IMG/VR virus record: IMGVR_UViG_3300032322_002561
Location: 124,001-188,000 of that record
Reading direction: 5' to 3' (one strand)
DNA: 64,000 nt
Shown here: positions 1 through 64,000 of the stretch, piece after piece
Numbering within the stretch: the stretch's first letter is position 1
Layout of the letters: each line of letters begins with the position of its first letter
The notes under the pieces: model-generated
Told to the model about the DNA's origin: nothing
What the model saw: the letters and a program-made list of their open reading frames with translations, nothing else
The model's database searches: none
Translations under genes and position numbers: made by a program

Positions 1-253
1 TCACTGTGGCATCTCCGTATTCTACACGATAATTTTCAACCTGTAGACTGGCCTGGCGATCCAACAGTTCATATCGTATTGTGTACTTACCGGGCCAGGC
101 TTCAATTTGAAAGCTCTCTTGCAGATAGACATTTTGCCAGGTCCAGGTGCGCTCGGTAAACAATTCGTCATCAACGAATGCACGGTACTGTGGCGGTGTC
201 ACAGTCCAGGCACAGTGTACATCGCAAACTATCTTGACGAACTTTTTTGTCAT
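1..253 (-). CDS. hypothetical phage protein, truncated at window edge (MTKKFVKIVCDVHCAW...)
   Basis: Open frame from ATG 253 to base 1, translated by hand (absent from track); TAAATA 5 nt upstream. Confidence 0.7.
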   Translation of the reverse strand, partial: MTKKFVKIVCDVHCAWTVTPPQYRAFVDDELFTERTWTWQNVYLQESFQIEAWPGKYTIRYELLDRQASLQVENYRVEYGDATV

Positions 254-291
254 AAACCTATTTATCATAATCTTAGCCTATAAATATGGCT

Positions 292-1344
292 ATGTTAAAG
301 CTGGCTGATATACGTCGAGTACACGTAGAACTTACAACTCGTTGCAATGCTCGCTGTCCCATGTGTCCTAGAAACTATCGAGGATTTGATTATAATTCTG
401 GATATCCTATAACCGAATTGAGTCTTGCACAATTCAGACACATTTTCCCCGCTAGTTTTCTTGAACAGTTGAGACCGCCACCGTTTCCCAACGATGGGTT
501 CGCGCACAAACACATGAAATTTTACGGTGTATTGTTCAACGGGAATCTAGGCGATTTTGCATTGGCCAAAGATGGTGTAGAAATCGTGGAATATCTAGTC
601 AGTCACGGAGTTCCGGTCAAAATCAGCACCAATGGCAGCATGCGATCTAGATCCTGGTGGAGTCGCCTGGCTCTACCAGATGTCACAATTGGATTTGCCT
701 TGGATGGCTTGGCAGACACGCACAATTTGTATAGACAGGACACTAACTGGCACACAGTCATTGACAATGCCATGGGTTTTATTGGCGCCGGTGGCCAAGC
801 CATATGGCGCTTTATTCCTTTTGAACACAACCAACATCAAGAACAACAATGTAAAGAACTAGCCAAAGAACTAGGCTTTGCAAAATTTGACAACATAGGT
901 GACGGTCGCAACAATTCTCCGGTGTTTACTAGAACTGGAGAATACAGTCATCAAATTGGACATGATCCTAGACCTGCAAATCATGTGCCCAATGTTCACG
1001 TCTTGCTGGACAATCATAAGTCTTGGTTCAATCATCGCACTATTCGAATTGAAAAAGACGAACCCAATCTGCGACTCATATGCGAGCACAAGCGACAAGA
1101 AGAAATATACGTGGCCGCAGACGGCAGTGTGTATCCTTGTTGTTTTTTAGGATACTATCCAGCCACTATGAATCACCCCGGTAACGAGCAGTTGAAAGAA
1201 ATGGTACATGAAAATAATGCCTTGCAATATGATTTGGCACACTGCATGAACTGGTTTGAAAAAATTGAACAATCATGGAAACAGGCCAGCATAGCTGAGG
1301 GAAGATTATATCAGTGTGTGAACACTTGTGGAGGACGATCTTGA
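292..1344 (+). CDS. radical SAM protein with C-terminal SPASM/twitch-like Cys cluster
   Basis: [13 protein letters not shown] (CxxxCxxC), [22 protein letters not shown]; second ATG (292) preferred because the late promoter overlaps ATG 286. Confidence 0.9.
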
Positions 1345-1952
1345 ATTTGCAGTTGCAGAGATTGTTCAGTTTGGCCTATACTCCTGAACAACAGGCTAGA
1401 GAGGACCGTGCCGCCAGTAGCATAGCACACACTCAAAAGTTGCGTGATGAATTACCCATGCTGTTTGCTCGGCACGGCATTGTGTCCATGTTTGATGCAG
1501 GCTGTAATGATTGTTCTTGGAGCAGTAGACTTGCCAACACAATTGAATATCATGGTGGTGATATCAGCCTGGCCATGGTGGCACGAGTTTGGCGCGAGCA
1601 TCCTGAACTTGATGTGGTCTTACATGACGTGACCACAGATGCCTTGCCCATGGTACATGTGTTGTTTGTGCGAGATGTAGCCATACATCTAAACAACCAA
1701 GACAAACTGCGCCTGTTACGTAACTGGTTGCTGAGTCAGATACCCTGGTTGATGATCACGCAGGACTATCATGAAACTTGCAATCGTGATTTTGACTATG
1801 ATAAAGTAGATTTTCCCTTGGGCTGGGTAAACTGGAGCCTGGATCCTTGGAATTTTCCTGAGCCCATGGATAGTATCTATGAATTCAATAACAATCAATC
1901 TGGTAGATGCATGGCTCTATGGCATCGTGATCAAATCCGGGGCATGCTATGA
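1341..1952 (+). CDS. class I SAM-dependent methyltransferase
   Basis: MFDAGCND motif I, YHGGDIS, RDVAIHL; probable TTG start overlapping upstream stop. Confidence 0.75.
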
Positions 1953-2824
1953 GTGTGGCTCGTGTGTTGTTTTTGGCTAGATATCGTGTGCCACATGCGT
2001 GTTTTGCTCTGCAGTGGGATCACAATCTTGTGGGCATTGATTATACCATAGTGGCCAGTCCGGTGCCCAAACAAGAATTGTGGCCAGTGTTTCACAAATA
2101 CGGTATTGATACCACACGCTTTGAATATGTTCCCGACAGTGTTATATTTGACAAATATCCCGAGGTTGATAACTGGGTATTTCCTGATGACTATCGTGGA
2201 TGGTGGTTGCGACAACAGGCCATAAAATTGAGCTTCCTGGATCACATACAAGAAGAAGTCATGCTCATGCATGATCCAGACACGTTCATGATTGAACCCT
2301 ATTGTTGCTATCGCAATGGCAAATTAAATTTGATGAGTTTAATGAATGTCACACAGGGCAGTTATGAAGGCGTGTTTGAAGCCATTACAGGATTCCCCAG
2401 ACAAACACCGCACTGTTTTGTGACGGAACTGGTTCCAGTTCGGCGCACCGACTGGGTCGCATTGCGAAATCATGTATGGAATCGTTGGCCTGACAAACAC
2501 TGGTTGGATGCCATTATTGATGCTGTACCAGGCATGCCCACAGTGCCACCCTGGGGTAACGGTAACATAATTAAATGGTTCAGCGAATACGAATTTTTAG
2601 GCAATTGGGCAGTGAAATCTGGACATGTGGAATACACTGCACAAAAAAGATTTGAATACGACAATCTAGAATTATTGTCCACACTTGATCCGCGGCAGTT
2701 CAATGCGGTGTGTGATGCAGTTCCAGACTTGAGTCGCAGCATGCAGTTTGACTGGAACACTCTCACAGTGATAGATTTTGATCGTTACAGACGCATGGTA
2801 GAAAAATGTTTAGGGCAAAACTAA
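1949..2824 (+). CDS. putative glycosyltransferase-like protein (paralog of 5213 and 11444)
   Basis: GWWLRQQAIKL, DPDT, FSEYE motifs shared with the other two. Confidence 0.55.
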   Translation: MSVARVLFLARYRVPHACFALQWDHNLVGIDYTIVASPVPKQELWPVFHKYGIDTTRFEYVPDSVIFDKYPEVDNWVFPDDYRGWWLRQQAIKLSFLDHIQEEVMLMHDPDTFMIEPYCCYRNGKLNLMSLMNVTQGSYEGVFEAITGFPRQTPHCFVTELVPVRRTDWVALRNHVWNRWPDKHWLDAIIDAVPGMPTVPPWGNGNIIKWFSEYEFLGNWAVKSGHVEYTAQKRFEYDNLELLSTLDPRQFNAVCDAVPDLSRSMQFDWNTLTVIDFDRYRRMVEKCLGQN

Positions 2825-3900
2825 AATTCAAACTCTGGGCCTATACACATGCTGTTAATTGTGCTGACGACTGGTTTATTGATCCAGACAGCGTAGGCAC
2901 ATACAACGAAGCCTTGTCTGCGGCTTTCAAAGTGGCGGCTGTGCCGGTCATGTTCAATCGATCTAATGATTTTTCATATCAACCCGGTAACGAACACATT
3001 GACATGAGCCAGTTTGATCTGGTACTGCTGAGCGACATAGAATATAGATCAATCGAATCCATAACCGATTGGGCCAACCAACACGGTATTCATAATTGGA
3101 TTTTGGCCACAGGCGGATATGATCTGAATACCCCATTTGATTATGATCGCTGGGTGTACCGAGCTTGGTGGATCTACAACAGAGATATTCCATTCAATCA
3201 ATATCAAGAAGTTCGTGACGGTAAAAAAACATTTGTGTGCGATGCTTTGTTGGGCAGTCGAAGACCCAATCGTGACTTTGTAATGTTGAGCATGCAAAAA
3301 CACAATCTGTTGCATCGTAATCTAGTGACTTATCGCGAAGTGTTTACTGGCAATCAAGTTACCGACGTGTCTATGTATGTAAAGCAACATTTTGATGGCA
3401 CAGAATTAAATTTTCCCTATGTGAGTCCCAATCTTGATCCAGCCTGGGAAGTCAGCGATGTGGTTCGCCATTCAGACAGTCAAACTGTACCCTGGGAAAT
3501 ATATCGTAGAAGCTGGATCAGTTTAGCTGTAGAAAGTGTCAGCTCAGGATCCACATTTTTCATGGCAGAAAAAATTTCCAAGCCCATGATGGCCGCTAGA
3601 CCATTTGTGGTATTTGGAATCAAGGGTTTTTTACACACACTACGAGTTTTGGGATTCAAGACATTTGAACCCTACATTGACGAAAGCTATGACATGATTG
3701 ACAATGATATTCTGCGTTGGGAAGCTGCTTTTGCTGAAATCCGTAGACTTCATGATGTAGATCTAGATAGACTTTACATGCACCTGGAAGAACGGCTCAC
3801 ACATAATTTTCGTTGGATCAAAACTCTAAAAGATCATGCCAATCACAATGTGGCCATGCTGTTGCGCAAACACATACACATCAGGTATTGGTTAAATTAA
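2806..3900 (+). CDS. putative glycosyltransferase-like phage protein
   Basis: C-terminal VES...EKISKP...PFVVFG...GFKTF...IDESYD resembles fucosyltransferase-like phage proteins. Confidence 0.5.
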   Translation: MFRAKLKFKLWAYTHAVNCADDWFIDPDSVGTYNEALSAAFKVAAVPVMFNRSNDFSYQPGNEHIDMSQFDLVLLSDIEYRSIESITDWANQHGIHNWILATGGYDLNTPFDYDRWVYRAWWIYNRDIPFNQYQEVRDGKKTFVCDALLGSRRPNRDFVMLSMQKHNLLHRNLVTYREVFTGNQVTDVSMYVKQHFDGTELNFPYVSPNLDPAWEVSDVVRHSDSQTVPWEIYRRSWISLAVESVSSGSTFFMAEKISKPMMAARPFVVFGIKGFLHTLRVLGFKTFEPYIDESYDMIDNDILRWEAAFAEIRRLHDVDLDRLYMHLEERLTHNFRWIKTLKDHANHNVAMLLRKHIHIRYWLN

Positions 3901-4704
3901 ACCAAAGTCTTTGGTAATTCTACGGTACCACTGATCAGCAATTATTTCCTGCCCGCGAGCACTTGAGTGATATCCGGGATCTTCACCTGTGAAAGGATTG
4001 TTACCGCATATGGCCTGCGGTGATTCAGACGAGTCTGTGAGCAGGTAGTGGTCTGGTATAACCGCAGGAAAGGTATCACGCCATTGCGTGGGACGAGCAC
4101 TGTCAAATGGCCACAACAAGTTTGGCAAAAACAAAAATTTTATACCAGCCGACCACATCTGCATGACCCCGTCACGCATGATCCACTCGTCGCATTGTTT
4201 TTTCCACTCGTTGTCATATATGGTATCGATCCAGGCTCGGATACCGCGTTGTGCGTCTTTGGATATTCTGGACATTCTGTAGGGGTGATCAAAATTTTCA
4301 GCCAGCGTAAAAATAGTCTCACAGATCATGTTTGATGGCTCTTGACCATAGTTTACATTACGTATGCCATCTTCACGACGATATCCCACACCCAAGTTGC
4401 GATTTTGCAAGTGGCGTTCCAGGGGCGGATTTTCCCCTGCGCTGGGTGCTTGATTCCAATCATATGGTGCCGAATTAGCGGGTATTTCCATGCGGTCCCA
4501 AAACGTTGCACTGACTATGGCAAAGTCTGGACGTTGGCGTATGATCTCGTCTATTTGAATCCTAATGCCACCATTGGAGCAACCCTGTCGGGCTAGATTT
4601 TCTAAGTCCCAGCCCAAACGACCGGCTAATACTTCGCTCCAGGAGGTGCCTGGTGCAGTTTTACTGACTGCACTAAAGCTACATCCAGCCACCATGAGTT
4701 TCAT
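3892..4704 (-). CDS. SGNH/GDSL-like hydrolase
   Basis: N-terminal AGCSFS, NLARQGCSN, C-terminal DPGYH. Confidence 0.65.
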   Translation of the reverse strand: MKLMVAGCSFSAVSKTAPGTSWSEVLAGRLGWDLENLARQGCSNGGIRIQIDEIIRQRPDFAIVSATFWDRMEIPANSAPYDWNQAPSAGENPPLERHLQNRNLGVGYRREDGIRNVNYGQEPSNMICETIFTLAENFDHPYRMSRISKDAQRGIRAWIDTIYDNEWKKQCDEWIMRDGVMQMWSAGIKFLFLPNLLWPFDSARPTQWRDTFPAVIPDHYLLTDSSESPQAICGNNPFTGEDPGYHSSARGQEIIADQWYRRITKDFGLI

Positions 4705-5216
4705 GACATTTCCTTGTAACTGTTTTGATGCCCGCTGGAGTGAAATCCCGCAATGACCGTGCCGTGCATGGGTAGCTCTTCTAAACTGTAGGCCGTGCTT
4801 GGTACAGAATATGTCACAGTGCCTTGTCCGGGCGGAGCAAAACTCACCAACCCGCGATGATTTTTCACGGCATCATGAATCAGTTGATGATGTATGTGTC
4901 CATAATCGCCGAACTGATCATGAGTCAACACCAGGTCGTATTCCTGTGCCAATTCCCAACATTTATGTTGTGCTTCCTCTGCTGACCAACGAGTGAATTT
5001 TTGTAGTTCCTGATCGTGCCAGTCATCTTCAAAACCAAGAAACACACAGGAAATTCCACGTCGGTTCCAAAAATTTTTAAGTTCTTGACTCCTTGCTTCG
5101 TGTTCTTGATAAGTCAAATATGCTATGGTCCATGTAAATTCTGGATGATGATATATGTAACCAAACGCAAAGATTACACAATCATCAGGATGAGCTACAA
5201 GACAGAGTGCGTTCAT
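4701..5216 (-). CDS. PIG-L/LmbE-family de-N-acetylase
   Basis: VAHPDD and GDYGHIHH motifs. Confidence 0.8.
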   Translation of the reverse strand: MNALCLVAHPDDCVIFAFGYIYHHPEFTWTIAYLTYQEHEARSQELKNFWNRRGISCVFLGFEDDWHDQELQKFTRWSAEEAQHKCWELAQEYDLVLTHDQFGDYGHIHHQLIHDAVKNHRGLVSFAPPGQGTVTYSVPSTAYSLEELPMHGTVIAGFHSSGHQNSYKEMS

Positions 5217-6058
5217 TTTAAATTGAAGGCCATGAACATGCGTTGATCAATCAACAACATGCGATAACTGTTGCGTTGGTCTTCATTGAGTTGTTGCCAT
5301 GCTTTTCGATGCACGCTGACTGTGAGAGTAAGGGGCGATCTCATCTCTTTTATCAGTCGATCAAATTCACCTACCTGTGTATGACATACGTTTATAACTT
5401 GTCCTAGAGTGTTGTCTCGAGTATACAACGCATCCAAACTACCATAATGCATCTGACAAAAAGCCGAGTACAACATGAACTCAGTCATGTTGCCCTGTTG
5501 TTGAAACCATAAAGCAAAAGTGGTGTTGGTGCGTTTTGTTACTTCAGCAATCATGAGACGAATGGTATCATTATGAAAAAAGAATGGAACCCCACCGGGA
5601 CCTGCTTGCAGTTGCATGTCAATGTCAAACAATCGATTGCATGTTTCACGTGCAGGTTCAAATACCGGGTAAATTGGCAATTGGCCCAGGGTCAGTTGCT
5701 TGTGACGGTTGAATAAATCATCCAACAACAGATCGCGAACAAACACAGTCTTGGCATCCAGTACCATGGTATAAACATTATAGCTCATGCTGGCCACCAG
5801 CATTTTCCATAACTGCTGTGTGACCCATCCATTATCGGTCCAAGGAGAGGAAAATGCAGTCCTGGGTATCACTAAAACTTTTTCACTAAGATGTCCCCAC
5901 CAAGCAGGATCAATTTTTTCTACCAAAGTTTCGTGGTCATTCAAGACCACATAGATATTTCGTATGCCTAGATTTTGACAGTACATGTCAATGCTGGCAG
6001 CTTGGATGCGCAGTATAGGTAATTCTTCTTCAAAAACCACGGTGCAGATATCAATCAT
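5213..6058 (-). CDS. putative glycosyltransferase-like protein (paralog family)
   Basis: GWVTQQLWKM, VLDAK, PFFF, TEFMLY. Confidence 0.55.
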   Translation of the reverse strand: MIDICTVVFEEELPILRIQAASIDMYCQNLGIRNIYVVLNDHETLVEKIDPAWWGHLSEKVLVIPRTAFSSPWTDNGWVTQQLWKMLVASMSYNVYTMVLDAKTVFVRDLLLDDLFNRHKQLTLGQLPIYPVFEPARETCNRLFDIDMQLQAGPGGVPFFFHNDTIRLMIAEVTKRTNTTFALWFQQQGNMTEFMLYSAFCQMHYGSLDALYTRDNTLGQVINVCHTQVGEFDRLIKEMRSPLTLTVSVHRKAWQQLNEDQRNSYRMLLIDQRMFMAFNLK

Positions 6059-6089
6059 GCACTTATGTATCTGTGTTTGCTAGTGATTA

Positions 6090-6584
6090 TTAAATTATTT
6101 TGTGCCACACGTTATCAGGCCCCACATCAAATTTGATTTGACAAATATCCAATGCTTGTTGCACTGAGGGGTAGTCAACATCGTGTCCAATTAACCCGCG
6201 ATCGGTTTTTAACAAAGGTTGATACGCTTCAATATCCCTAACCACACTTTTTGTGCCATGGCCAGCATCAATAAAACAAAAATCAATCCGGTGATTGATA
6301 CGTTTGGCCTGTTCCCAACTGGTACCTTCTAACACCATTAATCGATCACCGTATTTTGTTGCCACAGAGGAATTATAAAATTGAGAGATGTTGTTATCAA
6401 CCGCATACATTTTCAACGTGGGGTTATGATCTAATAGATAAAATAACACTCTTCCAAATCTTACACCAACTTCAACACCAATCATCCAATTATGTTTTTT
6501 GACCTGTTGATCAAGATATAGCTCGCGTTGAGCTGGCAGAGTCCAACTCACAGTCATCGGTAAAGGATTTTTTATTTTAGCCAC
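6090..6584 (-). CDS. class I SAM methyltransferase (Methyltransf_24-like)
   Basis: VEVGVRFG, FIDAGH, IGHD. Confidence 0.8.
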   Translation of the reverse strand: MAKIKNPLPMTVSWTLPAQRELYLDQQVKKHNWMIGVEVGVRFGRVLFYLLDHNPTLKMYAVDNNISQFYNSSVATKYGDRLMVLEGTSWEQAKRINHRIDFCFIDAGHGTKSVVRDIEAYQPLLKTDRGLIGHDVDYPSVQQALDICQIKFDVGPDNVWHKII

Positions 6585-6590
6585 GTAAAA

Positions 6591-7187
6591 TTATTTGCGT
6601 CCAATTACCATGAATCTTGTGTATTCGGTTTCGGGATCACGTAAACGCATACGTCCATGATATAAAACTTTGCTAAGTGGAAAACGGTCCACTATGTCTT
6701 GTGTGCTTTCAAAATTCTTGTTTGGATCATGATCTCGCGCTTGCATGGCCACCAAGGTGCCCGAGGGTATGTTCAAGAACCAAGCTCGACCAGGCATGTC
6801 AGTAAGGCTGGTATTGATCACACAGCCCTGATCGCCTAGCTGTCTATAATCTAGCCGGTTGCTGTCAGCCAACATATATTCTGCATTGTCGACGCCCACA
6901 CGATCCAGTATCTTCTTGCTGCTTGATAAAAATTTCTTGTTTTTTTCTACCAGGACGATTTTGTCTGCACTGATTCGGCCTTCCAAGGTCATGTACAAGG
7001 CAGTGTTGCCATACCAGGAACCCAGCATGTAGATGGTTGAGAAACGATCTTGAATGCGTTCCAGTTCTTTCAACAACCAGACTTTGCTGGCTGTGAGATC
7101 GCGTGTGAAACTGCCAGCAAGGCTGTAGCCACTGCTTTCGTCTAGGTTAGACTGGTGCGTAAGGAAGTCTTGGAGTATCACTGCCAT
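6591..7187 (-). CDS. class I SAM methyltransferase with putative cleavable leader (ILQDFL...NLDE)
   Basis: MLGSWYG motif I, INTS, C-terminal YTRFMVIG. Confidence 0.7.
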   Translation of the reverse strand: MAVILQDFLTHQSNLDESSGYSLAGSFTRDLTASKVWLLKELERIQDRFSTIYMLGSWYGNTALYMTLEGRISADKIVLVEKNKKFLSSSKKILDRVGVDNAEYMLADSNRLDYRQLGDQGCVINTSLTDMPGRAWFLNIPSGTLVAMQARDHDPNKNFESTQDIVDRFPLSKVLYHGRMRLRDPETEYTRFMVIGRK

Positions 7188-7214
7188 CGTCCTCAGGCCA
7201 TACTGGATAATCGT

Positions 7215-7784
7215 TCATAGACCTGCCTTGGCCAGTGCAGCGCCTTTGTTGAAACTGGGACTATAAGGACTGTTGCCATCAACACCACCACGTGCTTTTG
7301 ACCATGCATAGCCTGCACGATGACCCGAACAGTCTTTGGTGCATTCGCTACCCAAGAACTGTAGTTCGTCCAACTGTTGTTCAGTTACTGGACCACCTTC
7401 AACCCAGGCATCACAGGTACGCTTGGCAGCACATTTGAATTTCAAGAATTTACAGTAGCCCAAATCGCCTGCATCAATGGTGTCGTGCGGATCACTTCCA
7501 GGTTCAGTGCCAATGCCACGGGCAATACAATCTAACATATCTTCTGATATGTCAAAGGCCGCACAGTTGCCACAACGGTTTTGTTTTACTGATTCAATGT
7601 CGTCGGTGTTCCACTTGTCAGCCAATTCAACCCAGTATTCTTCATTGGGCTCGTTGGGGTTCAAGGGCCCATAGTGATATTCGTCTATGGCTTTTTGACG
7701 ATTACGTAAATTAAGATCGATGCTCTGTGTGGCCGGAGGACAACCTTTTTCCACTGCTTCGATCAAGTTAATTAAATCACGCAC
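7215..7784 (-). CDS. putative head-cargo protein with two Cys-rich modules
   Basis: Leader MRDLINLIE; CGNC..C..C..C module; LDE then LQFLGSECTKDCSGH module. Confidence 0.6.
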   Translation of the reverse strand: MRDLINLIEAVEKGCPPATQSIDLNLRNRQKAIDEYHYGPLNPNEPNEEYWVELADKWNTDDIESVKQNRCGNCAAFDISEDMLDCIARGIGTEPGSDPHDTIDAGDLGYCKFLKFKCAAKRTCDAWVEGGPVTEQQLDELQFLGSECTKDCSGHRAGYAWSKARGGVDGNSPYSPSFNKGAALAKAGL

Positions 7785-7899
7785 TTTCTTTTAACCTTTG
7801 ACGATAAATGTGCAAGGCCTCGGTGAGATTCGCAGCCTCTATAACTTCGACTCGTTTACTGCCGTCGGTATTGGTGTGGGTAAATGTATAAGTTTTCAT
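7777..7899 (-). CDS. 40-aa small protein MKTYTFTHTNTDGSKRVEVIEAANLTEALHIYRQRLKESA
   Basis: Fills the gap with overlaps to both neighbours; translated by hand. Confidence 0.6.
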   Translation of the reverse strand: MKTYTFTHTNTDGSKRVEVIEAANLTEALHIYRQRLKESA

Positions 7900-9995
7900 A
7901 GTGTCATGCTACGTGGTTGTCCAAACACACGAATGGCTGCTTGTAATTGACGACGAAATGGTTCACCACTGCGATCATATTCAATCATGAGCCAGTTGCC
8001 CAGGCGATCTTGCACAAGTCCATATTCTTGTGCGGTACGGGCACTGTCCACTGTGAAGTAGTGCAGACGTCGAGCTCGTGGTTTACCGGGTTGTTGTTCA
8101 CGTACCAATGTAAGTTTGGCCACTGCCTGTTGCACGTCTTGTGGAAGTTTTTGCAAGGGTATTGGTACTTGTGTATATTGTCCAGTGGCAGAGTCGGTGT
8201 GAACCAGGATCATGGTACCATTGGGTTTTTTGGTAAATCTATAACCCAGGCGTTGCATGTCATTGCGTAGATCGGGTATTAGGCCTTGGGGATCACCGCG
8301 CACAATAAGCGTGATCATGTTAAGGGCTTTTTGTATGGCTAGATCTTGTCCAGGCAATTTGGGTTGTGGTTCCATGGCTCCGGGCAATGGAACGATTTCC
8401 TCTTGTAGCATACTATACAATGCACGGAACACTGATTCTTTTGTACCTGTTTTCATAACTCTTGGATCCCATGGTGGTGTTTGACTTCTGGTAGGAAACT
8501 TTAAAACTGTTGCGTCTGTTGGTTGTGGTGTAGCAGGTGTTGTGGATTGCGGTATGTTGACCACGTTGCTGCCACCACGCAGCGGTAGCTCGGATTGTGT
8601 TGGTTGCGGCGTTATTGGTTCTGCAAACAGGTCGCCTTGTTCGGGGTCGGCAGTTAGATCTTTTGCCAGTTTGTCTAATGCCGGGGATCGTGTTGGTTCG
8701 GCCTTGACCTTGGGAGTTGGTTTACGTGCTTTGCGACGTTGGACTGGTTTTTCTTTACCGGTAGCAACTGCTGGTGTAGTGTCTGGTTCTGCTGGTGTGG
8801 CAGGTTTCTTTTTTGGCGCAGCTTTGGATCTCACAGCTGGCTTTTCATCAGACTTTGGTTTGGGAGTAGGCAATGCAGGCTTCTTACCAGCGGCAATGTC
8901 TGCGGCTGTGTCTTTGGTGTCTGTGGGAGTCATACCTTGATCTTTGGCCCAGGTATCAAGTTCTTGGAAACGTCGTTCTTTGTCTTGTAGATCAGCCACC
9001 AATTCGGCCTGTTGTTGACGCAGTTGGCGTTCTTGTGCCAAGAGATCTCGTATGTCTTCGCGATCCTGTGCCTGCGTTTTGCGATAGTCAAAAATCAAGG
9101 CTTCAAGGTCGCTTTGTGCTTCAGGATTTTCAGCTCGTAGTTGGCGCATGATTCTCTGCGTTCTAGGATTGTCAAAATCTGTTTCTCTTTTTTCAAGCAC
9201 CGTGCTCTTGCCTAACTGCACAGTGCGGTCAGGAGGCAAAGGCTTTTGGGGAGTGCGTAAGCGGTGCATGACAATGGTTTGTTCAATGCGTTTGGCCACG
9301 GCTTGGGCTGTATCTGCATCTTCTTGTTTGACAGCTTCTTGAAACTTTTCCAACAAGGGCTTGATTTCGGGATATATGTCATCAAAGCTGGTGATTTTAT
9401 TGGTCAAGGCCTTGACCACTTGATTGGTATTGTATATTTTCAAACGATTCCGAATGGTGTAATATGCACCCAGCGTAAATGCTGTGCCGCCCAAGATTGC
9501 AACAGCCAAGGCATCTCGTAAGGCATTGTCAAGAAAAGGATCTACTGCTTCCAGTGTTCGGGTGGGTGGTTTTATACGATCTATTCTTGGTGCAATGTTG
9601 GCTGTGACATCAGTAGCCGCCGGTGCTGTGCCGTATTTGGCTTGTTTTTTCTTTTCTTTGCTGAGTTTTTGTTGTGCGATCAAAGGAGCTAGCCTGCGAT
9701 CAAGATCGGCCAACTGTGCTCGCAGTTGTGGTAGTTGGCTTGGCTTGTATGGTATACCATAGATTTTGCTGGCCTGTTTGATAGCATCCTCGTAGTCCAA
9801 TACTATGCCTTCACGACCAGCATCTCGCATGGCCATGGCAGCTGCTTTGTACAGCAGTTGATTGGCAGTGATTTCTGGACCTACTTTGACTTCTTCCACA
9901 GGCACACAGTTGGGCACCTGACGATCGCCTTTTTTCTTCATGCCAGCTTGGCGGTAACCCTTCCAGCAACGTTCAGATAAATCTTGAAACTTCAT
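7896..9995 (-). CDS. multi-module putative head-cargo polyprotein
   Basis: Leader MKFQDLSE; CWKGY...PNCVP peptide; coiled-coil and Pro/Ala/Lys segments separated by [LV]xE. Confidence 0.65.
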   Translation of the reverse strand: MKFQDLSERCWKGYRQAGMKKKGDRQVPNCVPVEEVKVGPEITANQLLYKAAAMAMRDAGREGIVLDYEDAIKQASKIYGIPYKPSQLPQLRAQLADLDRRLAPLIAQQKLSKEKKKQAKYGTAPAATDVTANIAPRIDRIKPPTRTLEAVDPFLDNALRDALAVAILGGTAFTLGAYYTIRNRLKIYNTNQVVKALTNKITSFDDIYPEIKPLLEKFQEAVKQEDADTAQAVAKRIEQTIVMHRLRTPQKPLPPDRTVQLGKSTVLEKRETDFDNPRTQRIMRQLRAENPEAQSDLEALIFDYRKTQAQDREDIRDLLAQERQLRQQQAELVADLQDKERRFQELDTWAKDQGMTPTDTKDTAADIAAGKKPALPTPKPKSDEKPAVRSKAAPKKKPATPAEPDTTPAVATGKEKPVQRRKARKPTPKVKAEPTRSPALDKLAKDLTADPEQGDLFAEPITPQPTQSELPLRGGSNVVNIPQSTTPATPQPTDATVLKFPTRSQTPPWDPRVMKTGTKESVFRALYSMLQEEIVPLPGAMEPQPKLPGQDLAIQKALNMITLIVRGDPQGLIPDLRNDMQRLGYRFTKKPNGTMILVHTDSATGQYTQVPIPLQKLPQDVQQAVAKLTLVREQQPGKPRARRLHYFTVDSARTAQEYGLVQDRLGNWLMIEYDRSGEPFRRQLQAAIRVFGQPRSMTL

Positions 9996-10828
9996 TTTTT
10001 CTTGTTGCCCCAGTTGGCGGCACCTTTCTTACGACATTGCACAAGGGCACCCGATGCATAAGCTGACGGCCAGACCTTGTAACGACTTTTTACTTTTTGA
10101 TAGCAGGCGTCTTGTTTTTCATCAACTTGATCTCGGTTGACATGTTTTTCTAAACGATCAATAGCACCCTTCATGTCTTCGCGACCTTGCCGGGCTGCGG
10201 CCTGACGCTTTGCTTCTATTTCGTCGTGTTTGCGTTCGCGTTCAGCGGCAGCACGTCTAAATTTTTCCAGTGCAGTTTGACCTTTGCCTTCATCCATGTC
10301 ACGCTGACGACGCTTGCCAAAGTATCGTTGTATGGCAGGATCATCACGATCCACTGCTACCAGGCGCTCGGGACTGATATACCAGCCTTTACCGTCACGA
10401 TCTAGTATGCGAACTCTACGCTCGCTGGGATCACCACTCATGCGGAACACTTCCCCATATTCGCCATCCTGACTGTCACGCACATAATCACCGTCTCGCA
10501 AGCGGCTATCTTCGTCATCATACCAGTCATCGTCGTCTGTGTATTGTTCTTTTACTTTGGTGGCCACATTTTTAGCGGCTCCTCTACGTTCTGGATCGGG
10601 ATCTTCTCTGCGCTTCTTGGCCGCAGCTGACGCACGACCTTTTTTGCCCAGGGCATGTGCCTTGCTCTGTGGCAGGCATTTTGGTTTGCCTTCTGATTCT
10701 GATCCTCGGGCACAACTGCCACGGATTTTACCATCGGGGCCAAAACGCACCCATTTTTCCTTGAACCACTTGCGTAGGTTTTCTTCAACGGGGTCAACAG
10801 TGTTTTCAAATAAATCAGTCAAAATCAT
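9992..10828 (-). CDS. putative head-cargo polyprotein of basic Cys-paired peptides and an SH3/KOW-like module
   Basis: Leader MILTDLFE; junctions VEE/NLRKW, VKE/QY, MDE/GK, VDE/KQDAC. Confidence 0.65.
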   Translation of the reverse strand: MILTDLFENTVDPVEENLRKWFKEKWVRFGPDGKIRGSCARGSESEGKPKCLPQSKAHALGKKGRASAAAKKRREDPDPERRGAAKNVATKVKEQYTDDDDWYDDEDSRLRDGDYVRDSQDGEYGEVFRMSGDPSERRVRILDRDGKGWYISPERLVAVDRDDPAIQRYFGKRRQRDMDEGKGQTALEKFRRAAAERERKHDEIEAKRQAAARQGREDMKGAIDRLEKHVNRDQVDEKQDACYQKVKSRYKVWPSAYASGALVQCRKKGAANWGNKKK

Positions 10829-10859
10829 GGTTTTGTTCTCTCTGAATATTTATTGCGTT

Positions 10860-11447
10860 TTAACGCCCAGTCCACTGTGCAATCATGCTGGCATCACCCG
10901 AATATATGCTGCGACCCGGTCTCAAGGCCTTTATGCTGCGGCGTCCCGACTGTATGGGGAAAGTGTATGTGATCGTGTTGCGAGTTTCATGCACTATTTC
11001 GTCACCGGGCTGGGGGTTGTAATCCTGTTGAGACTGTTTGGCGATTCCGCTCACTTCCACACCAGGTATGCGGTTTAACTTTAACCACATGGCCTGCCCA
11101 TGCTTGGTTTGTGTTTTGCCGGCTCTCAGCGTTAATTTTAATATGCTGAGTGCTATGCCATACAGGGCCAAGCCCAGACCCTGTCCACGATAGTCAGGAT
11201 CAGTAGCCACAGTTTCCACACGATAACTGTCTAGCATATCTCCTGTGGGTAGCACATCTAATTCAGCTACCAAACTGTTTTGATCAAAGATCATGATTTG
11301 TTTGAGATCGCCCTCGTGTTGTACGGCATAACTGTAGCCACTGCCGCCGGGCAAAGGTCGGGCACCACGAGGGGTCTGCATGGGTGCAAGAGTATCCTTG
11401 TCGCCAAAGTCACCCTGTGGTATACGAGCTATTTCCATGATTTTCAT
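10860..11447 (-). CDS. GNAT-family acetyltransferase
   Basis: DPDYRGQGLGLALY acetyl-CoA motif, QTKHGQAMW; leader MKIMEI. Confidence 0.8.
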   Translation of the reverse strand: MKIMEIARIPQGDFGDKDTLAPMQTPRGARPLPGGSGYSYAVQHEGDLKQIMIFDQNSLVAELDVLPTGDMLDSYRVETVATDPDYRGQGLGLALYGIALSILKLTLRAGKTQTKHGQAMWLKLNRIPGVEVSGIAKQSQQDYNPQPGDEIVHETRNTITYTFPIQSGRRSIKALRPGRSIYSGDASMIAQWTGR

Positions 11448-12328
11448 GCTGGTTCCTGAACAGCCATAGACTGTAAACTCTGGCTGGCAATATTTACGTC
11501 AAATCCTTTGTTGACAAACCACTGTATCAATGTCAGACGTTGGTCATGGGATAAACTCTGCACCACATCTCTATGCACTGCCGATATCAAGTTTGTGGGC
11601 ACACTGTACCACTTGTCCAACATATTGTGCTCGATGTCTGCTTGGGTGATGTAGTATGTATCTGCCAACGACAAGTCTGATTTGGCTGTGATTTCAGCGG
11701 CAGTAATACAGTTATAAAAGTTGTGCGCAATCAAACTGTAAAAAATAAATTCAGATTCCCAATAATCAAACGGTTTTGATACTTCGTTGAAAAGATAGTC
11801 TATATCAAAACTCACACAGTGTTGAGCAATTACAGTGTTCATTACAAACGGAGTCAGGACTTCGTATGTGTGTGATGTAGAATTGAGACCAAGGATCTTG
11901 GCTACACTATCTAGCCAGGTTTGTCTGGGTCCAGTGGCACACACATCAGTTATGATGGGTCTGCCATTCAAGCAAGGCCAGTTTGACAATGATTGCTGAC
12001 GCCAGAAAAAATTCTTGCTGTCCAAGACCATGTAACGTTCATTTGAGATCAACTGTGATGCCATGAGTTTTAACAACTGTTGTCTACGATAACCGTGCCG
12101 ATCGGGTCGATGATAGTGTGTTTCTGGTAACAAAGTTGGAGACAGTTTTAATGTGTGTCGATGATAGAATGGAGTTAATTTTTCTCTCCAAATTTCTAAA
12201 TCACTTTGGTCCTGAACAATGATCCAGTGCGTGATAGGATTTGTAACAAAAAGATCAATACTGTGAGCTTGAAACAACAGTTGATTCAAGTCACTCAACT
12301 GTGATACAGTTACAACATCCTGAATCAT
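11444..12328 (-). CDS. putative glycosyltransferase-like protein (paralog family)
   Basis: GYRRQQLLKL, VLDSKN, TPFVM, SEFIFY. Confidence 0.55.
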   Translation of the reverse strand: MIQDVVTVSQLSDLNQLLFQAHSIDLFVTNPITHWIIVQDQSDLEIWREKLTPFYHRHTLKLSPTLLPETHYHRPDRHGYRRQQLLKLMASQLISNERYMVLDSKNFFWRQQSLSNWPCLNGRPIITDVCATGPRQTWLDSVAKILGLNSTSHTYEVLTPFVMNTVIAQHCVSFDIDYLFNEVSKPFDYWESEFIFYSLIAHNFYNCITAAEITAKSDLSLADTYYITQADIEHNMLDKWYSVPTNLISAVHRDVVQSLSHDQRLTLIQWFVNKGFDVNIASQSLQSMAVQEPA

Positions 12329-12504
12329 GATTTGACTTCTCTCACGTTGCTGACTATACTGTCAACGCCATATTGTGCTCTAAGCAGGCGTTTGGCCAAT
12401 TCATAATTGCGAGCAACCACCTGTGTGTCAATCAAGGTGGCACTGTTTTTAAGTTTGACTCTTGCATGAAAAGTCTTGAGATTTTCCAATTCTTTGACTT
12501 TCAT
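12325..12504 (-). CDS. small protein (MKVKELE...)
   Basis: ATGA overlaps with both neighbours; start at 12504 preferred. Confidence 0.65.
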   Translation of the reverse strand: MKVKELENLKTFHARVKLKNSATLIDTQVVARNYELAKRLLRAQYGVDSIVSNVREVKS

Positions 12505-15500
12505 TTCTTTTTGGATCTTCCTGACTTCATGTTGGCACACCAGTGATACATTTTGGCTTTCTCACCACTGGCATTTTTAGCTCGTTGACGTAGGCTTGTA
12601 ACTGAGCCATTGCAACTGGCCCCCGCACGTTTTACACGTCCAGGACGGCTCTTGCCTTTGACCTTGCCATCTGCAAAGTTTTCATTGACGTCATCACCTA
12701 GCTTGCGAGCCATTTGAATCTGCTGGGTCATGTTTTCTATGTCATGCTGATCAATGGCTTGCCCAATAGCGCTGCGAGATTTCAGCGAACGTACCACTGG
12801 CTCCACGGGTTCCACACGGTCCATGGATTTTTTCTTGATGACGGGTCTTGGTGGCACAGCACCTGCACCTGATACAGGATCTATGGCCTCGGCTACAATT
12901 CGGGTTCTAAGGAGTCCTGGTGGCATGCCCTCTTGTTCTTGTTGAGCTATCCAGGCACGCACTTCGTCAGCTGTGGCGTTACGCATGAAATGTATCACAC
13001 GGTCAGGATCATCATCCAGAACCAACTCGTAGTTCTGTCGCCGTGGCTCAAAGTTCTGTGCCACATCTGTGTTGACATCCTGCACACCCAGTCTGCGTTG
13101 TACGTCCACACTATCTCTTTGATCATCGGCGGCCTGCTGACCTTTTCTGTAGCCATAGTCAGCAGTGTCGTTGGGCAAGTCTTTCATCTTGAGCCACCGA
13201 TCAAACACACGACTGGCTTCCTGATCACTGTTGGCATGGAATCGGTCAACTACTCGCAAGTCTACAGTGCGTTGATCCACAATTTCATAGTTGTATTGAG
13301 TTGCTGTTGCGGGTTTCTTGACAATACGTTTGGCCACTTGTGCTCTGGGGCTGACTTTGGGCTCTGGCGTCTCATCAGGCCTGCGATATATGTTCCAGTC
13401 CAAGGACCGTTCTCCATATTCGTATTGGACCCGTTGCGTGGCTTTGTCAATGTCAGAAGCACGCATGGTCAGGAGCATTTTGCCCGTTGCATCAAACACA
13501 TCAAACCAGGGCTGTTTGATGCGCACATCAAGCTCATTAATGTCCCGACCGTATTGTCTCAAGAAAAGATCATAGGCTGAGTCATAGTCTTTAGCATACA
13601 GTGTGCCAACGATTCCGTCAGGGCTGTCTTTGTTGTCTCTGCGATAGACTTCGTATTCGTCTTTGCCTGTGCCAGGCAACTCTTTCTGTAGCACAGTATC
13701 AGCCCATTGTTTCTTTAACTGTTCTTTGTTGATGGTACCTGCTGAAAACTCCGAGAACAAGCGAAGTTGGTCCGCATATTGTTCGTTGTCTTGGGTAACC
13801 AACTTGTATAGTTTCTTGGCATACTCCTGGCGTTCGGCACTGGGATCACCGGCTATGGCCATGGCTCGGGCAAAACGCAACATGGTATTTTCTAATATGC
13901 CGATTTCTTCATCGCCTTTGGCCAACCAGTCGCCTCCGGGGCTACGGAATTCCACATAGCCATCTTGTAAATGTGCTGACGTATACTTGCTGGTGCCCAC
14001 ACCTTTTTGCAGTTCTCGGTAGGCCAACTCAGTGAGTCCATGACGCAACAATTCTACCACACCGGCTGGATCACTGCGTCCACCTTTGATGTTTTGTTTT
14101 AACTTGTCCAAGGCCGACGCACAATAGGTGTTAGCTGTACGACCAAACTGCTGTTGCACATACTTGTCGCCCATGAACAGGATCAACTTTACATAGTCTA
14201 TACCGACACTATCGTTGGCGTCTTCAGATTTGATCCGAGGCAAGCTCACGCCCATGTGCAGGCCTGTGGAACTATTGGTATAGGCGTTGCCACCGTTGGG
14301 ATCATTGGCCCAGTCTACCACTGCCTTTAATTTTTCTATGGCCATCAGCAAGGGCATGGGTGGGCTGACTATTTCAAGACCCATTTCTTCACTCTTGTCA
14401 TCGGGATCCAGGCTGCCATCGGGTTCTATGATCCAGGTGCCTTCTCTGCGTGCGGCACTGTGATAATTGGTGCTGACTTTGACAGGCATGTCCACTGCAT
14501 CTTGCAAGCTACTACCAATGTCGTCCCAATCACGGCTACCATTGTTGCTCTGGGCATCCATGTTCCACACAGGCCAGTCCAAGTTGTATTCGTTGGCAAT
14601 GTCACTCATCCAACGCAGTCCGACATCTGAAAAGAAGCTGTCACTGTCAGGACTATAGCTGTCACGGAAATCGTCCAGGGCCTGATCATAATAGCCGTCT
14701 TGTTTACGTATGCTGGTTTCTACTTCTTCGTCTAGGATGGCGTCGGCATCATCCACGGCTTCCATGTAAGTCCTGTAGTCAGGATTCTGTTCAGCAAAAG
14801 CTTCTTGTTCAGCTGAGGTCGTAAATTTGGGTGCGTCTGAACCCAGTCTAAATATCTTTTCGGCTTGATCGTCAGTGAGTTCCATGCCATCTGTTAGCAC
14901 GGCCAGTATACGCTCGCCCATGGGCACTTCGTCGAGATGCTGTTCACGCACTAGGTCTTCGGCTTCGTTGCCAAAATCTTCACGCACCCGCTCATCGTAC
15001 CAGTTCATGTAGGTTTCGTCTAAGTCGTTTTCCAGTCTGCTGACTCCGCGATCACTGAGTCCAAACCCATATTCATCGTTACTGAAAAACTCTATAACCT
15101 GCTGTATGCTGTAGGCACGCTCGTCGTAGTCGTAGTCGGGCTCAGGATCCATCTCATCACTTTCACCCTGTGTGTCACGGAATATGAGTTCAGCTTCAAA
15201 ACCAGCACGTATGCCCTTGGCTGCATCCGACGTGGCAAACTTTTCCAAGGCCGTGGGACTCATTTTGACTTCGTCAAGATCATCTTCATCTAGTTGTTTA
15301 CCTTGTGCTCGCGCTATGGCATCTTGCCCGGCAACAAAATCTTTTGCCGCAATGCCTTGGCCGGCTGACTGGCGTTGTTTGAGTCCTGGCAATAGTGGCA
15401 AGCCTTTTTTCTCGTGCGACTTCAGTTGTGCTTGCAATCGTTGTTGTAGAGCTGGTGTATCATAGAACAGGGCATCCACAGCATCTAGGATATAGACCCA

Positions 15501-17867
15501 GGGTGCGGCACTGTCGCTTTGTATGCTACGAGTGTCACCGGTCTGTAGATCCTGGATGTCCATGCTGTCTATGGCCAGTGGTCCAGCTACACCAGATCTG
15601 ATCATGTCTACTGGGCGCACCACAAAGTTGGCTGACTCACGACTGCGACGGTTTGTTAGCCGTACTTCATAGGTGGTGGGATTAATTTCGTCTACCAGTT
15701 CAGCACGCCATCCGTGTTGTGTTTCAGACTCGCCTTGTGCTGACTCGTCTACATGCCCATTCATGCCAAACTGATTGGCTGGAGCACGTTGATTGCGTGG
15801 GTCAATGTATTCATAGGGGTCGTCTTTGAACTGTGCCAGCTCTTGAGCCAGGCGTTCTTCCAGGGTGCTTTCGCGCAGGTTCACAGTTTTCATCAACAAG
15901 CCAGGTCGTCCTTGGCTGTCAGTTTTGAGTGCCATTTTGTTGGCTTGTCGACCAACTTCACCAGGCCGTATGTCTTGAGTCAAGGCCATGCTGTAGCGTG
16001 GATCTTTAGCCTGCTTTTTTGTGGGAATATATCCACTGGCATTCTCAGCCATTTTCCGTCTCATCTGTTGTGCCAGCTCATAATTTTGTAAAAATTCTAG
16101 TTCATTACGAGTCATTGGTTTATTGGCTACTTTTTTTGCTCTCAAAAATCGATAGTAGTCGTCTTTGTCTTTTTGACTTTGGTTGACGGCTATTTTTAGT
16201 TCTTCGTTTTGTTGGAACTGTTTGTCAAATTCTGCTTTTTTACGATAATATTCTTTTTTGTAGGCTTCAAAGTCAGCGGCCGCCTGTTCGGCACTTTGTG
16301 GTGGCACACGCGGTGCTGGTGGCAAAGTGCCCTGACGTTTTTGCATGCGATACAGCCAACTTTGATTTTGTGCATTGGCATCACCGCCCAGGGCGCGACT
16401 GTAGTTTATGATCTCTTGACGGAGATCTTCCTGAGCACCAGTCCAACCCATGCGTTTGAGTGTCTGTGCTGTGCGTGCCGCATCTACTGCACCACCAAGA
16501 GCTTGTCCTATTGTGCGATCTTGTGCTTGTGCACCACCGGCAGCCAGTGCAGCGGTCAAGGCACCGGCAGCCAACTTGCTTTTGATACCTTCGTCAACAC
16601 TTTCTTTTTCAAAGTATTCAGGGTAGGCATCGGTAAAGTCACGCATGATGATGCCGGCCACAGCATGTGCTTCGTTTTCCCAGTCACTGCCGGTTTCCCC
16701 GGCATCTGCAGGCAAGGGTTCAATTTCATGCTGGCGGCAGTGTGCCAGTTCATGTGCCGTGGTGCGCATGATGTCCAAGATATGTCGATTGGGCAGGCTC
16801 ACGTGCAAGGTATGTGTTTCAGGGTCAAATCTACCAAAGCTGGTGTTGCCTTCACTCCAGGCAGCATCAGAATGCAATTCTATCACAGGCAGTTTTTCAA
16901 TGCCCAGACGCTTGGCCACATAACGAACAAACCGTGATATGATTTTTTTGGTCAGTGGTGTTTCACTGAGAAACATTCTAGTTGATGGGCTGACCCCGTC
17001 CGGAGTAGAAGCTTCACGTATGTCCTGGCTCTCGCCACCACCGTCCCCTCCACCACCTTCTGAGCCGGCAGCATGATCTTGCCCAGCATAGCCAAAACCT
17101 GGATACCAGTAACCACCAAATGCACCGTAGCGAAACTTTTTCTTTTTGGCTTTCTTTCGGCGTTCGTTTAAGCTGAGTTCGCGATCCTTGAGTTCGTTGC
17201 GACGATCAAACAGGCGTTGGATATAGCTCTGACTGCGCAACATCTTGTAGGCCAAGTTTTCTGGACCAAATTCTCCGTTGGTTTCCAGTCCGGCCTTGCG
17301 CATCTGTTTGACTTTTTCTATGGTGGCTGTGACCTGTTCAAGGCTGTCACTCTCAATGGCCTGTTCAACTCTAGCACCAATGTCTTCGTACTTGTGTTGC
17401 ACGCTCATGTCGTCAATCTTGGCACGACGTCTTTTTGGCACTGAGATCCAGTCATCATTGAGCACGCTGTAGATGCCCTGACTCACGTGTGGTTGATCGG
17501 CATCTTGCACATACAGTTCCACATCATAGCCACCTATGCGAATGTCATGTTCATCGTTGTATTGATATTTTTTGGCATCAAACAGCTCGCGATAGACTTC
17601 GTCTTCGGGAACCTGCACCACTAGATGTAGATCAATGTCACTGTGTGGAGCATAACTGTAGGCGGCATTGCTGCCGCTGAGCGTGATGTCTTGGATTTGC
17701 AGATCGCTTACGCCAAGAAATTCTTGGAAATCTGCCGCAATTGCCAACAGTTTTTCACGCACTTCAGGAAGCAGTTTTTCGTCACTGCCAAAAATCCGTG
17801 GATTTAAGTTGTCGTGAAACTTTACAGCATCAGCAAGATTATAGGTCTGCAGCTCATGGATGTTCAT
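12501..17867 (-). CDS. 1788-aa polyvalent protein: Pol-beta-type nucleotidyltransferase, HExxH metallopeptidase, COOH-NH2 amidoligase and small modules
   Basis: GSNA...SDIDLH...VELYVQ; TTAHELAH...ENEA; GFEAEL...DGSL...LEIVSPP...STGLHMGVS...VEFRSPG. Confidence 0.8.
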   Translation of the reverse strand: MNIHELQTYNLADAVKFHDNLNPRIFGSDEKLLPEVREKLLAIAADFQEFLGVSDLQIQDITLSGSNAAYSYAPHSDIDLHLVVQVPEDEVYRELFDAKKYQYNDEHDIRIGGYDVELYVQDADQPHVSQGIYSVLNDDWISVPKRRRAKIDDMSVQHKYEDIGARVEQAIESDSLEQVTATIEKVKQMRKAGLETNGEFGPENLAYKMLRSQSYIQRLFDRRNELKDRELSLNERRKKAKKKKFRYGAFGGYWYPGFGYAGQDHAAGSEGGGGDGGGESQDIREASTPDGVSPSTRMFLSETPLTKKIISRFVRYVAKRLGIEKLPVIELHSDAAWSEGNTSFGRFDPETHTLHVSLPNRHILDIMRTTAHELAHCRQHEIEPLPADAGETGSDWENEAHAVAGIIMRDFTDAYPEYFEKESVDEGIKSKLAAGALTAALAAGGAQAQDRTIGQALGGAVDAARTAQTLKRMGWTGAQEDLRQEIINYSRALGGDANAQNQSWLYRMQKRQGTLPPAPRVPPQSAEQAAADFEAYKKEYYRKKAEFDKQFQQNEELKIAVNQSQKDKDDYYRFLRAKKVANKPMTRNELEFLQNYELAQQMRRKMAENASGYIPTKKQAKDPRYSMALTQDIRPGEVGRQANKMALKTDSQGRPGLLMKTVNLRESTLEERLAQELAQFKDDPYEYIDPRNQRAPANQFGMNGHVDESAQGESETQHGWRAELVDEINPTTYEVRLTNRRSRESANFVVRPVDMIRSGVAGPLAIDSMDIQDLQTGDTRSIQSDSAAPWVYILDAVDALFYDTPALQQRLQAQLKSHEKKGLPLLPGLKQRQSAGQGIAAKDFVAGQDAIARAQGKQLDEDDLDEVKMSPTALEKFATSDAAKGIRAGFEAELIFRDTQGESDEMDPEPDYDYDERAYSIQQVIEFFSNDEYGFGLSDRGVSRLENDLDETYMNWYDERVREDFGNEAEDLVREQHLDEVPMGERILAVLTDGMELTDDQAEKIFRLGSDAPKFTTSAEQEAFAEQNPDYRTYMEAVDDADAILDEEVETSIRKQDGYYDQALDDFRDSYSPDSDSFFSDVGLRWMSDIANEYNLDWPVWNMDAQSNNGSRDWDDIGSSLQDAVDMPVKVSTNYHSAARREGTWIIEPDGSLDPDDKSEEMGLEIVSPPMPLLMAIEKLKAVVDWANDPNGGNAYTNSSTGLHMGVSLPRIKSEDANDSVGIDYVKLILFMGDKYVQQQFGRTANTYCASALDKLKQNIKGGRSDPAGVVELLRHGLTELAYRELQKGVGTSKYTSAHLQDGYVEFRSPGGDWLAKGDEEIGILENTMLRFARAMAIAGDPSAERQEYAKKLYKLVTQDNEQYADQLRLFSEFSAGTINKEQLKKQWADTVLQKELPGTGKDEYEVYRRDNKDSPDGIVGTLYAKDYDSAYDLFLRQYGRDINELDVRIKQPWFDVFDATGKMLLTMRASDIDKATQRVQYEYGERSLDWNIYRRPDETPEPKVSPRAQVAKRIVKKPATATQYNYEIVDQRTVDLRVVDRFHANSDQEASRVFDRWLKMKDLPNDTADYGYRKGQQAADDQRDSVDVQRRLGVQDVNTDVAQNFEPRRQNYELVLDDDPDRVIHFMRNATADEVRAWIAQQEQEGMPPGLLRTRIVAEAIDPVSGAGAVPPRPVIKKKSMDRVEPVEPVVRSLKSRSAIGQAIDQHDIENMTQQIQMARKLGDDVNENFADGKVKGKSRPGRVKRAGASCNGSVTSLRQRAKNASGEKAKMYHWCANMKSGRSKKK

Positions 17868-17882
17868 AAGCTGTATTTACCG

Positions 17883-18749
17883 TTATTTTGTGCTTGTGGC
17901 TTCTTCCAGAACCGCAGGTTGTGTGCTGTCAGCAGGATCGCTAGATGCCAAGACTTCGGGTTCCTGTATGTCAACCGGCTGTTTTGCAGCCTCGTGAGCA
18001 CCGCCCACTTTGGGTTGAACCAGCGCATGCAAATCTTGATACAGTTTGTCCTGCGTGGCACCATCAAATATGTATGTGCCAATGTGTTTGAGCAAGATAC
18101 GTTTGTCAATGTAGACCTGACCACCTAGATCACGCCAGTTTTCACAAAAGGTCCAGTCTTCACTATAGTAACGACCTTCGCGCACGGCTGTGTCAAAATA
18201 GGTCTTCATGTAGGGATTGAGCTCTTCTGGCAAGCCAATGTCATTGGTAAACGGTTTCACAGCCGGATGTGCATCCAATTTTTCAAACACTTCGCGCTTG
18301 ATCAACAAGAATCCAGTACCAGTCTTGGTTACTTCAACCAAGTTGTCTTCGCCTTGTTCTTTGCCAGGAATACCATTCACACACCATTTGACCGGCAACG
18401 ATTTCATGGGATATAATCCGCCAATCACATCAACTCTGCGATCCAACAGCACCAACAAGTGCCATGGTTCCCAACCAATATCAGCATCAATAAACATAAG
18501 ATGTGTGCTGCCTTGTGTGTGCAAGAACTTGGCTGTGAGTGTGTTTCTAGCACGACTAATCAAGCTCTCATTGGTCATAGTTTCCACGGTCCAGTCAATG
18601 CCCAGTTGCCGACAGGCATTACTCCACTTGATAAAACTCATAAAAGTTTGCTCACTCAACATGCCACCATAACAGGGCATGCAAATGTGTACTCGTGTGG
18701 TTTTTAGATATTCTAGATCAACATTGATTTGTATCTGCTGTTCAGGCAT
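17883..18749 (-). CDS. GT-A fold glycosyltransferase-like protein
   Basis: SLISRARN, FIDADI (DxD), GTGFLLI, SEDWTFC. Confidence 0.75.
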   Translation of the reverse strand: MPEQQIQINVDLEYLKTTRVHICMPCYGGMLSEQTFMSFIKWSNACRQLGIDWTVETMTNESLISRARNTLTAKFLHTQGSTHLMFIDADIGWEPWHLLVLLDRRVDVIGGLYPMKSLPVKWCVNGIPGKEQGEDNLVEVTKTGTGFLLIKREVFEKLDAHPAVKPFTNDIGLPEELNPYMKTYFDTAVREGRYYSEDWTFCENWRDLGGQVYIDKRILLKHIGTYIFDGATQDKLYQDLHALVQPKVGGAHEAAKQPVDIQEPEVLASSDPADSTQPAVLEEATSTK

Positions 18750-18799
18750 TCGGGCTCTCCATAAAATAGTCTTCTATTTACAGAGTATAGCAGTTGTGA

Positions 18800-19798
18800 T
18801 TATTTTTTACGACCAGCGCAGTGCGCTTTTTGGCTAAAGCCCCTGGGGTTGTTGCAGTTGATTGAACGCTTGTATTTGGCAGACCACTTTTCGTCTATGT
18901 AGTCATCGCTCTCATTGTATGTGGCGGCCCAGCCTTGATTTTCGTCCATTTCTTTTTGTTTTTTAGCCACGTAATTTGTGATACGGCTCTTGGTCACACT
19001 GTGCTGTGCTTTTGTGGGATTGGCATAATTGCCTGGTTTGGAGTAAACCAGCTTATCGCCGCGATATATTTCTACTCGATCAGGATGATATTTGATAGTG
19101 TACCCTTGATACGCAAAAGATTTCACATCGTAGGTAGAAGTTGACACTGGTCGAGTCATGGTTTTTTTCTGTTTGGCCACTGCTTCGGGATTGGAGGGGA
19201 ATGATTCTTCCATGCCCAATATAGCAGTGTCTAGTAACTTTACTACATTTTGTGCCAATGCAGGATTCTTTTGTGTGATGGGGTACAGGCTCATGACAAG
19301 AGCCTGTTTGCGTCGGTCATTTAATCGAGGCCATGCCGCACGTATTTCTGTAGCCGAAGTCATACCAGGACCAAATTCCACAGTGGGCAAATAGGCCATA
19401 TAAGCATGTTGAGCAAATGGTGCTAGATCCTGTTGTCCTTTGTAGGGCTGTAGATAACTGGGCGATCCATCTTTTTTGACGCCACCTGCTTGTGGCGGTT
19501 TGTCAGCATCTTTTTCACTGCGCACAAAGATCAACTGATCGGTTTCAGGGTCAAATCCAGCAGTGATTTCCTTGGCTTGGAACGGGCTTTTGACTTGTAC
19601 AAAATGGCCGGGTTCAACACCGGCCAACTTGGCCAGCTTTTCTTTTACAGCAAATGGAAAAGGTCGTGCTGACGTATCATTTGTGGCTGCCACAAACACT
19701 TCAGCATTGGGGAACGCTTTGCGTGCAGAGTTATACAGGGCATAATGACCTGCATGAAAAGGATGGAACCCACCGGGCATAACGACAATTTGCTTCAT
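18800..19798 (-). CDS. HIGH-family nucleotidyltransferase with C-terminal small modules
   Basis: PGGFHPFHAGH, SATEIR; C-terminal IDE/KWSAKYKRSINCNNP...C. Confidence 0.75.
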   Translation of the reverse strand: MKQIVVMPGGFHPFHAGHYALYNSARKAFPNAEVFVAATNDTSARPFPFAVKEKLAKLAGVEPGHFVQVKSPFQAKEITAGFDPETDQLIFVRSEKDADKPPQAGGVKKDGSPSYLQPYKGQQDLAPFAQHAYMAYLPTVEFGPGMTSATEIRAAWPRLNDRRKQALVMSLYPITQKNPALAQNVVKLLDTAILGMEESFPSNPEAVAKQKKTMTRPVSTSTYDVKSFAYQGYTIKYHPDRVEIYRGDKLVYSKPGNYANPTKAQHSVTKSRITNYVAKKQKEMDENQGWAATYNESDDYIDEKWSAKYKRSINCNNPRGFSQKAHCAGRKK

Positions 19799-19804
19799 AC
19801 CCAG

Positions 19805-19810
19805 TATTTA
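19805..19810 (-). promoter_or_regulatory. T4-like late promoter TAAATA, example of a leaderless class
   Basis: TAAATA or variant 4-7 nt before ATG at 10 or more genes. Confidence 0.8.
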
Positions 19811-19822
19811 TCGAGGTGGTGT

Positions 19823-20188
19823 TTAGTAGGAAATAGTGACTGAATTGATGGTACCACCGCTGAAACCGGTCACACGTACCCGCATCCATGTGAAGTTTCC
19901 TATCACAGTTTCAGGGTGTCTGTCGGTCAACGGAGTTGTAGAACCATCACCAAACGTAAACGTATTGAACCATGTGGCAGTTTCAGGCACTGTGTCTAGT
20001 GTAGCTTCCAAGTGCATGATGCCTTCGAAACCTGTGACATCAAAAGTCACAGTTTGGATCCCGCCGCGACCGCGGTAATAATTAGCGGCCTTGACTGCAT
20101 CTGATATCCAGTCCTGGCTGCTACCATCGTAATTGCCCGAGGCATCGCCATAAACTGTACGGTTCAATATGGTTTGCGTGGTGATCAT
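19823..20188 (-). CDS. hypothetical beta-rich protein (possible virion protein)
   Basis: ORF in late operon; beta-strand-like pattern. Confidence 0.6.
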   Translation of the reverse strand: MITTQTILNRTVYGDASGNYDGSSQDWISDAVKAANYYRGRGGIQTVTFDVTGFEGIMHLEATLDTVPETATWFNTFTFGDGSTTPLTDRHPETVIGNFTWMRVRVTGFSGGTINSVTISY

Positions 20189-20352
20189 TTTGCTGATTCT
20201 ACTTCCACAATCACACCAGAACCGGCTAATTCTTCTGCGACCTGACCCAAAGCTGTCACAACTTCTGCTGTGGCAATGGGCGCAGGATTGTCAGAATCTT
20301 TAACCAATTTACTGAGTTTGATCACTACTACTTCTTCATGTATTTTTGCCAT
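20185..20352 (-). CDS. 55-aa protein MAKIHEEVVVIKLSKLVKD...VEVESAK
   Basis: Translated by hand; TATAAATA 7 nt upstream; ATGA overlap with next gene. Confidence 0.75.
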   Translation of the reverse strand: MAKIHEEVVVIKLSKLVKDSDNPAPIATAEVVTALGQVAEELAGSGVIVEVESAK

Positions 20353-20362
20353 AGTGACTTAT

Positions 20363-21067
20363 TTATAGCCGTTTGATCACGGGCACGCTTTTGCGTATTG
20401 CACCAGGTGCCAGTATGGCCAGCATGGTTTCGTACTGTAGATTGTTGTGTTCGATATAAAAGTAACGCTGACACCAATCACTGCGCCAGGTCTTGCCAGG
20501 TTGATTCAACCAGTGCCATAAAGCTCGACTGGCTTGTGCCTGTACAGATTCCTGATCTTGTTGAGCCACAATCCAGGCCTTTAATTGCGACTTGGTATCC
20601 AGTGATATCTTGCGCTCGCGGAAAAAAGTTCTATATTTGAATTTTGGATTATTGATCACTATGCTGTCTTTTGGTTTATCTACCACAGCTTGTCTTATAA
20701 CTCTACCAAATTCTACCTGCGGGCAACGATACAAGGCATGGCACAGATTTGCATCGTTGGTATAAACCGTGGCCCAATCCATGCTGACCACCAATTTGAA
20801 CTCGGCTGGCCAATTCAACAATAGGTCTCGAGTGGCGCACAAATTTTCTACTGATTCCTGTGTAAAACACTTGCTCTTGCCATCAGAACGATTATTTAGA
20901 TGTATGCTCCAGCTGCGTCGTAGGTTGATGAATTTGTTCAAGGTTTGCGGGCTAGGCATGCCACGCAAGGCAAAAATTTCAGTTTGTTTAAATGTAAAAG
21001 CGTAACTGTATAGATCATAATACAGTCGATCTCGATGTTCAATCTTGATTGCTAATTGAGTCAACAC
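20363..21067 (-). CDS. hypothetical protein
   Basis: Long ORF in operon order. Confidence 0.65.
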   Translation of the reverse strand: MLTQLAIKIEHRDRLYYDLYSYAFTFKQTEIFALRGMPSPQTLNKFINLRRSWSIHLNNRSDGKSKCFTQESVENLCATRDLLLNWPAEFKLVVSMDWATVYTNDANLCHALYRCPQVEFGRVIRQAVVDKPKDSIVINNPKFKYRTFFRERKISLDTKSQLKAWIVAQQDQESVQAQASRALWHWLNQPGKTWRSDWCQRYFYIEHNNLQYETMLAILAPGAIRKSVPVIKRL

Positions 21068-23315
21068 AGATAATTCCTTCGCTGTTTAGGCCCGGCAATA
21101 GATGCGTTTCAGTAACAAATTCTATGTGATCTTCGACTAGGTTCACAATGATTGTGCAGTCTCTCAATTGATCAAACAGAATTTTTTTACTAAGTGGCAC
21201 ACGGATCAATTCGTCAATCTTGCGGCTCAAGGGTCTGGCCCCCATTTTAGAATCATAGCCTTTGTCGGCCAAGTATTCTATCACGGGTTCTGTGATGTTG
21301 AGTCTTATGTTTTTGGCCTGCAAACTTCCACGCAGTTCATCCACAAACTTGACCACAATTTTTTTGATGGCCAATGTGTCCAGTTTCTTGAATTTGACAA
21401 TGGCATCTATTCGATTGCGTAGTTCAGGACGGAAAAAATCTTTTAGGGCCTTGTCTTCACTTCCGGTACGTTCAAGTTCAGTACCAAAACCAATATTGTT
21501 GTTTTCATTGTCCCTGGCACCAAGATTGGAAGTCATGATTATGATACAATTTTTAACATCTACCCGTTTGCCATTGGCCGATGAGATATGACCTTCGTCC
21601 AGCATCTGCAACATGATGTTGATGACATCGGGATGAGCTTTTTCAATTTCGTCAAACAGCAATATAGCAAAAGGGTTTTTGCTCACATCGCTGATTAATT
21701 TACCGCCGCCCACATTGCCATCTTCAAAGCCCACATAGCCGGGCGGTGCGCCAATGAGACTGCTCACAGTGTGACGTTCTTGATACTCACTCATGTCATA
21801 TCGCAACAGTTTCATGTCAAGATTTTCCGCCAGGAGTTTGGCCAATTCGGTCTTGCCAGTACCAGTGGGACCAAGGAACAAGAAACTGCTCATGGGTCTA
21901 GCACTGTTGCCTATGCCAGCAAAACTGATGTACACACGATCCAACACAGTGTCCACGGCTGACTCCTGACCATACAGGCGCTGTTTGATATTGCTGTCCA
22001 GTTCCACAATCTTGGCACTGCGTTCATTTTGCAGTTTGTCTGTGGGTACACCTGTGAATCTGGCCACTTGTTCCTGAATCATTGTTCTGGTAATAGTCAC
22101 AGTGCCTTGATCTTTTACTCGTTCTCTGGCACAGGCAGCATCAATAAGATCAATGCTCTTGTCAGGATTTTTGCGATCATGTATGTAGCGGTTGGCATAT
22201 TCCACAGCAGCTGTCATGGCCTCGGTGTCAATTAACACGTCATGAAACTGTTCTAGCCTTGGACTCAATCCAATCAGGATCTGTTCCGTGGTGGCGGCAT
22301 CGGGCTCATCAATGGCCAACCTATAAAATCTACGCATGAGTGCTCGATCTTTTTCAAAGCTTTCGTAGTATTCTTCCCAGGTGGTTGAAGCAATGACCTT
22401 GAGATTGCCTCGTGTGATGGCCGGCTTGAGCATGTTGGCAAAATCCAAGGTACTGTTGCTGCCTGCGCCAGCACCCTTCATGGTATGTGCTTCGTCAATG
22501 AACAGGATGCACTTTTTCTTGGTTTCCAAGGCTGCTATCACGGCCTTGAATTTTTCTTCAAATTCGCCACGATATTTTGACCCAGCCAGCAAAGAGCCTA
22601 TTTCTAGACCCCAGACTTCATAGCCTTGAATAAATCGTGGCACACGTGCGGCCACAATTTCCTGTGCCAGACCATCCACAATGTGTGTTTTGCCTACGCC
22701 AGGATCGCCTACCATGAGCACGTTGGCCTTGAATCTGCGTGCCAGCACTGTGATTAGTTCCTGCACTTCTTCGGCTCGTCCTATCATGGGTTCTAACTTG
22801 TTGGCCTGAGCCAAGGCAGTGAGATTGGTACAGTATTCTTCTAGAATCTCTGTGGCCTGATTGTTGGTGAGCTTTGCATCGTTGTGATTGTAATGTTTTT
22901 GCCAGAACTCTACAAATTCTTGTTTTTTTACTCCGTGCTTGAGCATGAAATACTGTGCATGGCTGTGTGCTTCACTCATGATGCTGAGATATAAATCCAC
23001 AGTGGCCATGCTGCGTCGACCTGTAAACATGACCTGCACATTGGCACGATTGAAAAGACGTTCCAAGGCTTGAGTTTTTCTTGGCTGTAGATTGGGATCT
23101 TCATTAATCAGATTAACAAGACTGCGCAGATAGGCCTGTATTTCAGTTTCCAAAATATCAACTGCTACACCAAATTTTTCCAAGACTTTTCTAAAAGGTG
23201 CATGTTTGATCAAGGCCAGCAACAGATGTTCGGTTAGAACATATTCGTGTTTGAGATCACGGGCTATGCGCACCGCTTCTTCTACAATTGCTTCTATTTC
23301 AGGATTGTTTTGCAT
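21039..23315 (-). CDS. clpA: ATP-dependent Clp protease ATP-binding subunit ClpA
   Basis: Clp N-domain; two AAA+ modules (GDPGVGKT/LFIDEAH; GPTGTGKT/LLFDEIEKAH); IGF loop; 758 aa. Confidence 0.9.
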   Translation of the reverse strand: MQNNPEIEAIVEEAVRIARDLKHEYVLTEHLLLALIKHAPFRKVLEKFGVAVDILETEIQAYLRSLVNLINEDPNLQPRKTQALERLFNRANVQVMFTGRRSMATVDLYLSIMSEAHSHAQYFMLKHGVKKQEFVEFWQKHYNHNDAKLTNNQATEILEEYCTNLTALAQANKLEPMIGRAEEVQELITVLARRFKANVLMVGDPGVGKTHIVDGLAQEIVAARVPRFIQGYEVWGLEIGSLLAGSKYRGEFEEKFKAVIAALETKKKCILFIDEAHTMKGAGAGSNSTLDFANMLKPAITRGNLKVIASTTWEEYYESFEKDRALMRRFYRLAIDEPDAATTEQILIGLSPRLEQFHDVLIDTEAMTAAVEYANRYIHDRKNPDKSIDLIDAACARERVKDQGTVTITRTMIQEQVARFTGVPTDKLQNERSAKIVELDSNIKQRLYGQESAVDTVLDRVYISFAGIGNSARPMSSFLFLGPTGTGKTELAKLLAENLDMKLLRYDMSEYQERHTVSSLIGAPPGYVGFEDGNVGGGKLISDVSKNPFAILLFDEIEKAHPDVINIMLQMLDEGHISSANGKRVDVKNCIIIMTSNLGARDNENNNIGFGTELERTGSEDKALKDFFRPELRNRIDAIVKFKKLDTLAIKKIVVKFVDELRGSLQAKNIRLNITEPVIEYLADKGYDSKMGARPLSRKIDELIRVPLSKKILFDQLRDCTIIVNLVEDHIEFVTETHLLPGLNSEGIICVDSISNQD

Positions 23316-23362
23316 GGATGTCAGTTAGTTTGTGTTTAGTATATAGCAGGCCAAAGGTTTTG

Positions 23363-24136
23363 TCAAACTCTATGCTTTTTTATTGCGGCAATTATTTCTG
23401 GAGCAATCTGGGATGGCAAATAGGTACCAAGCCTCACAAACACGTCGCCTTGATTATTGTTGCGATCTCGCAGACCTTGACCACGCAAACGCAACAATGT
23501 GCCGGGTTGAGTTCCTGCTGGAATAGCGGCCGACAACGAGGCATTGGTTATACTGGTAAGATTCAAGGAGCCGCCCAAGATCAAGTCCCACACTGGAACC
23601 TTTTGATCAATTATGAGATTGAGACCGTGTCGTTCCCACTGCTGATGTGGATGCACTCTGAATTGTACTACCAAATCAGATCCACCAGGACCAATTCCAG
23701 CATATTGAACGTTGTCACCGTCATTGATGCCCACGGGTATATCTATAGACACTGTGCTGGTGCCAGACGTGGTGCCAAGATTGACAGTTCTTGAGCCGCC
23801 CAGGGCCACATCATTCAGAGTTATCCATAGTGTCAATCTAACATGACCTGGACCTCTGCGTGACTGATGATGGAAATTTTGTCCAAACATGCTGAACAAA
23901 TCGTTGAAGTCAAACCCAGCATTGCCAAATCCTGCAAAATTGGTTTGTGGATTATCGTAACCAGATCGTCGTTGCGGGTCACTCAAGACATCGTAGGCTT
24001 CTTGAATTTCTTGAAATTGTTTGGTATCACCACCTCGGTCCGGATGGTGTTGTGCAGCCAAACGCCGATAAGCACGTTTTATGTCATCGGCATTGGCTGT
24101 ACGATCTACGCCTAAAGTTTGATAGTAATTTTTCAT
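23363..24136 (-). CDS. DnaJ-class co-chaperone without Zn finger (CbpA-like)
   Basis: J-domain HHPD, G/F region, DnaJ C-terminal LRLRGQG. Confidence 0.9.
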   Translation of the reverse strand: MKNYYQTLGVDRTANADDIKRAYRRLAAQHHPDRGGDTKQFQEIQEAYDVLSDPQRRSGYDNPQTNFAGFGNAGFDFNDLFSMFGQNFHHQSRRGPGHVRLTLWITLNDVALGGSRTVNLGTTSGTSTVSIDIPVGINDGDNVQYAGIGPGGSDLVVQFRVHPHQQWERHGLNLIIDQKVPVWDLILGGSLNLTSITNASLSAAIPAGTQPGTLLRLRGQGLRDRNNNQGDVFVRLGTYLPSQIAPEIIAAIKKHRV

Positions 24137-24184
24137 TGCTTCACAAGTAATTATACAACTTATACTTGGTGAGAGCGATATTTT

Positions 24185-24370
24185 TTATTTCTTTTTGTCA
24201 GGAACCGGAGTACCTTCAAGTTTTTTATGAACCTTGATGTCTTTGCACACTTCTTTTTTGGTTTTTTCATCCTTTTTGCAAACACGTTTGGTCTCACCAG
24301 CGGCATTGGCCACGGTAATAAAACTCACAGCTATAACTGTGGCCCAACAAATTTTTACGATTGCGTTCAT
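24185..24370 (-). CDS. small exported protein
   Basis: Signal peptide ending ANA; Cys pair; SD AAGGA. Confidence 0.65.
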   Translation of the reverse strand: MNAIVKICWATVIAVSFITVANAAGETKRVCKKDEKTKKEVCKDIKVHKKLEGTPVPDKKK

Positions 24371-24382
24371 GATTGTTTCCTT

Positions 24383-24844
24383 TTAGATTTCAGGGTGTGG
24401 CGGCTGTTGTGGAGCCGCAAAGGGTGAAGGCTTTGGTGCCGGTGCGGCAAAGGCGGGTGCTGTACTCATGCTATTGCCACCTAATGGTACTGAGCCAAAA
24501 CTGGGTGCAGGAGCCGCCACCGGTGCGCCAAATGCAGGCGCAGGACCACCGGCCTTGTCATTTAGCTTTTCTTGTGTGCGACCATATGCGGCAATACCCA
24601 ATATGGCACCCATGGCGATGTGGAACAGGCCAGCACCTTGAAGTGTGATAGGCATCCACTGACTTTCTACTTTGCCATCACCCAAGGTCTGGACCAGGCT
24701 CCATAATATAGGAAATATCACAAAGTCCATGGTACACACCAACATGTACATCCAACCCATGGCTGGACGCCATTTTTTGTTCATCCAATCTTCTTTGGCT
24801 TTGTCTGAATCAGACATTTTTGCATACTCTTCGGCTGTGGCCAT
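24383..24844 (-). CDS. 3TM holin-like membrane protein
   Basis: KWRPAMGWMY, hydrophobic helices, GRTQEK. Confidence 0.7.
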   Translation of the reverse strand: MATAEEYAKMSDSDKAKEDWMNKKWRPAMGWMYMLVCTMDFVIFPILWSLVQTLGDGKVESQWMPITLQGAGLFHIAMGAILGIAAYGRTQEKLNDKAGGPAPAFGAPVAAPAPSFGSVPLGGNSMSTAPAFAAPAPKPSPFAAPQQPPHPEI

Positions 24845-24881
24845 TTGTTGCTCCTTTTATAATTTTTATTATGTGCTACTA

Positions 24882-25142
24882 TTATACTGCACTGGCTATA
24901 GCAACCAAGGCAGTTATAGCTGTATTTAACCTTTGCTTGGTTTCAAATTCGGACATGTTTTCTGTGATAGTGATCTGACGCTGTAGATCTAATAAGAGTT
25001 CTGCGTATTCTGCTTGACTGATGTTGCCGGCACGCAGTTCTTCGCCATAGGCCGCTGTGGCCGTGGCTACCATACGAGTATTTTCATCGTCGGGATTGTT
25101 CAAGATATGTAGCACTTCCGTTTCCCATTGTTGCCAAGTCAT
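24882..25142 (-). CDS. hypothetical protein (MTWQQWE...)
   Basis: SD AAGGAG before ATG 25142; track start is over-extended. Confidence 0.7.
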   Translation of the reverse strand: MTWQQWETEVLHILNNPDDENTRMVATATAAYGEELRAGNISQAEYAELLLDLQRQITITENMSEFETKQRLNTAITALVAIASAV

Positions 25143-25152
25143 TGTGTTCTCC

Positions 25153-26028
25153 TTATTCAGTGGGTTGTGGTCGTAACAAACGACTCCAGCGTTGTAACCA
25201 GCTGGGTTCTTTTTTGATCTCGGGTTCTGGTCGCTTTTCGGGCTCGGGCGGAGGCTTGGGCATGTCTTTGAATTCCGTCTCGCGACCTTGACCAGCACCA
25301 CCCTTCCAAAAAGCCTGACCCATGGCTGTTTGTGCTGTGCCTGGCACGATGTCATTGCCTAATTTTCTGGCAAAGTTATACATGGCCGATGCTAACCCTT
25401 GTCTTCTGTAGCGTTCATCAACATTTAGCATGACTGGCCTTAAATTCCAGTCATTGGTTTCTTTGTTGAATCGAGCATAGAAGCGCACTTCGGCTATGCC
25501 ATAGCGTTGGGCCATCCAGTTTTTGTCAGCAGGATCAAATATTCTTATACTGATACCGCGGCTGTCTCGCATGGCTGGATCTGGGTCATTCTTCCAGGGT
25601 TCCATGCCTGTGGCACGAATTGTGAATCCATTGGGCAGTTGACGCTCTATTTCAAAGCCATCTTTAACTGTGTCAGGATTGATTTTTTCTTGTAGATATT
25701 CATTGTCTTCCCATACCGTGGCTTCTGCGCCGCGATGTTTATCCCAAAAGCTCCGACCAGCGTCAGTCTGATCCCAACTGCGGACGATGGTATAGCCTTG
25801 GCTTTTTAAATAATCATACATGGCGGCCGCAATGCCTTGACCGTGATAGCGTTCATCTACCCATACCGTTTGTGGATCTAATCTACCTTCATCATCGTAG
25901 AAAAATTCTGCCATGCCCAATTCTCTGGCACCATCTGCACCATAGGCTCGTATGGCCACACCATCCGCATCCTTGCTTATTTTAAGGCTCATGCCTTCAT
26001 AATCTTTCACAAACTCTTGGGCTCTCAT
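25153..26028 (-). CDS. tandem GNAT acetyltransferase polyprotein
   Basis: Two units VDERY[HR]xQG[IL]AxAMY...QTxxGxxFW; leader MRAQEF; linker VWE/DNEYLQE. Confidence 0.8.
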   Translation of the reverse strand: MRAQEFVKDYEGMSLKISKDADGVAIRAYGADGARELGMAEFFYDDEGRLDPQTVWVDERYHGQGIAAAMYDYLKSQGYTIVRSWDQTDAGRSFWDKHRGAEATVWEDNEYLQEKINPDTVKDGFEIERQLPNGFTIRATGMEPWKNDPDPAMRDSRGISIRIFDPADKNWMAQRYGIAEVRFYARFNKETNDWNLRPVMLNVDERYRRQGLASAMYNFARKLGNDIVPGTAQTAMGQAFWKGGAGQGRETEFKDMPKPPPEPEKRPEPEIKKEPSWLQRWSRLLRPQPTE

Positions 26029-27869
26029 AGGCTGTAGGGATCCACTATAACAAGATGACCGTTGTTGCGTCGGCCAAGATTTTCCACTGCTGATAAATCC
26101 AGGGGTGCCTGCCCACCCAGAGCTTGGATCATGTGTTCGGTGGCCTGCAACAAGCCTGCCAGTTGTTGTTGTCCAATTTCATCGGGCACAGGATTCTGTT
26201 TCACAAACTCTGGACCCTGACCTCGATCCACGGCACTCATTAGTTTTTCAATGTAGTCCAAGGTAGCTTCTTCGTTGGCCACGTAGTTCACACGTTCCAT
26301 TTCATACACAAAGTAGGTTTCACCGTCCACTGTGAAGTTGCCTGAGTTGTAGATCCTGGGATAGAAAGGATTGCGTTGATTTTGCTCAAAGAAACGCACA
26401 TAGTTTTTTACAATCTGTTCACGTTCTGGATCACCAGTGCCTAGCACTTTGACTATGGTACCTCGCGGACTTTCAAACGCCATCTGGTCGCGTCCTTCAC
26501 CAGCTAACTCATAGCCACGCTGGAAAAAATATTCTTGTATTCTATCACTGACAGTGAGTTCGTCAGGATAGTTGACTTCATTTACCTGTGCCACGGGTCT
26601 CCAGGCCTGGATATAGTCACGATTCAATAGATACTTTGCGGCCCAAGCACGATGATTGCCATCTATGATGTAGCGATCAGCATCTATTACAATGGGTTTC
26701 CGGTCTACCAAGTGAGCACTGACTTCGCCAGCATGGCCAGGTTCTACCATCATTACTCTGCCGTAGGGATCACTTTCAGGTTCGTCGTCATCGTAGTCCA
26801 CGTCATCGTATTCTTGATCAGGTATGTTAAGGTTAAGTAGTGGAACTTGAACCAGTTCCCACTGTGGGTGTGCTAACACAGCTCGGGCTAACTTGTCTGT
26901 CATGGGTTCGTGATGTGTCTTGTTTATGTAAGCCAGGACTTGTTTCGCTGTGGCTTGCTGTGCTTCTTGAATAGGTTGCCGTTTTCTAAATATGCTGTAT
27001 AGAATAGGAAAATCTTCGTCGCCTACCATGTCCTGTACCAAGGGTCGGGCACCACCTTCACGCTGGATAAAATCCTGATACACCTGTTGATACACAGCTT
27101 CAGGATCTCTGCGATAGTCTGCACTGCTTTTACAGTCGCTGGTGAATCCTTCAAAGTGTATGCGATAGGCTCCTATGTCTTCCACACCACAGTCGTCAGG
27201 ATTTAGGCTGTCTAGGAACTGTTCTATGGCTCTAGGTATGCGTGCTTCTTTGAGATTTTGTTGTCGATCCAGGTAGTACAAATTCCAGCCAGGAGGATGT
27301 TCAGTCGATGCCCGCCATTCTGGGCCCAGGACACGCTGTAGCAAAGGCAGTAATCGGTCATAGAGTTTCGCACGGCTGGTGTCAGTGCCTATGGACTTGT
27401 ACCAAACTCGCTTGGGTTTGTAATAAGCCACTGCTTCGGGCAATCTAGCAAGTATCACATTGATAGCAGACATCAAGGTCTGGGTACTGCCTGGTTTGCC
27501 CTTGTCTTTTTCCAATGCAAATCCACGACCGTCCACACTGAAGTTTATTTCTAATCCCTTGGCGGTATTTTTAAAAAACACTTCTAGGTTGTGTTCACCA
27601 GCCTTGGTCTTAAATCTACTACGACTCTGGTGTGCGGCAGGTTCACTTTTTACTGGGCGATCAAATATTTCTTCTAGATTTTTAAAATCGCGAATCCAGG
27701 TCCATCTTGTGTCGGCGTCAATCCATTTCACACCCATGCTATTACGTTTATGCGGTTCGGTATCTATCAGCCAGTCACCCTTTTCGTCTCTGCGGAGGAT
27801 TCTTACCACCTGGCCTGTGCGTTCTAATTTACCCATGCGAAATGGTGCGGCAAATTCTTCAGCTCTCAT
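26025..27869 (-). CDS. multi-module protein with ParB/Srx-like and protein-kinase-like domains
   Basis: Leader MRAEEF; IIDGNHRAWAA; GEGRD..VKV..YEMERV..DL...NLG..IVDP. Confidence 0.7.
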   Translation of the reverse strand: MRAEEFAAPFRMGKLERTGQVVRILRRDEKGDWLIDTEPHKRNSMGVKWIDADTRWTWIRDFKNLEEIFDRPVKSEPAAHQSRSRFKTKAGEHNLEVFFKNTAKGLEINFSVDGRGFALEKDKGKPGSTQTLMSAINVILARLPEAVAYYKPKRVWYKSIGTDTSRAKLYDRLLPLLQRVLGPEWRASTEHPPGWNLYYLDRQQNLKEARIPRAIEQFLDSLNPDDCGVEDIGAYRIHFEGFTSDCKSSADYRRDPEAVYQQVYQDFIQREGGARPLVQDMVGDEDFPILYSIFRKRQPIQEAQQATAKQVLAYINKTHHEPMTDKLARAVLAHPQWELVQVPLLNLNIPDQEYDDVDYDDDEPESDPYGRVMMVEPGHAGEVSAHLVDRKPIVIDADRYIIDGNHRAWAAKYLLNRDYIQAWRPVAQVNEVNYPDELTVSDRIQEYFFQRGYELAGEGRDQMAFESPRGTIVKVLGTGDPEREQIVKNYVRFFEQNQRNPFYPRIYNSGNFTVDGETYFVYEMERVNYVANEEATLDYIEKLMSAVDRGQGPEFVKQNPVPDEIGQQQLAGLLQATEHMIQALGGQAPLDLSAVENLGRRNNGHLVIVDPYSL

Positions 27870-28453
27870 GTTCTATGATACTCCGACGCTTGGCCATTGG
27901 GATCCACATGCCAGGCATAGAATCGGCTCCAAGGATATTCTTGTTTGAGGCTTAGGAACGCATTCAAGTTGGGCACTGAATCATCGTACATGATCAGCTT
28001 GTCAAAGTGTTCCTTGCCCAACAAGTGCCGTAGTATGATCTTTTTCTTTTCTTCTGTGGCGGCCTTGATGGCCAGGTTGCCAGCACGATACACATGTACT
28101 TTGTCCATGTTGATACCAAAGCGTCTAAAGGTATCTAGGAATATGTCTCGATCGTTGAAGTCCGATCTGGCAGTGAGCATGATCACTCGATTGCCCGTGG
28201 CTATGTCGTGCTTGAGTTGTTTGATCATGCCAGGTATGGGTCGTGCCTTGGTAAAAAACTCTCGGGCATCTTGAAACTCACCAAAGTCAAATGTTTCACC
28301 GGGTTGTAGTCGGTAGTGTGTGAAGTCGTGACTGTTTAATTTTTTGACAATTTTCCCATCACGAACTACACCTACCTGGGTGTCGGTGTTGACCAAGGTA
28401 TCGTCAATGTCAAATATGACTAGTTTTTCGTTTCCAAGTTCGCTGGCTCTCAT
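27866..28453 (-). CDS. HAD-superfamily phosphatase
   Basis: IFDIDDTL, LTAR, K, YDDS; leader MRASEL. Confidence 0.85.
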   Translation of the reverse strand: MRASELGNEKLVIFDIDDTLVNTDTQVGVVRDGKIVKKLNSHDFTHYRLQPGETFDFGEFQDAREFFTKARPIPGMIKQLKHDIATGNRVIMLTARSDFNDRDIFLDTFRRFGINMDKVHVYRAGNLAIKAATEEKKKIILRHLLGKEHFDKLIMYDDSVPNLNAFLSLKQEYPWSRFYAWHVDPNGQASEYHRT

Positions 28454-28457
28454 ACAC

Positions 28458-28865
28458 TTATTTACGCGGCCTGCCGGCTGTTACTCGCTGTATGAGCATG
28501 GCACTGTTTTCTATGCTCACATACTTTAATCTGCAGAATGTGGCACTTACTGTGCCTTTAGCATAGGCTGTGTTGAGTCCTTGGGCTATTTCGTTGAGTG
28601 CCTGGGCACTTTTGTAGCCATTCTCATTGCGGGGTATTTGCTGACTGTATTTTTCATACAAGTTGGTCTTGCGAGCCATGGCTTCGGCATTGACCGGAGC
28701 CAGTACTGGGTTGGCACACTGCTCGCGATACTGACCTGCGTCCACACGTATTTCTGTAATCAGCAGGTATTCGTTGGCGTCGTAGGGTGCCATGAAGTAG
28801 GCATCCCACAAGGCACAGCCACTGAGGACAGTGGCTGTGATCAAGGCTAAAACAAATTTACGCAT
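28458..28865 (-). CDS. lipoprotein
   Basis: Lipobox LSGC after a basic/hydrophobic signal. Confidence 0.75.
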   Translation of the reverse strand: MRKFVLALITATVLSGCALWDAYFMAPYDANEYLLITEIRVDAGQYREQCANPVLAPVNAEAMARKTNLYEKYSQQIPRNENGYKSAQALNEIAQGLNTAYAKGTVSATFCRLKYVSIENSAMLIQRVTAGRPRK

Positions 28866-30142
28866 CAGTGAAACTGCTCCTCCTCTGTGCTTCCTTTTAA
28901 TGCCTGGGTACTTGCATCCGCTTCGATGGTTGTGGTGAGCCGGTCAAAGTATCCCGTTCCCACTTCTCGTTGATGCTTGACCGCTTCAAAGCCTCGGGCA
29001 CCGTCTGTGAATTCTTTTTGTTGTAGTTCCACAAACGCAGACATGCCACGGCGAGCATACCCATGAGCCAGATCAAACATGCCGTGATTAAGAGCATGAA
29101 ACCCAGCCAGAGTAATGAATTGGAACTTGTAGCCCATTGCACCCAGCTCTCGCTGGAAAATAGATATTGTTGTATCATCTAGGTTTTTCTTCCAGTTAAA
29201 CGATGGTGAGCAGTTGTATGCCAACATCTTGTTGGGATATTTGTCATGTATCGCATCTGCGAAACGTTTGGCAAAATCCAAATCTGGTGTACCTGTTTCG
29301 CACCAGATCAAATCAGCATAGGCCGCATAAGCTAGGCCACGACTGACTGCTTGTTCAAAGCCGTTGCGTGTGACGTAGAAGCCTTCCACGGTGCGCTCGC
29401 CTGTGAGGAACGGTCGGTCATTTTCATCCACATCAGTTGTGACAAGTCCAGCGGCTTCGGCATCAGTGCGTGCCAACAACACAGTAGGCACACCACACAC
29501 ATCAGCGGCTAATCTTGCCGCATTGAGCTTGTTGACTGCTTCACGTGTGGGTATCAGGACCTTGCCGCCCATGTGTCCACATTTCTTGGCTGATGCAAGT
29601 TGGTCTTCAAAATGCACGCCCGCGGCACCGGCTTCGATCATGCTTTTCATTAATTCATATGCGTTAAGCACACCACCAAATCCAGATTCAGCATCGGCCA
29701 CGATGGGTTGGAAAAAATCCGTCTCGCCTGAGTCTTCCATCCACTGGATCTGATCAGCACGTGTGAATGTGTTGTTGATCTTGCGCACCATCTCGGGCAC
29801 TGAATTCACTGCATATAGACTTTGATCCGGATACATCTGTCCCGACGTGTTGGCGTCAGCAGCCACTTGCCAACCACTTAGGTAAATTCCCTTGAGTCCG
29901 GCCTTGACCTGTTGTAGTGCCTGCATGCCTGTGAGCGCACCCAAGGTGGCCACATAGGGTTCTTCCAGGAGACTCATCCATAGTTTGTCGGCACCACGTT
30001 GTGCTAGACTGTATTCCACAGGATTTGATCCTTGTAGGTCAACAACTTGTTCTGCTGTATAATTTCTCTTGATGTGATCCCAACGTGGATTGGTTTCCCA
30101 TTCTTTTTTGATTACTGCTGCTCGGGCCTTTTTGTTAGGCAT
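28865..30142 (-). CDS. aceA: isocitrate lyase
   Basis: [57 protein letters not shown]. Confidence 0.97.
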
Positions 30143-30143
30143 T

Positions 30144-30482
30144 TTACTTCTCCTCTTCTTTGCGTGTCATGTACTTGTCCATGATGGCGTTACCGACCCA
30201 CACGGCCATGTAACCTACAAAATACCATTCTGGAAAGTTACCTGGATTGTTTATCAATATGTAGATAAATCCCCAGGTGCTGATTACCCAAGCGCCGAAT
30301 CTTGTGAATTTCTTCTCGTCGAGTTTGCCCTCAGTCGATACCAGATCTTTTAGGTCCAGCTCATCATTGGGATTACGTGTCATTGTTACCAAGGTAATGA
30401 TAATAATGAGCACCATCAGAGCCAACAACAATTCCATGGTGTTGGCCGCTGTAAAATAGTTCATGAAAGTTTCAAAGGTCAT
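30144..30482 (-). CDS. membrane protein, putative holin
   Basis: Three hydrophobic segments and charged C-terminus; follows spanins; start 30482 overlaps upstream stop. Confidence 0.55.
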
Positions 30483-30781
30483 TTGCTGATACTTTCGTAG
30501 ATTTTTCGTTGTTCGTCGTACCACTGTTGCCAGCCGTCAGTACGGTTCTTGCACTCGTAGTAGAGCGCATAGTTGGCCACAACCACTTCTAACAGGCTAC
30601 TTAGCTGGTGGTCTTGTGGGTTGACTTGTGCTAGGGCGGGGCAAGGTTCCCGTAGTTCCTGTGGAACTTCCGGAAACTTTATTTTGACTGGCGCTGTTGA
30701 GCAACTCGATAGCAACATCAGGCACACGACACTCAGCATCAATCTTACTTGCATTAGCCCTAATAGCGGCTTGGTTTGCAT
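30479..30781 (-). CDS. o-spanin (Rz1-like lipoprotein)
   Basis: Lipobox LSSC, Pro-rich, overlaps the i-spanin in another frame; exact start uncertain. Confidence 0.75.
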   Translation of the reverse strand: MQTKPLLGLMQVRLMLSVVCLMLLSSCSTAPVKIKFPEVPQELREPCPALAQVNPQDHQLSSLLEVVVANYALYYECKNRTDGWQQWYDEQRKIYESISK

Positions 30782-31124
30782 TTTTTACTTCCTGTGTTAA
30801 ACGTTTGTTTTGAGACAACTGATCCGACAACTTCTTGTTGGCTTCAGCACTTTGTTTCTCTGCCGTGGCGACCCGGGCTTCTAGTTCCTTCACACGCTCG
30901 CGCCAACTACGTTCTACATCAGCGCCGCCCTTGAAGTACACACCTAATACTAAACATACAACTCCGATGAGCTGTATGGGTCCGCGATATAAATTAAAAT
31001 AAGGTACCCAGCGAGCAATCCATGAAGCACTGATGCCCACCAGACCCACTATGATCAGACCATTGACTAAAACAGTGATCAGCCAGTCAGGTATCAAACT
31101 CCAAAGGAACGCCAGTTGCCACAT
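30597..31124 (-). CDS. i-spanin (Rz-like)
   Basis: N-terminal TM helices, coiled coil, C-terminal Cys; directly after endolysin. Confidence 0.75.
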   Translation of the reverse strand: MWQLAFLWSLIPDWLITVLVNGLIIVGLVGISASWIARWVPYFNLYRGPIQLIGVVCLVLGVYFKGGADVERSWRERVKELEARVATAEKQSAEANKKLSDQLSQNKRLTQEVKNANQAAIRANASKIDAECRVPDVAIELLNSASQNKVSGSSTGTTGTLPRPSTSQPTRPPAK

Positions 31125-31750
31125 CAGTGACCACCAAATACTTCTAGGGCATGAGCATAGTGTTTCATTCTATCCTCAAGGCCAATGGTTCCCCCGTTTA
31201 TTCTTTTTGTCATTGTGAGAATATCGTTTGTGTCAGCAAAACGATTTAAGTTGTTGGTTTCCCAGAACCAGCAGGCACTTTGTACTGCGCCTTCAAAGGT
31301 TTCTAGATATGCAGCGGCTTCCTCTACAGGTGTTTCAATACTTTCGGCAAAATTTTCATAATTGCTCTTGCCTGTGAGCTGTATGAGTCCACGTCCGCAA
31401 TATCTGTAGCCATCGCCTGAGGCTTCGTCGCCGTTGCCCATCCTATTGGCATAGATACGGTTGGCTATGGCTTCGGCCTTGTTGGGCAAGCTGGCATATT
31501 GATTGGCCAGCTCATCTGTGGGGAAATACTTGGGAAATATTTTACGCAGGCTGGCCGCACGATAATTCAAATTTTCTTTAAGGAACATGAATCCGCCCGA
31601 CTCATGCGCACACTGGGCCAAAAAGGCAGCCACACGCTGTGGCGTGTCAATACCATAATCAGGTAACAATTTGTTTAGTGCGTCACACCATTGATCAATG
31701 TAGGGATTTTTGGGTATGATCTGTGCCAGTTGTTCACGGGTAATTTGCAT
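31124..31750 (-). CDS. glycoside hydrolase family 19 endolysin
   Basis: AFLAQCAHES, ENLNY, GRGLIQLTG, TKRINGG. Confidence 0.92.
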   Translation of the reverse strand: MQITREQLAQIIPKNPYIDQWCDALNKLLPDYGIDTPQRVAAFLAQCAHESGGFMFLKENLNYRAASLRKIFPKYFPTDELANQYASLPNKAEAIANRIYANRMGNGDEASGDGYRYCGRGLIQLTGKSNYENFAESIETPVEEAAAYLETFEGAVQSACWFWETNNLNRFADTNDILTMTKRINGGTIGLEDRMKHYAHALEVFGGH

Positions 31751-31779
31751 GGGTAAAGTCCTTTAAGTACCCATATTTA
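31749..31779 (-). promoter_or_regulatory. late promoter overlapping a start-codon-sequestering hairpin of the endolysin
   Basis: TAAATA 31779-31774; inverted repeat ATGGGTA/TACCCAT 31774-31768 with 31755-31749. Confidence 0.65.
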
Positions 31780-31782
31780 GCA

Positions 31783-32460
31783 CTAACTCACATGCAACAT
31801 GTTTGCTGTGGCAGTGGGAAGATTTGTAATCATATAATTGGCTGCGGCTTTATGTGCAGTTTCTAGGGGATGAAGCTTTGGACTTATTTCGTAACCTTTT
31901 TGCCTGGACCACTCCAAAAAGGTCATGTCTTCAAACATTGTAAAATAAGGGCGTAAAAAATTCTGTAGACTGGCTGTCACCGAGCTGTTGTTCCAGGTTT
32001 GATCCAGCAACAAAGGGTCAATATAGGTCATGACAAAGGGTTGTTTTTTTTGGTGCAACATGTCCACAACAGATTTTACGTAAATCAAGCTGGTTAATTT
32101 GTCTTTGTATTCAGATTGTAATTGTGCAAAATAATTCACAGCCAAAGGATCAGGGTCTGCAGGCCGCAGTGTTTGCCATTCCGAGTGTTTGTATTTGATA
32201 TGCGGTACCGAAATGTAATCAAAACGATCGATCCAGGTCCAACTAATCACATACAGGGCTTGGTCATTGATGTAAAGTTGTTTTAGAACTTGTTCAGCAA
32301 TGCGAAGATTTCCGCATCCAGCTGACGCCCAACATTGATATTCAAACCCTAAATTTTCTGCAAGTCTGGCTGGCCATGTCTGCGTGCTGCCATTGAGAGG
32401 ATCATAGTCAGATAGATCTGAACCTTGTATAAAACTACAACCAAAACTTTTGAGTTTCAT
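31783..32460 (-). CDS. SGNH/GDSL-like hydrolase
   Basis: FGCSFIQGSD, GCGN, SWTWIDR, HP near C-terminus. Confidence 0.65.
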   Translation of the reverse strand: MKLKSFGCSFIQGSDLSDYDPLNGSTQTWPARLAENLGFEYQCWASAGCGNLRIAEQVLKQLYINDQALYVISWTWIDRFDYISVPHIKYKHSEWQTLRPADPDPLAVNYFAQLQSEYKDKLTSLIYVKSVVDMLHQKKQPFVMTYIDPLLLDQTWNNSSVTASLQNFLRPYFTMFEDMTFLEWSRQKGYEISPKLHPLETAHKAAANYMITNLPTATANMLHVS

Positions 32461-32490
32461 GCTGTAATTTAGCGCCGGCCCAACTGAGTT

Positions 32491-33330
32491 TTATTTTTCT
32501 AGTCCCAAGGATTTTCTTATCTTGGTTGCACTGATAGAATGTGTGGCCTCATCAAAGGTTTCTTGTTCAATCCGATATCCCACATCACGCCCGTAGGTAA
32601 TGTTTACGATGTTGGGCACTACCTGTATTTCGTACTGCCCTTGATACAAGGGATCCAGATCTCTGCGTATATAACTCTTGACCTGATCTATGGCAAAGGG
32701 ATTTGATCCTTGCCAGCCCTGGCAATCACGTATTTGTATCACAACCTGACCGGTCTTGGCAATGGCACGTTCAAACAAGGCTCTATGACCGGCATGCCAA
32801 GGTTGCCAGCGACCCAGCATCTGCACAGTTTCCTGTTGCCAGTTAAATGTAGGACGTCGGCGACGGTCTATGATGTGACTACCAACAAATTCAGCCCATT
32901 TTTCTGCGTTCTTTTCTGTGATGCGAAAATCATACACTTCGGGTGGCACAAACATCTTGTTGGTATCTTCAAATCTGCCGGCTTCGATGGTGTCCATCCA
33001 AATGGTCCAGTCAGCCTTGAAGTTATTGCGCATTTCTGGTATGGGTGCCACAAAGTCACAGATCACGTAGTCCGTGGTAGTGGCCAAAGCAAACTCCAAC
33101 ATCCTTAAACTCTGTCGTATGCGACCTTCCTTTGAGAAGTCCCAGTCGTTGTATTTGCGTCGCACATCGTCGGCATTGAACCAGGACACTGTGGCATCCA
33201 TGCCAGTGATGGGCAACATTTCAGGTATGTTGCTTCTGGTGCCATGTTTTTCTAGATAGGTTTTGAGATGTTCTGCAAAGTAGGTCTTACCTGATCCAGG
33301 CAGGCCCATGATCAAAATTCTTTGTGACAC
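32491..33330 (-). CDS. APS-kinase-like P-loop kinase fused to HIGH nucleotidyltransferase
   Basis: GLPGSGKT, NADDVR, DFSKEGRIRQ; GRWQPWHAGH, SATKIR. Confidence 0.8.
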   Translation of the reverse strand: MSQRILIMGLPGSGKTYFAEHLKTYLEKHGTRSNIPEMLPITGMDATVSWFNADDVRRKYNDWDFSKEGRIRQSLRMLEFALATTTDYVICDFVAPIPEMRNNFKADWTIWMDTIEAGRFEDTNKMFVPPEVYDFRITEKNAEKWAEFVGSHIIDRRRRPTFNWQQETVQMLGRWQPWHAGHRALFERAIAKTGQVVIQIRDCQGWQGSNPFAIDQVKSYIRRDLDPLYQGQYEIQVVPNIVNITYGRDVGYRIEQETFDEATHSISATKIRKSLGLEK

Positions 33331-33342
33331 TGTGATGCTTTC

Positions 33343-33918
33343 TTAAAAGTTAATGCCGGCTGCGGATTTTAATTCTTCAATTTCGGGTGTAGTTTTGGTG
33401 TAGATCTTTTTTGTTTCTAATCCAGCAGCTTCGCGAATTTCGTTGAGATCTTTTTCTTTTTTCATTCTATAACTATCTGGGGTCAGTGGTACCGTGGCAG
33501 AAAATGATTCTTCACTAAATGGGATAGTTTTGCCTTGATAGTGTATCATCCAATCGTCTGGTTGAAATTCGGTCAATGTGCTCAAATCGTCCACGAGCTC
33601 AAACACATTTTTTGCAGCCGCAGTTCTACGACGTATTTCTACATACACCAAATATCGGCCAGGTTTTATTTCGCCTGGGCTGACTTCAGAATCCAACACA
33701 AAGTCATAGCCTTTTTCAAACCAGCTCATGAGATCTCGAGCTGCCTGTTTGTCACGAACAAAAAAACTCAGCACAATGATGTCTTCGTCGTCGCCCATTT
33801 TGGAACTGAATTCGTCCACGTGAATAGTTGACTTCATGATTCCATCAAGATCTTTGTACTGCAATCCCTCTAACAAGGATTCAGAATTATTGTGCCTGTT
33901 GTAAATTTTGTTGTGCAT
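33343..33918 (-). CDS. hypothetical phage protein
   Basis: Long ORF coupled to upstream gene; start uncertain. Confidence 0.65.
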   Translation of the reverse strand: MHNKIYNRHNNSESLLEGLQYKDLDGIMKSTIHVDEFSSKMGDDEDIIVLSFFVRDKQAARDLMSWFEKGYDFVLDSEVSPGEIKPGRYLVYVEIRRRTAAAKNVFELVDDLSTLTEFQPDDWMIHYQGKTIPFSEESFSATVPLTPDSYRMKKEKDLNEIREAAGLETKKIYTKTTPEIEELKSAAGINF

Positions 33919-34453
33919 CTTGTGCCTGTTCATCGCTTTGATATTCTTGTTTGTCTAGATCCTGCTCGTAGGCATCGTCTAGATCCTTCAAATCAATTTC
34001 TTGATCTTCCATTTCAATTGAGCCGGTCCGAATTTCGCTCATGAGCCGTTTGGGCATGACAATTTCTACAAGCCAAACATTTTTTTCAATAATTCTAGCC
34101 TTGTGGGTGCCAGGAATGTAGTCACTGGGATCTGTGATCTTGATAGGTATTTTAATCTTGTTTTTCTTGTATTGTACTTCGCAATCAAAAGGCAATAATC
34201 TACGTCCACCGCGTGGATCGGGCATGAGTTTTTCAGGCCACATAAAAATACAAGTCACGCGATATTTGTCAATCTGGGGACCAGACACTAGCTCGCCAAT
34301 TTCCCAGTTTTTGTAGGCATAGATATCTAGTTCGTCCAATACTCGTTCAAAGTCCAAGAGAGTGGTCAGACTTCCATCGCTCATGTAAATGTCACGAATG
34401 TTATCGGCCACCTGCCAGTAATCTTCGTGATTTTTGAATATCTCTTTGTCCAT
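33887..34453 (-). CDS. hypothetical phage protein (MDKEIF...)
   Basis: TATAAATA 5 nt before ATG 34453. Confidence 0.7.
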   Translation of the reverse strand: MDKEIFKNHEDYWQVADNIRDIYMSDGSLTTLLDFERVLDELDIYAYKNWEIGELVSGPQIDKYRVTCIFMWPEKLMPDPRGGRRLLPFDCEVQYKKNKIKIPIKITDPSDYIPGTHKARIIEKNVWLVEIVMPKRLMSEIRTGSIEMEDQEIDLKDLDDAYEQDLDKQEYQSDEQAQDAQQNLQQAQ

Positions 34454-34621
34454 GCAATTATTTATACAGGATGCACAAGCTGGCAAGTTAGTGGAAAAAT
34501 GCCCTGGTCAATATTTATTGTTAAAAAATAAAAAATTCAACTGTGATTGATTTTGCATGTGTTTGATCGTAAATATCTTGGTCCAAAGTCTGGGCAATCA
34601 AACACACAAGGAGAATAGCTC

Positions 34622-35356
34622 TTGAGCAGAAATCGCGCACAAAAAGCACAAAAACGTATGACTCAGCAAGAAAACACAATTTCATTTCAACAGGTCAAAA
34701 AGATTCATAATCCGCGACCAGTTGATTTGGTACCAAGAACTCGCAATCAAGAACGCTTGGTCTTGGCCTTGCAAGATAGTGCTCAACATATTGTGGTCAC
34801 TGTGGGACCCGCAGGCACAGGCAAAACCTACTTGGCCATGCAGGCCGCAGTACGAGCCTTGAGAGAAGGCCGCACAGAACGCATAGTAATGACCCGCCCC
34901 GCAGTGGGAGTAGAAGATGAACGGCACGGATTCCTGCCGGGAAATCTTGTGGCAAAAATGGAACCATGGACTCGCCCACTTTTAGATGTCCTGCGCGAGT
35001 ATTACCGCCCTCAAGACATTAGTGCGATGATTGAGGATCAGGTCATAGAAATAGCACCTTTGGCATTCATGCGCGGTAGAACTTTCAAACAGGCCTGGAT
35101 CATTGCCGACGAGATGCAGAACGCTACACCTGCTCAGTGCAAAATGTTGATGACACGCATAGGCGATAATTCAAAAGTTATAATCACGGGCGATATAGAG
35201 CAGGCCGATCGCAGTCATGGCGACAACGGGTTGTTGGATCTGTGTCAGCGACTGGCAAAAAATCAAACCACGGGCATTGCAGTGTGTGAGTTGCAGACTC
35301 GAGATGTTCAAAGACACAAAATTATAGGAGATGTTCTTAAACTCTATCAGGATTGA
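34622..35356 (+). CDS. phoH: PhoH-family ATPase
   Basis: GPAGTGKT, RPAV, GFLPG, FMRGRTF, DEMQN, TGDIEQ. Confidence 0.95.
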   Translation: MSRNRAQKAQKRMTQQENTISFQQVKKIHNPRPVDLVPRTRNQERLVLALQDSAQHIVVTVGPAGTGKTYLAMQAAVRALREGRTERIVMTRPAVGVEDERHGFLPGNLVAKMEPWTRPLLDVLREYYRPQDISAMIEDQVIEIAPLAFMRGRTFKQAWIIADEMQNATPAQCKMLMTRIGDNSKVIITGDIEQADRSHGDNGLLDLCQRLAKNQTTGIAVCELQTRDVQRHKIIGDVLKLYQD

Positions 35357-35372
35357 TAGCTATAAGTAGTTG

Positions 35373-36005
35373 ATGAATCTCGGTAGTCAATTACATTCAC
35401 CTATAGTGCTGAGTTATGGTAGGACTGGATCAGTCCTACTGGCAGCTAATCTGGAAAAAAGTCTCAACGGGGTTGATGCCAGAGCAGACAAAATCAAATA
35501 TGTCAAAGAATTACCGTTTGATTTCACTGCCGAACACCCCACGGTGTTTCACAGTCATTTGAAGCTAGATAGAAGCATCATACCCGGACTCACACGAGTA
35601 TTTTCTCTACGCTTGAATCCCATTGAACACATCCTGTCATTTGTCATGGTAGACAAGTTCAAGCATTATCATCTGCGCAATACCTGGGCCAAATTTGAAC
35701 TAGAACCTTTTGTGTTTGATCAATGGCACATGATAGATCAACTATGTAGAGACATCAAAGATTGGCATGAATACTATGTTGCCGATCTTGCCGCAGAAGA
35801 TTTTGTTATCAATTATGAAGTAATGATTCGCGGTCTAAAGCCTGACCAACCTTGGCAAAAAATTTATCCTGACAAACATTGCGTAATCCAAAATCACATG
35901 GACGTGGTGAATTATATCGTGACTAGATTTAACTGGCAACCGGAATTAGATGTGTTTGCCAAGCACCGGGCTAGATTTGACTTATACCCTTACGCTACTG
36001 GGTAA
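35373..36005 (+). CDS. sulfotransferase-like (Stf0-type) protein
   Basis: SYGRTGSVLL PAPS-loop-like motif, INYE. Confidence 0.5.
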   Translation: MNLGSQLHSPIVLSYGRTGSVLLAANLEKSLNGVDARADKIKYVKELPFDFTAEHPTVFHSHLKLDRSIIPGLTRVFSLRLNPIEHILSFVMVDKFKHYHLRNTWAKFELEPFVFDQWHMIDQLCRDIKDWHEYYVADLAAEDFVINYEVMIRGLKPDQPWQKIYPDKHCVIQNHMDVVNYIVTRFNWQPELDVFAKHRARFDLYPYATG

Positions 36006-36594
36006 CATGTTCAAATATTTCCCGCCAATTTTTGACCAATTTAACACCGGGATGATAAAAGTGCATGTTGTGACCGTGTTCCAAGAGCAGGCATCGTAGT
36101 CCTGCTCGGTAGCCGGCTTCGGCATTTTCAGGCTTGTCTTCGATCCACCAACATCCAGTGCCTTCATATTCCTCTAGTGCTTCGTCCTTGTGAGCCCCAG
36201 TGTCCAGGCACACTAGGCGTTCAAAGGCTGTGGATCCAAACAGTTTGTGTATGTTCATTTCACGCAGTTTCTGCGCATTGGGATCCAGGCTCAGGCTGGT
36301 TATAGCATGGAATCTGAATCCGTACTCTTCATGCAGGCGTTTGATGTAGTACATGGCATCACGCTGGGCTGGTAAGAATCCAATTGCGGCGCTTTCATTG
36401 AATACCTTGATCAATTTACGGATCTGTTCTTTGCTGACTCCATACCGAATGCTCATGTCATACTGTAGTTTTGACCCCGGCACTTCTTCAAAGCCGTGTT
36501 CCTGCATCCATACATTGAATGCCCATTCCCAGTCTAAACAAACACCGTCGCAATCGGTAAGGATTAACCGATCCAGATTTTTCCATTTCTTCAT
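35995..36594 (-). CDS. HAD-like 5'(3')-nucleotidase
   Basis: TDCDGV, ITS, K, IEDKPEN. Confidence 0.8.
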   Translation of the reverse strand: MKKWKNLDRLILTDCDGVCLDWEWAFNVWMQEHGFEEVPGSKLQYDMSIRYGVSKEQIRKLIKVFNESAAIGFLPAQRDAMYYIKRLHEEYGFRFHAITSLSLDPNAQKLREMNIHKLFGSTAFERLVCLDTGAHKDEALEEYEGTGCWWIEDKPENAEAGYRAGLRCLLLEHGHNMHFYHPGVKLVKNWREIFEHVTQ

Positions 36595-36606
36595 AGCACG
36601 ATTATA

Positions 36607-37377
36607 CTATGATTCGCTTTTTTGGTCAACCTGCGTTAGTTTTTTTATGATTTTTTCCGCCATAATTTTATGACTTTCAATTCCAGGATGTACATCGTCG
36701 TTGGCATAATCTACAGAGAAAGACTCAAAGCTGTCAAACAAATTAACCCATTTTTCTTTATCTAGTGATTTAAATTTTTCCTGTAACTTAGAAAAATAAA
36801 AAATTATTTCTTGATCATTTCTGTTATCAAAATCTAAAATTGTTTTTGAATACAAGGACAAACTTTGAGACAAATTGTCAGATAAAGGGTTGATCAAGTC
36901 TTGAGTCCAAGGCACCAGTCCATTTATAAAATATAACTTGATCGAACATGATTTTGCTAATTCGCACAATATGGCACAGTACTCAATTAAATCAAGTATG
37001 TTTTGATAATCATGATTAAGCAACAACAACAAATTTTTTAATTTTTGAGTATCCTTTGATGTAATGTACAAATCTCTATAGGTAAAATCTGAAAATTTTG
37101 CGTTGTGTGAATTAAAAAAAACTTCTGGTCCTGGCGATAACCAAATTCTATTCAATGCAGACCACTGTATAAAAACTATTTGATATTTTTTTTCTAGTAT
37201 TGCATTGGCAGATCTTAAAAAAATCTCATAATTACCAGATCCAGGTACTGCTATGTTTGTTTTTTTGAAATTAAAATAATCTGCAACAATTTGATCGTAA
37301 AGATACTTTGTTCGCTCATGATTATCAAACCCATTACCAAATGTAAGAGAACATCCATCAAAACAAACATTAGTCAT
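36607..37377 (-). CDS. SGNH/GDSL-like hydrolase in an AT-rich gene
   Basis: DGCSLTFG, NIAVPGSGN, QWS, DDVHPG. Confidence 0.7.
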   Translation of the reverse strand: MTNVCFDGCSLTFGNGFDNHERTKYLYDQIVADYFNFKKTNIAVPGSGNYEIFLRSANAILEKKYQIVFIQWSALNRIWLSPGPEVFFNSHNAKFSDFTYRDLYITSKDTQKLKNLLLLLNHDYQNILDLIEYCAILCELAKSCSIKLYFINGLVPWTQDLINPLSDNLSQSLSLYSKTILDFDNRNDQEIIFYFSKLQEKFKSLDKEKWVNLFDSFESFSVDYANDDVHPGIESHKIMAEKIIKKLTQVDQKSES

Positions 37378-37403
37378 TTTTTGCCAGGTCTAATTTCTTA
37401 GAT

Positions 37404-37694
37404 TTAATTTTGTTGGTCAACGGCTTCGGCTGTGATGTTTATGGGGTGTCCGTTTTCATTGAACAATCGTTCTATCACATTGGGATAGTGCTGATAGTAG
37501 TAACTCACAATACGATCCCAATTCTTAGGAACAATAACTCCATCCATGCTACAAGTTACCACTTTCTGTTCTTTGAAGTCGAGAATTACATTACAAGTCT
37601 GAATATCCTTGTTTCGAAGACGTTTGCTAACAACCATGCCCTCGTCAATTTTTCCAGAGGGAGTTTTATAGTAAGTTAAAAGTAAGTATCTCAT
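37404..37694 (-). CDS. hypothetical protein
   Basis: ATGA overlap with clamp-loader gene. Confidence 0.7.
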   Translation of the reverse strand: MRYLLLTYYKTPSGKIDEGMVVSKRLRNKDIQTCNVILDFKEQKVVTCSMDGVIVPKNWDRIVSYYYQHYPNVIERLFNENGHPINITAEAVDQQN

Positions 37695-38614
37695 TTGATT
37701 TGTCCCAACTCAATCAGTGTTGCACTCAAATTAATTTCAGTATCGGCTACCTGGGTATTGTTGACCAGACCATTGCGTATGATCACAATGGCTTGATCTT
37801 GTTGTTCCACTGTTTTACCAAACAAATCAATGTTGTCATACATCCAACGAAAAATTTCTTCGGCTTCTTCCGGAGTTGAACTTTGACACAATAGAGTACG
37901 AGCTTCGCGAATTCGACCGTGTTTGAAAAGATCCACACAGTCTAAACGCCAGTCACGTGCGCTGCGATCTGCGGTACCAGGTTCAACCAAGCGACCAGTT
38001 TGACTGTTTAGTTGCACAAGATTTAGACACTTGCGCAAGTCTGGATAAGTGGCCTTGACATAACTGTCTAGCACATCCAAGTCAAATTCTATGCCTTCAC
38101 TTACCAGCACTGTGGCCACTCGAGCTGTGAATTCTGTATGATCAGTTTTGACAATATGAAATCCTTGACAACGACTGTGCAGTGGAGGAATAATCTTGTT
38201 GGGATAATTGCAGGTAAGAATAAAACGCACGGTCTCACTGTAATCCTCCATGAGATTACGCATGGCTGGTTGTACAGAATTAGGATTCAAATAGTCAGCT
38301 TCATCAATCAAAACTACTTTGAAATTTCCATACGGCATGGTTTGACAAAAACTGATCAGCTTGTCCACCCACTCGATTTTGCGACCTTCTTTGGAGCCAT
38401 TGGCCCACAACACATCATATTCATCAACTTTCAGCTCGTTGATCAGCATCTTGGCCATGGTTGTTTTGCCAGTACCTGGACTGCCGCTCAACAACAAGTG
38501 AGGAATAGTACCGTCTCGAATCCACGCTGAGACCTGTTGCCGTTGATTGTCGTCAACAAACACATAGCCATCCATGCTGCTGGGACGATATTTTTCAACC
38601 CATAATTCTTTCAT
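37691..38614 (-). CDS. sliding-clamp loader ATPase subunit (T4 gp44/RFC-like)
   Basis: LWVEKYRP, GSPGTGKTT, IDEAD, SRC, PDLRK. Confidence 0.93.
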   Translation of the reverse strand: MKELWVEKYRPSSMDGYVFVDDNQRQQVSAWIRDGTIPHLLLSGSPGTGKTTMAKMLINELKVDEYDVLWANGSKEGRKIEWVDKLISFCQTMPYGNFKVVLIDEADYLNPNSVQPAMRNLMEDYSETVRFILTCNYPNKIIPPLHSRCQGFHIVKTDHTEFTARVATVLVSEGIEFDLDVLDSYVKATYPDLRKCLNLVQLNSQTGRLVEPGTADRSARDWRLDCVDLFKHGRIREARTLLCQSSTPEEAEEIFRWMYDNIDLFGKTVEQQDQAIVIIRNGLVNNTQVADTEINLSATLIELGQIK

Positions 38615-38743
38615 TTAAACCATCCTTTGATTGACTGTATTAAATTATAATATCTTTCGCGATAAAGATCAACAGGAGCCGGCAGATGAGGACAACGACC
38701 CTGCCGCCAATCACAATTGAGCTGAATTGACTCACCGCAGGTG

Positions 38744-38983
38744 TTACATTTTTTTGAGTCGTTGCCAGACCTGTTGTTTTTCATGTTCTTTTAAAAATTC
38801 CTCTTCTCCGGTGAAAGTGGGTGAGTTTTCGAGGATACGGTCTAGCTCAAACTTGATAAGATACAAATCTTGTTTGATCATCCATGACGTCCAACCGTCA
38901 TTGTAAGAACTGTTTAATTCTATTGACATACGTTGAAGCTGACTGTGTATGTCAGTTTTGTCCCATAATTGTTGAAAACCCAT
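38744..38983 (-). CDS. hypothetical protein (MGFQQL...)
   Basis: ATG immediately after groES stop. Confidence 0.6.
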   Translation of the reverse strand: MGFQQLWDKTDIHSQLQRMSIELNSSYNDGWTSWMIKQDLYLIKFELDRILENSPTFTGEEEFLKEHEKQQVWQRLKKM

Positions 38984-38984
38984 G

Positions 38985-39386
38985 CTACGAGTGTAGCATG
39001 TTGTCGGGCTTTTTGTCAACATGTATGGCGTCAGAAAATGTTTCGTCCTCCATACGATTATCACTGACCAAGAGAATATCTTTGGGATCCACACGGCGTA
39101 TGGTGTGCTTGCCTGATTCGTCCTCTATATCTAGGCCACGAGTCCAACGTCCGTGTGCTACCAAGATCCACTGTCCCACAGTGACTTCATTTTGATCCGG
39201 TCCCACTGCATAGACCTGGGCCCATCTGGGTCGAATGCCCTTGGTGGTTCCATTATCACCAGGCAGTATGATACCGCCTTGGCTGAGTCTAGTTTCAAAA
39301 TTCATTTCGGCCACAATGACATGATCCTTGAGAGCTCGCAGTTGTTGTTTGGAGATTTGATGAGGTTGGAATGCTAATTTGGTCAT
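38985..39386 (-). CDS. groES: co-chaperonin GroES-like
   Basis: LRALKDHVIV, GGIILP, VYAVGP, VGQ, DIL. Confidence 0.85.
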   Translation of the reverse strand: MTKLAFQPHQISKQQLRALKDHVIVAEMNFETRLSQGGIILPGDNGTTKGIRPRWAQVYAVGPDQNEVTVGQWILVAHGRWTRGLDIEDESGKHTIRRVDPKDILLVSDNRMEDETFSDAIHVDKKPDNMLHS

Positions 39387-39387
39387 G

Positions 39388-39597
39388 TTATTTTTTTCTT
39401 GGATTGATTACTTGACGATTGTACTGAGTGTTGACTTGATTGGGTTTTGAACGAATTACGTTGTTCAAGTCATCGACTTCGTCGCCGCGAGCATTGACCT
39501 TCATGTTGCCCACAGCACGTACTTTTTCATTCTGCAACATGAGTTTGCCCATGTCAAGAGTTTTACCTTGTGCAGTTTTGTATGTTTTTTGTGTCAT
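39388..39597 (-). CDS. small basic hypothetical protein
   Basis: SD AGGAG and TAAATA upstream. Confidence 0.7.
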   Translation of the reverse strand: MTQKTYKTAQGKTLDMGKLMLQNEKVRAVGNMKVNARGDEVDDLNNVIRSKPNQVNTQYNRQVINPRKK

Positions 39598-39618
39598 TGC
39601 TGTCTCCTAAAACAGTAT

Positions 39619-40140
39619 TTAACGCAGAAATTCCGCAGGATCTAAATCATAATACAGGCTGTCAATTTTATGAACGCCCAGTTTGTACAGCACATAACTG
39701 GCCACACTGCTTCCACGTCCCACTCCCCAAATCAGATTGTGGGCATGCATCACATCCATGAGATACTTGAGATATCGTAAAAGGTCAAACAGATTGCGTT
39801 CTTGATACAGCAACAGTTCTTGACCGCAACGTTGTAGTTCAGCATTGTTGTTGCACAGGCCCAACACATGTTCGGCTATGTCCAAATTCTTGTATTCTTC
39901 AGGCATGAACCACTGGCTTTGACAAATTTGGTCAAATTCTTGCACAGTTATGTGTTGGTTTTTTTCGTGTTGCCAAGTCTTGAATTTGTCATGATCAAGA
40001 CCTATCTGAGTCAAACTGTCAAGGTCAATTGTGGCATCAGTCAAGACATTTTCAAGTTTGCACAGATCATGTCCTTGCATGGCTAGATTGAACAGATCTG
40101 TTTCTCCAAAAACTATTTCACCGTATGGAGTCGTCTTCAT
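39619..40140 (-). CDS. dnaE: DNA polymerase III alpha-like fragment (split DnaE)
   Basis: GVGRGSSVASYVLYKLGVHKID...EFLR; ends before the catalytic PDIDxD; start uncertain (40140 or 40158). Confidence 0.8.
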   Translation of the reverse strand: MKTTPYGEIVFGETDLFNLAMQGHDLCKLENVLTDATIDLDSLTQIGLDHDKFKTWQHEKNQHITVQEFDQICQSQWFMPEEYKNLDIAEHVLGLCNNNAELQRCGQELLLYQERNLFDLLRYLKYLMDVMHAHNLIWGVGRGSSVASYVLYKLGVHKIDSLYYDLDPAEFLR

Positions 40141-40732
40141 TTTTTCCAAAATTAGCATATACTATAATGTTACCGGTATGATCCACGTGATTGTCCGGCC
40201 ACATGAGATCATACTCAGCCCAGGTGTTGGGAGTTACCTTGACAATTTTTTCTTCACTTTCGGACACAATTTCTATGTTGTGATTGAGAGTGCCTGCATT
40301 GTTCCACCAACCTGGGGCCTGAAACGGTCCAAGATTTTCTTCACTGTCGTGTTGATACCATACCCCGTCACTGACACTGCTGGTAATGTCCACACTGGTC
40401 ACAGTTAATCTACCTTCCATGATGGCATTGAGTTTACAGTGTAACATCATTCCAATGATTTGTTCAATGGGTTCGTCTGGCAAAGTGGTGACATTCACAC
40501 CCATGATTCTCAAAAGTTGTGCATGATCCTTGTGTTTTTCGTGTATGAACACAGCGTCTTGCAATATGCTGTTGATAAAACATCTAAGGCGTTCCATGGC
40601 AGTATTGAGTTCTTGCTTGTTTTCAGTATTGGTGATCATTTGCATGACTGCTGTATAGCTGTTGATCATCAATCCAGATTCTGTGTAAACTGCTGCCAAA
40701 AATTCGCTGTCGTACTGGATTCTTACATTCAT
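40118..40732 (-). CDS. hypothetical protein
   Basis: Long ORF in operon. Confidence 0.7.
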   Translation of the reverse strand: MNVRIQYDSEFLAAVYTESGLMINSYTAVMQMITNTENKQELNTAMERLRCFINSILQDAVFIHEKHKDHAQLLRIMGVNVTTLPDEPIEQIIGMMLHCKLNAIMEGRLTVTSVDITSSVSDGVWYQHDSEENLGPFQAPGWWNNAGTLNHNIEIVSESEEKIVKVTPNTWAEYDLMWPDNHVDHTGNIIVYANFGKNEDDSIR

Positions 40733-40968
40733 TCTATTTTGATTTTGCTGTCAAAGTCTATGTTGCCAGGATTTTGCTTGCGATAAGATTCTGACAGTTT
40801 TTCCTGGTACTTGTTTTTAAAAGTTTCTATGGCCATTTGTAACTGATTTATCAGCTGACCGTTTCCGGTGTTATAAGCTATGTTGAGTTTTTTGGTTAGG
40901 TCGTTGATTTTATCTGACAGTTCATCAATAGTCAGCTGATCAATACTGCCAATCAAAGGATGTTCCAT
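40729..40968 (-). CDS. small coiled-coil protein
   Basis: TTGACA-17-TAAAAT promoter 6 nt upstream of ATG. Confidence 0.7.
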   Translation of the reverse strand: MEHPLIGSIDQLTIDELSDKINDLTKKLNIAYNTGNGQLINQLQMAIETFKNKYQEKLSESYRKQNPGNIDFDSKIKIE

Positions 40969-41012
40969 GTTGTTATTTTATAGAATCCAAACGGATTTGT
41001 CAAGAGATTTGA

Positions 41013-42509
41013 CTAGGACCAGTTGCCTACCGAAGTGACCGAGCTGGTGCCCATGGGGGTCAATCTAAAATAACTGTTGCGCAACACTGTGGGGGCGCCA
41101 CCGGGTGCAGCACTAAATTGGAATTGTGGAATAAAAGTACCTCCAACATTGGTACGCAGAGCTCCGGTAATTTTTATGGTTATAAATTCTGTAGTGGTTG
41201 ACACAGCCCCAGTTACTACCACAGATCCAATACTGGTTCCAATAATGCGATTTACTGCGCCCAACGTATTGGTTGTAGTGGTACTTGCTTCAGCCAAATA
41301 AGTGATACTGGTCAAGGTAGCTGTACCGCCAAAGTTTATGGCTGTGGTATGACTTGTGGTACCGGCACTGCGACTGATAAAATACAGGCCTTCAAACATG
41401 TAAGTGGTTGCACTTGGCAATGTTATACTACCGCTGGCTGGCGTGTTAAAAACTCGTTGTGCTGCGGCGCTGTTGGCAGCAGTGTAGTCTGAAGACAAAC
41501 ACACAAACGGTGTTGAAGGAAGTATTCCGCGCTGACTAGCAATTGGAGCCGAATAAAATACAGTGCCATCATACTCCACGGTCCCAGCACCCACGGTAGA
41601 GGTCAATCCCCCTGCGGTAAAGGTCATGGACGGAGTCAAACTGGTTCCTGCTGTGGGTCTGATAAAACCCAAAACGCTGCTGGTAGTTACAAGATTGCCC
41701 ACGGTTGACAACAGTCCCACGGTCAATATATTGCCGCCGCGCACGTTGCCTGCAATACTGATTTGGCCATTAGAAAGCACATTGCCACCAATGATGTTGC
41801 CGGTGATGCTGGCTAGGCCAGGGGAGTTAATATTGCCACCTATGACGTTGCCCACAGCCGACACAAAGCCTGTTGCTGAAACATCATCTGTGGTGATGTC
41901 CGCACTGTTGAAGTTGGTCAAAGCGCGGTTCAAGTCAAACAAGGTAATGGCTACGCCACCATCGCTGGTGCTAAAACCAAATTCATAGCGGCCTGTGGCG
42001 CCAAAAGTTATAGTGTTTGAAACACCGGCTGTGCCTGGACTGATGCCTTGAATGCCACTCAAGCCCAGACTGACCGAGGCCGGTATGGTCAAAGTATGTG
42101 CAATGTTGGTTATATTGATTTGTATGCGTAGGTATCCATAGCTTCCGGCTGATGGAAAGTTGGTAAAGTTCAGTGACACACTGCCCGAAGTTGTGATCAG
42201 TTGATAATGTCCCAGGGCATAATTCAATAACACCGTACCTGAGGTAGTACCTACTGTCACTGCTGTAGCTGAAAAATCCTGTATCTTTGCGGCAAAGATC
42301 AAATTGTCATTCATGTTGTTGTCAAGAGTGCCGCCAATCAAGGCAGCCTTGAGCACAGCTTTGTTTTGTAAGTCATTGATTTCGTTTTCAGCGTACTGGA
42401 AATTTTGCTTGGTATTGGTGAAGTTGTCACGAAAACCCTGACTGTTGTTGTCTTGACCAGCTACCGGGTACGCACCATCAATGTTGTTTGGATTAATTTG
42501 ACTTGCCAT
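41013..42509 (-). CDS. tail fibre/baseplate-associated structural protein
   Basis: N-terminus paralogous to 42526 (INPNNID..YPVAGQDN..QGFR); GN-rich repeats. Confidence 0.75.
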   Translation of the reverse strand: MASQINPNNIDGAYPVAGQDNNSQGFRDNFTNTKQNFQYAENEINDLQNKAVLKAALIGGTLDNNMNDNLIFAAKIQDFSATAVTVGTTSGTVLLNYALGHYQLITTSGSVSLNFTNFPSAGSYGYLRIQINITNIAHTLTIPASVSLGLSGIQGISPGTAGVSNTITFGATGRYEFGFSTSDGGVAITLFDLNRALTNFNSADITTDDVSATGFVSAVGNVIGGNINSPGLASITGNIIGGNVLSNGQISIAGNVRGGNILTVGLLSTVGNLVTTSSVLGFIRPTAGTSLTPSMTFTAGGLTSTVGAGTVEYDGTVFYSAPIASQRGILPSTPFVCLSSDYTAANSAAAQRVFNTPASGSITLPSATTYMFEGLYFISRSAGTTSHTTAINFGGTATLTSITYLAEASTTTTNTLGAVNRIIGTSIGSVVVTGAVSTTTEFITIKITGALRTNVGGTFIPQFQFSAAPGGAPTVLRNSYFRLTPMGTSSVTSVGNWS

Positions 42510-42525
42510 TTATGTTCTCTCAGTG

Positions 42526-43422
42526 TTATGCAAACACGGCTCCATTATTGCCAATACAGAACCACTTGTTGTTGATGTATTGCAAGGTACAGGCTTCACC
42601 AATGTTGGCAAATGTAATTGTTCCTGAACCCGATGTTTTCCAACCCGCATTGGTCACAGTGATCACCATGTTGCCCAAGTCAGCATACATGGCCAGGGTC
42701 TTGATTTGTCCAGACACTCCTGCAGCCAAGGTAGCAGTTTCACTGGCCGCAGTAGAAAAATAACTCGTGGTCTTGGCCAAGCTCACAGCGGCACTGGCAG
42801 CAAGATCTTCACTGGAATTGTTAAGGGGCGACAGTGCTTTATTAGCATCAATCACTGTGATGGTACTACCACTGGTGTAGGTTTCAAATGTGAATTCGTA
42901 CACACCAGTACTGGCAAAAGCAATGGTACTAACCCCAGTTATGCCGTTGACTGACAGGCCTTGAATACCCACATTGTTCACGGTAACCGCAGATGGTAAC
43001 AGTAGAGTATGACTGGTTGAAGCCACAGTGACTTCAACCTTGACAATGGCTGCTGTACCTGCAGCCGGAAAGTTCACAAAAGACAGTGTAACAGCACCAT
43101 TTGTGGTCAAGGTATGATAGTGTGCAGAAGCATAGTTGATGTCTACAACACCGCTCACTGAACCCAGAGCCACTCTTGACAGGCTGAAATCTTGTATTTG
43201 ACCGTTGTAGATCAGTGTGGCTCCAAGATCGTTATTGAGTGTTCCTCCAGTCAGTGCGGCCTTGAGCAAGACCTTGTTTTGTAAGTCGTTGATTTCGTCT
43301 TCCGCAGCCTGAAAATTGCTGCGAATATTGGTGAAATTGGTACGAAATCCCTGAGTGTTGTTGTCCTGTCCGGCAACGGGGTATTCGATATCAATGTTGT
43401 TTGGATTAATTGCACTGGTCAT
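42526..43422 (-). CDS. tail/baseplate structural protein
   Basis: Same N-terminal domain as 41013; beta-rich. Confidence 0.75.
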   Translation of the reverse strand: MTSAINPNNIDIEYPVAGQDNNTQGFRTNFTNIRSNFQAAEDEINDLQNKVLLKAALTGGTLNNDLGATLIYNGQIQDFSLSRVALGSVSGVVDINYASAHYHTLTTNGAVTLSFVNFPAAGTAAIVKVEVTVASTSHTLLLPSAVTVNNVGIQGLSVNGITGVSTIAFASTGVYEFTFETYTSGSTITVIDANKALSPLNNSSEDLAASAAVSLAKTTSYFSTAASETATLAAGVSGQIKTLAMYADLGNMVITVTNAGWKTSGSGTITFANIGEACTLQYINNKWFCIGNNGAVFA

Positions 43423-43434
43423 CTTGAGTCCTGA

Positions 43435-46400
43435 TTATTCAACAATTTGCGCTTTGGGAAACACGAGATATTTATCATTAGCATCGCTGGTATCGTACAT
43501 ATCAACTGGCTCAACCCACTGCACACTGTCCTTGTCAAACGTGGTTTCTTGACTGGTGGTTGTAGTGGCTGAAATCAAGGGCAACCAACTGACTCGGGTC
43601 AATTCAGGTCCTGGGGCCACTGGTCTGTACAGATTGGTGCCTGCTGCATAGGTTTCGCCCTGACTGGATACCACGTAGTCGTTGGCCACAGTTTCTTGAC
43701 TCAGAGTCAAGGTGAACACACCGTCTAGGCCAATGCTTACAGTCCAGATTGCCATGCGATCATTTTCGTAATTCACAGTCATGGTGCCTGTGGCATTTGA
43801 CAAGGCCACGGGTGCACCGCCGGGCAACAAGCTGACCTGGAACCGTCCCAAGACCATGCGCATGATACCATTGGCATTGCTAAGTTGCAGTGGTAACCCA
43901 CCGGAAGTTTCACTGACTTGAAATTGTGTGGCGCTGAACACTTCCACAATATAATAGGGCTTGGACAAGCCGCTGGGGAGAATATTTTCAATGTTGCCAA
44001 ATGTGCCGCCTGCTGTAAACTGCATGTCGCCTGTGGCATCAATCACAGTGTAAATTGAACCCAAATATGTGGCACTTATGGTAATCTTTTTAAGGGCAGT
44101 GTTTACCCCAGCCACATAGTAGGTAACACCAGAATTTATGTTGCCAAAGTTTACACCGTCAAACACAATGGGCTGACCTATTTCTATACCAGTCACAGAA
44201 TCGCATACCAATTGGTTGCCAAGAGCTTCGGTGCGAGTGATTCGAGACTGTAGACGTCCGGCTGTAAACCATACTTCGTCACCTAGGGTCAATCCCGAGG
44301 TACTGGTGCAGGTCAAACGATCTGTGGCTGATGCTGATGCTGTGCAATTTACTGTGGCTATGTTGGTGACATAGTACACTTGAGTAAGTCCCAAACCTGT
44401 TTCAGCTGTGATACCACCAAACGTGGTTCCTGTAAAGTATATCTTGTTTCCTACCTGCATGTCTATAGTGGTGTCACATGTGATAAAATCTGTAGAGGCC
44501 GAGGTTGATGTACAGGCACTGGTAAAGCCAGGAAATACTGGCCTAGCATAGTCAAATGTGCCCGGAAACGCAATATCATTACCAAAATCAAATCCAATTT
44601 CATCGAATGGTTGAAGGAACTGACTCCACGCACCTTCAGCATCTACGGTACCGTAATTTTCTTGGCGCACAAAAATTATCTTGCTGCCGTTTCTTATCAC
44701 AACCTTGGTGCCTGGTGGTGGACTTTGGCCGCCTACTGCTACCCAAGTCACTCCATCTAGTCCGCCCAGTTCGTTTATGAATTCAACTGTGCGACCATTT
44801 ACCTCGCTAAATGCCAGTTCAGTACAGGCATTGACTATGCCAAGGTCGGTGTATCCTGTGGCATTGATACGATCAAACGTGGTTTGATTGGCCTCAGGTG
44901 TCCAATTCTGTGTTTCTGGATCCCAATTTTGACTGAGTGCCGCATCAACTTCGTAACGATCAACCTTGAAATCGATTTGATTGAGATTGAGACCGTACTG
45001 ACTGAGATAGTAGGCAATTTGACTGCTGCGTCCTGGATTGGTATAACAGATTACCCAGGCTGGTGTGAATCCCAACACACGACCATCAGTTTGTTTGCTG
45101 GTCATCCATAAAGGAAGTTCTGTGGAGATTTGACCCACAACATCAATGACTTGATCACGCATGTTGACCAGGCTGTTGGGATAGACTTCGGTTACTACGG
45201 TGCCATCGTCCAAGGTTATTGAATAGGGCAAAGTCACAATCTTGCTCACACTGGCACCTTGTGCATTAACTAGATTGTCAATGATTTGACTGTAAACGAC
45301 TTCATAAATCACCTCGCCGGTCTCAGGATCAAGAGCTTGTGCAGTTTCGATACTGCCCAAGATCAAGTTTTTCCAGTAGTGATTCTCGTACAGACTAGAC
45401 ACATAGGTTTCCAGGGTTTCTGGCGCTAGACCAAATGCGTGTTGGTACTTGACCTGTGTACTGAGTCCAAAATTTGCATCAGTGGGTCTATATATAAACT
45501 CTGGCGGGAATATTTCGGTGTTGGTCAACAAGGCATTTAACTGCGCACGATCATTCTGTGGCGGCATGGCCAACACAAAAAGATTTTGATAGGGTTTGTT
45601 GTACCTTCTTACCAGCTTGATTGTGAATTCTTTGAAAACACTGACAATTTCTTTTTGTCCGGTCAACCGCATGTTGGCTTGCAATTGCGCACCAGATCCG
45701 CCGTAGCCTTGAGCCACAAAAGCTATGGCTGGACTAATGTAGCCGGCACCGGGATTGGCAATATCAACTGAAACTATGCTGGTTCCCAGTATGGTCACAG
45801 TGCCGGCTTCGGCAGTTTCAGTTTGCGCACCCTTGGGTTCGCTGAACTGTATGACCGGCGTCAAGTTTCCGCTTTGATAGTTCAAACCGCCATTGAGCAC
45901 GGTCACACTGGCCACTTCGTAAATCAACTGCAAGGGATCTGTGGCAAAAGCGTTGACTGTGAACAAAAATGTAAGGTCAAACGTGGTGTCATTAACTCCC
46001 AACAGATCACTCTGTGAAACGTCAATTGTGGTGGTTCCTAGATCCAAACTAAAGGTATTAAAGCTGGCACGTCCAGCGATCTCGCCCGAGGTCAACAAGC
46101 GCAGACCCTGCGGCAATTGATTGAAATCGCCACTGCCCAATCTGTAAAACAGTTGCCTGCCACCGCGATTTACTGCTTCGACCTTGAAGATACTGGTTTG
46201 ACCGTTTTCTAATTCACCCAAAAATGCATCAGTGATCCAAGTTACTTCTTGGTCGGTGGCACCGGTCACAGTCAAGGTAAACGGATACAGCGTGCTTTGC
46301 GGAAGATCCTTGGGAACAGCCAACATTTCTCCTGTGGCTGTGGTCAAGGCCAATATAGAGCCACCCAGGGTGGCTGTTATGGAAAAATGTGTGTCATCCG

Positions 46401-47811
46401 GTATAGATAACACATAATAGATCTGTCCCGCTACAATACCACCAAAGGTTTCACCTTCGAATACTACTTCGGTTCCCACATAGAAGTCAGCACGTGTGGA
46501 TGTGTCGCACGTGATCAAGTTTGTGACACTGCTGGTTTCACTGCACACCAGAGTACGAGCACGCACCTGTATGTTGAAACTGTAGTCAATTTCGGTGGTA
46601 CCTTGATCAGGTATGTAGCCGTAGTACCAACCTGTGTATCGATCCAGTTGTAGGCCCGGTGGCAAACCATTTCCAAGGTTGACTGTGATGGCGTATTCAA
46701 CCTGGCTGGTGTCATAGTCTTGACCCACAAAACGATAAGCATAGTAGTTGTCACTGCGCACCCTTCCCAGAGTGCTGGGTTCAAAGTTCAACAAGAATGG
46801 TGCACGCTCAGTGGTTTCGTCTGCGGTAACCTCGCTGTTGTCGGCTGTGATGGTAGTATTGTCGCCGGTAAGATCATCGCGGTTGTACACAAATATGGTA
46901 TAGGTGCGCAGGTTGCTGCTTTTTCCGTCAGTGACTTCAAGCGTAAACTGATAATTCTTGCTTATGGCCGATACCACAAAGTCGTAGGGAAAATTTTCAC
47001 TAGGCGTTAAATCATAACCCACAGGTTCGTTGACATTTCTGGCAGGTTGAATATAGCCACTGATCAGGCCATCGGTGCTGACCGTGGTTCCTGGGGGCAA
47101 GGCACCAGCCACCAAGCGCACAATGTTGGTTTCACCAGGATCCACACCTTGTACTTCCACCTGCACATTGGCATAGTCACCATCATAGTATATGGCCAAT
47201 TGTCCAGCTGGTGTCACAAATTCAGGAATATCATTGCCGGTTATGGTCAAGGTAAATGTGCGATCAGCAATTCTATCAATGGCACCGCTGGGTGTCAAGG
47301 TGTATGCTCTAATCACAAACTTGCTAACGATGTCTGTGGCCACTGGTGTGGGAACGCCTTGAATCAAGGTTTGTGCTTGTGGTACACCTGTAATATTGCC
47401 ACTAGCGTTGATTTGCATGCCATTAGGCAAGGTACCAGCTATGAGTTGATACAAAATTGGCTGATAAAAATTTGTTACAAAATATCCCGTGGCCGTGGTC
47501 AAGGTCACACTGGTGGTGCTGTCGGCCGTGGCAGCAACTGTGAATGTTGTTGCACTGTCTACTGTGAGCACATAGTAAGGCACGTTGGCCTGTAGGCCAC
47601 CAAACGGACTACCACTGAATATCACACGATATCCTGGTCTAGCTCCAGCAGTAGTGTTGCAAGTAATTAAATTGGTACCTGCTGTGGTCTCACTCACAAT
47701 TGAAGCCGGAGCCGCGGGCGGAACTTCGGCCAAGAGTGGATTTTGGTAGAATACCTCTTCGGGTATAACCCCTAGGCTACCTGCGGGTGTAATCCAAATT
47801 GGTTGTGCCAT
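43435..47811 (-). CDS. large baseplate wedge/Ig-repeat structural protein
   Basis: W.TPAG.L and LP.GL.L..G.I.G Ig-like repeats; GG....YYV repeats; C-terminal DKYLVFP. Confidence 0.75.
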   Translation of the reverse strand: MAQPIWITPAGSLGVIPEEVFYQNPLLAEVPPAAPASIVSETTAGTNLITCNTTAGARPGYRVIFSGSPFGGLQANVPYYVLTVDSATTFTVAATADSTTSVTLTTATGYFVTNFYQPILYQLIAGTLPNGMQINASGNITGVPQAQTLIQGVPTPVATDIVSKFVIRAYTLTPSGAIDRIADRTFTLTITGNDIPEFVTPAGQLAIYYDGDYANVQVEVQGVDPGETNIVRLVAGALPPGTTVSTDGLISGYIQPARNVNEPVGYDLTPSENFPYDFVVSAISKNYQFTLEVTDGKSSNLRTYTIFVYNRDDLTGDNTTITADNSEVTADETTERAPFLLNFEPSTLGRVRSDNYYAYRFVGQDYDTSQVEYAITVNLGNGLPPGLQLDRYTGWYYGYIPDQGTTEIDYSFNIQVRARTLVCSETSSVTNLITCDTSTRADFYVGTEVVFEGETFGGIVAGQIYYVLSIPDDTHFSITATLGGSILALTTATGEMLAVPKDLPQSTLYPFTLTVTGATDQEVTWITDAFLGELENGQTSIFKVEAVNRGGRQLFYRLGSGDFNQLPQGLRLLTSGEIAGRASFNTFSLDLGTTTIDVSQSDLLGVNDTTFDLTFLFTVNAFATDPLQLIYEVASVTVLNGGLNYQSGNLTPVIQFSEPKGAQTETAEAGTVTILGTSIVSVDIANPGAGYISPAIAFVAQGYGGSGAQLQANMRLTGQKEIVSVFKEFTIKLVRRYNKPYQNLFVLAMPPQNDRAQLNALLTNTEIFPPEFIYRPTDANFGLSTQVKYQHAFGLAPETLETYVSSLYENHYWKNLILGSIETAQALDPETGEVIYEVVYSQIIDNLVNAQGASVSKIVTLPYSITLDDGTVVTEVYPNSLVNMRDQVIDVVGQISTELPLWMTSKQTDGRVLGFTPAWVICYTNPGRSSQIAYYLSQYGLNLNQIDFKVDRYEVDAALSQNWDPETQNWTPEANQTTFDRINATGYTDLGIVNACTELAFSEVNGRTVEFINELGGLDGVTWVAVGGQSPPPGTKVVIRNGSKIIFVRQENYGTVDAEGAWSQFLQPFDEIGFDFGNDIAFPGTFDYARPVFPGFTSACTSTSASTDFITCDTTIDMQVGNKIYFTGTTFGGITAETGLGLTQVYYVTNIATVNCTASASATDRLTCTSTSGLTLGDEVWFTAGRLQSRITRTEALGNQLVCDSVTGIEIGQPIVFDGVNFGNINSGVTYYVAGVNTALKKITISATYLGSIYTVIDATGDMQFTAGGTFGNIENILPSGLSKPYYIVEVFSATQFQVSETSGGLPLQLSNANGIMRMVLGRFQVSLLPGGAPVALSNATGTMTVNYENDRMAIWTVSIGLDGVFTLTLSQETVANDYVVSSQGETYAAGTNLYRPVAPGPELTRVSWLPLISATTTTSQETTFDKDSVQWVEPVDMYDTSDANDKYLVFPKAQIVE

Positions 47812-47820
47812 AGCAAGTGT

Positions 47821-50634
47821 TTATATTGTGAACCAACCACCGTTCCACATACGTAAGCGGTTGGTTGAATTGTTAAAATACATTGAGCCCACAGATCCGG
47901 TGGCAGGATCTGAAGTTCTTGACGGTATAACCATGTATTGTCCGTTGTTGAAGAAAGGAATACCACTCACAGAAAGTCCGGTCAAGGTTCCCAGGCTGGT
48001 TATAGCGGGTTGGCTGGCACCGGTCACAGTGAACGCATTGGTAGCATTTGTGGCGCTACTGGCAAAAGAAGCAGACCCCACGGTGCCTGTCACTTGTGCA
48101 CCAGGAATATTGGTGAGTCCAGCACCAGAGCCATTAAACTGGCTGCCACTGATTTGTCCTGTAGCGTTTATAGCGCCGCCGGTGGTGATACTGCCCGCGC
48201 TGACTGCGGCGCCAGTCACTGTGCCTGTAGCACTTAGGGTGGTACCAATTATGGTACCACTCAGACTCATTGACGATCCGGTGTATCCTGAAGCCAAGAC
48301 ATTGCCACCTTGAATGTTGCCTGTAGCACTTATTATGCCTGCTGTGCGCAAATTACCACCTTGAATGTTGCCTGTAGCACTGAGTGTGCTGGTCACACCC
48401 ACGGCCACTGCGGTTACGTTGCTGATCAAACCACCGTCGCCTAGCAAGAACGAAGAAGCCGCTACGTTGCCATTACTGGACACTGTGCCAAATGAATTAA
48501 TGTTACCGCCAATCACGTTGGCCGAGCTCTGTATTGCGCCCACTGCACTTATGATACCACTGGTGGTGATTGCGCCCGTGCTCACTATGTTTCCACCAAT
48601 CACGTTGCCCGTGGCACTGACAGTGAGTCCTTGAACCACCACTGCGGCCAAGACATTGCCACCATTGACATTGCCTGTAGCAGTGATCAATCCTGTTGTG
48701 CGTATGTTGCCGCCCTGAACGTTGCCGGTGGCAGTAAAGGTGGCTGTTTGCACAACACCAGCTGTGATCAAGTTGGCACCGGTGATATTTCCGCCAGCAC
48801 TGACTGTGCCGCTGGTGGCAATATTACCACCGGCCACGTTGCCCACGGCACTGACTGCGCCTTGCGCTTCAAGATTACCTACAACCAAGTTACCATAGCT
48901 GTTGATGGAAACAATTTCGTTTGTGATAGTGGCCGAAGTCACAGCCAACAGTTTACCTGAAGATGCTTGAAATCCTATAAAGCTACTGCGTTCCTGAGTG
49001 TCAAAATACCAAAGTTGTTCGCCACGGTCCTTGCCATCATTACTGATCAAAGGTGTATTGTTGGCACCGCGGCCAATGCCAATTATGGGATCTTCAATGG
49101 CCAAGGTGGATACATTGGTGTATTCGGCTGTGCCGTTGACAGTGAGATTACCGTTGACCACTGCATCGCCTGTTACAGACATGCTGCCTGGTGTGCTGAT
49201 GTTGCCGCTGGTCAGAGTGCCAATCACTGTGACAGCATTACTGATTTTGTTGAATGTGAATCCAGCCGTGGCATTTGCATTACCACCATCGTTGAATAGG
49301 ACCTGAGTGTTACTACCGCTGACATTTAAGTTACCTGAAATGTTACCAATAACGTTACCAAAGAAAGTTGTGGCTGTGACATTGCCTACAGCAGTGATGT
49401 TGGCCGATGCCAACAAATTGACCCCACGCACATTGGCCGTGGATACCACGTCATTTGTGGAGTTGATGTTGCCACCTGTGACGTTGCCTGTGGCGCTGAT
49501 TGCGGCAATAGTAGTAAAACCAAACACAGCATTGGCACTACCAGCCAGAATTATGTTATTGCCGGAGATGTTTCCAGCAGCACTGACCACACCGCCTGTT
49601 ATGACATTACCACTGGTGATGTTGCCTGACGCACTAATTCTTGCGGCAGTGACCAAAGTTGTTGCGTTGATGTTGTTGGCAGCCACGTTGCCATCCACAA
49701 GACCGGCCGTGATGTTACCGCCAGTGATGTCACCAGTGGTGCTGATACTGGCACCTGTGACCACACCTAGACTTACTAAATTGGCACCAATTACATTGCC
49801 ACCAGCACTGACTGTAATGCCCACAGATATATTGTTGCTGGTGATATTTCCTGTGCCGCCCAGACTGTTGGCTACCACTAAACTGTCAAGTGTGCCCACG
49901 GTCTGCAACGAACTGTTGACCACGTTGGCACTTATTGTGGTACCAGTCAACAGCGCCGCGGCTGTTGTGGCTTGAATACCGGTCAAAAGACTGCCGTTGC
50001 CCACAAAAAAGTTGCCGCTGATGTTGCCTAATGTGCTAATGTTACCAGTGGCTATCAAAGCACCGGTTAGAGTGGCATCTGCACCAAAAATATCGCCTGT
50101 AGCACTCATAACACCGCCGGTGTTTAGATTCTGGGAAATTAGGTTTCCTGAAGCAGAAATGGTTCCAGCAGTGAGCAAGTTACCGCCAGTGACATTGCCG
50201 CCTACAACCAGCTGCGTGAGTGTGCCCACAGATGTCAGGGTGGAATTCACCACGTTTGCACTCAGCGTGGTTCCTGTGAGTTGTGCCGCATTGGCCTGAC
50301 TTACCACCCCAGTCAACAAACTACCATTGCCTATGTAAAATCCACCTGCAGTGATGTTGCCCGTGGCTGAAATTGCAGTGTTAGCTAGAAAAGTGCCTTG
50401 GGCAGTAACGCCTGTACCAGACACAACCAACACGTTGGCTATGTTGGCCGCACTCATGCTTATGGTGCTGTCTTGTACAATATTGATGTTTGATGTACCA
50501 TTGGCAATACCCGAAATACCACCAATGTTGTAGAGTTCGCTAAAATTATCGTTTGTGATGGTAAACGCGGTTCTTAACGGATCACCAGTGCCATCGTTGG
50601 CAGTGTTTCCAATATCTATAAACTGTTGTGGCAT
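47821..50634 (-). CDS. tail fibre-like protein with T4 gp9/gp10-type N-terminus
   Basis: IDIGNTANDGTGDPLRTAF..N.NFSELY; many SATGN[IV]xGGN repeats. Confidence 0.8.
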   Translation of the reverse strand: MPQQFIDIGNTANDGTGDPLRTAFTITNDNFSELYNIGGISGIANGTSNINIVQDSTISMSAANIANVLVVSGTGVTAQGTFLANTAISATGNITAGGFYIGNGSLLTGVVSQANAAQLTGTTLSANVVNSTLTSVGTLTQLVVGGNVTGGNLLTAGTISASGNLISQNLNTGGVMSATGDIFGADATLTGALIATGNISTLGNISGNFFVGNGSLLTGIQATTAAALLTGTTISANVVNSSLQTVGTLDSLVVANSLGGTGNITSNNISVGITVSAGGNVIGANLVSLGVVTGASISTTGDITGGNITAGLVDGNVAANNINATTLVTAARISASGNITSGNVITGGVVSAAGNISGNNIILAGSANAVFGFTTIAAISATGNVTGGNINSTNDVVSTANVRGVNLLASANITAVGNVTATTFFGNVIGNISGNLNVSGSNTQVLFNDGGNANATAGFTFNKISNAVTVIGTLTSGNISTPGSMSVTGDAVVNGNLTVNGTAEYTNVSTLAIEDPIIGIGRGANNTPLISNDGKDRGEQLWYFDTQERSSFIGFQASSGKLLAVTSATITNEIVSINSYGNLVVGNLEAQGAVSAVGNVAGGNIATSGTVSAGGNITGANLITAGVVQTATFTATGNVQGGNIRTTGLITATGNVNGGNVLAAVVVQGLTVSATGNVIGGNIVSTGAITTSGIISAVGAIQSSANVIGGNINSFGTVSSNGNVAASSFLLGDGGLISNVTAVAVGVTSTLSATGNIQGGNLRTAGIISATGNIQGGNVLASGYTGSSMSLSGTIIGTTLSATGTVTGAAVSAGSITTGGAINATGQISGSQFNGSGAGLTNIPGAQVTGTVGSASFASSATNATNAFTVTGASQPAITSLGTLTGLSVSGIPFFNNGQYMVIPSRTSDPATGSVGSMYFNNSTNRLRMWNGGWFTI

Positions 50635-50654
50635 AAAATCCTGTCCTTGTATGC

Positions 50655-50685
50655 TATTTACCAAAACTTAGTAGACCGCTAAATA
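50655..50685. promoter_or_regulatory. back-to-back late promoters of divergent tail genes
   Basis: TATTTA 50655-50660 (minus) and TAAATA 50680-50685 (plus), each followed by SD and ATG. Confidence 0.7.
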
Positions 50686-50704
50686 CACAAGTTCGGAGCA
50701 ATCA

Positions 50705-52735
50705 ATGTCATATATCATTAATAACAGTCGGGGTCAGGTTGTAGCTGTCGTTGCAGACGGCACTATCAATACTTCTGCCACCAGTTTGGCACTTGTGGGA
50801 CGTGCTGTCAGCGGTTATGGCACCAGTGAAAATGAAAATTACTTGTTTTTGTTGGAGAATTTTGCCAATTCCACCGAGCCCAACAACCCAATTCTAGGAC
50901 AACTATGGTACAATTCCAGTACCGATATTCTAAGCGTGTATGCCAGTGATAACAACTGGGCGGCTTTGGCCAGTGAACAGTACGTGGAAGATTCCAAAAT
51001 TTCGCCAATATTTACAGGCATACCCGAAGCACCCACAGCGGCCCCTGGCACTGCTACAACACAGATTGCAACCACGGCTTTTGTGACCTCAAGTCCGCAA
51101 TTTTTGGGAGTGCCACGAGCACCCACTGCCGTGGCCGGTACTGCTAACACACAAATAGCCACCACAGCCTTTGTCACAAACAGCCCACAACTGGCAGGCA
51201 CACCCACAGCACCCACAGCGGTTCCCGGAACCAATACCGCACAGATAGCCACCACAGCGTTTGTGACATCGGGTCCAGATTTTGCTGGCTCGCCCACAGC
51301 ACCCACACTGCCCACGGTAACCAACAGCACGCAGTTGGCCACTACAGCATTTGTGCAGAACAACAAAGTGAGTCCGGCCTTGTCGGGCACACCCACAGCA
51401 CCCACCGCCTCAGCAGGTACAAATACCACACAGATAGCCACCACGGCCTTTGTGCAAGGTGAAAAAGTCAGTCCAGCCTTTTCTGGCACACCCACAGCAC
51501 CCACAGCGGCTCCTGGAACCAATACCACACAGATAGCCACCACAGCTTTTGTGCAAGATGTGGCAGGAAACTTGGGCACCATGAGCACTCAGAATGCCAG
51601 TTCGGTCAACATCACTGGAGGCACCATTTCTGGCATCACACCTTTGCCTGTGTCGTCGGGCGGTACCGGTGCAAGTAACCCGGCTGGTGCACGAAGCAAC
51701 CTGGATCTTGGTACCATATCACAACAAAATGCCAACGCGGTGTCCATTTCAGGCGGGGAAATTACAGGTATTGTGGATCTATCTGTGGCCGATGGTGGAA
51801 CTGGTGCCAGCACAGCCGCTGGCGCACGTACCAATCTTGGGGTTGGAACGTTAGGCACACAAAATTTCAACAATGTAAACATCACTGGCGGAACAATTAC
51901 AGGTATTTCGCCCTTGCCGTTATCTGCAGGCGGCACAGGCGCACCCAATGCCGCACAGGCCAGAACCAATCTTGGACTGGGCGACTTGGCCACCCAATCT
52001 GCCAATAATGTATCAATTTCTGGTGGAGTCATAGAAGGAGTAAATTTACAAAATCTTGCTGGTCCTTTAGACATCATCTGCGGCGGTACAGGTGCAATCA
52101 ACGTGGTGCAGGCTCGCCTTAATTTAGGTCTTGATTCAATGTCCTTGCAGGCCAGCAACGCCGTCAACATCACCGGTGGTAACATCAGCGGTATCAATCC
52201 CTTGCCCATTTTGTCAGGTGGCACTGGAGCTTCAACAGTGGTGCAAGCACGTACTAATCTAGGTCTTGGCAGCATGGCCTTGCAAAACAGTAGCAACGTC
52301 AGCATTGGTGGCGGATTTATCAACACCTTGAGTGCGCCTTTGAACATTGCAGATGGTGGTACTGGAGCCACCACAGCTGAGCAGGCTAGAAACAATCTTG
52401 GACTAGGTACAGGCGCCACCGCCAATATTGGTACCATGGCTGGTCAAAATCAAAATGCAGTAACAATAACCGGCGGAACCATTGCTGGCATCACAGATCT
52501 TGCTGTGGCCGATGGCGGCACAGGTGCTTCTAGTGCTTCACAAGCAAGAATCAATTTGGGAGTACCGTCAACTGGTATTACAATATCGGCTGGCGCAGGT
52601 TTGTCGGGCGGTGGAGACCTAAGTGCCAACCGCACCTTAAGCATTGCATCAAACAGCAACGGATTTGGTGTTAGATACATTTCACCAGCATCGCCCACGG
52701 GTGGTAACAACGGCGATATCTGGTATCAGATTTAA
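50705..52735 (+). CDS. tail fibre protein
   Basis: N-terminal ENFA...P..GQLWY; about 7 PTAPTA..GTNTTQIATTAFV repeats; about 7 GGTGA...ARxNLGLG repeats; GDIWY end. Confidence 0.85.
   Translation: MSYIINNSRGQVVAVVADGTINTSATSLALVGRAVSGYGTSENENYLFLLENFANSTEPNNPILGQLWYNSSTDILSVYASDNNWAALASEQYVEDSKISPIFTGIPEAPTAAPGTATTQIATTAFVTSSPQFLGVPRAPTAVAGTANTQIATTAFVTNSPQLAGTPTAPTAVPGTNTAQIATTAFVTSGPDFAGSPTAPTLPTVTNSTQLATTAFVQNNKVSPALSGTPTAPTASAGTNTTQIATTAFVQGEKVSPAFSGTPTAPTAAPGTNTTQIATTAFVQDVAGNLGTMSTQNASSVNITGGTISGITPLPVSSGGTGASNPAGARSNLDLGTISQQNANAVSISGGEITGIVDLSVADGGTGASTAAGARTNLGVGTLGTQNFNNVNITGGTITGISPLPLSAGGTGAPNAAQARTNLGLGDLATQSANNVSISGGVIEGVNLQNLAGPLDIICGGTGAINVVQARLNLGLDSMSLQASNAVNITGGNISGINPLPILSGGTGASTVVQARTNLGLGSMALQNSSNVSIGGGFINTLSAPLNIADGGTGATTAEQARNNLGLGTGATANIGTMAGQNQNAVTITGGTIAGITDLAVADGGTGASSASQARINLGVPSTGITISAGAGLSGGGDLSANRTLSIASNSNGFGVRYISPASPTGGNNGDIWYQI
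51010..51560 (+). repeat. coding tandem repeats (about 90-100 bp unit) in tail fibre
   Basis: Recurrent gcacccacagc and acagatagccaccacagc. Confidence 0.8.
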
Positions 52736-52744
52736 AGACACTAG

Positions 52745-54091
52745 ATGGCACAGACAATTATCAGAGCTCTAGGATATGTAGGAGCTAGACAAGTTTTTAC
52801 TTGGCCTAGCAGTGCCAGTTTCAACAATTCAATCACAGCCTATCTGTGGGGTGGAGGTGGGGGTGGTGGCGGTTATGATGCTGGCAATTCGGGTGGTTCA
52901 GGCAGCGGTGGTGGTTACAGCCAAGTTACATTTAGTGCCAGCCCTGGCGATGTAATAGAAGTCAGCGTGGGTGGCCCAGGCACGGGTGGTGCCAGCAGTA
53001 GAAGCGGAGCTCCTGGCGGTAGTCCTGGCTTGAGCCTGGTCTTAGCAGGCACTGTGTTTACCACTCTAGACATAGCTGGAGTATTTAGAGTCACCAACGG
53101 AGCATATTGCACGTTCTTGAACAATTTTGGAGTCTGGAACGAGCCCGGTGGCGGCAGTGCCAGTTTTGGTCGCGACATTACTGTAAACTTCCCCAGTTCA
53201 GGTTTTTACACATTTGAGTTTTCAGTAGACAATGCAGGTCAAGTTTATCTCGACGGCGCTACAATTTTCAATCTCCAGGGCGAGTACAATTATGGTAACT
53301 CTGTTACTACAAGAGTGTTTGTTGCTGCCGGTAATCGCTTGTTGCAACTGCGTGGACAAAATTTTCATGGACCGGGCAGTTTTGGCCTGACCATTGCGGG
53401 CGGATTGGCCTTCAGTGGCGGTCGTGGAGGCAATGCGGGTGGTTCGGGCAGTTCTGGCGGAGGTGGCGGAGGTGGCGGTGCCACAGTGTTGAGGAAAAAT
53501 GGCACAGTGTTGGCCGTGGCCGGCGGTGGAGGTGGTGGAGGTGGTGCAGGTATCACATCGGGCACTGAGCCTGGAAACGCACCTGGACCATCAGGACAAA
53601 CCACACCCGGTATTTCAAACGGCAGTGATGGTGGCGACCGCGGTGGTGATGGCGGAGGTGGCGGAGGTGGCGGAGGTGGCAATGCCGGCGGTAACGGCGG
53701 ACCACAGGCTCCCTATGATACCTGGGGCTATGCGGGTTTTTATGGTGGTAATTTAGGAAACCGCAGCGCCAATCCACAAGGAACCACTGCTGGTTTCACA
53801 ACCAGTCCATATTATCCTGGCGGCGTTGGTAGAGGTGGCGGTCCCACAGCATCTGGGACTCCTGGCTATGCAGTGTTAGAATTTGAAATAACCGGAAGTT
53901 TTGTTAGGAATGGTGGAATATGGAATCCAATACAACAAACCTGGGTCAAACAAGATGACATATGGCAACCCGTGCAAGGAGTCTATGTCAAGTCAGGTGG
54001 GGAATGGCAACCTGTGGACGGCACCTTGGCTCCAAATTTCTCAGTGACAGGTGGTTCTTTTGGATACAGTTCTAGACCACAGGGTGGTTAG
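52745..54091 (+). CDS. glycine-rich tail fibre tip/receptor-binding protein with PA14-like insert
   Basis: WGGGGGGG poly-Gly tracts; [17 protein letters not shown]; C-terminal VKxGGxWxP repeats. Confidence 0.7.
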
Positions 54092-54411
54092 ACACTGAAA
54101 CTGCTTCCGCATCCGCATGTGGTTGTGGCTTGAGGATTTTTTATACTGAAAGCGGCACCGTATTGATCTTCTTTATAATCAATTTCAGCACCTTGCAAAT
54201 ACTGGCTGCTCATGCCGTCAACTAGGACATTTACTCCGCCTACGTCTAGATCAAAGTCGTCTTCGTTAGTGATTTCGTCTAGAGTAAAGCCATACTGAAA
54301 TCCTGAGCAACCACCACCTTGTACAAACACACGCAATTTCAAAGCAGGATTTTGTTCTTCGGCCAAGATGTCTCGCAGTTTGGCCACTGCTGATTCACTT
54401 ACTGTTATCAT
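54088..54411 (-). CDS. erpA: Fe-S cluster insertion protein ErpA/IscA
   Basis: [24 protein letters not shown]. Confidence 0.93.
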
Positions 54412-54962
54412 AATCTTTCGTTGCAAACATTCCAGTCAATAATTTTCCAGATGTTATCGAGATATTTTTCTTTGTCTGATTGATAATCCAGGGCCCAGGC
54501 ATGTTCCCACCAGTCCACTAACACACATATATCTGTTCTTACCGCATGGTTGGCTATGGTTTTGATGGTACCAGCAGTGCTCAAGTAAACCCACCCAGAA
54601 CCTTGGATCTTCATTGCTTCTGTTTTAAACGCTTCCTTGAAATCTTCCCAGGTTTTGAAGTTGCTTTCAATGAGTTCTAGCACAGCACCTCGAGGACGAT
54701 TGGCACCTCGCGGTGGTTGCAGTTGTGGAAAAAACTTGTTGTGTAAAAAACTGCCAGCACGATTGAAGTTTGCGTTGCCTTCGCCAGCATTGTATCTTTT
54801 TGCATAGCCCCGAGCCAGGTGTTCATAGTGATAGTCTATGGTTTCCTTGCTCATCACAGGATGCAAGTCACCAGGACCATAGGGCAAGGGCGTGGTTTCC
54901 AACTTGGCTGGACGTGTGCTGGCTTCTAATAGTTCTAGATCTTTGCGGATGTCGTGTTGCAT
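54408..54962 (-). CDS. Fe/Mn superoxide dismutase with N-terminal extension
   Basis: PLPY..L.P.MS.ET..YH, GSGW, DWWEHAW.LDY. Confidence 0.9.
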
Positions 54963-54970
54963 CTTGATAT

Positions 54971-55189
54971 TTACCTACGGCGTGTGACCCTGCCACGGGT
55001 GAGATCATATGGACTGAATTCTATTTCAACGCGATCTCCCAGGAGTATTTTGATGTTGTGCTGTCGCATCTTGCCAGAAATCACACCAGTTACCAAGGTA
55101 TCACTCACATCTAATTTGATTCTAAACATGGCATTGGGCAAAACATCTACCACAGTGCCTTCCATTTTGAAACCTTCTTCTTTGGCCAT
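54971..55189 (-). CDS. infA: translation initiation factor IF-1
   Basis: MAKEE...LPNAMFR...[22 protein letters not shown]. Confidence 0.97.
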
Positions 55190-55192
55190 GTG

Positions 55193-56173
55193 CTAGTTCA
55201 ACCAGTCGCCAATGATCTGCATGGTGGTAACATTTGTGGTATCAAACAACACGGATTTTTTGTTGTTGCTGTAGAAGCAGGTAAAGTTGTTGTCCACCCA
55301 GGGCATCAAGAGTTCTAGATTGACCGGATCTTTGACATCAAACAACCACAAATACAAGTCGGTTCGTTTGACCGGGCTGTCGCTTTTTCTATAGGCGCCC
55401 ACCAAGCGTCCGTAGTTCCACTCCCACTCACCAGTTTTTTCTGTCACAACATTGCAATGAAACAGTTCACTGGGCTGTATCAGTTTGGCCACGTCTTCGG
55501 TGCAGTGAACTTCAAGGCTGATTTTTCCGTAGTTTTTGATATTCTTTTGCCAGAAATTATGCACAGTTACACCAGCATTGATGTGTGGCAAGGCCTGATC
55601 TTGTTTGTCGTAAATGGTGTGTCTGATCACACTGCGACAAAATTTTGGCAGGCTTTGTTCACGTTCTTCCAGACTGATTTCATAGTCAAGATTAGTGAGA
55701 TGAAACATGGCGTCAAATTCTTGTGTGCTGGAAATACGTTGACACGAATGCAACAAAGGCATGCTGTGTCCCTTGGGTACCAACAACACCAGACTACCAA
55801 GAGCCAGACCACTGCAGGCAAGAGCCGCAAATCTGGTTGCACCTGCACCAAGCTCAAGTTCACCTGCCGAGTTCAAGGTAGCAAACAAAGGCAACAGAAA
55901 CTCTTCGTGTTGGCGTGTCTGACAGAGATGTTGAACAAAACCCAGATGTTTGTAGTCGGTATTCATGTAGGCCTGTTTTATGGCCTGGATTGTTTGATTG
56001 CGCCAGCGCAGATTCAAGTCATGATCAAGATGCCGACACACATAGAGATCACCCAGTGTCAGACAGTATTCAACCCAACCAAACTGTGCGCCATCAACTT
56101 CGGTGCTGAGAGTCTTGCCTTCTTGACTGTCAGAACGATAGCTGATTTTGGTTTTTATGCTAGTATTATTCAT
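55193..56173 (-). CDS. hypothetical protein
   Basis: 326-aa ORF in operon order. Confidence 0.65.
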   Translation of the reverse strand: MNNTSIKTKISYRSDSQEGKTLSTEVDGAQFGWVEYCLTLGDLYVCRHLDHDLNLRWRNQTIQAIKQAYMNTDYKHLGFVQHLCQTRQHEEFLLPLFATLNSAGELELGAGATRFAALACSGLALGSLVLLVPKGHSMPLLHSCQRISSTQEFDAMFHLTNLDYEISLEEREQSLPKFCRSVIRHTIYDKQDQALPHINAGVTVHNFWQKNIKNYGKISLEVHCTEDVAKLIQPSELFHCNVVTEKTGEWEWNYGRLVGAYRKSDSPVKRTDLYLWLFDVKDPVNLELLMPWVDNNFTCFYSNNKKSVLFDTTNVTTMQIIGDWLN

Positions 56174-56177
56174 GTTG

Positions 56178-56705
56178 TTATTTAATCAGTCTCCAGCCTA
56201 GGTCTGCAACAGTTTGCCATAGCAGGGTGTCATTTTTAACATCTACAGGTTCAAGCCCAGTTAAATCCTGTTTGAGCACACAGTCACAGTTTATGTAAAA
56301 CTCTTCCGTGGTGCGTTGGCGCACAATATTGGTCAAACCCATGGGCCTGGTATGCAAACACATTTGCCAACTCAAGCCCACCACTAACCAATGCTGTATA
56401 TTCCAGACCTTGTTGTATTCAAAAAAACGCACAGGATCAGTCACATCAGCAATCAAGCACTGGCGTGCCACCAAGTGGTCACGCAGAACCGGACTGAGTG
56501 GGCCAAAATCATACATGGCACTACCATAGCATGCGCTTACAGCTATGTCAAACTTGAATTTTTCCAGCACCGGCAACATGTTACGACAGAATCTATCTAG
56601 ATGGGGATTGTAATCATTTGAGGGCCAACAGTCAATCATGATTAGTCCGCGTATGTCAGGACAGGGTTCTTGATATTGTTGTAGTAGACTGGGAAGTGTA
56701 AGCAT
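56178..56705 (-). CDS. isochorismatase-family cysteine hydrolase-like protein
   Basis: IMIDCW (catalytic Asp-like) and VVGLSWQMCL (Cys-nucleophile-like). Confidence 0.5.
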   Translation of the reverse strand: MLTLPSLLQQYQEPCPDIRGLIMIDCWPSNDYNPHLDRFCRNMLPVLEKFKFDIAVSACYGSAMYDFGPLSPVLRDHLVARQCLIADVTDPVRFFEYNKVWNIQHWLVVGLSWQMCLHTRPMGLTNIVRQRTTEEFYINCDCVLKQDLTGLEPVDVKNDTLLWQTVADLGWRLIK

Positions 56706-57103
56706 TAGCGACGCATTTTACTTATATCGCGAGCCTCATCATCGGTAAAAATTGGCACAGCATTGGACTTGTGCATGGTACCAATGCCCTTGATCTTGGT
56801 GCCTGTATAGGCTTGATCGGTGTGTTTTACACAGGCCACCCAGCCGGTGTCGCGACTCTCAATGTGCGGAGTTTCACGACCTGGAGGAGGTGTCAGTTTA
56901 ACTGAAAGTGTACCCCGGGGCTTGGGCGGTGGTGCCGGGGTACGGCTGAATCGTGGCGCCATCTTTTTGAAGTTGCCCAGGCGTTGTTCCCATTCTTCTT
57001 GTAACAGTTCTGCACGTCGTTTGGCTTCAGCACTGGCCCATTTGCGTGGCCCACGCTTCTTACCAGTGGTGCTTAACCAGGGACCTTCAAGATGCATAGT
57101 CAT
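56705..57103 (-). CDS. conserved basic phage protein
   Basis: C-terminal YTG...GIGTMHKSNAVP; own promoter and SD. Confidence 0.75.
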   Translation of the reverse strand: MTMHLEGPWLSTTGKKRGPRKWASAEAKRRAELLQEEWEQRLGNFKKMAPRFSRTPAPPPKPRGTLSVKLTPPPGRETPHIESRDTGWVACVKHTDQAYTGTKIKGIGTMHKSNAVPIFTDDEARDISKMRR

Positions 57104-57164
57104 AAAAAGACTCCTATTTCACTATACTAGTATTATAACACGATAGGAGTTTTTGGTCAACCGT

Positions 57165-57479
57165 TTATTTGAACAGGATCATGGCCATGATAACCGCCTG
57201 GGTTATAAAGCCCAAGCCAATGGTTATGATGTTCAGCATGTCACGCTGGACTACTGCACGGAAGAACAACAAGATCAGGCCGGCCCACATGAACAACACA
57301 ATGTCTAGATTTGGAACAGTGTCCGAAAGTCCTGTGAGCAAGGCCAGTAGTGTGGGTATGGTGGCACAGTGTATGACCACTACTGCCAACCAGCCCAGAG
57401 TTTCAGCACTTACTTTGGGCAAGTGTTGTTCTAACCAGGTTCTTGAAGAATTCAACCAAGCGTCTAATTTGATTATCAT
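57165..57479 (-). CDS. membrane protein
   Basis: Three hydrophobic helices. Confidence 0.7.
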   Translation of the reverse strand: MIIKLDAWLNSSRTWLEQHLPKVSAETLGWLAVVVIHCATIPTLLALLTGLSDTVPNLDIVLFMWAGLILLFFRAVVQRDMLNIITIGLGFITQAVIMAMILFK

Positions 57480-57481
57480 GT

Positions 57482-58042
57482 TTAGATTTTTTCCGCATAA
57501 AAAATGTGTCTCCCAAATTTACCTACCACGGGTTTGCCCCATTGTGGTTTCACATAGTCTGCATGAAAATAAAGTGCGTTTTTCATGCTGGGCAGTCTGA
57601 AACCTTCTAGTAGGACCTTTTTCGCTACTTCTTCTGCTTCTTTCCAGTGTGCTGGATATATGGGTCGGATCTTGCTGGATCCATCACAGAACCAGGAAAA
57701 CTGACATACTACCTTGTCATACACAATGTTCTTTTGATAAACCACACCGCAGATGTCTCGGGCAAAACGTCCCGACTCCACACGGTTGATGGTGACCTGT
57801 GCCACAGCGACCTTGCCTTCAAAGGGCTCGGTTGCGGCTTCCCAGTAGATGTTGCGTGTCAAGCAATCCAACTGCTTGGCTCGATCAGCGGCACTGACAA
57901 AGCCTTGACGTGCCGCTTCGTTGGTGGCACGCAGAGTTTCTAATTTTGTGTCGGTGACAAACAGCACTGCCACGACCACGGCCATGAAACTGATGGCCTT
58001 TACTACTATACTGCCTAGATTGGACTTTGAAGTTGCCTTCAT
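57482..58042 (-). CDS. SleB/Hydrolase_2 cell wall hydrolase with N-terminal membrane anchor
   Basis: CLTRNIYWEA, VAQVTINRV, CQFSW, ALYFHADYV.P.W, HIFY. Confidence 0.9.
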   Translation of the reverse strand: MKATSKSNLGSIVVKAISFMAVVVAVLFVTDTKLETLRATNEAARQGFVSAADRAKQLDCLTRNIYWEAATEPFEGKVAVAQVTINRVESGRFARDICGVVYQKNIVYDKVVCQFSWFCDGSSKIRPIYPAHWKEAEEVAKKVLLEGFRLPSMKNALYFHADYVKPQWGKPVVGKFGRHIFYAEKI

Positions 58043-58321
58043 AGTTTTCTCCCGTCAGCTTAGTGAGCTGTTCACCGGAGTGCCCAGGATGGGCGCATTG
58101 ACAAAGATTTGGGCAAAAGAAAAGACCTCGGGCCTCCTTTGGCATACTCTCCGAGCGCGGCTTTGTTTCTCACCGGGCCTGTACCATTTGTCAATGAAGA
58201 GGATTTCCGAAGTCCTCTTTGATCAGCTTTGCGGCACTGACCGATCCGTTGTGGAGTAGAAGTTGGGTGTAATCCTCCGCTGATCGATTCTACGACAGCC
58301 TGAACTGGTGTTCTACTCCAT
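58043..58321 (-). ncRNA. about 280-nt structured 5' leader RNA of the cell wall hydrolase
   Basis: 10-bp stems 58311-58320/58252-58261 and 58187-58196/58096-58105; hairpin 58197-58219; SD-pairing stem 58049-58080. Confidence 0.6.
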
Positions 58322-58422
58322 AAAATACTTAGTAACTGATCAATATCAGAAACAAATAAAGTCATTTTTTTAACACTTTTTACCATAATATACACATATT
58401 ATAGCACGACTAAGTTTTAAAG

Positions 58423-58749
58423 TCAATCTCGTTCAATTAGATGTCTTTTTTGCTCGATCTTACTCCAATGATCAGCATCAGGCAAAGCATCAACTCGTTT
58501 GGTCATAGACGGCCATAATTGAGCTAACTCTGCATTGAGCGCAATAAATTCTTGTTGATCTCCAGGAACATCATCTTCGGCATAAATCGCATTTACTGGA
58601 CATTCTGGTACGCAAACAGCACAATCGATACACTCGTTGGGATCAATTACAAGAAAATTTGGCCCTGCTCGAAAACAATCTACTGGACACACATCTACAC
58701 AATCAGTGTAACGGCATTTGACACAGGCTTCGGTTACAACAAAAGTCAT
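58423..58749 (-). CDS. fdxA: 7Fe ferredoxin FdxA
   Basis: [31 protein letters not shown]. Confidence 0.93.
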
Positions 58750-58750
58750 A

Positions 58751-59512
58751 TTACTCCTCGAATTTACAAACTGGGATTGGCGTCATTTTGTGCATGTTTT
58801 GGGCACGCAGTTCTCGATAACGTTTTAATTTTTTCCTGTCTTGTGGCGCGGCTCCAAATCCCGCCGCATCCAACTGCATCATGGTTTCCAGTTCAGGATA
58901 GGTCATGCCCAACTGATCTTCATCGGTGCGTCCATCAGCCCAGAGTCCGTCTGTGGGTGCGGCATCAATGATTTCCGGCATGATGCCAAGCTCGCGACCC
59001 ATGGACCATACGTCGGTCTTCATGCAGTCGCCAATGGGGCTGATGTCCACACCACCATCGCCATACTTGGTAAAAAAGCCCACACCAAAATCCTCGACCC
59101 GGTTACCGGTGCCAACAACAATGCCACTATTGCACTGTGCAATTTGATACAAGGTCATCATGCGTAATCGACTACGGCTGTTGGCAAAGGCCAACTCGTT
59201 GTCAAACACTGTGCCCATGGCTCGTTCAAATTGTTTAAAAGTAGGTGTAAGATCCAAGGTGTAGTTTTCAGCATTGGGATATTGTGTGGTCAACCAGTAA
59301 GCATGCCCTACGCTGAGTTCATGAGTGTGTTTGCTCTGTTTTATGGGCATGCACACAGCCATGGTAGGGATACCGGTGCGAGCACACAAGGTGGATACCA
59401 CAGCTGAGTCAATGCCGCCCGATACTCCCACCACAAGAGTTTTGATCTTGTTTTTGGTGGCGTAGCTTTTGATCCACTTTGTAATATAATTAATTCTTTG
59501 TTTGGGCGTCAT
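58751..59512 (-). CDS. nadE: NH3-dependent NAD+ synthetase
   Basis: [39 protein letters not shown]. Confidence 0.95.
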
Positions 59513-60042
59513 TCTATTTCTGGAGCGGGCATGGCTTTGATACGATCCCAAGTGGCCTGTTTATCCTTAATATGCTGTTCTAGCTTGCGATATTGTTCAC
59601 CCAGCTCACGCAGGTCCTCCCACTCCTTTTCCAATTCTGGATTGGGTTGGAACAGGCTCAAGCGTTCTTCGATCCTTTTGACCGCTGCTACCAGACTCCA
59701 GCCATTGACTTCTACATCAGCGCCTTCACCGTTGAGTTGGATTCGGCCGCTGGTAGGACTTTGTGTGAACCAAGGTGTTGCGTTGGTTCCAGTGGAGTAA
59801 ATGGTGTTGGACAACGAAAGATTACCAAAGGTAACCGAAGGTGAAATACTGGCTCCAATAGCACCAGTCACAGTGTATGGACTGGTCAGGCTCATGTTGT
59901 CCAAAGCCGAGGTAATGGTTATGGTATCATTTGCAATGTCACTGGCAGTGGGAGTGCTCTCGTACAAGGCAAAGTTGTTGTTTAGGTCCCACTCCTTGAC
60001 AATTTCCTCCAAGCGAGTGGGTGCAGATATTTTGGGTTCCAT
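59509..60042 (-). CDS. hypothetical protein
   Basis: ORF overlapping both neighbours. Confidence 0.7.
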   Translation of the reverse strand: MEPKISAPTRLEEIVKEWDLNNNFALYESTPTASDIANDTITITSALDNMSLTSPYTVTGAIGASISPSVTFGNLSLSNTIYSTGTNATPWFTQSPTSGRIQLNGEGADVEVNGWSLVAAVKRIEERLSLFQPNPELEKEWEDLRELGEQYRKLEQHIKDKQATWDRIKAMPAPEIE

Positions 60043-60227
60043 TACTTGGCGCTCAAGGCTTCTTTTTCTGCTGTGATTTCTTTGCGTCGCTCTTTGATGG
60101 CTTTGGACATTTCTTGCAGGGCTTTTCTAGCGCGAGCAGCAGATGCTTTAACGCCTTTGCCTGTGAACTTGTCATTTTCGGCGATGTAGGTTTCGAATGC
60201 GGTTTTGATTGCTTCATGATTGGTCAT
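60042..60227 (-). CDS. histone H1-like/Hc1-type small basic protein
   Basis: KF..KGVKASAARARKAL.E....KE.RK. Confidence 0.65.
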   Translation of the reverse strand: MTNHEAIKTAFETYIAENDKFTGKGVKASAARARKALQEMSKAIKERRKEITAEKEALSAK

Positions 60228-60289
60228 TTTTGTTCCTTGATTAAATGTGCAGAATGCACTTTGTAATTATACGGCAAAAGTGCAGGGTG

Positions 60290-60553
60290 TCAAATATTAA
60301 TATGCCGTTTTAGCCAAGGATCCCAAACTGCCAGATTGTCCCAACCATGAGTCCAGGTCACAATAAACAAACTTAAAGTATTGTGATCAAATATGTGCAT
60401 GCGGTTGTCCTCCACTCTTGCAGATATAGATTTGCTGGTTTGGGTCCATCGGATCAGGCGATCACGGGCTGAGCTGTCTCGGTAAATCACTGTGAAAAGA
60501 GGTTGTTCGCTTCTGTAAGTTGATAAGGTCATGCTAGTGTATGGTTTGATCAC
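60290..60553 (-). CDS. hypothetical protein
   Basis: ORF in operon. Confidence 0.6.
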   Translation of the reverse strand: MIKPYTSMTLSTYRSEQPLFTVIYRDSSARDRLIRWTQTSKSISARVEDNRMHIFDHNTLSLFIVTWTHGWDNLAVWDPWLKRHINI

Positions 60554-60770
60554 TGCTCCTTGGTTCAGTGATCTCGTTTACATACTTAGCAAACTTGTCG
60601 TCCAAAATGACCATTTCATCGTCGTGCTCGGCAGCACGGTCGGGGTCTACACCCATGACACGCATGAGACCGCCCACGTGTACTTCGGTGATGCCATGAT
60701 GATACAACACCATCATGAGCTCGTACATGAGCACACGAACTTCTTGTTCCAATTTTGGATCGTCTAGCAT
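60534..60770 (-). CDS. hypothetical protein
   Basis: TAAATT 5 nt upstream of ATG. Confidence 0.7.
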   Translation of the reverse strand: MLDDPKLEQEVRVLMYELMMVLYHHGITEVHVGGLMRVMGVDPDRAAEHDDEMVILDDKFAKYVNEITEPRSSDQTIH

Positions 60771-60786
60771 ACTATAATTTATGCTT

Positions 60787-61112
60787 GAAAGAAAGTGCCC
60801 GGCTACCTTATGTCAAAAGGCCCCGGGCTGGAGTATCATCGTTATCTAGTTCCGCACTAGCCGCGTAGTAGGTTTTAGTCTAACCTACCCAACCCCACAC
60901 CGTTCTGGTTGATGCGTTACCCCAGGTATAACCCCCTGGACGGGTGACATTGGTTTTGCTACTGGACTATTTGCTGTAGATCATATGCGTTACTCGAGTT
61001 TACATCTTATCTCTACAGTTACTCAGGTCTGATCAAACCCATGGCTTCCAATAGCAAAACCAATATCAGGGGACTTATGGTCTGGGCCTACACCCAGCGT
61101 CCGGCCCCTGAG
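60787..61112 (-). ncRNA. about 325-nt structured non-coding RNA of unknown family
   Basis: 20-bp stem 61047-61066/60947-60966 (two U-G wobbles on minus strand), at least 6 further stems, U-rich 3' end. Confidence 0.7.
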
Positions 61113-61115
61113 CAA

Positions 61116-61451
61116 TTAGGCTACTACTGCATCTACAGACTTGACAGCGGCCTTGGCTTTTAAACCTTTGCCAGCTACTTTGACTTCGCCTTTCTTGGCA
61201 ACTTTGGTCTTTTCTGCCAGCTTGTTGGCTACTGCATAACCTGCATCGCCACTCTGACCCAAGCTCTGCAAGTGCTGGAGAGCTTCCAACTTGGTCATTG
61301 CACGTGGCAATTCGATCAAGTTGATGTCAGTGCAACCTGCCTTGTTTAGGATCTTGATACGAGCTACCAAGTCGTTTGCAAAACGTGCCTTAACAGTACC
61401 GTTAGGGTTTTTTGCTGTGCCTGCTACTGTGAATAATTTTTCTGCTGCCAT
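61116..61451 (-). CDS. basic protein with Lys/Ala-rich tail (paralog of 62868)
   Basis: AG...G..K.R.A...R...L...G...TK..A pattern; own sigma70-like promoter 61515-61543. Confidence 0.75.
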   Translation of the reverse strand: MAAEKLFTVAGTAKNPNGTVKARFANDLVARIKILNKAGCTDINLIELPRAMTKLEALQHLQSLGQSGDAGYAVANKLAEKTKVAKKGEVKVAGKGLKAKAAVKSVDAVVA

Positions 61452-61577
61452 TTTGTGTTGCCTTTCTAAGTTGCCGTACTAGTTGATTAAATTTACTACC
61501 TTACTACAATAACCATTATACTTGATATTGGTGTCAATGTCAACCATAATAGCTATATCTGGTTAGCCAAAACTGCC

Positions 61578-61706
61578 TTATTTGGCAGCTTCACGGCTGT
61601 ACTCTTGTACTTTGGTCACGCCAGCATCCAGCATTCTTGCTATACCAGTGAATCCCACTGTGGCAATGACCAAACCAAAAATAGTTCCAATTATGAAGTT
61701 TTTCAT
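61578..61706 (-). CDS. 42-aa membrane peptide MKNFIIGTIFGLVIATVG...
   Basis: Translated by hand; ATGA overlap with upstream gene. Confidence 0.6.
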   Translation of the reverse strand: MKNFIIGTIFGLVIATVGFTGIARMLDAGVTKVQEYSREAAK

Positions 61707-61912
61707 TTGGTGTTCGTTCCTTGGTTGGTGGTTGATGAAGTTTTAGAGCCTGACATTTTGTCCCGTGTCCACTCGGCTGATTTGGTAATGTCGGTGCCCA
61801 TACCGGCCACAGTATTGCAACCGGTCAATAACACCACTGCTACCACAATCAGAGCCATGACTCCCAGGGTTGGCATGTTCAGTGCCAAAAAAGCCAATAT
61901 ACGATCTTTCAT
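61703..61912 (-). CDS. entericidin EcnA/B-like lipoprotein
   Basis: LLTGCNTVAGMGTDI; SD GGAGG. Confidence 0.75.
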   Translation of the reverse strand: MKDRILAFLALNMPTLGVMALIVVAVVLLTGCNTVAGMGTDITKSAEWTRDKMSGSKTSSTTNQGTNTK

Positions 61913-61924
61913 GTTGCCTCCTGC

Positions 61925-62197
61925 TTATCTACTCAAATTGATCACACGACCTTGGAAATCCATGAAGCTGGTTCTCCAAGGAACAAACACAATCTTGCCA
62001 ACTCGGCTGTGTTCACCTTCGGCCAATACCTCGCCGCCAAACACGTCTCGGGTGACACGAATTTTATAGGCTTGGTAACCTTGGGTTGTGTCGCCACTGT
62101 CAATGACTTCGCCCTCTACAAAACAGTCTTCACGACCCACCATGGGTTTGAAATCATAGCCACGAATTACATCACCGTTTACGATTGTTAGTTCCAT
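61925..62197 (-). CDS. small early protein (SH3-like)
   Basis: Promoter and AAGGAG SD upstream. Confidence 0.75.
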   Translation of the reverse strand: MELTIVNGDVIRGYDFKPMVGREDCFVEGEVIDSGDTTQGYQAYKIRVTRDVFGGEVLAEGEHSRVGKIVFVPWRTSFMDFQGRVINLSR

Positions 62198-62228
62198 TTT
62201 CTAGCTCCTTTTTAATTACTATACATAT

Positions 62229-62259
62229 ATTATAGCAAAATGAGCTTTTTTGGTCAACC
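62229..62259 (-). promoter_or_regulatory. sigma70-like early promoter GGTTGACCAAAAA..TATAAT (also at 36601, 57132, 63291)
   Basis: TTGACC-17-TATAAT (TACAAT at 63291) with identical 13-nt 5' block in four copies. Confidence 0.85.
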
Positions 62260-62262
62260 GTT

Positions 62263-62427
62263 TTATAGGGGCTGTAAGTCACTGATTTTAAACTCCAAAA
62301 TGCTGTCTGGATAGTCAAATTCGCTGGAATCGTCAATAATTACTGCTTTATTTCCATGCAATTCAATGACTTGCCCTGTAATGCCGGGCTGATCTACTAC
62401 TTGCACAAAATCGCTGATGTTGATCAT
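62263..62427 (-). CDS. 54-aa KOW/SH3-like protein MINISDFVQVVDQPG...
   Basis: Translated by hand; GGAGG SD; ATGA overlap. Confidence 0.6.
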   Translation of the reverse strand: MINISDFVQVVDQPGITGQVIELHGNKAVIIDDSSEFDYPDSILEFKISDLQPL

Positions 62428-62696
62428 GCTACCTCCAAAAGATTTGCTGGTACATTGTAACGGCCTTGGGCGGTATCTACCAAGACATATTTCTGTTTGA
62501 TTCGGTTCACTGTGCCCTGAACATCACGTCCTTGTTTGGGATGATAGAATTTCACACTCAAACCCGGACGTAGATCACGTTTGACTTCGTTGCCCAACTG
62601 GCTACGGGCAAACTTGAGAGCACGGGCCACCATTTCCAATTCACGGTTGTCCAGGCGACCACTTGTGAGTTCTGCAACAATTTGATTGACATTCAT
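62424..62696 (-). CDS. small SH3-like protein
   Basis: G.V..I..KY..V......VP..LL; SD GGAGG. Confidence 0.7.
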   Translation of the reverse strand: MNVNQIVAELTSGRLDNRELEMVARALKFARSQLGNEVKRDLRPGLSVKFYHPKQGRDVQGTVNRIKQKYVLVDTAQGRYNVPANLLEVA

Positions 62697-62866
62697 TCTG
62701 CGGCCTCCCAGGCTAAAAATCTACGTTCCATTTCTGCTTGATAACACTCAAGTATGACCTCGTCCGTGATGCCACGACTCTGCGATTCTTGATAAAGTTC
62801 AATTTTGGCTTCAAGTTGTTGAGTGGTCAACTGGCGTATTTGTTGTCTAAATTCATTGAGACTCAT
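62693..62866 (-). CDS. small hypothetical protein (MSLNEF...)
   Basis: ATG just after upstream stop; overlap with next gene. Confidence 0.55.
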   Translation of the reverse strand: MSLNEFRQQIRQLTTQQLEAKIELYQESQSRGITDEVILECYQAEMERRFLAWEAAE

Positions 62867-62867
62867 G

Positions 62868-63260
62868 TTAGTTGGCCTCATATGCTTGACGAACACGCTC
62901 ACAGAACTCGGCACGAATCCGGGCTGCCTGTTTGGGTGTTAGTCGGACATTGTCGTCAACTGCAAGTTCAGAACGCTTGATTTTTACTGTGCGAGCTTTC
63001 TTGGGTTTTGCAAACGGATTTTCATCACGAACTTGTGCGGTATAAAATGCTTCAAGTTCTCGGGCACCGTTGGCATGATCCAAACGAAGCAGTTCTTTGG
63101 CAGCATCAGATTTGGTGTAAACATCATTGATAATACGCATGTAAACTTCTTCGCCCAAGGCTTCTAACTGTTCAACACGTTTTTGAGTTGTAGCAGTGCG
63201 GAAACGCATCTTGCCTGTTTTGTCACGACTGTAACCTGCGTATATAATTGCGTCTTTCAT
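62868..63260 (-). CDS. basic early protein (paralog of 61116)
   Basis: AAGGAG SD before ATG 63260; promoter 63291-63319. Confidence 0.75.
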   Translation of the reverse strand: MKDAIIYAGYSRDKTGKMRFRTATTQKRVEQLEALGEEVYMRIINDVYTKSDAAKELLRLDHANGARELEAFYTAQVRDENPFAKPKKARTVKIKRSELAVDDNVRLTPKQAARIRAEFCERVRQAYEAN

Positions 63261-63332
63261 ATCAGCTCCTTTATCAATTACTATACCAATATTGTAACAA
63301 ATCGGGCATTTTTGGTCAACCAAAATACAGTG

Positions 63333-63387
63333 TGCTAAGTCATTGATTCTATTAGAAAAAATATCTTTATAGATCAATGACTTAGCA
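63333..63387. repeat. 15-bp perfect inverted repeat TGCTAAGTCATTGAT-N25-ATCAATGACTTAGCA
   Basis: Arms 63333-63347 and 63373-63387. Confidence 0.85.
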
Positions 63388-63395
63388 GATACCCC

Positions 63396-63944
63396 TTAGA
63401 TATTGAAATATTCGTAATGTTTGGCTAGATCCCAGACGCTTTGATCAACTGGAGTGCCATCATATGTTTCAATATCAATGTTCAACAGTTGATATCGTTG
63501 CCAAAACATCCAAGGATTTGGAGTTTTCTTTGTGAGTTTGTTAGACCCCAAAACAGCATTGGCATCGGGCCGGATCAAACACGTAGGCGCATTCAACGCC
63601 TGCTCGATAGTGATCACGCCACCGATCAACATGTTGCGAACAGTACGCAAAGGTATTACATGCTCAAACACATTACCTTTCTTTTCGTACACGCCCACCT
63701 GGCGGTAGTGTGCTTTGATCTTGCCGGCAATGACATAGTCATGGTATCTACGTATCAAGTCATCAATTTCATCGCGTATCAATCTGCCACGTTGCGTGAT
63801 CTTGGTCAGTTTGCGATAGGTTGCCAAATGCCGTTCAAGTTCACTGGTAATAAAATCAGTGGTTTCAACATAGGCCTGACCATTCCTTACCACACGATCC
63901 GGTTCAACATCACGAAATGATTCTATTTGTTCTCTGATCAACAT
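63396..63944 (-). CDS. hypothetical protein with HNH-like EHVIP motif
   Basis: FEHVIP...N; SD AAGGA. Confidence 0.55.
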   Translation of the reverse strand: MLIREQIESFRDVEPDRVVRNGQAYVETTDFITSELERHLATYRKLTKITQRGRLIRDEIDDLIRRYHDYVIAGKIKAHYRQVGVYEKKGNVFEHVIPLRTVRNMLIGGVITIEQALNAPTCLIRPDANAVLGSNKLTKKTPNPWMFWQRYQLLNIDIETYDGTPVDQSVWDLAKHYEYFNI

Positions 63945-64000
63945 TAGAATAGGTCCTTTTTAGCTGGGCTGAACGAGGTTGAAATATTCAATCTAGGCAA

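What the first reader, a model, noticed from the sequence alone, without database searches (positions are those of the whole stretch)
12501..17867. 1788-aa protein joining a nucleotidyltransferase, a zincin peptidase and a COOH-NH2 amidoligase
Seen: a Pol-beta-type NTase at about 17163-17867, an HELAH peptidase at about 16590-16961, and an amidoligase with a long acidic insert at about 13680-15269, followed by several degenerate Y(E/D)V...A...A repeats. Established: polyvalent phage proteins combine such conflict domains. Inference: a ligase and peptidase in one chain could be a writer/eraser pair for peptide tags, and the NTase could modify RNA or protein or make decoy nucleotides.
Basis: partly seen in the sequence, partly recalled or inferred. 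Interest (0 to 1): 0.65.

Follow-up and report, generated by a model that had tools for sequence, protein, structure and literature searches.

The report
Jumbo-phage polyvalent multi-enzyme giant protein
One 1788-residue gene of an uncultured jumbo phage strings together a nucleotidyltransferase, a small zinc protease, an ATP-dependent amidoligase and four small repeats. It looks like a new version of the "polyvalent" multi-tool proteins that phages are thought to deliver into bacteria, but its targets are unknown.

Summary
Window 12501-17867 (minus strand) is one 1788-aa ORF.

**Modules found**
- A Pol-beta nucleotidyltransferase (aa 1-235) with all catalytic motifs invariant.
- An HEXXH+E zincin (aa 301-425). 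Its predicted fold matches SPRTN, Wss1, IrrE and ArdC-type peptidases.
- A Pfam Amidoligase_2 domain (aa 862-1400), split by a conserved 211-aa insert of net charge about -43.
- Four degenerate small repeats (aa 1401-1650) and a basic tail.

**Distribution.** More than 850 metagenomic homologs exist. All 120 examined are unnamed or called "hypothetical protein". Many sit on 200-360 kb phage contigs and keep the same module order and gene neighbourhood.

**Variable slots.** Between the fixed modules, relatives carry unrelated cassettes: sigma-70 region 4, GNAT, cytidine deaminase and internal lipoprotein-signal-like segments. This is the signature of phage polyvalent proteins.

**Packaging.** A stand-alone homolog of the ligase module in the cultured jumbo phage Atu_ph07 (gp196) is in the published virion proteome.

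**Best reading.** This is a virion-delivered polyprotein cut into separate effectors by its own zincin. That is inference, not shown.

The "writer/eraser" idea is neither supported nor excluded.

**Novelty.** The architecture is absent from the 2017 polyvalent-protein catalogue, so I rate it a new variant of a known kind, of moderate interest.

The parts
12501..17867 (-). Whole gene: 1788-aa polyvalent protein (P0001)
   Evidence: ORF list and translation. More than 850 homologs; the top 120 keep the same module order.
17163..17867 (-). Module 1, aa 1-235: Pol-beta-superfamily nucleotidyltransferase, made of an NTase core (aa ~30-145) and a C-terminal helical domain (aa 150-235)
   Evidence: phrog_36119 E 3e-38. 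NTP_transf_2 hits 38/38 homologs. G65 S66 / D77 D79 / D115 E117 are invariant. VIA Z 6.0-6.6 to TENT5/FAM46C, DwCdnB and AadA. ESM Atlas: virus-only clusters of 232-254-aa stand-alone proteins. Stand-alone copies occur in cyanophages, Maribacter and Lak phages.
16968..17162 (-). Linker, aa 236-300: Lys run, then an aromatic/Gly-rich motif, then a Gly run. Predicted disordered yet nearly invariant; candidate processing or docking site.
   Evidence: pLDDT 23-35. Many invariant or nearly invariant columns between Y247 and E285. The PDB scFv hits to this stretch are linker-composition artefacts.
16593..16967 (-). Module 2, aa 301-425: minimal gluzincin metallopeptidase (HELAH at aa 372-376 = nt 16740-16754; third ligand E397)
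   Evidence: AF2 pLDDT 78-93 with zincin topology. VIA Z 8.9 to 1oz9, 8.6 to SPRTN 6mdx, 8.5 to Wss1 5xbn, 7.2 to PprI/IrrE, 6.7 to ArdC 6i89. BFVD stand-alone 'IrrE N-terminal-like' phage protein of 122 aa, TM 0.87, 36% identity. Peptidase_M78 is weak, in 15/38 homologs.
16053..16592 (-). Variable slot 1, aa 426-605: here a cassette that begins with a signal-peptide-like hydrophobic segment (aa 428-452, ending in an Ala-x-Ala site), followed by helical, Gln/Lys-rich sequence
   Evidence: Coverage by homologs drops to 31-77 of 120. Other homologs hold sigma-70 region 4 here. Lipobox-like or Ala-x-Ala signal-like segments occur in 26/115.
15798..16052 (-). Conserved segment, aa 606-690, of unknown fold. 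In most homologs it follows the zincin directly.
   Evidence: Covered by 107-115 of 120 homologs. Seen directly after the zincin in the printed homolog segments. No Pfam or PHROG hit.
15285..15797 (-). Variable slot 2, aa 691-861: a cassette with no family match in this protein
   Evidence: Covered by only 16-25 of 120 homologs. At this place homologs carry 150-900-aa inserts with GNAT, DUF6934-like or DUF6886-like segments.
13668..15284 (-). Module 3, aa 862-1400: Amidoligase_2 (glutamine-synthetase-like carboxylate-amine ligase). Motifs: E891-x-E893, E1148/D1150/S1152, E1165-x-V-S-P, H1204, E1306-F-R1308.
   Evidence: PF12224 above the gathering score. Motifs invariant in 37 homologs and in two stand-alone jumbo-phage proteins. 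N-termini of RsoM2USA ORF26 and Atu_ph07 gp196 align at aa ~864. The AF2 core is poorly modelled, so the fold was not confirmed.
14538..15170 (-). Acidic helical insert inside the ligase, aa 900-1110 (net charge -43)
   Evidence: Length 211 and net charge -40 to -47 in all 37 aligned homologs; the equivalent region of Atu_ph07 gp196 is also strongly acidic. AF2 helices with pLDDT 85-91.
12918..13667 (-). Four degenerate ~45-55-aa repeats, aa 1401-1650 (strand-strand-helix-strand units)
   Evidence: hhalign r1-r2 93%, r3-r4 79%. AF2 pLDDT 77-88. No significant PDB or Atlas match.
12501..12917 (-). C-terminal tail, aa 1651-1788: Pro-rich stretch, then a strongly basic end (net +13 in the last 48 aa) with two Cys and a His
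   Evidence: Composition. Conserved in about half of the homologs. No family hit.

Best explanation
The gene encodes a polyvalent protein of an uncultured jumbo phage whose complete genome is about 340 kb. It is one polypeptide that carries several unrelated enzymes.

The most likely course is as follows. The protein is made late and packaged in the virion. It enters the host with the DNA. It is then cut at its flexible, conserved linkers by its own HEXXH gluzincin (SprT/IrrE/ArdC-like).

Cutting would free four things:
- a Pol-beta nucleotidyltransferase that nucleotidylates a host target;
- lineage-specific cassettes;
- an ATP-dependent Amidoligase_2 enzyme that joins an amine or amino acid to a carboxylate on a host protein, envelope precursor or metabolite;
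- a repeat-plus-basic-tail module that probably provides binding.

Shown: domain identities, intact catalytic motifs, conserved order, cassette variability, and virion association of a ligase homolog in another phage.

Inferred: packaging of this protein, self-cleavage, and every substrate.
For: Domain identity and intact active sites.

One polypeptide with the same order in the 120 best homologs, on contigs up to 361 kb.

Conserved neighbourhood in two 320-337 kb contigs (DnaJ, ClpA/B-like, cytidylyltransferase-like, phrog_1574 protein, giant gene).

Combinatorial cassettes at two slots and at the C-terminus (sigma70_r4 E 1.6e-17, GNAT 1e-8, deaminase 4e-8). This is the defining trait of polyvalent proteins (PMC5512222). 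That paper identifies the zincin MPTase as the hub domain and predicts that it processes the polypeptide.

Each module matches the size of free-standing phage proteins:
- NTase, 232-254 aa;
- zincin, 122 aa;
- ligase, whose N-terminus aligns at aa 864.

Internal lipoprotein- or secretory-signal-like segments directly after the zincin in 26/115 homologs would work only at a newly made N-terminus.

The stand-alone ligase homolog Atu_ph07 gp196 (BLASTP E 4e-24) lies two genes from the portal gene. It is in the virion proteome with 14 peptides and 30% coverage (PMC6102473 Suppl. Table S5).

The gene shares a minus-strand block with holin-like, spanin and endolysin genes.
Against: There is no direct evidence that this protein is packaged or cleaved.

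Its immediate neighbours are chaperone and auxiliary genes rather than head genes. Pfam searches found no portal, prohead protease or terminase in the 236-kb record, though it is only about 68% complete and several control searches did not ring.

Stand-alone NTase homologs sit in replication or early regions of cyanophages, so that module is not intrinsically a virion protein.

The glutamine-synthetase-like fold of the ligase could not be confirmed structurally: the core has pLDDT 30-50 and there was no PDB match.

Zincin fold scores (Z 8.5-8.9) are only middling on the tool's own scale.
Confidence: 0.5

Rival explanations
1. It is a cytoplasmic, non-packaged multi-enzyme or polyprotein. It is made during infection and acts inside the infected cell on host takeover, the envelope or metabolite modification, without being delivered by the virion.
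For: The neighbourhood is chaperones (DnaJ, ClpA/B-like), a cytidylyltransferase-like gene, GNAT, and in relatives ferritin and dCMP deaminase, rather than head genes. Stand-alone NTase homologs lie in replication regions. In small phages, Amidoligase_2 genes lie in early-gene cassettes (PMC3890496).
Against: The Atu_ph07 ligase homolog is virion-associated and lies next to the portal gene. Cassette-type variability and the zincin hub fit the injected polyvalent class.
Confidence: 0.25
2. The amidoligase adds a peptide or amino-acid tag to target proteins and the fused zincin removes it, while the NTase acts separately.
For: Small phages pair Amidoligase_2 with a glutamine-amidotransferase gene (PMC3890496 and PMC10580990). 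I recall, but could not read here, that the amidoligase survey those papers cite predicts the partner to be a peptidase. No GATase is found in this 236-kb record, so the fused zincin could in principle take that role. Ligase and zincin co-occur in nearly all of the 120 best homologs.
Against: The zincin is separated from the ligase by two hypervariable slots and is coupled more tightly to the NTase. NTase+zincin two-domain proteins exist without a ligase (A0A8S5T042). Its nearest relatives are endopeptidases of the IrrE/SprT/ArdC kind, not isopeptidases. The ligase also occurs alone, without a zincin in the same chain, in Atu_ph07 and RsoM2USA.
Confidence: 0.12
3. The ligase, and perhaps the NTase, belong to a DNA or nucleotide hypermodification pathway of the phage.
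For: Amidoligase and amidotransferase genes co-occur with thymidine-hypermodification clusters in viral metagenomes (PMC8989533). A radical SAM gene lies about 11 kb away in the window. In relatives, a dCMP deaminase and a radical SAM/SPASM gene lie 6-8 kb downstream of the giant gene.
Against: No ThyA-family (dUMP hydroxymethylase-type) gene and no GATase are found in the 236-kb record. The ligase is fused to a protease and an NTase rather than placed in a nucleotide-metabolism cluster. A homolog is a virion component.
Confidence: 0.05
4. It is mainly a structural or scaffolding virion protein whose enzyme-like domains are inactive relics.
For: It is large, has repeats and long low-complexity linkers, and a ligase homolog is found in virions.
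Against: All catalytic motifs of all three enzymes are invariant across homologs down to about 50% identity. No structural-protein fold or PHROG structural family matches.
Confidence: 0.05

Closest known systems
Polyvalent proteins of phages and conjugative elements (Iyer, Burroughs, Anand, de Souza, Aravind 2017; PMC5512222)
   Same: It has several unrelated enzymatic domains in one phage polypeptide. A zincin-like metallopeptidase sits among the modules. Cassettes are swapped combinatorially between close relatives, and include GNAT, which the catalogue lists among polyvalent-protein domains.
   Different: No amidoligase appears anywhere in that paper's text. Its Pol-beta NTases are reported only in conjugative-element proteins fused to ArdC-N. 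No portal or MuF-type head gene was found near this gene in the fragment searched.
Atu_ph07 gp196 (AUZ94978.1) and RsoM2USA ORF26 (AVH84955.1), stand-alone amidoligase proteins of cultured jumbo phages
   Same: They share 30-32% identity over the ligase core. They share the N-terminal motif, have an insert after the first Glu-x-Glu strand (strongly acidic in gp196), and share all catalytic motifs. gp196 is a virion protein.
   Different: They are 500-523-aa single-module proteins with no NTase, zincin or repeats, and their insert is shorter (about 140 aa against 211).
Amidoligase_2 + glutamine amidotransferase cassettes of small phages (LUZ24-like phages, OM43 phages)
   Same: Same Pfam family, PF12224.
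   Different: Those are separate genes of about 385 aa in cassettes that include a GATase gene; in the LUZ24-like phage UFV-P2 this is an early-gene cassette that also holds COOH-NH2_lig and ATP-grasp genes. No such partners were found in this 236-kb record, and here the ligase is fused into a giant protein.
SprT/Wss1/SPRTN, ImmA/IrrE (Peptidase_M78) and the ArdC C-terminal metallopeptidase
   Same: Minimal zincin fold with HEXXH plus a downstream Glu. Z 8.6 (rmsd 3.2, 105 aligned) to SPRTN, 8.5 to Wss1, 7.2 to PprI, 6.7 to ArdC. Stand-alone phage IrrE-like proteins reach 36% identity.
   Different: It does not reach any Pfam threshold: Peptidase_M78 hits only 15/38 homologs at E of 0.004 or worse, and SprT-like 1/38. 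No DNA-binding or repressor partner is evident.
Two-domain Pol-beta NTases: aminoglycoside NTases (AadA, ANT(9), ANT(4')), TENT5/FAM46, CD-NTases
   Same: NTase core plus C-terminal helical domain, with a G-S...D-x-D...D-x-E catalytic set.
   Different: Only weak, tied fold scores (Z about 6) and 12-20% identity. The family is virus-specific. No evidence selects among antibiotic, RNA-tailing or cyclic-nucleotide chemistry.

Membership tests
Polyvalent proteins (Iyer et al. 2017) | Two or more domains of disparate biochemical activity in one polypeptide of a phage or conjugative element | tested here: met
   NTase, zincin and amidoligase in one ORF of an IMG/VR virus record.
Polyvalent proteins (Iyer et al. 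2017) | Combinatorial variation of domains among relatives | tested here: met
   Sigma70_r4, GNAT, deaminase and DUF6934/6886-like inserts at fixed slots in homologs.
Polyvalent proteins (Iyer et al. 2017) | Zincin-like MPTase interspersed between the modules | tested here: met
   HEXXH+E domain between the NTase and the remaining modules.
Polyvalent proteins (Iyer et al. 2017) | Delivered into the host with the DNA (virion-packaged) | not testable with these tools
   Indirect only: the ligase homolog gp196 is in the Atu_ph07 virion proteome.
Polyvalent proteins (Iyer et al. 2017) | Genomic link to head-morphogenesis genes (portal, MuF) | tested here: inconclusive
   No Portal_T4, S77, Gp23 or Terminase_6C hit in the 236-kb record. 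The record is about 68% complete and the Portal_T4, S77 and Gp23 controls did not ring.
Pol-beta nucleotidyltransferase superfamily | h-G-[GS] motif, [DE]-h-[DE] motif and a third carboxylate on the next strand | tested here: met
   G65 S66, D77 D79 and D115/E117 are invariant in 38 sequences.
Pol-beta nucleotidyltransferase superfamily | Profile and fold match | tested here: met
   NTP_transf_2 hits 38/38 homologs, best 1e-5, though below the gathering score in this protein. VIA Z 6.0-6.6 to TENT5C, DwCdnB and AadA.
Gluzincin metallopeptidases (SprT / Peptidase_M78-like) | HEXXH on a helix plus a Glu on the following helix, after a three-stranded sheet | tested here: met
   H372 E373 H376 E397 are invariant. 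Topology in the AF2 model. Z 8.5-8.9 to zincins.
Peptidase_M78 (ImmA/IrrE), Pfam PF06114 | Profile match above the curated threshold | tested here: not met
   No hit in this protein; 15/38 homologs hit at E of 0.004 or worse. This is resemblance, not membership.
Amidoligase_2 (PF12224) | Profile match above the gathering score | tested here: met
   32.4-34.7 bits against a cut-off of 22. Most homologs carry a precomputed PF12224 hit.
Amidoligase_2 (PF12224) | Conserved acidic, His and Arg motifs of the glutamine-synthetase-like active site | tested here: met
   E891/E893, E1148/D1150, E1165, H1204 and E1306/R1308 are invariant; all but the first pair, which lies outside that alignment, are also invariant in the two stand-alone phage proteins. 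That these motifs form the active site is recalled from family knowledge, not tested.
Amidoligase_2 (PF12224) | Glutamine-synthetase-like fold | tested here: inconclusive
   The AF2 core has pLDDT 30-50. No Foldseek, VIA or PDB-profile match.
Amidoligase_2 (PF12224) | Neighbouring glutamine-amidotransferase-like peptidase or AIG2-like partner. The GATase pairing is seen; the rest is recalled from the Pfam description. | tested here: not met
   No GATase_4 or GATase_6 hit in the 236-kb record. AIG2 was not searched.
COOH-NH2_lig (PF14395) | Profile match | tested here: not met
   Not among the Pfam hits for aa 870-1400 at E up to 5. No hit in the genome, but the control did not ring.

The most novel reading that the evidence does not exclude
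A phage delivers from its capsid an ATP-dependent amidoligase that covalently tags host proteins or envelope precursors within the first moments of infection. It is released from a polyprotein by a co-delivered zincin. Its conserved helical insert of net charge -43 acts as a nucleic-acid mimic, for example against restriction or DNA-binding defences. Some relatives additionally release a lipoprotein for export from the same polyprotein.
Probability: 0.15. Interest if true: 0.8.

Novelty: new variant of a known kind. Interest (0 to 1): 0.55.

Why it matters
Polyvalent proteins are proposed to be the first weapons a phage or plasmid fires into a cell, yet almost none has been tested.

This family is large: more than 850 metagenomic members, all 120 examined unnamed or "hypothetical protein". 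It is conserved across an uncultured jumbo-phage clade. It also adds an enzyme class, an Amidoligase_2 carboxylate-amine ligase, that is missing from the published catalogue of polyvalent domains and for which I know of no characterised member or solved structure.

The fixed scaffold with exchangeable slots offers a natural system for studying how phages shuffle effector cassettes.

The internal signal-peptide-like cassettes give a simple, testable prediction of self-processing.

If the ligase modifies host proteins, it would be a new type of phage-delivered post-translational takeover.

Tried and rejected
**Close DNA relatives.** Megablast of the gene against 50,697 phage records found no match. 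tblastn finds only single modules in cultured phages and no full-length relative.

**Sequence searches of the PDB.** The whole protein and three profiles (A1, A2, A3) were searched. Only scFv linker artefacts from the Gly-rich linker came back, and nothing for the ligase even at E of 10.

**Fold searches of the 870-1640 model.** Foldseek and VIA-wide gave no meaningful match. The ligase core is poorly modelled, so this says nothing about its fold.

**Repeats.** The ESM Atlas feature search gave no usable hit. The weak similarities to AcrIE2, PaaB and T7 Gp2 (Z 4.3-5.7) were rejected as too weak.

**Neighbouring NTase in Atu_ph07.** I asked whether gp195, next to the ligase homolog, is the same NTase family as module 1. 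hhalign gave probability 0.1%, so it is not detectably the same; only the G-S...D-x-D motif is shared.

**Paralogs.** None of the modules has a paralog elsewhere in the 236-kb genome.

**Pfam searches of the whole record.** Gp23, Terminase_6C, Portal_T4, Peptidase_S77, ThyA, GATase_4, GATase_6 and COOH-NH2_lig all gave no hit. The record is about 68% complete, and the controls for Gp23, Portal_T4, S77 and COOH-NH2_lig did not ring. One accession recalled from memory (PF18909) turned out to be a different family from the one intended.

**Promoter and terminator scan.** Not above shuffled expectation.

**Sequencing runs.** I did not try to obtain the same information another way and read laying was not used, so there is no expression or read-level evidence.

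**Not used.** The large representative-protein search was not run, because the word search and family scans answered the question. No alternative genetic code was needed.

**Source names.** The listing of cluster members gave only "hypothetical protein".

**Paper not held.** The 2009 amidoligase survey (PMC3268129) is not held. Its content is cited only through later papers or marked as recalled.

Full report

Window 12501-17867 (minus strand) is a single ATG-to-stop ORF of 1788 aa, stored as P0001. The window is part of a one-contig, 236,309-bp IMG/VR virus record. The record is classed as linear and CheckV estimates it about 68% complete. It encodes tail fibres, an endolysin, a spanin, a holin-like protein, DnaJ and a ClpA/B-like ATPase.

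The ORF is not an assembly chimera. A word-indexed search found more than 858 homologs of 1150-2660 aa, many on contigs of 200-361 kb. Each fixed module is covered by at least 109 of the 120 best, in the same order.

**2. The nucleotidyltransferase (aa 1-235)**

- PHROG 36119 matches aa 8-233 at E 3e-38.
- Pfam NTP_transf_2 is below threshold in this protein (E 0.003-0.016) but hits all 38 aligned homologs, best 1e-5. There are weaker hits to the poly(A)-polymerase palm and Polbeta models.
- The superfamily's catalytic set is invariant: G65-S66, D77-x-D79 and D115-x-E117.
- The AF2 model of aa 1-430 has mean pLDDT 71. It gives an alpha/beta core plus a four-helix C-terminal domain.
- Fold matches are all Pol-beta NTases but weak and tied: TENT5C/FAM46C Z 6.6, CD-NTase DwCdnB Z 6.0, AadA Z 6.0.
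- ESM Atlas places the module in virus-only clusters of free-standing 232-254-aa proteins.
- tblastn finds such free-standing copies in cyanophages, Maribacter phages, Caulobacter phage Cr30 and Lak megaphages. In the two neighbourhoods examined (Maribacter phage Molly_1 and Synechococcus phage DSL-LC02) the copy lies among non-structural genes.

The substrate cannot be deduced from any of this.

**3. The peptidase (aa 301-425)**

H372-E373-x-x-H376 and E397 are invariant. The model here is confident (pLDDT 78-93). It shows the zincin topology that PMC5512222 describes: an N-terminal helix, a three-stranded sheet, the HEXXH helix and a Glu-bearing helix.

| Match | Z |
|---|---|
| 1oz9, YbeY-type | 8.9 |
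| SPRTN 6mdx (rmsd 3.2, 105 residues) | 8.6 |
| Wss1 5xbn | 8.5 |
| Lugdulysin | 8.1 |
| PprI/IrrE | 7.2 |
| Anthrax lethal factor catalytic domain | about 7 |
| ArdC 6i89 | 6.7 |

On the tool's own scale these scores are middling. However, the list is coherent and the motif is intact.

In BFVD the module matches free-standing phage proteins annotated as IrrE N-terminal-like (122 aa, TM 0.87, 36% identity) and SprT-like. It also matches a 496-aa NTase+zincin two-domain protein that has no ligase. Pfam Peptidase_M78 is reached only weakly, by 15 of 38 homologs. I therefore call it IrrE/SprT-like and not a member.

**4. The ligase (aa 862-1400)**

Pfam Amidoligase_2 is matched above the gathering score (32-35 bits against 22) over aa 1120-1261. 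Most homologs carry a precomputed PF12224 hit.

The family's motifs are invariant in 37 homologs:
- E891-x-E893 on the first strand;
- W-x-x-E-P-D-x-S;
- G-x-E-x-V-S-P;
- T-G-x-H;
- Y-x-E-F-R-x-x-G-G-D.

All but the first, which lies outside that alignment, are also invariant in two free-standing jumbo-phage proteins.

Between the first strand and the rest lies a 211-aa helical insert. Its length and net charge (-40 to -47) are conserved in every aligned homolog. It is modelled with pLDDT 85-91.

The catalytic core itself was poorly modelled (pLDDT 30-50). No structural or PDB-profile match was obtained. The glutamine-synthetase-like fold therefore rests on Pfam family membership and on what I recall of that family's classification, not on a test made here.

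However, the Pfam family of that name (PF14395) is not the one matched.

**5. Repeats and tail**

Profile-profile comparison of the four units gives 93% probability for r1-r2 and 79% for r3-r4. The remaining pairs are weak but always in the same register. AF2 models each unit as strand-strand-helix(-strand) with pLDDT 77-88. No known fold or family was found. The last 48 residues are strongly basic, at +13.

**6. What kind of protein is this?**

*Variable slots.* Mapping homologs onto P0001 shows a fixed scaffold: NTase, linker, zincin, a conserved segment at aa 606-690, ligase, repeats. Two hypervariable slots interrupt it, at aa ~426-605 and ~691-861, and the C-terminus also varies.

In relatives these places hold unrelated cassettes of 120-900 aa:
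- sigma-70 region 4 (E 1.6e-17);
- GNAT acetyltransferase (E 1e-8);
- a cytidine/dCMP deaminase (E 4e-8);
- DUF6934-like and DUF6886-like segments;
- a possible second metallopeptidase (weak).

Disparate activities in one chain, with combinatorial exchange and a zincin among them, is how Iyer et al. define polyvalent proteins. They propose that the zincin cuts the chain into working units after delivery with the DNA (PMC5512222).

*Evidence that fits processing and delivery.*
- Each module corresponds in size to free-standing phage proteins. The N-termini of the free-standing ligases align exactly where the ligase module begins, at aa ~864.
- In 26 of 115 homologs, including P0001 (aa 428-452), the cassette right after the zincin starts with a classical signal-peptide-like element. 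Nineteen carry a lipobox-like motif and seven an Ala-x-Ala site. Such an element is expected to work only at an N-terminus, which implies cleavage just upstream.
- The linker at aa 236-300 is predicted disordered yet nearly invariant, as expected of a recognition or cleavage site.
- The free-standing ligase homolog of the cultured jumbo phage Atu_ph07 is AUZ94978.1 = gp196 (BLASTP E 4e-24). It lies two genes from the portal gene. It was detected in purified virions with 14 peptides and 30% coverage (PMC6102473 Suppl. Table S5).

*Evidence that weakens it.*
- Nothing shows directly that this protein is packaged or cleaved.
- Its neighbourhood is conserved in two 320-337 kb contigs and consists of DnaJ, ClpA/B-like, cytidylyltransferase-like and phrog_1574 genes, not head genes.
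- Head genes were not found in the incomplete record.
- Free-standing NTase copies are not in structural modules.

**7. Rivals**

*Cytoplasmic polyprotein that is never packaged.* This is the main alternative, at about 0.25.

*Writer/eraser reading.* It has an analogy in the Amidoligase_2 plus glutamine-amidotransferase gene pairs of small phages. No such partner is found here. Three points count against it. The zincin is more tightly linked to the NTase than to the ligase. It occurs with the NTase alone in another phage. It resembles endopeptidases.

*Role in DNA hypermodification.* Metagenomic co-occurrence suggests it (PMC8989533). It is unlikely given the fusion context, the absence of ThyA-type and GATase genes in the record, and virion association of a homolog.

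*Purely structural role.* The invariant active sites argue against it.

**8. Novelty and limits**

The class is known. [quoted passage not shown] No cultured phage in the collection searched has a full-length relative. Sources either leave the homologs unnamed or call them "hypothetical protein". I rate it a new variant of a known kind.

Limits:
- The costly representative search was not needed.

Noticed in passing
window 16512-16586 (aa 428-452 of P0001) and homologs such as P0013, P0009, P0079: An internal signal-peptide-like segment sits directly after the zincin domain in 26 of 115 homologs. Nineteen have a lipobox-like motif ending in Cys and seven have an Ala-x-Ala site. This suggests a lipoprotein or secreted cassette released from inside a giant cytoplasmic polyprotein.
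   Followed up: partly
window 14538-15170 (aa 900-1110): The helical insert in the ligase keeps its length (211 aa) and net charge (-40 to -47) in all 37 aligned homologs. The equivalent region of the virion protein Atu_ph07 gp196 is also very acidic. It may be a nucleic-acid mimic; this was not tested.
   Followed up: partly
window 16968-17162 (aa 236-300): The linker is predicted disordered (pLDDT 23-35) but nearly invariant: a Lys run, then an aromatic/Gly-rich motif, then a Gly run. It also causes spurious PDB hits to scFv antibodies with Gly-Ser linkers.
   Followed up: partly
window 9992-10828 (-) and 7896-9995 (-): Two overlapping ORFs (278 and 699 aa) hit consecutive parts of phrog_727, so they may be one gene split in two. 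Both hold short Cys-containing basic motifs. The C-terminus of the first is DUF5872-like and loosely resembles the basic Cys/His tail of the giant protein.
   Followed up: no
window 21039-23315 (-) and 23363-24136 (-): The phage encodes a ClpA/B-like double-AAA+ ATPase (phrog_4871, E 3e-238; about 40% identity to the Atu_ph07 Clp protein) and a DnaJ. Both are conserved upstream of the giant gene in related 320-337 kb contigs.
   Followed up: partly
window 18800-19798 (-) and 17883-18749 (-): A cytidylyltransferase/adenylyltransferase-like protein (332 aa; only the N-terminal ~60 aa match) and a phrog_1574 protein of unknown function always precede the giant gene in relatives. They may be functionally linked to it.
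   Followed up: no
window 10860-11447 (-) and 11444-12328 (-): A weak GNAT-like ORF and a DUF6492 ORF lie directly downstream of the giant gene. In relative L001 a GNAT follows the giant gene directly, and in another homolog (P0023) a GNAT sits inside the giant protein. This suggests modules move between fused and free states.
   Followed up: partly
window 12325-12540 (-): A 71-aa GTG-start ORF overlaps the last 40 nt of the giant gene. It has no family hit and may not be a real gene.
   Followed up: no
window 24383-24844, 30597-31124, 31124-31750 (all -): Holin-like, Rz-like spanin and endolysin (phrog_181, E 2e-77) genes lie in the same minus-strand block as the giant gene, as does a polynucleotide-kinase-like ORF at 27866-28453.
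   Followed up: no
window 43435-47811 (-): A second giant ORF (1458 aa) has no PHROG match at all. It lies next to tail-fibre genes at 47821-54091.
   Followed up: no
L005 (Atu_ph07) 6001-6993 (-) beside 4491-5993 (+): In Atu_ph07 the free-standing virion amidoligase gp196 lies next to gp195, which is annotated as a nucleotidyltransferase (T4 GC1542). gp195 is a different NTase family from module 1 (hhalign probability 0.1%) and is not listed in the virion proteome. It is a possible independent NTase-ligase association.
   Followed up: partly

What the first reader, a model, noticed from the sequence alone, without database searches (positions are those of the whole stretch)
54408..54973. Superoxide dismutase with a late promoter and a cargo-like cleavable leader
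Seen: the SOD core (LPY...) is preceded by [14 protein letters not shown], resembling MRDLINLIE/A of the cargo genes, and the gene has its own TAAATA 5 nt upstream. The metal-ligand His/Asp residues appear retained, but flanking motifs deviate (HYEHLA, DWWEHAW). Inference: the SOD may be packaged in the capsid to protect virion DNA or be injected, rather than acting only as a cytoplasmic auxiliary enzyme.
Basis: inference. Interest (0 to 1): 0.6.

Follow-up and report, generated by a model that had tools for sequence, protein, structure and literature searches.

The report
Phage superoxide dismutase with capsid-targeting leader
An uncultured giant phage encodes a small iron/manganese superoxide dismutase with a short detachable end-peptide and a late-gene promoter, which suggests the enzyme is loaded into the phage head rather than acting only in the infected cell.

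Summary
Window 54408-54962 (minus strand) encodes a 184-aa Fe/Mn-type SOD. All four metal ligands are invariant. A 13-aa N-terminal helix ends in L-L-E|A, and TAAATA lies 5 nt before the ATG.

The window is part of a 236-kb fragment (about 68% complete) of an uncultured jumbo phage related to Pseudomonas phage PA5oct. Complete relatives encode a T4-type prohead protease (Peptidase_S77, which in T4 cuts after L/I-x-E), a gp23-type capsid protein and a gp55-like late sigma factor.

- **Leader:** all 143 homologues with an N-terminal leader keep a hydrophobic-x-E site in it.
- **Transposed helix:** a sister subgroup has no N-leader. It carries the same helix motif at the C-terminus, and an L/I-x-E site precedes that helix in 5 of 6 members.
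- **Shared signal:** an unrelated protein in the window (7215-7784) has almost the same leader.
- **Virions:** the PA5oct homologue was detected by mass spectrometry of purified virions.
- **Promoter:** TAAATA is the most enriched upstream hexamer, goes with structural genes, and sits 4-5 nt before the SOD start in 70 of 80 related loci.

Most likely (about 0.6) this is a late-expressed SOD targeted to the prohead and trimmed by the prohead protease. Cleavage, packaging and enzyme activity are all inferred. It is a new cargo for a known mechanism.

The parts
54968..54973 (-). TAAATA late-promoter-like element, 5 nt before the SOD ATG. Its TAA doubles as the infA stop codon.
   Evidence: Sequence. 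It is the most enriched hexamer upstream of genes, 29 observed against 1.8 expected. It lies 4-5 nt before the SOD ATG in 70 of 80 related loci, whatever the upstream gene.
54924..54962 (-). Codons 1-13: the leader [13 protein letters not shown], an amphipathic helix that ends in the L-L-E site of the predicted prohead-protease cut before A14.
   Evidence: In the AlphaFold2 model the helix spans residues 5-16 and residues 1-20 have pLDDT 67-68, against more than 92 for the core.
54408..54923 (-). Predicted mature SOD (residues 14-184 plus the stop codon). Ligands are H45, H74, D150 and H154, with Y53 and H139 also conserved. The helical hairpin is about 18 aa shorter than in cellular SODs.
   Evidence: Pfam. 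PDB sequence alignment puts residue 22 opposite residue 3 of B. fragilis SodFM2 8avm. Foldseek gives TM about 0.8 to Fe/Mn SODs.
54971..55189 (-). infA (translation initiation factor IF-1), the upstream neighbour, 8 nt away.
   Evidence: Pfam eIF-1a at 7e-19. infA lies upstream of the SOD in 58 of 80 related loci.
54088..54411 (-). iscA/erpA-type Fe-S assembly gene. Its ATG overlaps the SOD stop as ATGA.
   Evidence: Pfam Fe-S_biosyn at 4.2e-19. The overlap was read. iscA lies downstream of the SOD in 54 of 80 related loci.
7215..7784 (-). Unrelated 189-aa Cys-rich protein, annotated 'HiPIP' in other phages, with the same leader type MRDLINLIE|A.
   Evidence: The leader is conserved in about 75 IMG/VR loci and is a true N-terminus. 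The scoring matrix gives 24.3. Its homologue in Actinomycetia phage DSL-LC01 lies directly before the capsid maturation protease gene.

Best explanation
This is a late-expressed, virion-destined Fe/Mn superoxide dismutase of a PA5oct-like jumbo phage.

**Proposed mechanism.**
1. A gp55-type late promoter element (TAAATA) lies 5 nt before the ATG. With T4 geometry the late transcript would begin at or next to the AUG.
2. The primary product carries a 13-aa N-terminal amphipathic helix with the pattern hydrophobic-R-x-x-hydrophobic-D/N/E-hydrophobic-hydrophobic-E.
3. This helix acts like the capsid targeting sequence of T4 internal proteins and docks the enzyme to the scaffold core of the prohead.
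4. The T4-type prohead protease (Peptidase_S77, specificity L/I-x-E) then cuts after Glu13. That releases mature SOD, starting ASTRPAKLE, inside the head.
5. The enzyme stays with the DNA and is probably ejected into the next host, where it removes superoxide at the onset of infection.

**Shown here:** the SOD fold and ligands, conservation of the leader, its transposition to the C-terminus, the same leader on a second protein, the protease, gp23-type capsid protein and gp55 homologues in relatives, the statistics of the promoter motif, and the mass-spectrometry flag on the PA5oct homologue.

**Inferred:** targeting, cleavage, packaging, ejection, enzymatic activity and a leaderless transcript.
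For: **1. Enzyme.**
- Pfam Sod_Fe_C scores 8.5e-22.
- The AlphaFold2 model has pLDDT 92.4, and Foldseek gives TM about 0.8 to Fe/Mn SODs.
- H45, H74, D150 and H154 are invariant.

**2. Leader.**
- 120 close homologues and 80 IMG/VR loci vary in leader length (9-17 aa) and sequence. All keep the hydrophobic-x-E|A ending and the following (S/T)T(R/K)[11 protein letters not shown].
- 22 homologues at 36-65% identity, including PA5oct, keep the same helix and site.
- Overall 143 of 143 have the site, against about 20% background.

**3. Transposition.**
- The six proteins of the Vibrio phage 2.275.O subgroup have no N-leader.
- They have a C-terminal tail with the same helix motif. The scoring matrix built from N-leaders places 4 of 6 tails at a null fraction of 0.0007-0.02.
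- [LI]xE lies 3-6 aa before the tail helix in 5 of 6.

**4. Shared signal.**
- The non-homologous protein at 7215-7784 has MRDLINLIE|A. The SOD of relative G002 has MRNEINLIE|A.
- PA5oct virion protein gp380 starts MRLNEINLIE|T.

**5. Machinery.**
- Peptidase_S77 (about 1e-24) and Gp23 (about 1e-100) are present in four complete relatives, in PA5oct and in Vibrio phage 2.275.O.
- The capsid protein has YLKE|N at the position of the T4 gp23 cleavage site. That placement is by eye and from memory of the T4 sequence; no alignment was run.
- T4 rules: the L/I-x-E cleavage motif and a 10-aa capsid targeting sequence (PMC9026906).

**6. Virions.** PA5oct EST35_0261 (38% identical, same leader) is flagged ESI-MS/MS, from purified particles.

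**7. Promoter.**
- TAAATA is 16-fold enriched upstream of genes.
- In G002 it precedes 65 of 450 genes, against 5 expected.
- It precedes 18 of 44 genes whose PA5oct homologue was found in virions, against 9 of 52 whose homologue was not (odds ratio 3.3, p=0.0096).
- gp55 homologues are present.
- The T4 late promoter spans -13 to -6 (PMC1524935). ATAAATA precedes structural genes in the jumbo phages CBB and GAP32 (PMC5259590).

**8. Distribution and precedent.**
- The nearest ESM Atlas clusters are 100% viral.
- Chlorovirus PBCV-1 expresses a Cu/Zn SOD late and packages it in the virion (PMC7019647).
Against: - There is no direct evidence of cleavage or packaging for this phage. The record lacks its own head module because it is a 68% fragment.
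- The PA5oct virion list also contains evident cytoplasmic enzymes without leaders, so contamination could explain the SOD there too.
- Generic leader patterns are only weakly enriched among PA5oct virion-detected proteins (odds ratio about 2, p 0.04-0.13). The enrichment disappears under a conservative choice of start codons.
- The SOD leader does not resemble the T4 sequence MKTYQEFIAE beyond its L/I-x-E end. Other proteins of the clade carry the truly T4-like MRxxEF(I/V)xE leader.
- The gene context is translation, Fe-S and chaperone genes (infA, iscA; ClpS, Hsp20 and ClpX in PA5oct), which fits a cytoplasmic auxiliary role.
- The closest complete relative, G002, has no second protein with the strict leader.
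- His30 and the dimer-interface Tyr of canonical SODs are not conserved, so activity is unproven.
Confidence: 0.6

Rival explanations
1. The SOD is a cytoplasmic auxiliary enzyme. It would protect phage replication and Fe-S enzymes in the infected cell. The terminal helix would be a docking, oligomerisation or degradation (ClpX/ClpS-type) tag that works at either end, and the hydrophobic-x-E would be a by-product of helix composition.
For: - The neighbours are infA and iscA here, ClpS, Hsp20, ClpX and S21 in PA5oct, and IF-3, S21 and ClpS-like genes in Vibrio phage 2.275.O.
- The PA5oct mass-spectrometry list includes other cytoplasmic enzymes.
- Enrichment of leader patterns among virion-detected proteins is weak.
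- The hairpin is shortened, and an extra helix might compensate for it.
Against: - A structural helix would not be expected to move from the N- to the C-terminus while keeping an L/I-x-E between itself and the core.
- The same leader sits on an unrelated protein whose homologue lies next to a capsid maturation protease gene.
- PA5oct virion protein gp380 has a near-identical N-terminus.
- The conserved TAAATA goes with structural genes.
- Residues 1-20 have lower pLDDT than the core.
Confidence: 0.25
2. The protein is packaged but is not an enzyme. It would be an SOD-fold protein recruited as a structural or DNA-associated head component. Vaccinia A45R, an inactive SOD-like virion protein, is a comparison recalled from memory. 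The Fe-SOD subunits PAP4 and PAP9 of the plastid RNA polymerase are another.
For: - His30 and the interface Tyr are not conserved, the hairpin has an 18-aa deletion, and Sod_Fe_N scores below its cut-off.
- PAP4 and PAP9 appear among the sequence and fold matches.
Against: All four metal ligands, Tyr34, GSGW and the outer-sphere H139 are invariant over homologues as low as about 37% identical. That pattern is typical of a maintained active site.
Confidence: 0.1
3. The resemblance is chance. The N-terminal extension has no specific function, and TAAATA is only the infA stop codon followed by AT-rich spacer.
For: - TAA is indeed the infA stop codon.
- Loose [ILVMF]xE motifs occur in about 20% of N-termini.
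Against: - 143 of 143 leaders have the site.
- The scoring matrix gives 24.3 against a null maximum of 7.8.
- TAAATA is kept at 4-5 nt in nearly all of the 22 loci with a different upstream gene.
- TAAATA is 16-fold enriched upstream of genes.
Confidence: 0.03

Closest known systems
T4 internal proteins IPI/IPII/IPIII and Alt, with their capsid targeting sequence (PMC9026906, PMC3012670)
   Same: - A short N-terminal propeptide, about 10 aa in T4.
- It ends in L/I-x-E and is removed by the gp21-family prohead protease.
- It is shared by otherwise unrelated cargo proteins.
- Alt is an enzyme and is processed at both ends.
- These proteins are made late.
   Different: - The SOD leader sequence is unlike MKTYQEFIAE, and its length varies from 9 to 17 aa.
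- The cargo is a metalloenzyme of the SOD family.
- A C-terminal version of the signal exists.
- Nothing has been shown experimentally.
Pseudomonas phage PA5oct EST35_0261 (QCG76142.1, 'hypothetical protein')
   Same: 38% identical over residues 1-177. It has a 13-aa leader ending I-A-E|A and the same ligands. ATAAATA lies upstream of it, after a terminator. It was detected by ESI-MS/MS of purified virions.
   Different: The GenBank record MK797984 annotates it only as a hypothetical protein, and the word 'superoxide' does not occur in the main text of the PA5oct paper. Nearly identical genes in phages MIJ3 and Callisto are annotated sodB. Its neighbours are ClpS, Hsp20 and ClpX rather than infA and iscA. 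The promoter motif is 24 nt upstream and is followed by a Shine-Dalgarno-like AGGGA.
Cellular Fe/Mn SODs, for example Bacteroides fragilis SodFM2 (8avm) and Porphyromonas gingivalis SOD (1qnn)
   Same: The two-domain fold (TM about 0.8), four metal ligands, Tyr34 and GSGW. Sequence identity is about 30%.
   Different: About 20 extra N-terminal residues. About 18 residues are deleted from the helical hairpin. His30 is absent. A His (H139) stands at the position aligned with the outer-sphere Gln of Mn-SODs; this placement is from memory and was not verified with the tools. The nearest clusters are all viral.
Chlorovirus PBCV-1 A245R Cu/Zn SOD (PMC7019647)
   Same: A virus-encoded SOD, expressed late and packaged in the virion. 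It is thought to lower superoxide early in the next infection.
   Different: It belongs to an unrelated SOD family (Cu/Zn), in a eukaryotic virus, with no known cleavable targeting peptide.
ATAAATA late promoters of the jumbo phages CBB and GAP32, and T4 TATAAATA (PMC5259590, PMC1524935)
   Same: The same core motif, a gp55-like sigma factor, and a position ahead of structural genes.
   Different: Here about a third of the sites lie only 4-7 nt before the ATG, which implies leaderless transcripts.

Membership tests
Fe/Mn superoxide dismutase (Pfam PF02777 + PF00081) | C-terminal alpha/beta domain | tested here: met
   Sod_Fe_C at 8.5e-22, profile positions 1-102 of 102.
Fe/Mn superoxide dismutase (Pfam PF02777 + PF00081) | N-terminal alpha-hairpin domain | tested here: inconclusive
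   Sod_Fe_N scores 25.3 bits, under the 27-bit cut-off, and only profile positions 5-48 of 82 match. About 18 aa are deleted. The predicted fold still superposes on SODs at TM about 0.8.
Fe/Mn superoxide dismutase (Pfam PF02777 + PF00081) | Four metal ligands (His, His, Asp, His) plus the gateway Tyr | tested here: met
   H45, H74, D150, H154 and Y53 are invariant in 38 sequences and align with the ligand motifs of 8avm.
Fe/Mn superoxide dismutase (Pfam PF02777 + PF00081) | Superoxide dismutation activity and metal content | not testable with these tools
   This needs recombinant protein or virion assays.
T4-type capsid-targeted, protease-processed head cargo | The phage encodes a gp21-family (Peptidase_S77) prohead protease and a gp23-type capsid protein | tested here: met
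   Both are absent from the 68% fragment G000. Both are present in four complete relatives that carry the same SOD, and the protease is also present in PA5oct and Vibrio phage 2.275.O.
T4-type capsid-targeted, protease-processed head cargo | A short terminal propeptide separated from the mature protein by L/I-x-E | tested here: met
   L-L-E|A at residues 11-14. The site is present in 143 of 143 N-leader homologues. In 5 of 6 C-tail homologues the site precedes the tail helix.
T4-type capsid-targeted, protease-processed head cargo | Sequence similarity to the T4 capsid targeting sequence MKTYQEFIAE | tested here: not met
   By eye, the SOD leader shares only the hydrophobic-x-E end. Other proteins of the clade (MRxxEF[IV]xE) do resemble it.
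T4-type capsid-targeted, protease-processed head cargo | The same signal on unrelated cargo proteins | tested here: met
   The protein at window 7215-7784 and PA5oct virion protein gp380.
T4-type capsid-targeted, protease-processed head cargo | The protein is present in purified virions | tested here: inconclusive
   Only the PA5oct homologue has data. It carries the ESI-MS/MS flag, but that list also includes cytoplasmic enzymes.
T4-type capsid-targeted, protease-processed head cargo | Removal of the propeptide, demonstrated | not testable with these tools
   No peptide-level data are held; the supplement is absent. The protease-leader complex prediction gave no verdict.
T4-type late gene (gp55-dependent promoter) | A TATAAATA-like element just upstream, and a gp55 homologue in the genome | tested here: met
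   TAAATA lies 5 nt before the ATG and is conserved in 70 of 80 loci. The gp55 homologue is at G000 7983-8891, E=4e-10. gp33 was not searched for.
T4-type late gene (gp55-dependent promoter) | Late timing of the transcript | not testable with these tools
   No RNA runs hold this sequence. The only support is the indirect association with structural genes.

The most novel reading that the evidence does not exclude
PA5oct-like jumbo phages would use a portable capsid-targeting helix that works at either end of a protein, together with a Glu-specific prohead-protease site. With it they would load active redox metalloenzymes into the head and deliver them with the DNA: an Fe/Mn SOD and a Cys-rich 'HiPIP-like' protein. 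This would be the first virion-borne SOD in a bacteriophage. These genes would be expressed from late promoters placed so that the mRNA is leaderless.
Probability: 0.4. Interest if true: 0.75.

Novelty: new variant of a known kind. Interest (0 to 1): 0.62.

Why it matters
**Biology.** If true, some abundant freshwater, marine and Pseudomonas jumbo phages carry an antioxidant enzyme inside the capsid. It would protect the DNA, or blunt the oxidative burst at the moment of infection. No such strategy came up for a bacteriophage in the searches made here, which were few. The known precedent is a eukaryotic giant virus (PBCV-1).

**A new signal.** The work defines a targeting peptide different from the T4 sequence. 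It works at either terminus and could be used to load foreign proteins into jumbo-phage heads.

**Testability.** The idea can be tested directly in the cultured phage PA5oct.

**Annotation.** It would also assign a function to a protein annotated only as 'hypothetical protein' in the PA5oct GenBank record. It would explain why a viral subfamily of about 180-aa SODs carries terminal extensions.

Tried and rejected
- **Head genes in G000.** PF03420 and tblastn with the PA5oct head module against G000 found nothing. The record is a 68% fragment, so complete relatives were used instead.
- **Leader patterns in PA5oct.** Generic N-terminal [ILVMF]xE or MK/MR patterns tested against virion mass-spectrometry status gave only weak enrichment that is not robust. 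The gapless scoring matrix from SOD leaders found only the SOD itself in PA5oct, because gp380 differs by a one-residue shift.
- **Strict leader pattern.** In G002 it matched no true N-terminus other than the SOD. In G000 it matched only the SOD and the gene at 7215-7784.
- **Complex prediction.** The G002 prohead protease with SOD residues 1-40 gave no verdict, and is evidence neither way.
- **Vibrio phage relatives.** None were found in viral contigs. They were obtained by the word search instead.
- **Other searches.** PHROGs gave no family for the SOD. Literature searches for an SOD in jumbo-phage virions found nothing. The supplement of the PA5oct paper is not held.
- **Rejected ideas.** A wrong start codon is excluded because the next Met is residue 37, inside the core, and the leader is conserved at the protein level. 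A Sec or Tat signal is excluded because there is no hydrophobic core and no twin arginine.

Full report
**What is there.**

The finding's range holds one ORF on the minus strand, 54408..54962, 184 aa.
- Pfam gives Sod_Fe_C at 8.5e-22. Sod_Fe_N is a partial match just under its cut-off.
- On the coding strand the sequence before the ATG reads GGTAAATA-TCAAG-ATG, so TAAATA lies 5 nt upstream as reported.
- The TAA of that motif is the stop codon of infA (IF-1, 54971-55189).
- The SOD stop overlaps the start of an iscA-type gene as ATGA (54088-54411).

**Which genome.**

The window is bases 124001-188000 of an IMG/VR virus record of 236,309 bp. The record is linear and about 68% complete.
- The best cultured relatives of the SOD are the Pseudomonas jumbo phages of the PA5oct group (38% identity over residues 1-177) and Vibrio phage 2.275.O (41% over residues 28-184).
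- The word search found 3561 homologues, and the top 120 are 80-93% identical. IMG/VR holds 321 related loci, some on contigs of 320-345 kb.
- One of these contigs, G002, is 344,244 bp with direct terminal repeats and is rated 100% complete. It shares 96 protein families with PA5oct.
- Its head module is collinear with PA5oct gp149-154: portal, 73-aa protein, acidic protein, protease, scaffold, capsid protein.
- Four complete relatives, PA5oct and Vibrio phage 2.275.O all encode Peptidase_S77, the T4 gp21 family, at about 1e-24. The four complete relatives also score about 1e-100 for Gp23, and PA5oct annotates a precursor of the major head subunit.
- The capsid protein has YLKE|N (FLVE|N in PA5oct) where T4 gp23 is cut at FLTE|A. 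This placement is by eye and from my memory of the T4 sequence.

**The enzyme.**

An alignment of 38 homologues as low as about 37% identical to the window protein keeps H45, Y53, H74, D150, W152, E153, H154, H139 and GSGW invariant.
- AlphaFold2 gives pLDDT 92.4. Foldseek finds Fe/Mn SODs at TM about 0.8.
- Against B. fragilis SodFM2 (8avm), residue 22 pairs with residue 3. About 18 residues of the helical hairpin are missing.
- The protein is therefore a shortened SOD with about 20 extra N-terminal residues.
- His30 and the interface Tyr of classical SODs are not conserved. Activity is plausible but unproven.
- The nearest ESM Atlas clusters are all viral.

**The leader.**

In the 120 close homologues and the 80 loci the leader varies in length (9-17 aa) and sequence. 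It always ends hydrophobic-hydrophobic-E|A, followed by (S/T)T(R/K)[11 protein letters not shown].
- Variants such as MRKEINLIE|A and MRNEINLIE|A (the G002 protein) are almost the same as MRDLINLIE|A, the start of the unrelated gene at 7215-7784.
- Twenty-two distant homologues, including PA5oct (MNDSIKKYISIAE|A), keep the helix and a hydrophobic-x-E.
- In all, 143 of 143 leaders have such a site, against 19-23% of control windows.
- In the model the leader is a separate helix (residues 5-16). Residues 1-20 have pLDDT 67-68, against more than 92 for the core.

**The strongest single result.**

The six proteins of the Vibrio phage 2.275.O subgroup lack the N-leader. After the end of the SOD fold they carry a tail such as ...MLDE|SVNIRHLINFISK.
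- The tail helix has the pattern hydrophobic-R-x-hydrophobic-hydrophobic-N/D-hydrophobic-hydrophobic.
- It is recognised by a scoring matrix built only from N-terminal leaders. Four of six tails reach a null fraction of 0.0007-0.02.
- Five of six have [LI]xE 3-6 residues before the helix.
- So the helix moves from one end of the protein to the other, and the Glu site stays between helix and core. This is what a detachable targeting peptide predicts, and is hard to reconcile with a structural element.

**The same signal elsewhere.**

- The protein at 7215-7784 is Cys-rich and annotated 'HiPIP' in other phages. It keeps its MR(D/N)x(I/L)N(L/I)xE|A start in about 75 loci, and that start is a true N-terminus.
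- The SOD-leader matrix scores it 24.3, against a null maximum of 7.8.
- Its homologue in Actinomycetia phage DSL-LC01 lies directly before the capsid maturation protease gene.
- Several of the 93 PA5oct proteins found in virions have such starts: gp380 MRLNEINLIE|T, gp381, gp150, gp175, gp238 and gp349.
- G002 also has five proteins starting MRxx(E/D)F(I/V)xE, close to the T4 sequence MKTYQEFIAE. That is five of ten proteome-wide matches at N-termini, against 0.4 expected.
- Window genes at 7896-17867 and 25153-28453 start in a similar way and carry GNAT, HAD-like and amidoligase domains.
- T4 precedent: a 10-aa targeting sequence, cleavage after L/I-x-E, unrelated cargo sharing the signal, and Alt processed at both ends (PMC9026906; PMC3012670).

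**Virion evidence.**

PA5oct EST35_0261 carries the GenBank note ESI-MS/MS. The paper states that this analysis was done on proteins of purified particles and yielded 93 products, including seven 'virion-unrelated enzymes'.
- ThyA, RNR, ClpP, FtsH and ligase are also flagged, and they have no comparable leader. Contamination therefore cannot be excluded.
- Generic leader patterns are only weakly enriched among the flagged proteins.

**The promoter.**

- TAAATA is the most enriched hexamer in the 40 nt before genes, 29 observed against 1.8 expected.
- In G002 it precedes 65 of 450 genes, against 5 expected. These include the portal, sheath, tube, baseplate and fibre genes.
- It is commoner before genes whose PA5oct homologue is virion-detected: 18 of 44 against 9 of 52, odds ratio 3.3, p=0.0096.
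- A T4 gp55 homologue lies at G000 7983-8891, beside gp46/47 homologues as in T4. G002 and PA5oct have one too.
- Before the SOD, TAAATA lies 4-5 nt from the ATG in 70 of 80 loci. That includes nearly all of the 22 loci whose upstream gene is not infA. It is therefore not just a stop codon.
- T4 late promoters span -13 to -6 (PMC1524935). A 5-nt spacer therefore puts the transcript start on the A of the ATG, which would make the mRNA leaderless. This is an inference.
- ATAAATA before structural genes, together with a gp55-like factor, has been described for the jumbo phages CBB and GAP32 (PMC5259590).
- The G002 capsid gene has TATAAT plus a Shine-Dalgarno sequence instead, so TAAATA is not the only late signal.

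**Verdict.**

- The most likely reading (about 0.6) is a late-made SOD that is targeted to the prohead by a terminal helix and trimmed by the S77 protease after Glu13.
- The main rival (about 0.25) is a cytoplasmic enzyme whose terminal helix serves another purpose.
- Cleavage, packaging, ejection and activity remain to be shown, and PA5oct offers a direct test.
- The mechanism is known from T4, and virion SODs are known from chloroviruses (PMC7019647). What is new is the cargo, the signal and its transposition.

Noticed in passing
Window 54963-54973, and many other gene starts in G000 and G002 (for example window 27866-28453 and 55193-56173): About a third of the genes that carry TAAATA have it only 4-7 nt before the ATG, with no Shine-Dalgarno sequence. 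The rest have it 17-30 nt upstream with AGGA or GGAG in between. With T4 late-promoter geometry the first class would give leaderless mRNAs. The phage also encodes IF-1 and S21.
   Followed up: partly
P0002 and P0148-P0152 (the Vibrio phage 2.275.O subgroup; L002 4968-5537): These SOD homologues have no N-terminal leader. They carry the same helix motif at the C-terminus, and L/I-x-E precedes it in 5 of 6.
   Followed up: yes
Window 7896-17867 and 25153-28453 (minus strand): A run of genes starts MKFQDL, MILTDLFE, MKIMEI, MNIHEL, MRAQEF, MRAEEF or MRASEL, which resembles the T4 targeting sequence. They carry GNAT, amidoligase and HAD/PNK-like domains. They are candidate packaged enzymes, like T4 Alt.
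   Followed up: partly
Window 7215-7784 (minus strand): A Cys-rich 189-aa protein, annotated 'high potential iron-sulfur protein' in other phages, has the SOD-type leader. Its homologue in Actinomycetia phage DSL-LC01 lies directly before the capsid maturation protease gene and has a 113-aa N-terminal region that ends AVE|A.
   Followed up: partly
G000 7983-8891 (outside the window); G002 73389-74342; PA5oct gp137: A homologue of the T4 late sigma factor gp55 lies next to gp46/47-type recombination nuclease genes, as in T4. [quoted passage not shown]
   Followed up: partly
Window 28865-30142 (minus strand): An isocitrate lyase gene (Pfam ICL 1.4e-102) in a phage genome, a glyoxylate-shunt auxiliary metabolic gene.
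   Followed up: no
Window 21039-24136, 38985-39386, 57482-59551: A set of host-like genes: a ClpB/ClpA-type AAA+ chaperone, DnaJ, a GroES-like protein, a SleB-type cell-wall hydrolase, an FdxA-type ferredoxin and NAD synthase. DnaK, ClpX, ClpS, Hsp20 and S21 lie further along the record.
   Followed up: no
Window 41013-54091: A block of very long, repeat-rich fibre-like proteins (298 to 1458 aa). It includes a Gly-rich 448-aa protein with a weak PA14 match. The block converges on the SOD operon.
   Followed up: no

What the first reader, a model, noticed from the sequence alone, without database searches (positions are those of the whole stretch)
58043..58426. 280-nt multi-stem leader with alternative pairings that may control a cell-wall hydrolase
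Seen: a late-type TAAGTA (58331-58326) is followed by ATG-GAG-TAG (58321-58313), which lies in the 5' arm of a 10-bp stem. GAUCAGC in that loop (58285-58279) can pair with GCUGAUC (58227-58221), in competition with local GAUCGGU (58246-58240). Next come a 7-bp hairpin, a 10-bp-closed domain carrying AGGCCCG twice, and a last stem pairing CUCC (58080-58077) with the hydrolase SD GGAG (58052-58049). A sigma70-like TTGACT-17-TATAAT promoter (58426-58398) gives a longer transcript with an open frame ending at 58072, inside the SD stem. Inference: a riboswitch-like or ribosome-triggered RNA timer for a membrane-anchored muralytic enzyme.
Basis: partly seen in the sequence, partly recalled or inferred. 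Interest (0 to 1): 0.75.

Follow-up and report, generated by a model that had tools for sequence, protein, structure and literature searches.

The report
Structured leader RNA of phage hydrolase
A roughly 270-nt, highly conserved RNA leader with two pseudoknots sits in front of a membrane-anchored cell-wall hydrolase gene in a family of uncultivated freshwater jumbo phages; it matches no known RNA family and most likely gates translation of that enzyme.

Summary
The region is real and is an RNA element, not a protein. The window is part of a 236-kb IMG/VR jumbo-phage record. At least 120 distinct versions of the leader exist in viral and freshwater metagenome contigs. In 141 of 142 testable loci a Hydrolase_2 (SleB-type) gene follows directly, even where that protein is only about 30% identical. 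Compensatory changes support eleven helices: P1, P2, P3, Pa, Pb and Pc, hairpin Pf, and two H-type pseudoknots. The second pseudoknot ends 2-4 nt before the Shine-Dalgarno sequence. A six-pair loop-loop contact (Pa loop with Pd) is also likely. An invariant UCC(G) can pair with the SD, but without covariation. Rfam 15 has no match in the window or in 20 related loci. The 107-codon frame shows no codon periodicity, its indels break the frame, and it is kept in only 48 of 113 variants. Both promoters are supported. TAAGTA matches a T4-late-like TAA[AG]TA motif found before structural genes and is present in 112 of 112 leaders. My best reading is a new cis-acting translational control leader with an aptamer-like core. 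Its effector is unknown.

The parts
58398..58426 (-). Sigma70-like promoter TTGACT-17-TATAAT with an extended -10 TG
   Evidence: 11 of 12 matches. TTGAC-N16-19-TAnnnT is found 60-70 nt before TAAGTA in 66 of 112 relatives within the 260 nt examined.
58326..58331 (-). TAAGTA, a late-promoter-like element just 5' of the structured RNA
   Evidence: Present in 112 of 112 full-length leaders, including those without the 5' domain. TAA[AG]TA is 5.5-fold enriched in the 150 nt before genes of this genome, peaks at -10 to -40, and precedes tail-fibre and virion genes.
58253..58319 (-). P1 (58319-58311 with 58261-58253), which encloses P2 and the conserved junction GGAGGAUUACA (58278-58268)
   Evidence: 7 bp conserved; two positions change on both sides in 3 lineages.
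58279..58299 (-). P2 hairpin with one bulged base on the 3' arm
   Evidence: Pair types GC48/AT31, AT33/TA28/GT10 and CG72/TA9. There are 59 double-change cells against 26 in shuffles.
58221..58249 (-). P3 hairpin (58242-58237 with 58226-58221), with conserved loop UGCCGYAAAG. Pseudoknot PK1 pairs ACGG (58249-58246) with loop CCGC (58234-58231).
   Evidence: P3 covaries at 4 positions. PK1 has CG80/GC2 and GC81/AT1, with no unpaired cell in its 3 core pairs.
58197..58219 (-). Pa hairpin AAGAGGA[CUUCGGAAA]UCCUCUU
   Evidence: 99.9% paired in 119 unique sequences; pair types GC95/AT22 and AT89/CG24.
58096..58196 (-). Pb, the closing helix of the central three-way domain (58196-58187 with 58105-58096)
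   Evidence: 8 core pairs; position 2 shows AT87/GC14/GT11.
58152..58181 (-). Pc hairpin, 9-10 bp, with conserved loop (A)GAAACAAA
   Evidence: 33 extra pair types and 236 double-change cells against 94 in shuffles. RNAalifold also predicts it.
58113..58143 (-). Pe (58143-58136 with 58120-58113) carrying the invariant Pd element AGGCCCGAGGUCU (58135-58123). CCGAGG of Pd is complementary to the Pa loop CUUCGG.
   Evidence: Pe was found by eye as two alternative sequence types and was not tested statistically. The Pa loop can form 6 pairs with Pd in 113 of 119 sequences, and U.G becomes G.U in 5.
58082..58094 (-). Pf hairpin GCCCA[UCC]UGGGC
   Evidence: Pair types CG20/UA9/UG4 and CG28/UA3.
58077..58080 (-). 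Anti-SD CUCC (UCCG is invariant)
   Evidence: 99% pairable with the SD but invariant, so covariation gives no support for or against.
58056..58075 (-). H-type pseudoknot PK2. S1 is GUGA:UCAC (58075-58072 with 58066-58063). S2 is CAGC:GCUG (58070-58067 with 58059-58056).
   Evidence: the S1 outer pair is CG20/GC13 with none unpaired, and all four S2 pairs covary; a strict pseudoknot is found in 90 of 123 sequences against 2% of shuffles, with 17 distinct S2 5' arms.
58040..58052 (-). SD GGAG (58052-58049) and the start codon (58042-58040; ATG here)
   Evidence: The spacer from S2 to GGA is 2-4 nt in 88 of 90 sequences. Start codons are TTG 60, ATG 44, GTG 5.
57482..58042 (-). Hydrolase_2 (SleB-type) gene with an N-terminal hydrophobic anchor
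   Evidence: Pfam PF07486, E 2e-24. PHROG endolysin families. Present downstream of the leader in 141 of 142 loci.

Best explanation
Window 58319-58040 (minus strand) encodes the 5' leader of the hydrolase mRNA. It is a conserved, modular, tertiary-folded RNA that acts in cis on translation initiation.

Shown:
- An optional 5' domain (P1, P2, P3 with pseudoknot PK1).
- An obligatory core: Pa, then a three-way domain Pb/Pc/Pe-Pd. Its loops and junctions are invariant.
- A hairpin Pf and a second pseudoknot PK2 at a fixed 2-4 nt before the SD.

Likely but not tested beyond pairing counts: a six-pair contact between the Pa loop and Pd.

Inferred:
- The core behaves like an aptamer for an unknown effector, which could be a metabolite, a phage or host protein, or the ribosome.
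- Its state decides whether the invariant UCC(G) next to PK2 pairs with the SD GGAG (off) or leaves it free (on).
- This limits or times synthesis of an exported, potentially lethal muralytic enzyme that usually starts at a weak TTG codon.
- Transcription most likely starts a few bases after the late-type TAAGTA. The sigma70-like promoter adds a longer early transcript.
For: - More than 120 distinct relatives, found only in viral and freshwater metagenome contigs. One copy per genome.
- The leader is more conserved than the gene: 25% against 37% of sites differ.
- The downstream gene is always Hydrolase_2 (141 of 142 loci), including 36 loci with only 28-40% identity, while the upstream neighbour varies.
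- Covariation exceeds shuffled and slid controls in every helix tested.
- G.U pairs outnumber A.C by 295 to 76, so the folded strand is the mRNA strand.
- No terminator-like site lies between the RNA and the gene.
- The pseudoknot-to-SD spacing is fixed.
- UCCG and GGAG are invariant and complementary.
- TAAGTA is present in 112 of 112 leaders at the 5' edge of the structure.
- Contigs from four metatranscriptome runs cover the leader, and none extends beyond TAAGTA. This is weak evidence.
Against: - The anti-SD:SD helix has only 3-4 pairs (2-3 in the 'group B' variants) and no covariation.
- In a classical H-type pseudoknot the two ends lie far apart, so it is unclear whether the anti-SD helix and PK2 coexist or exclude each other.
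- No conserved pair of mutually exclusive structures was found.
- The element occurs before one gene family in one phage lineage, which is unlike most metabolite riboswitches.
- A close relative (L013, 67% identical hydrolase) does without it.
- The phage also has a soluble GH19 endolysin, so control of this enzyme need not set lysis time.
- There is no transcript mapping and no binding data.
Confidence: 0.6

Rival explanations
1. A constitutive structural leader. The fold does not switch. Instead it protects the late mRNA from 5' decay or processing, or presents the SD and weak TTG start in a fixed geometry that sets a low, constant translation rate.
For: No conserved alternative structure was found: reject the two candidates tested. 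The spacing of PK2 to the SD is fixed. The start codon is weak in 60 of 109 leaders.
Against: Invariant loops and junctions, and a tertiary contact, are more than a stabiliser needs. The invariant anti-SD right next to the SD suggests occlusion.
Confidence: 0.2
2. Promoter-dependent temporal control of the T4 gene e type. Early transcripts from the sigma70-like promoter carry about 70 extra 5' nucleotides that lock the leader off. Late transcripts from TAAGTA fold into the translatable form.
For: Both promoters are conserved, and so is the segment between them. T4 lysozyme is controlled this way (PMC3014915).
Against: In T4 the late promoters lie inside the inhibitory hairpin, next to the ribosome binding site. 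Here the late-type site is 285 nt upstream, so both transcripts contain the anti-SD and the whole fold. I saw no conserved complementarity between the early-only segment and the leader by eye, but I did not test this systematically.
Confidence: 0.12
3. A separate or processed non-coding RNA that acts in trans and is kept next to the hydrolase gene only by synteny.
For: Three of the four metatranscriptome contigs (204-225 nt) stop before the SD. The sequence conservation is very high.
Against: There is no terminator. The conserved structure runs up to the SD. The leader stays linked even where the hydrolase belongs to a different subfamily and the upstream genes differ. The contigs were found through the most conserved words, so where they end says little.
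Confidence: 0.06
4. The 107-codon frame (58395-58072) is a real small protein, or a translated upstream ORF coupled to the hydrolase start.
For: Databases hold 405 predicted 'hypothetical proteins' of 78-122 aa (among the 120 listed) that match it. One frame is poor in stops: 30% of leaders have a stop-free frame against 2% of shuffles. In 19 variants the stop overlaps the start as UUGA.
Against: - Substitution rates are flat across codon positions (0.247/0.252/0.258, against 0.314/0.268/0.530 in the hydrolase).
- Only 36 of 487 indels keep the frame, against 145 of 197 in the gene.
- The frame runs through in 48 of 113 variants, stops within 15 codons in 35, and has ACG in place of a start in 17. 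Its end varies from -34 to +29.
- Invariant bases are read in different frames in different relatives.
- No Pfam or PHROG match.
- The late transcript would lack the start codon.
Confidence: 0.02

Closest known systems
T4 gene e (lysozyme) leader, and the similar cases soc, 49 and I-TevI
   Same: A phage muralytic enzyme whose ribosome binding site can be paired within its own leader. Early-type and late-type (TATAAATA-like) promoters both feed the gene (PMC3014915).
   Different: T4 uses one simple hairpin, and the late promoters lie inside it so that late mRNA lacks the inhibitory arm. Here there is a 270-nt multi-domain fold with two pseudoknots, and it is entirely included in the late-type transcript.
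Riboswitches built from a multi-helix junction closed by a loop-loop contact, with an SD-occluding expression platform (purine, lysine, cobalamin classes; from general knowledge)
   Same: Covarying helices around invariant junctions and loops, a long-range loop contact, and an SD-proximal platform with an anti-SD.
   Different: No sequence or structure match to any Rfam class. No ligand is known. It occurs before a single gene family in a single phage lineage.
Small H-type pseudoknot riboswitches (preQ1-I, SAM-II, guanidine-III; from general knowledge)
   Same: A compact H-type pseudoknot immediately 5' of the SD.
   Different: In those classes the pseudoknot is the whole aptamer and usually contains the SD. 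Here S2 ends 2-4 nt before the SD, its sequence varies freely, and it is only the last module of a much larger RNA. There was no Rfam hit even at E up to 10.
Protein-dependent translational operators with pseudoknots (T4 gene 32, E. coli rpsO/S15, alpha-operon/S4; from general knowledge)
   Same: A pseudoknot close to the ribosome binding site in a leader that controls one gene.
   Different: No candidate binding protein has been identified. The leader is kept while the downstream protein is exchanged for a 30%-identical one, which argues against simple autoregulation through a variable part of the hydrolase.
ydaO (c-di-AMP) riboswitch, known to precede cell-wall hydrolase genes in bacteria (from general knowledge)
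   Same: A structured, pseudoknotted leader before a cell-wall hydrolase.
   Different: No match to RF00379 or any other family in a permissive scan. The architecture differs.

Membership tests
Any Rfam 15 family (4227 models, including all curated riboswitch, ribozyme, tmRNA, RNase P and 6S families) | Score at or above the family's gathering threshold | tested here: not met
   No match in the 64-kb window. The only match in 20 related or comparison loci was one tRNA elsewhere in a locus. The permissive scan of the region gave only noise (best E 0.13, bits far below threshold). ARAGORN found no tRNA or tmRNA.
Conserved structured RNA (generic) | Helices kept through compensatory changes beyond what shuffled and slid controls give | tested here: met
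   93.5% paired against 81.7% shuffled and 30-43% slid; 76 double-change cells against 27.5; every helix exceeds all shuffles in double-change cells. No phylogeny-aware test (R-scape) was available.
Cis-regulatory 5' leader | Constant position and orientation directly upstream of one gene family, with no terminator between them | tested here: met
   141 of 142 loci. The start codon lies about 170-190 nt after the Pa motif in the first 48 loci. No terminator-like site.
Riboswitch | Direct binding of a small ligand that changes the expression platform | not testable with these tools
   Only the anatomy could be examined (aptamer-like core plus an anti-SD platform).
Riboswitch | Two conserved, mutually exclusive structures | tested here: inconclusive
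Anti-SD:SD against PK2 may be exclusive on geometric grounds, but this is inference only.
T4 gene e type control | Late promoter located inside the inhibitory structure, so that the late mRNA lacks its 5' arm | tested here: not met
   TAAGTA lies 5' of the whole fold, 285 nt before the start codon. No TAA[AG]TA-like motif is conserved between the anti-SD and the SD.
Protein-coding gene (107-aa ORF) | Codon periodicity of substitutions, frame-preserving indels, and a conserved start and stop | tested here: not met
   No Pfam or PHROG family.
H-type pseudoknot | Two crossing helices, each supported by covariation, with short loops | tested here: met
   PK2. PK1: with three independent compensations but few in number.

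The most novel reading that the evidence does not exclude
This is a new class of effector-sensing RNA switch carried by jumbo phages. Its kissing-loop three-way core would bind a small molecule or a phage or host factor that reports the state of the infected cell. Through the pseudoknot and anti-SD platform it would then decide when an exported cell-wall hydrolase is made.
Probability: 0.3. Interest if true: 0.85.

Novelty: new variant of a known kind. Interest (0 to 1): 0.72.

Why it matters
Large, well-conserved RNAs with tertiary structure and no known family are rare. They have repeatedly turned out to be riboswitches or ribozymes. This one is abundant in lake viromes and has a clear genetic target, an exported muralytic enzyme. 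It is also short enough (a core of about 190 nt) for direct biochemistry.

If it senses something, it would show how uncultivated jumbo phages gate a dangerous enzyme at the level of translation, in a way that goes beyond the simple T4 hairpin. There is a practical point too. Gene callers currently annotate the leader as a 'hypothetical protein' in hundreds of records, which hides it from pipelines that search only intergenic regions for RNA.

Tried and rejected
- Rfam at gathering and at permissive thresholds, on the window and on 20 loci: nothing.
- tRNA/tmRNA scan: nothing.
- blastn against 50,697 cultured phage records: no match.
- Bacterial genome collection: only two short MAG contigs hit the pattern, and one (L131) is a chance hit.
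- Pf-region:Pd alternative pairing: not above shuffles, 5.2 against 4.7.
- Extended 9-bp GGACUUCGG:CCGAGGUCU duplex proposed by RNAalifold on one subgroup: the 'group B' variants compensate within the Pa hairpin instead, so I kept only the six-pair loop contact.
- A hairpin UCAUU[GACA]AAUGG predicted: broken in group B, whereas Pb is compensated.
- AGGCC-CGA-GGUCU plus a U run as a terminator: the U run is not conserved, and the scan lists no terminator.
- Coding reading: rejected.
- A DNA-level element: rejected, because the G.U excess is strand-specific.
- A second copy in the genome: none.
- Whole-domain covariance models were not built. I avoided typing long structure strings and used scripts and a 62-column alignment instead.
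- The supplementary tables of the IMG/VR candidate-RNA catalogue (PMC10690425) are not held, so I could not check whether fragments of this leader are listed there.

Full report
**Where it lies.** The window is bases 124001-188000 of a 236-kb IMG/VR virus record estimated to be 68% complete, so it is a jumbo phage. On the minus strand a ferredoxin gene (58749-58423) is followed by about 380 nt and then by a 186-aa Hydrolase_2/SleB-type protein (58042-57482). That protein has an N-terminal hydrophobic segment and matches PHROG endolysin families. The sigma70-like promoter scores 11 of 12 with an extended -10, and the strand folds better than shuffles (z = -2.47).

**Relatives.**
- A protein-guided search with the hydrolase found related loci, and blastn and nhmmer showed that the leader itself is conserved in the closest of them.
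- A 23-base pattern taken from an invariant stretch then found 49 viral contigs, at least 120 metagenome contigs (mostly lake samples), and only two short MAG contigs among 185,579 prokaryote genomes. One of those two is a chance hit.
- This gave 124 unique versions of the 3' domain and 113 unique full-length leaders.
- In 141 of 142 loci with enough downstream sequence, a Hydrolase_2 gene follows on the same strand. In 36 of them the protein is only 28-40% identical and carries a signal peptide.
- The upstream neighbour varies: a 177-aa protein in 92 of 111 loci, NadE in 18 and ferredoxin in 3.
- The leader differs at 25% of sites among relatives, the gene at about 37%.
- There is one copy in the genome.

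**Not a protein.** The 107-codon frame is what a gene caller would report. Databases indeed hold 405 matching 'hypothetical proteins'. The evidence against a coding role:
- Substitutions are flat across codon positions (0.247/0.252/0.258), whereas the hydrolase shows 0.314/0.268/0.530.
- Only 36 of 487 indels preserve the frame, against 145 of 197 in the gene.
- The frame runs from the conserved ATG-like site to the end of the leader in 48 of 113 variants. It stops within 15 codons in 35 and has ACG in place of a start in 17. It ends anywhere from -34 to +29 relative to the hydrolase start.
- Invariant bases such as AGGCCCGAGG are read in different frames in different relatives.
- One frame is poor in stops. 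The sequences are related, however, and the conserved blocks contain few stop triplets, so I do not read this as selection for translation.

**Structure.** Pairing counts on anchored extractions, with shuffled and slid controls, support these elements:
- P1, 7 bp.
- P2, with a bulged base.
- P3, with a conserved loop.
- A pseudoknot PK1 between ACGG and the P3 loop. It shows three independent compensations and no unpaired cell in its core pairs.
- Pa, AAGAGGA[CUUCGGAAA]UCCUCUU.
- Pb, which closes a three-way domain.
- Pc, very variable in sequence but with a conserved GAAACAAA loop.

On a 62-column alignment (A4), the counting tool gave 93.5% paired cells, against 81.7% in shuffles and 30-43% when the partners were slid. 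It also gave a perfect C-G/G-C exchange in S1 and 3-4 pair types at every S2 pair. Hairpin Pf and an H-type pseudoknot PK2 are therefore well supported. A strict search finds such a pseudoknot in 90 of 123 leaders, against 2% of shuffles. It shows 17 different S2 5' arms, and S2 ends 2-4 nt before the SD in 88 of 90.

The Pa loop CUUCGG can form six pairs with CCGAGG of the invariant Pd element in 113 of 119 leaders, and five sequences show a U.G to G.U exchange. I read this as a loop-loop contact that closes the core.

G.U pairs outnumber A.C by 295 to 76, which fixes the folded strand as the mRNA strand.

The 5' domain (P1-P3) is missing in 8 of 112 leaders. Other lineages carry an extra hairpin, so the element is modular. 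Its obligatory core runs from Pa to the SD.

Pe was recognised only by eye, as two alternative sequence types.

**Promoters.**
- TAA[AG]TA occurs 64 times in the 150 nt before genes of this genome, against 11.7 expected. It peaks at -10 to -40 and precedes a tail-fibre gene, a virion protein gene and a soluble endolysin gene. It therefore looks like a T4-type late promoter.
- TAAGTA stands at the 5' edge of the structured RNA in 112 of 112 leaders, including those without the 5' domain.
- The sigma70-like site lies 60-70 nt further upstream in at least 66 of them.
- Contigs from four metatranscriptome runs (relatives, 90-99% identical) cover 58091-58287. None reaches beyond TAAGTA, and one ends a few bases after it. 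This fits a start there. It is weak evidence, because these are assembled contigs picked up through the most conserved words, and DNA carry-over cannot be excluded.

**Mechanism.**

Shown:
- a conserved, tertiary-folded RNA tied to the hydrolase gene;
- no terminator-like site between the RNA and the gene;
- a fixed geometry between PK2 and the SD;
- an invariant UCC(G) that can pair with GGAG;
- a start codon that is TTG in 60 of 109 leaders.

Inferred: the core is an effector-binding or self-organising module, and its state controls whether the SD is occluded.

The anti-SD helix is short and invariant, so it is not proven. In a classical H-type pseudoknot the 5' and 3' ends lie at opposite ends of the stacked helices, so the anti-SD helix and PK2 may be mutually exclusive. 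That would provide a switch, but this is reasoning and not data.

I found no conserved pair of alternative structures.

The T4 lysozyme paradigm (PMC3014915) is the nearest functional analogy. It differs in that the late-type promoter here lies upstream of the whole fold.

**Limits on the biological story.**
- The phage also encodes a soluble GH19-type endolysin with a short late leader. The leader-controlled enzyme is therefore not the only muralytic activity, and 'lysis timer' is not established.
- A relative with a 67% identical hydrolase has only a 55-nt leader behind the same ACTAAGTAT motif.
- Other clades carry unrelated conserved leaders before their Hydrolase_2 genes, which are also absent from Rfam.
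- Cultured phages have only distant hydrolase homologs, all under 60% identical and at most about 43% among the hits listed, annotated as endolysin, SleB or cell wall hydrolase. None has this leader.

**Novelty.** There is no Rfam 15 family, and literature searches found no description. A 2023 catalogue of 8,495 candidate RNAs from IMG/VR intergenic regions exists (PMC10690425), but its tables are not held. Its candidates are 29-151 nt long, and this region is often called as an ORF. At most fragments could be listed there, and I could not check.

I rate the element as a new variant of a known kind: a cis-acting structured leader with an SD-proximal platform. There is about a 0.3 chance that it is a genuinely new effector-sensing switch.

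Noticed in passing
window 31124-31750 (-): A second muralytic gene: a soluble GH19-type endolysin (phrog_181, E 2e-77; Pfam Glyco_hydro_19) with no membrane segment. It has TAAATA 29 nt before its start, so it has an ordinary short late leader.
   Followed up: partly
whole genome G000; e.g. window 50705-52735 (+), 33887-34486 (-): TAA[AG]TA is 5.5-fold enriched in the 150 nt before genes, peaks at -10 to -40, and precedes tail-fibre and virion protein genes. It looks like a T4-type late promoter. I did not look for a gp55-like factor.
   Followed up: partly
window 58332-58397 (-): The segment between the sigma70-like promoter and TAAGTA is itself conserved. It holds ATGG[CT]AAAAA..ATCAAAAAT, an A-tract/U-tract hairpin, and a hairpin of variable sequence 5-8 nt before TAAGTA. 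Its role is unknown; it could be an operator, an attenuator or an early-transcript element.
   Followed up: no
L027, L028, L030 (about 230 nt before the hydrolase start); L015-L024 (about 100 nt): Other phage clades carry different conserved leaders before their Hydrolase_2 genes. The L027 type looks long and structured. None matches Rfam.
   Followed up: partly
window 54971-55189 (-): A phage-encoded translation initiation factor IF-1 (Pfam PF01176, E 7e-19) lies 2.3 kb downstream of the hydrolase. This is notable next to a gene family that mostly starts at TTG, but I tested no link.
   Followed up: partly
window 58423-59551 (-): In this phage, ferredoxin and NadE genes sit between the usual upstream neighbour (the 177-aa protein at 59509-60042) and the leader. 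Only 3 and 18 of 111 relatives respectively have them there, so this looks like an insertion of auxiliary metabolic genes.
   Followed up: partly
window 58072-58395 (-) and 405 database entries: Public protein collections hold hundreds of 'hypothetical proteins' that are translations of this RNA leader.
   Followed up: yes
window 58091-58287: Short contigs (204-311 nt) in four metatranscriptome runs from three studies cover just the leader of relatives. Three of them end before the SD. This may hint at a stable leader fragment, or may only reflect how the runs were found.
   Followed up: partly
window 57165-57479 (-): A 104-aa protein with several hydrophobic segments follows the hydrolase in 84 of 111 relatives. 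It has no Pfam or PHROG match. It could be a holin-like partner, but this was not tested.
   Followed up: no
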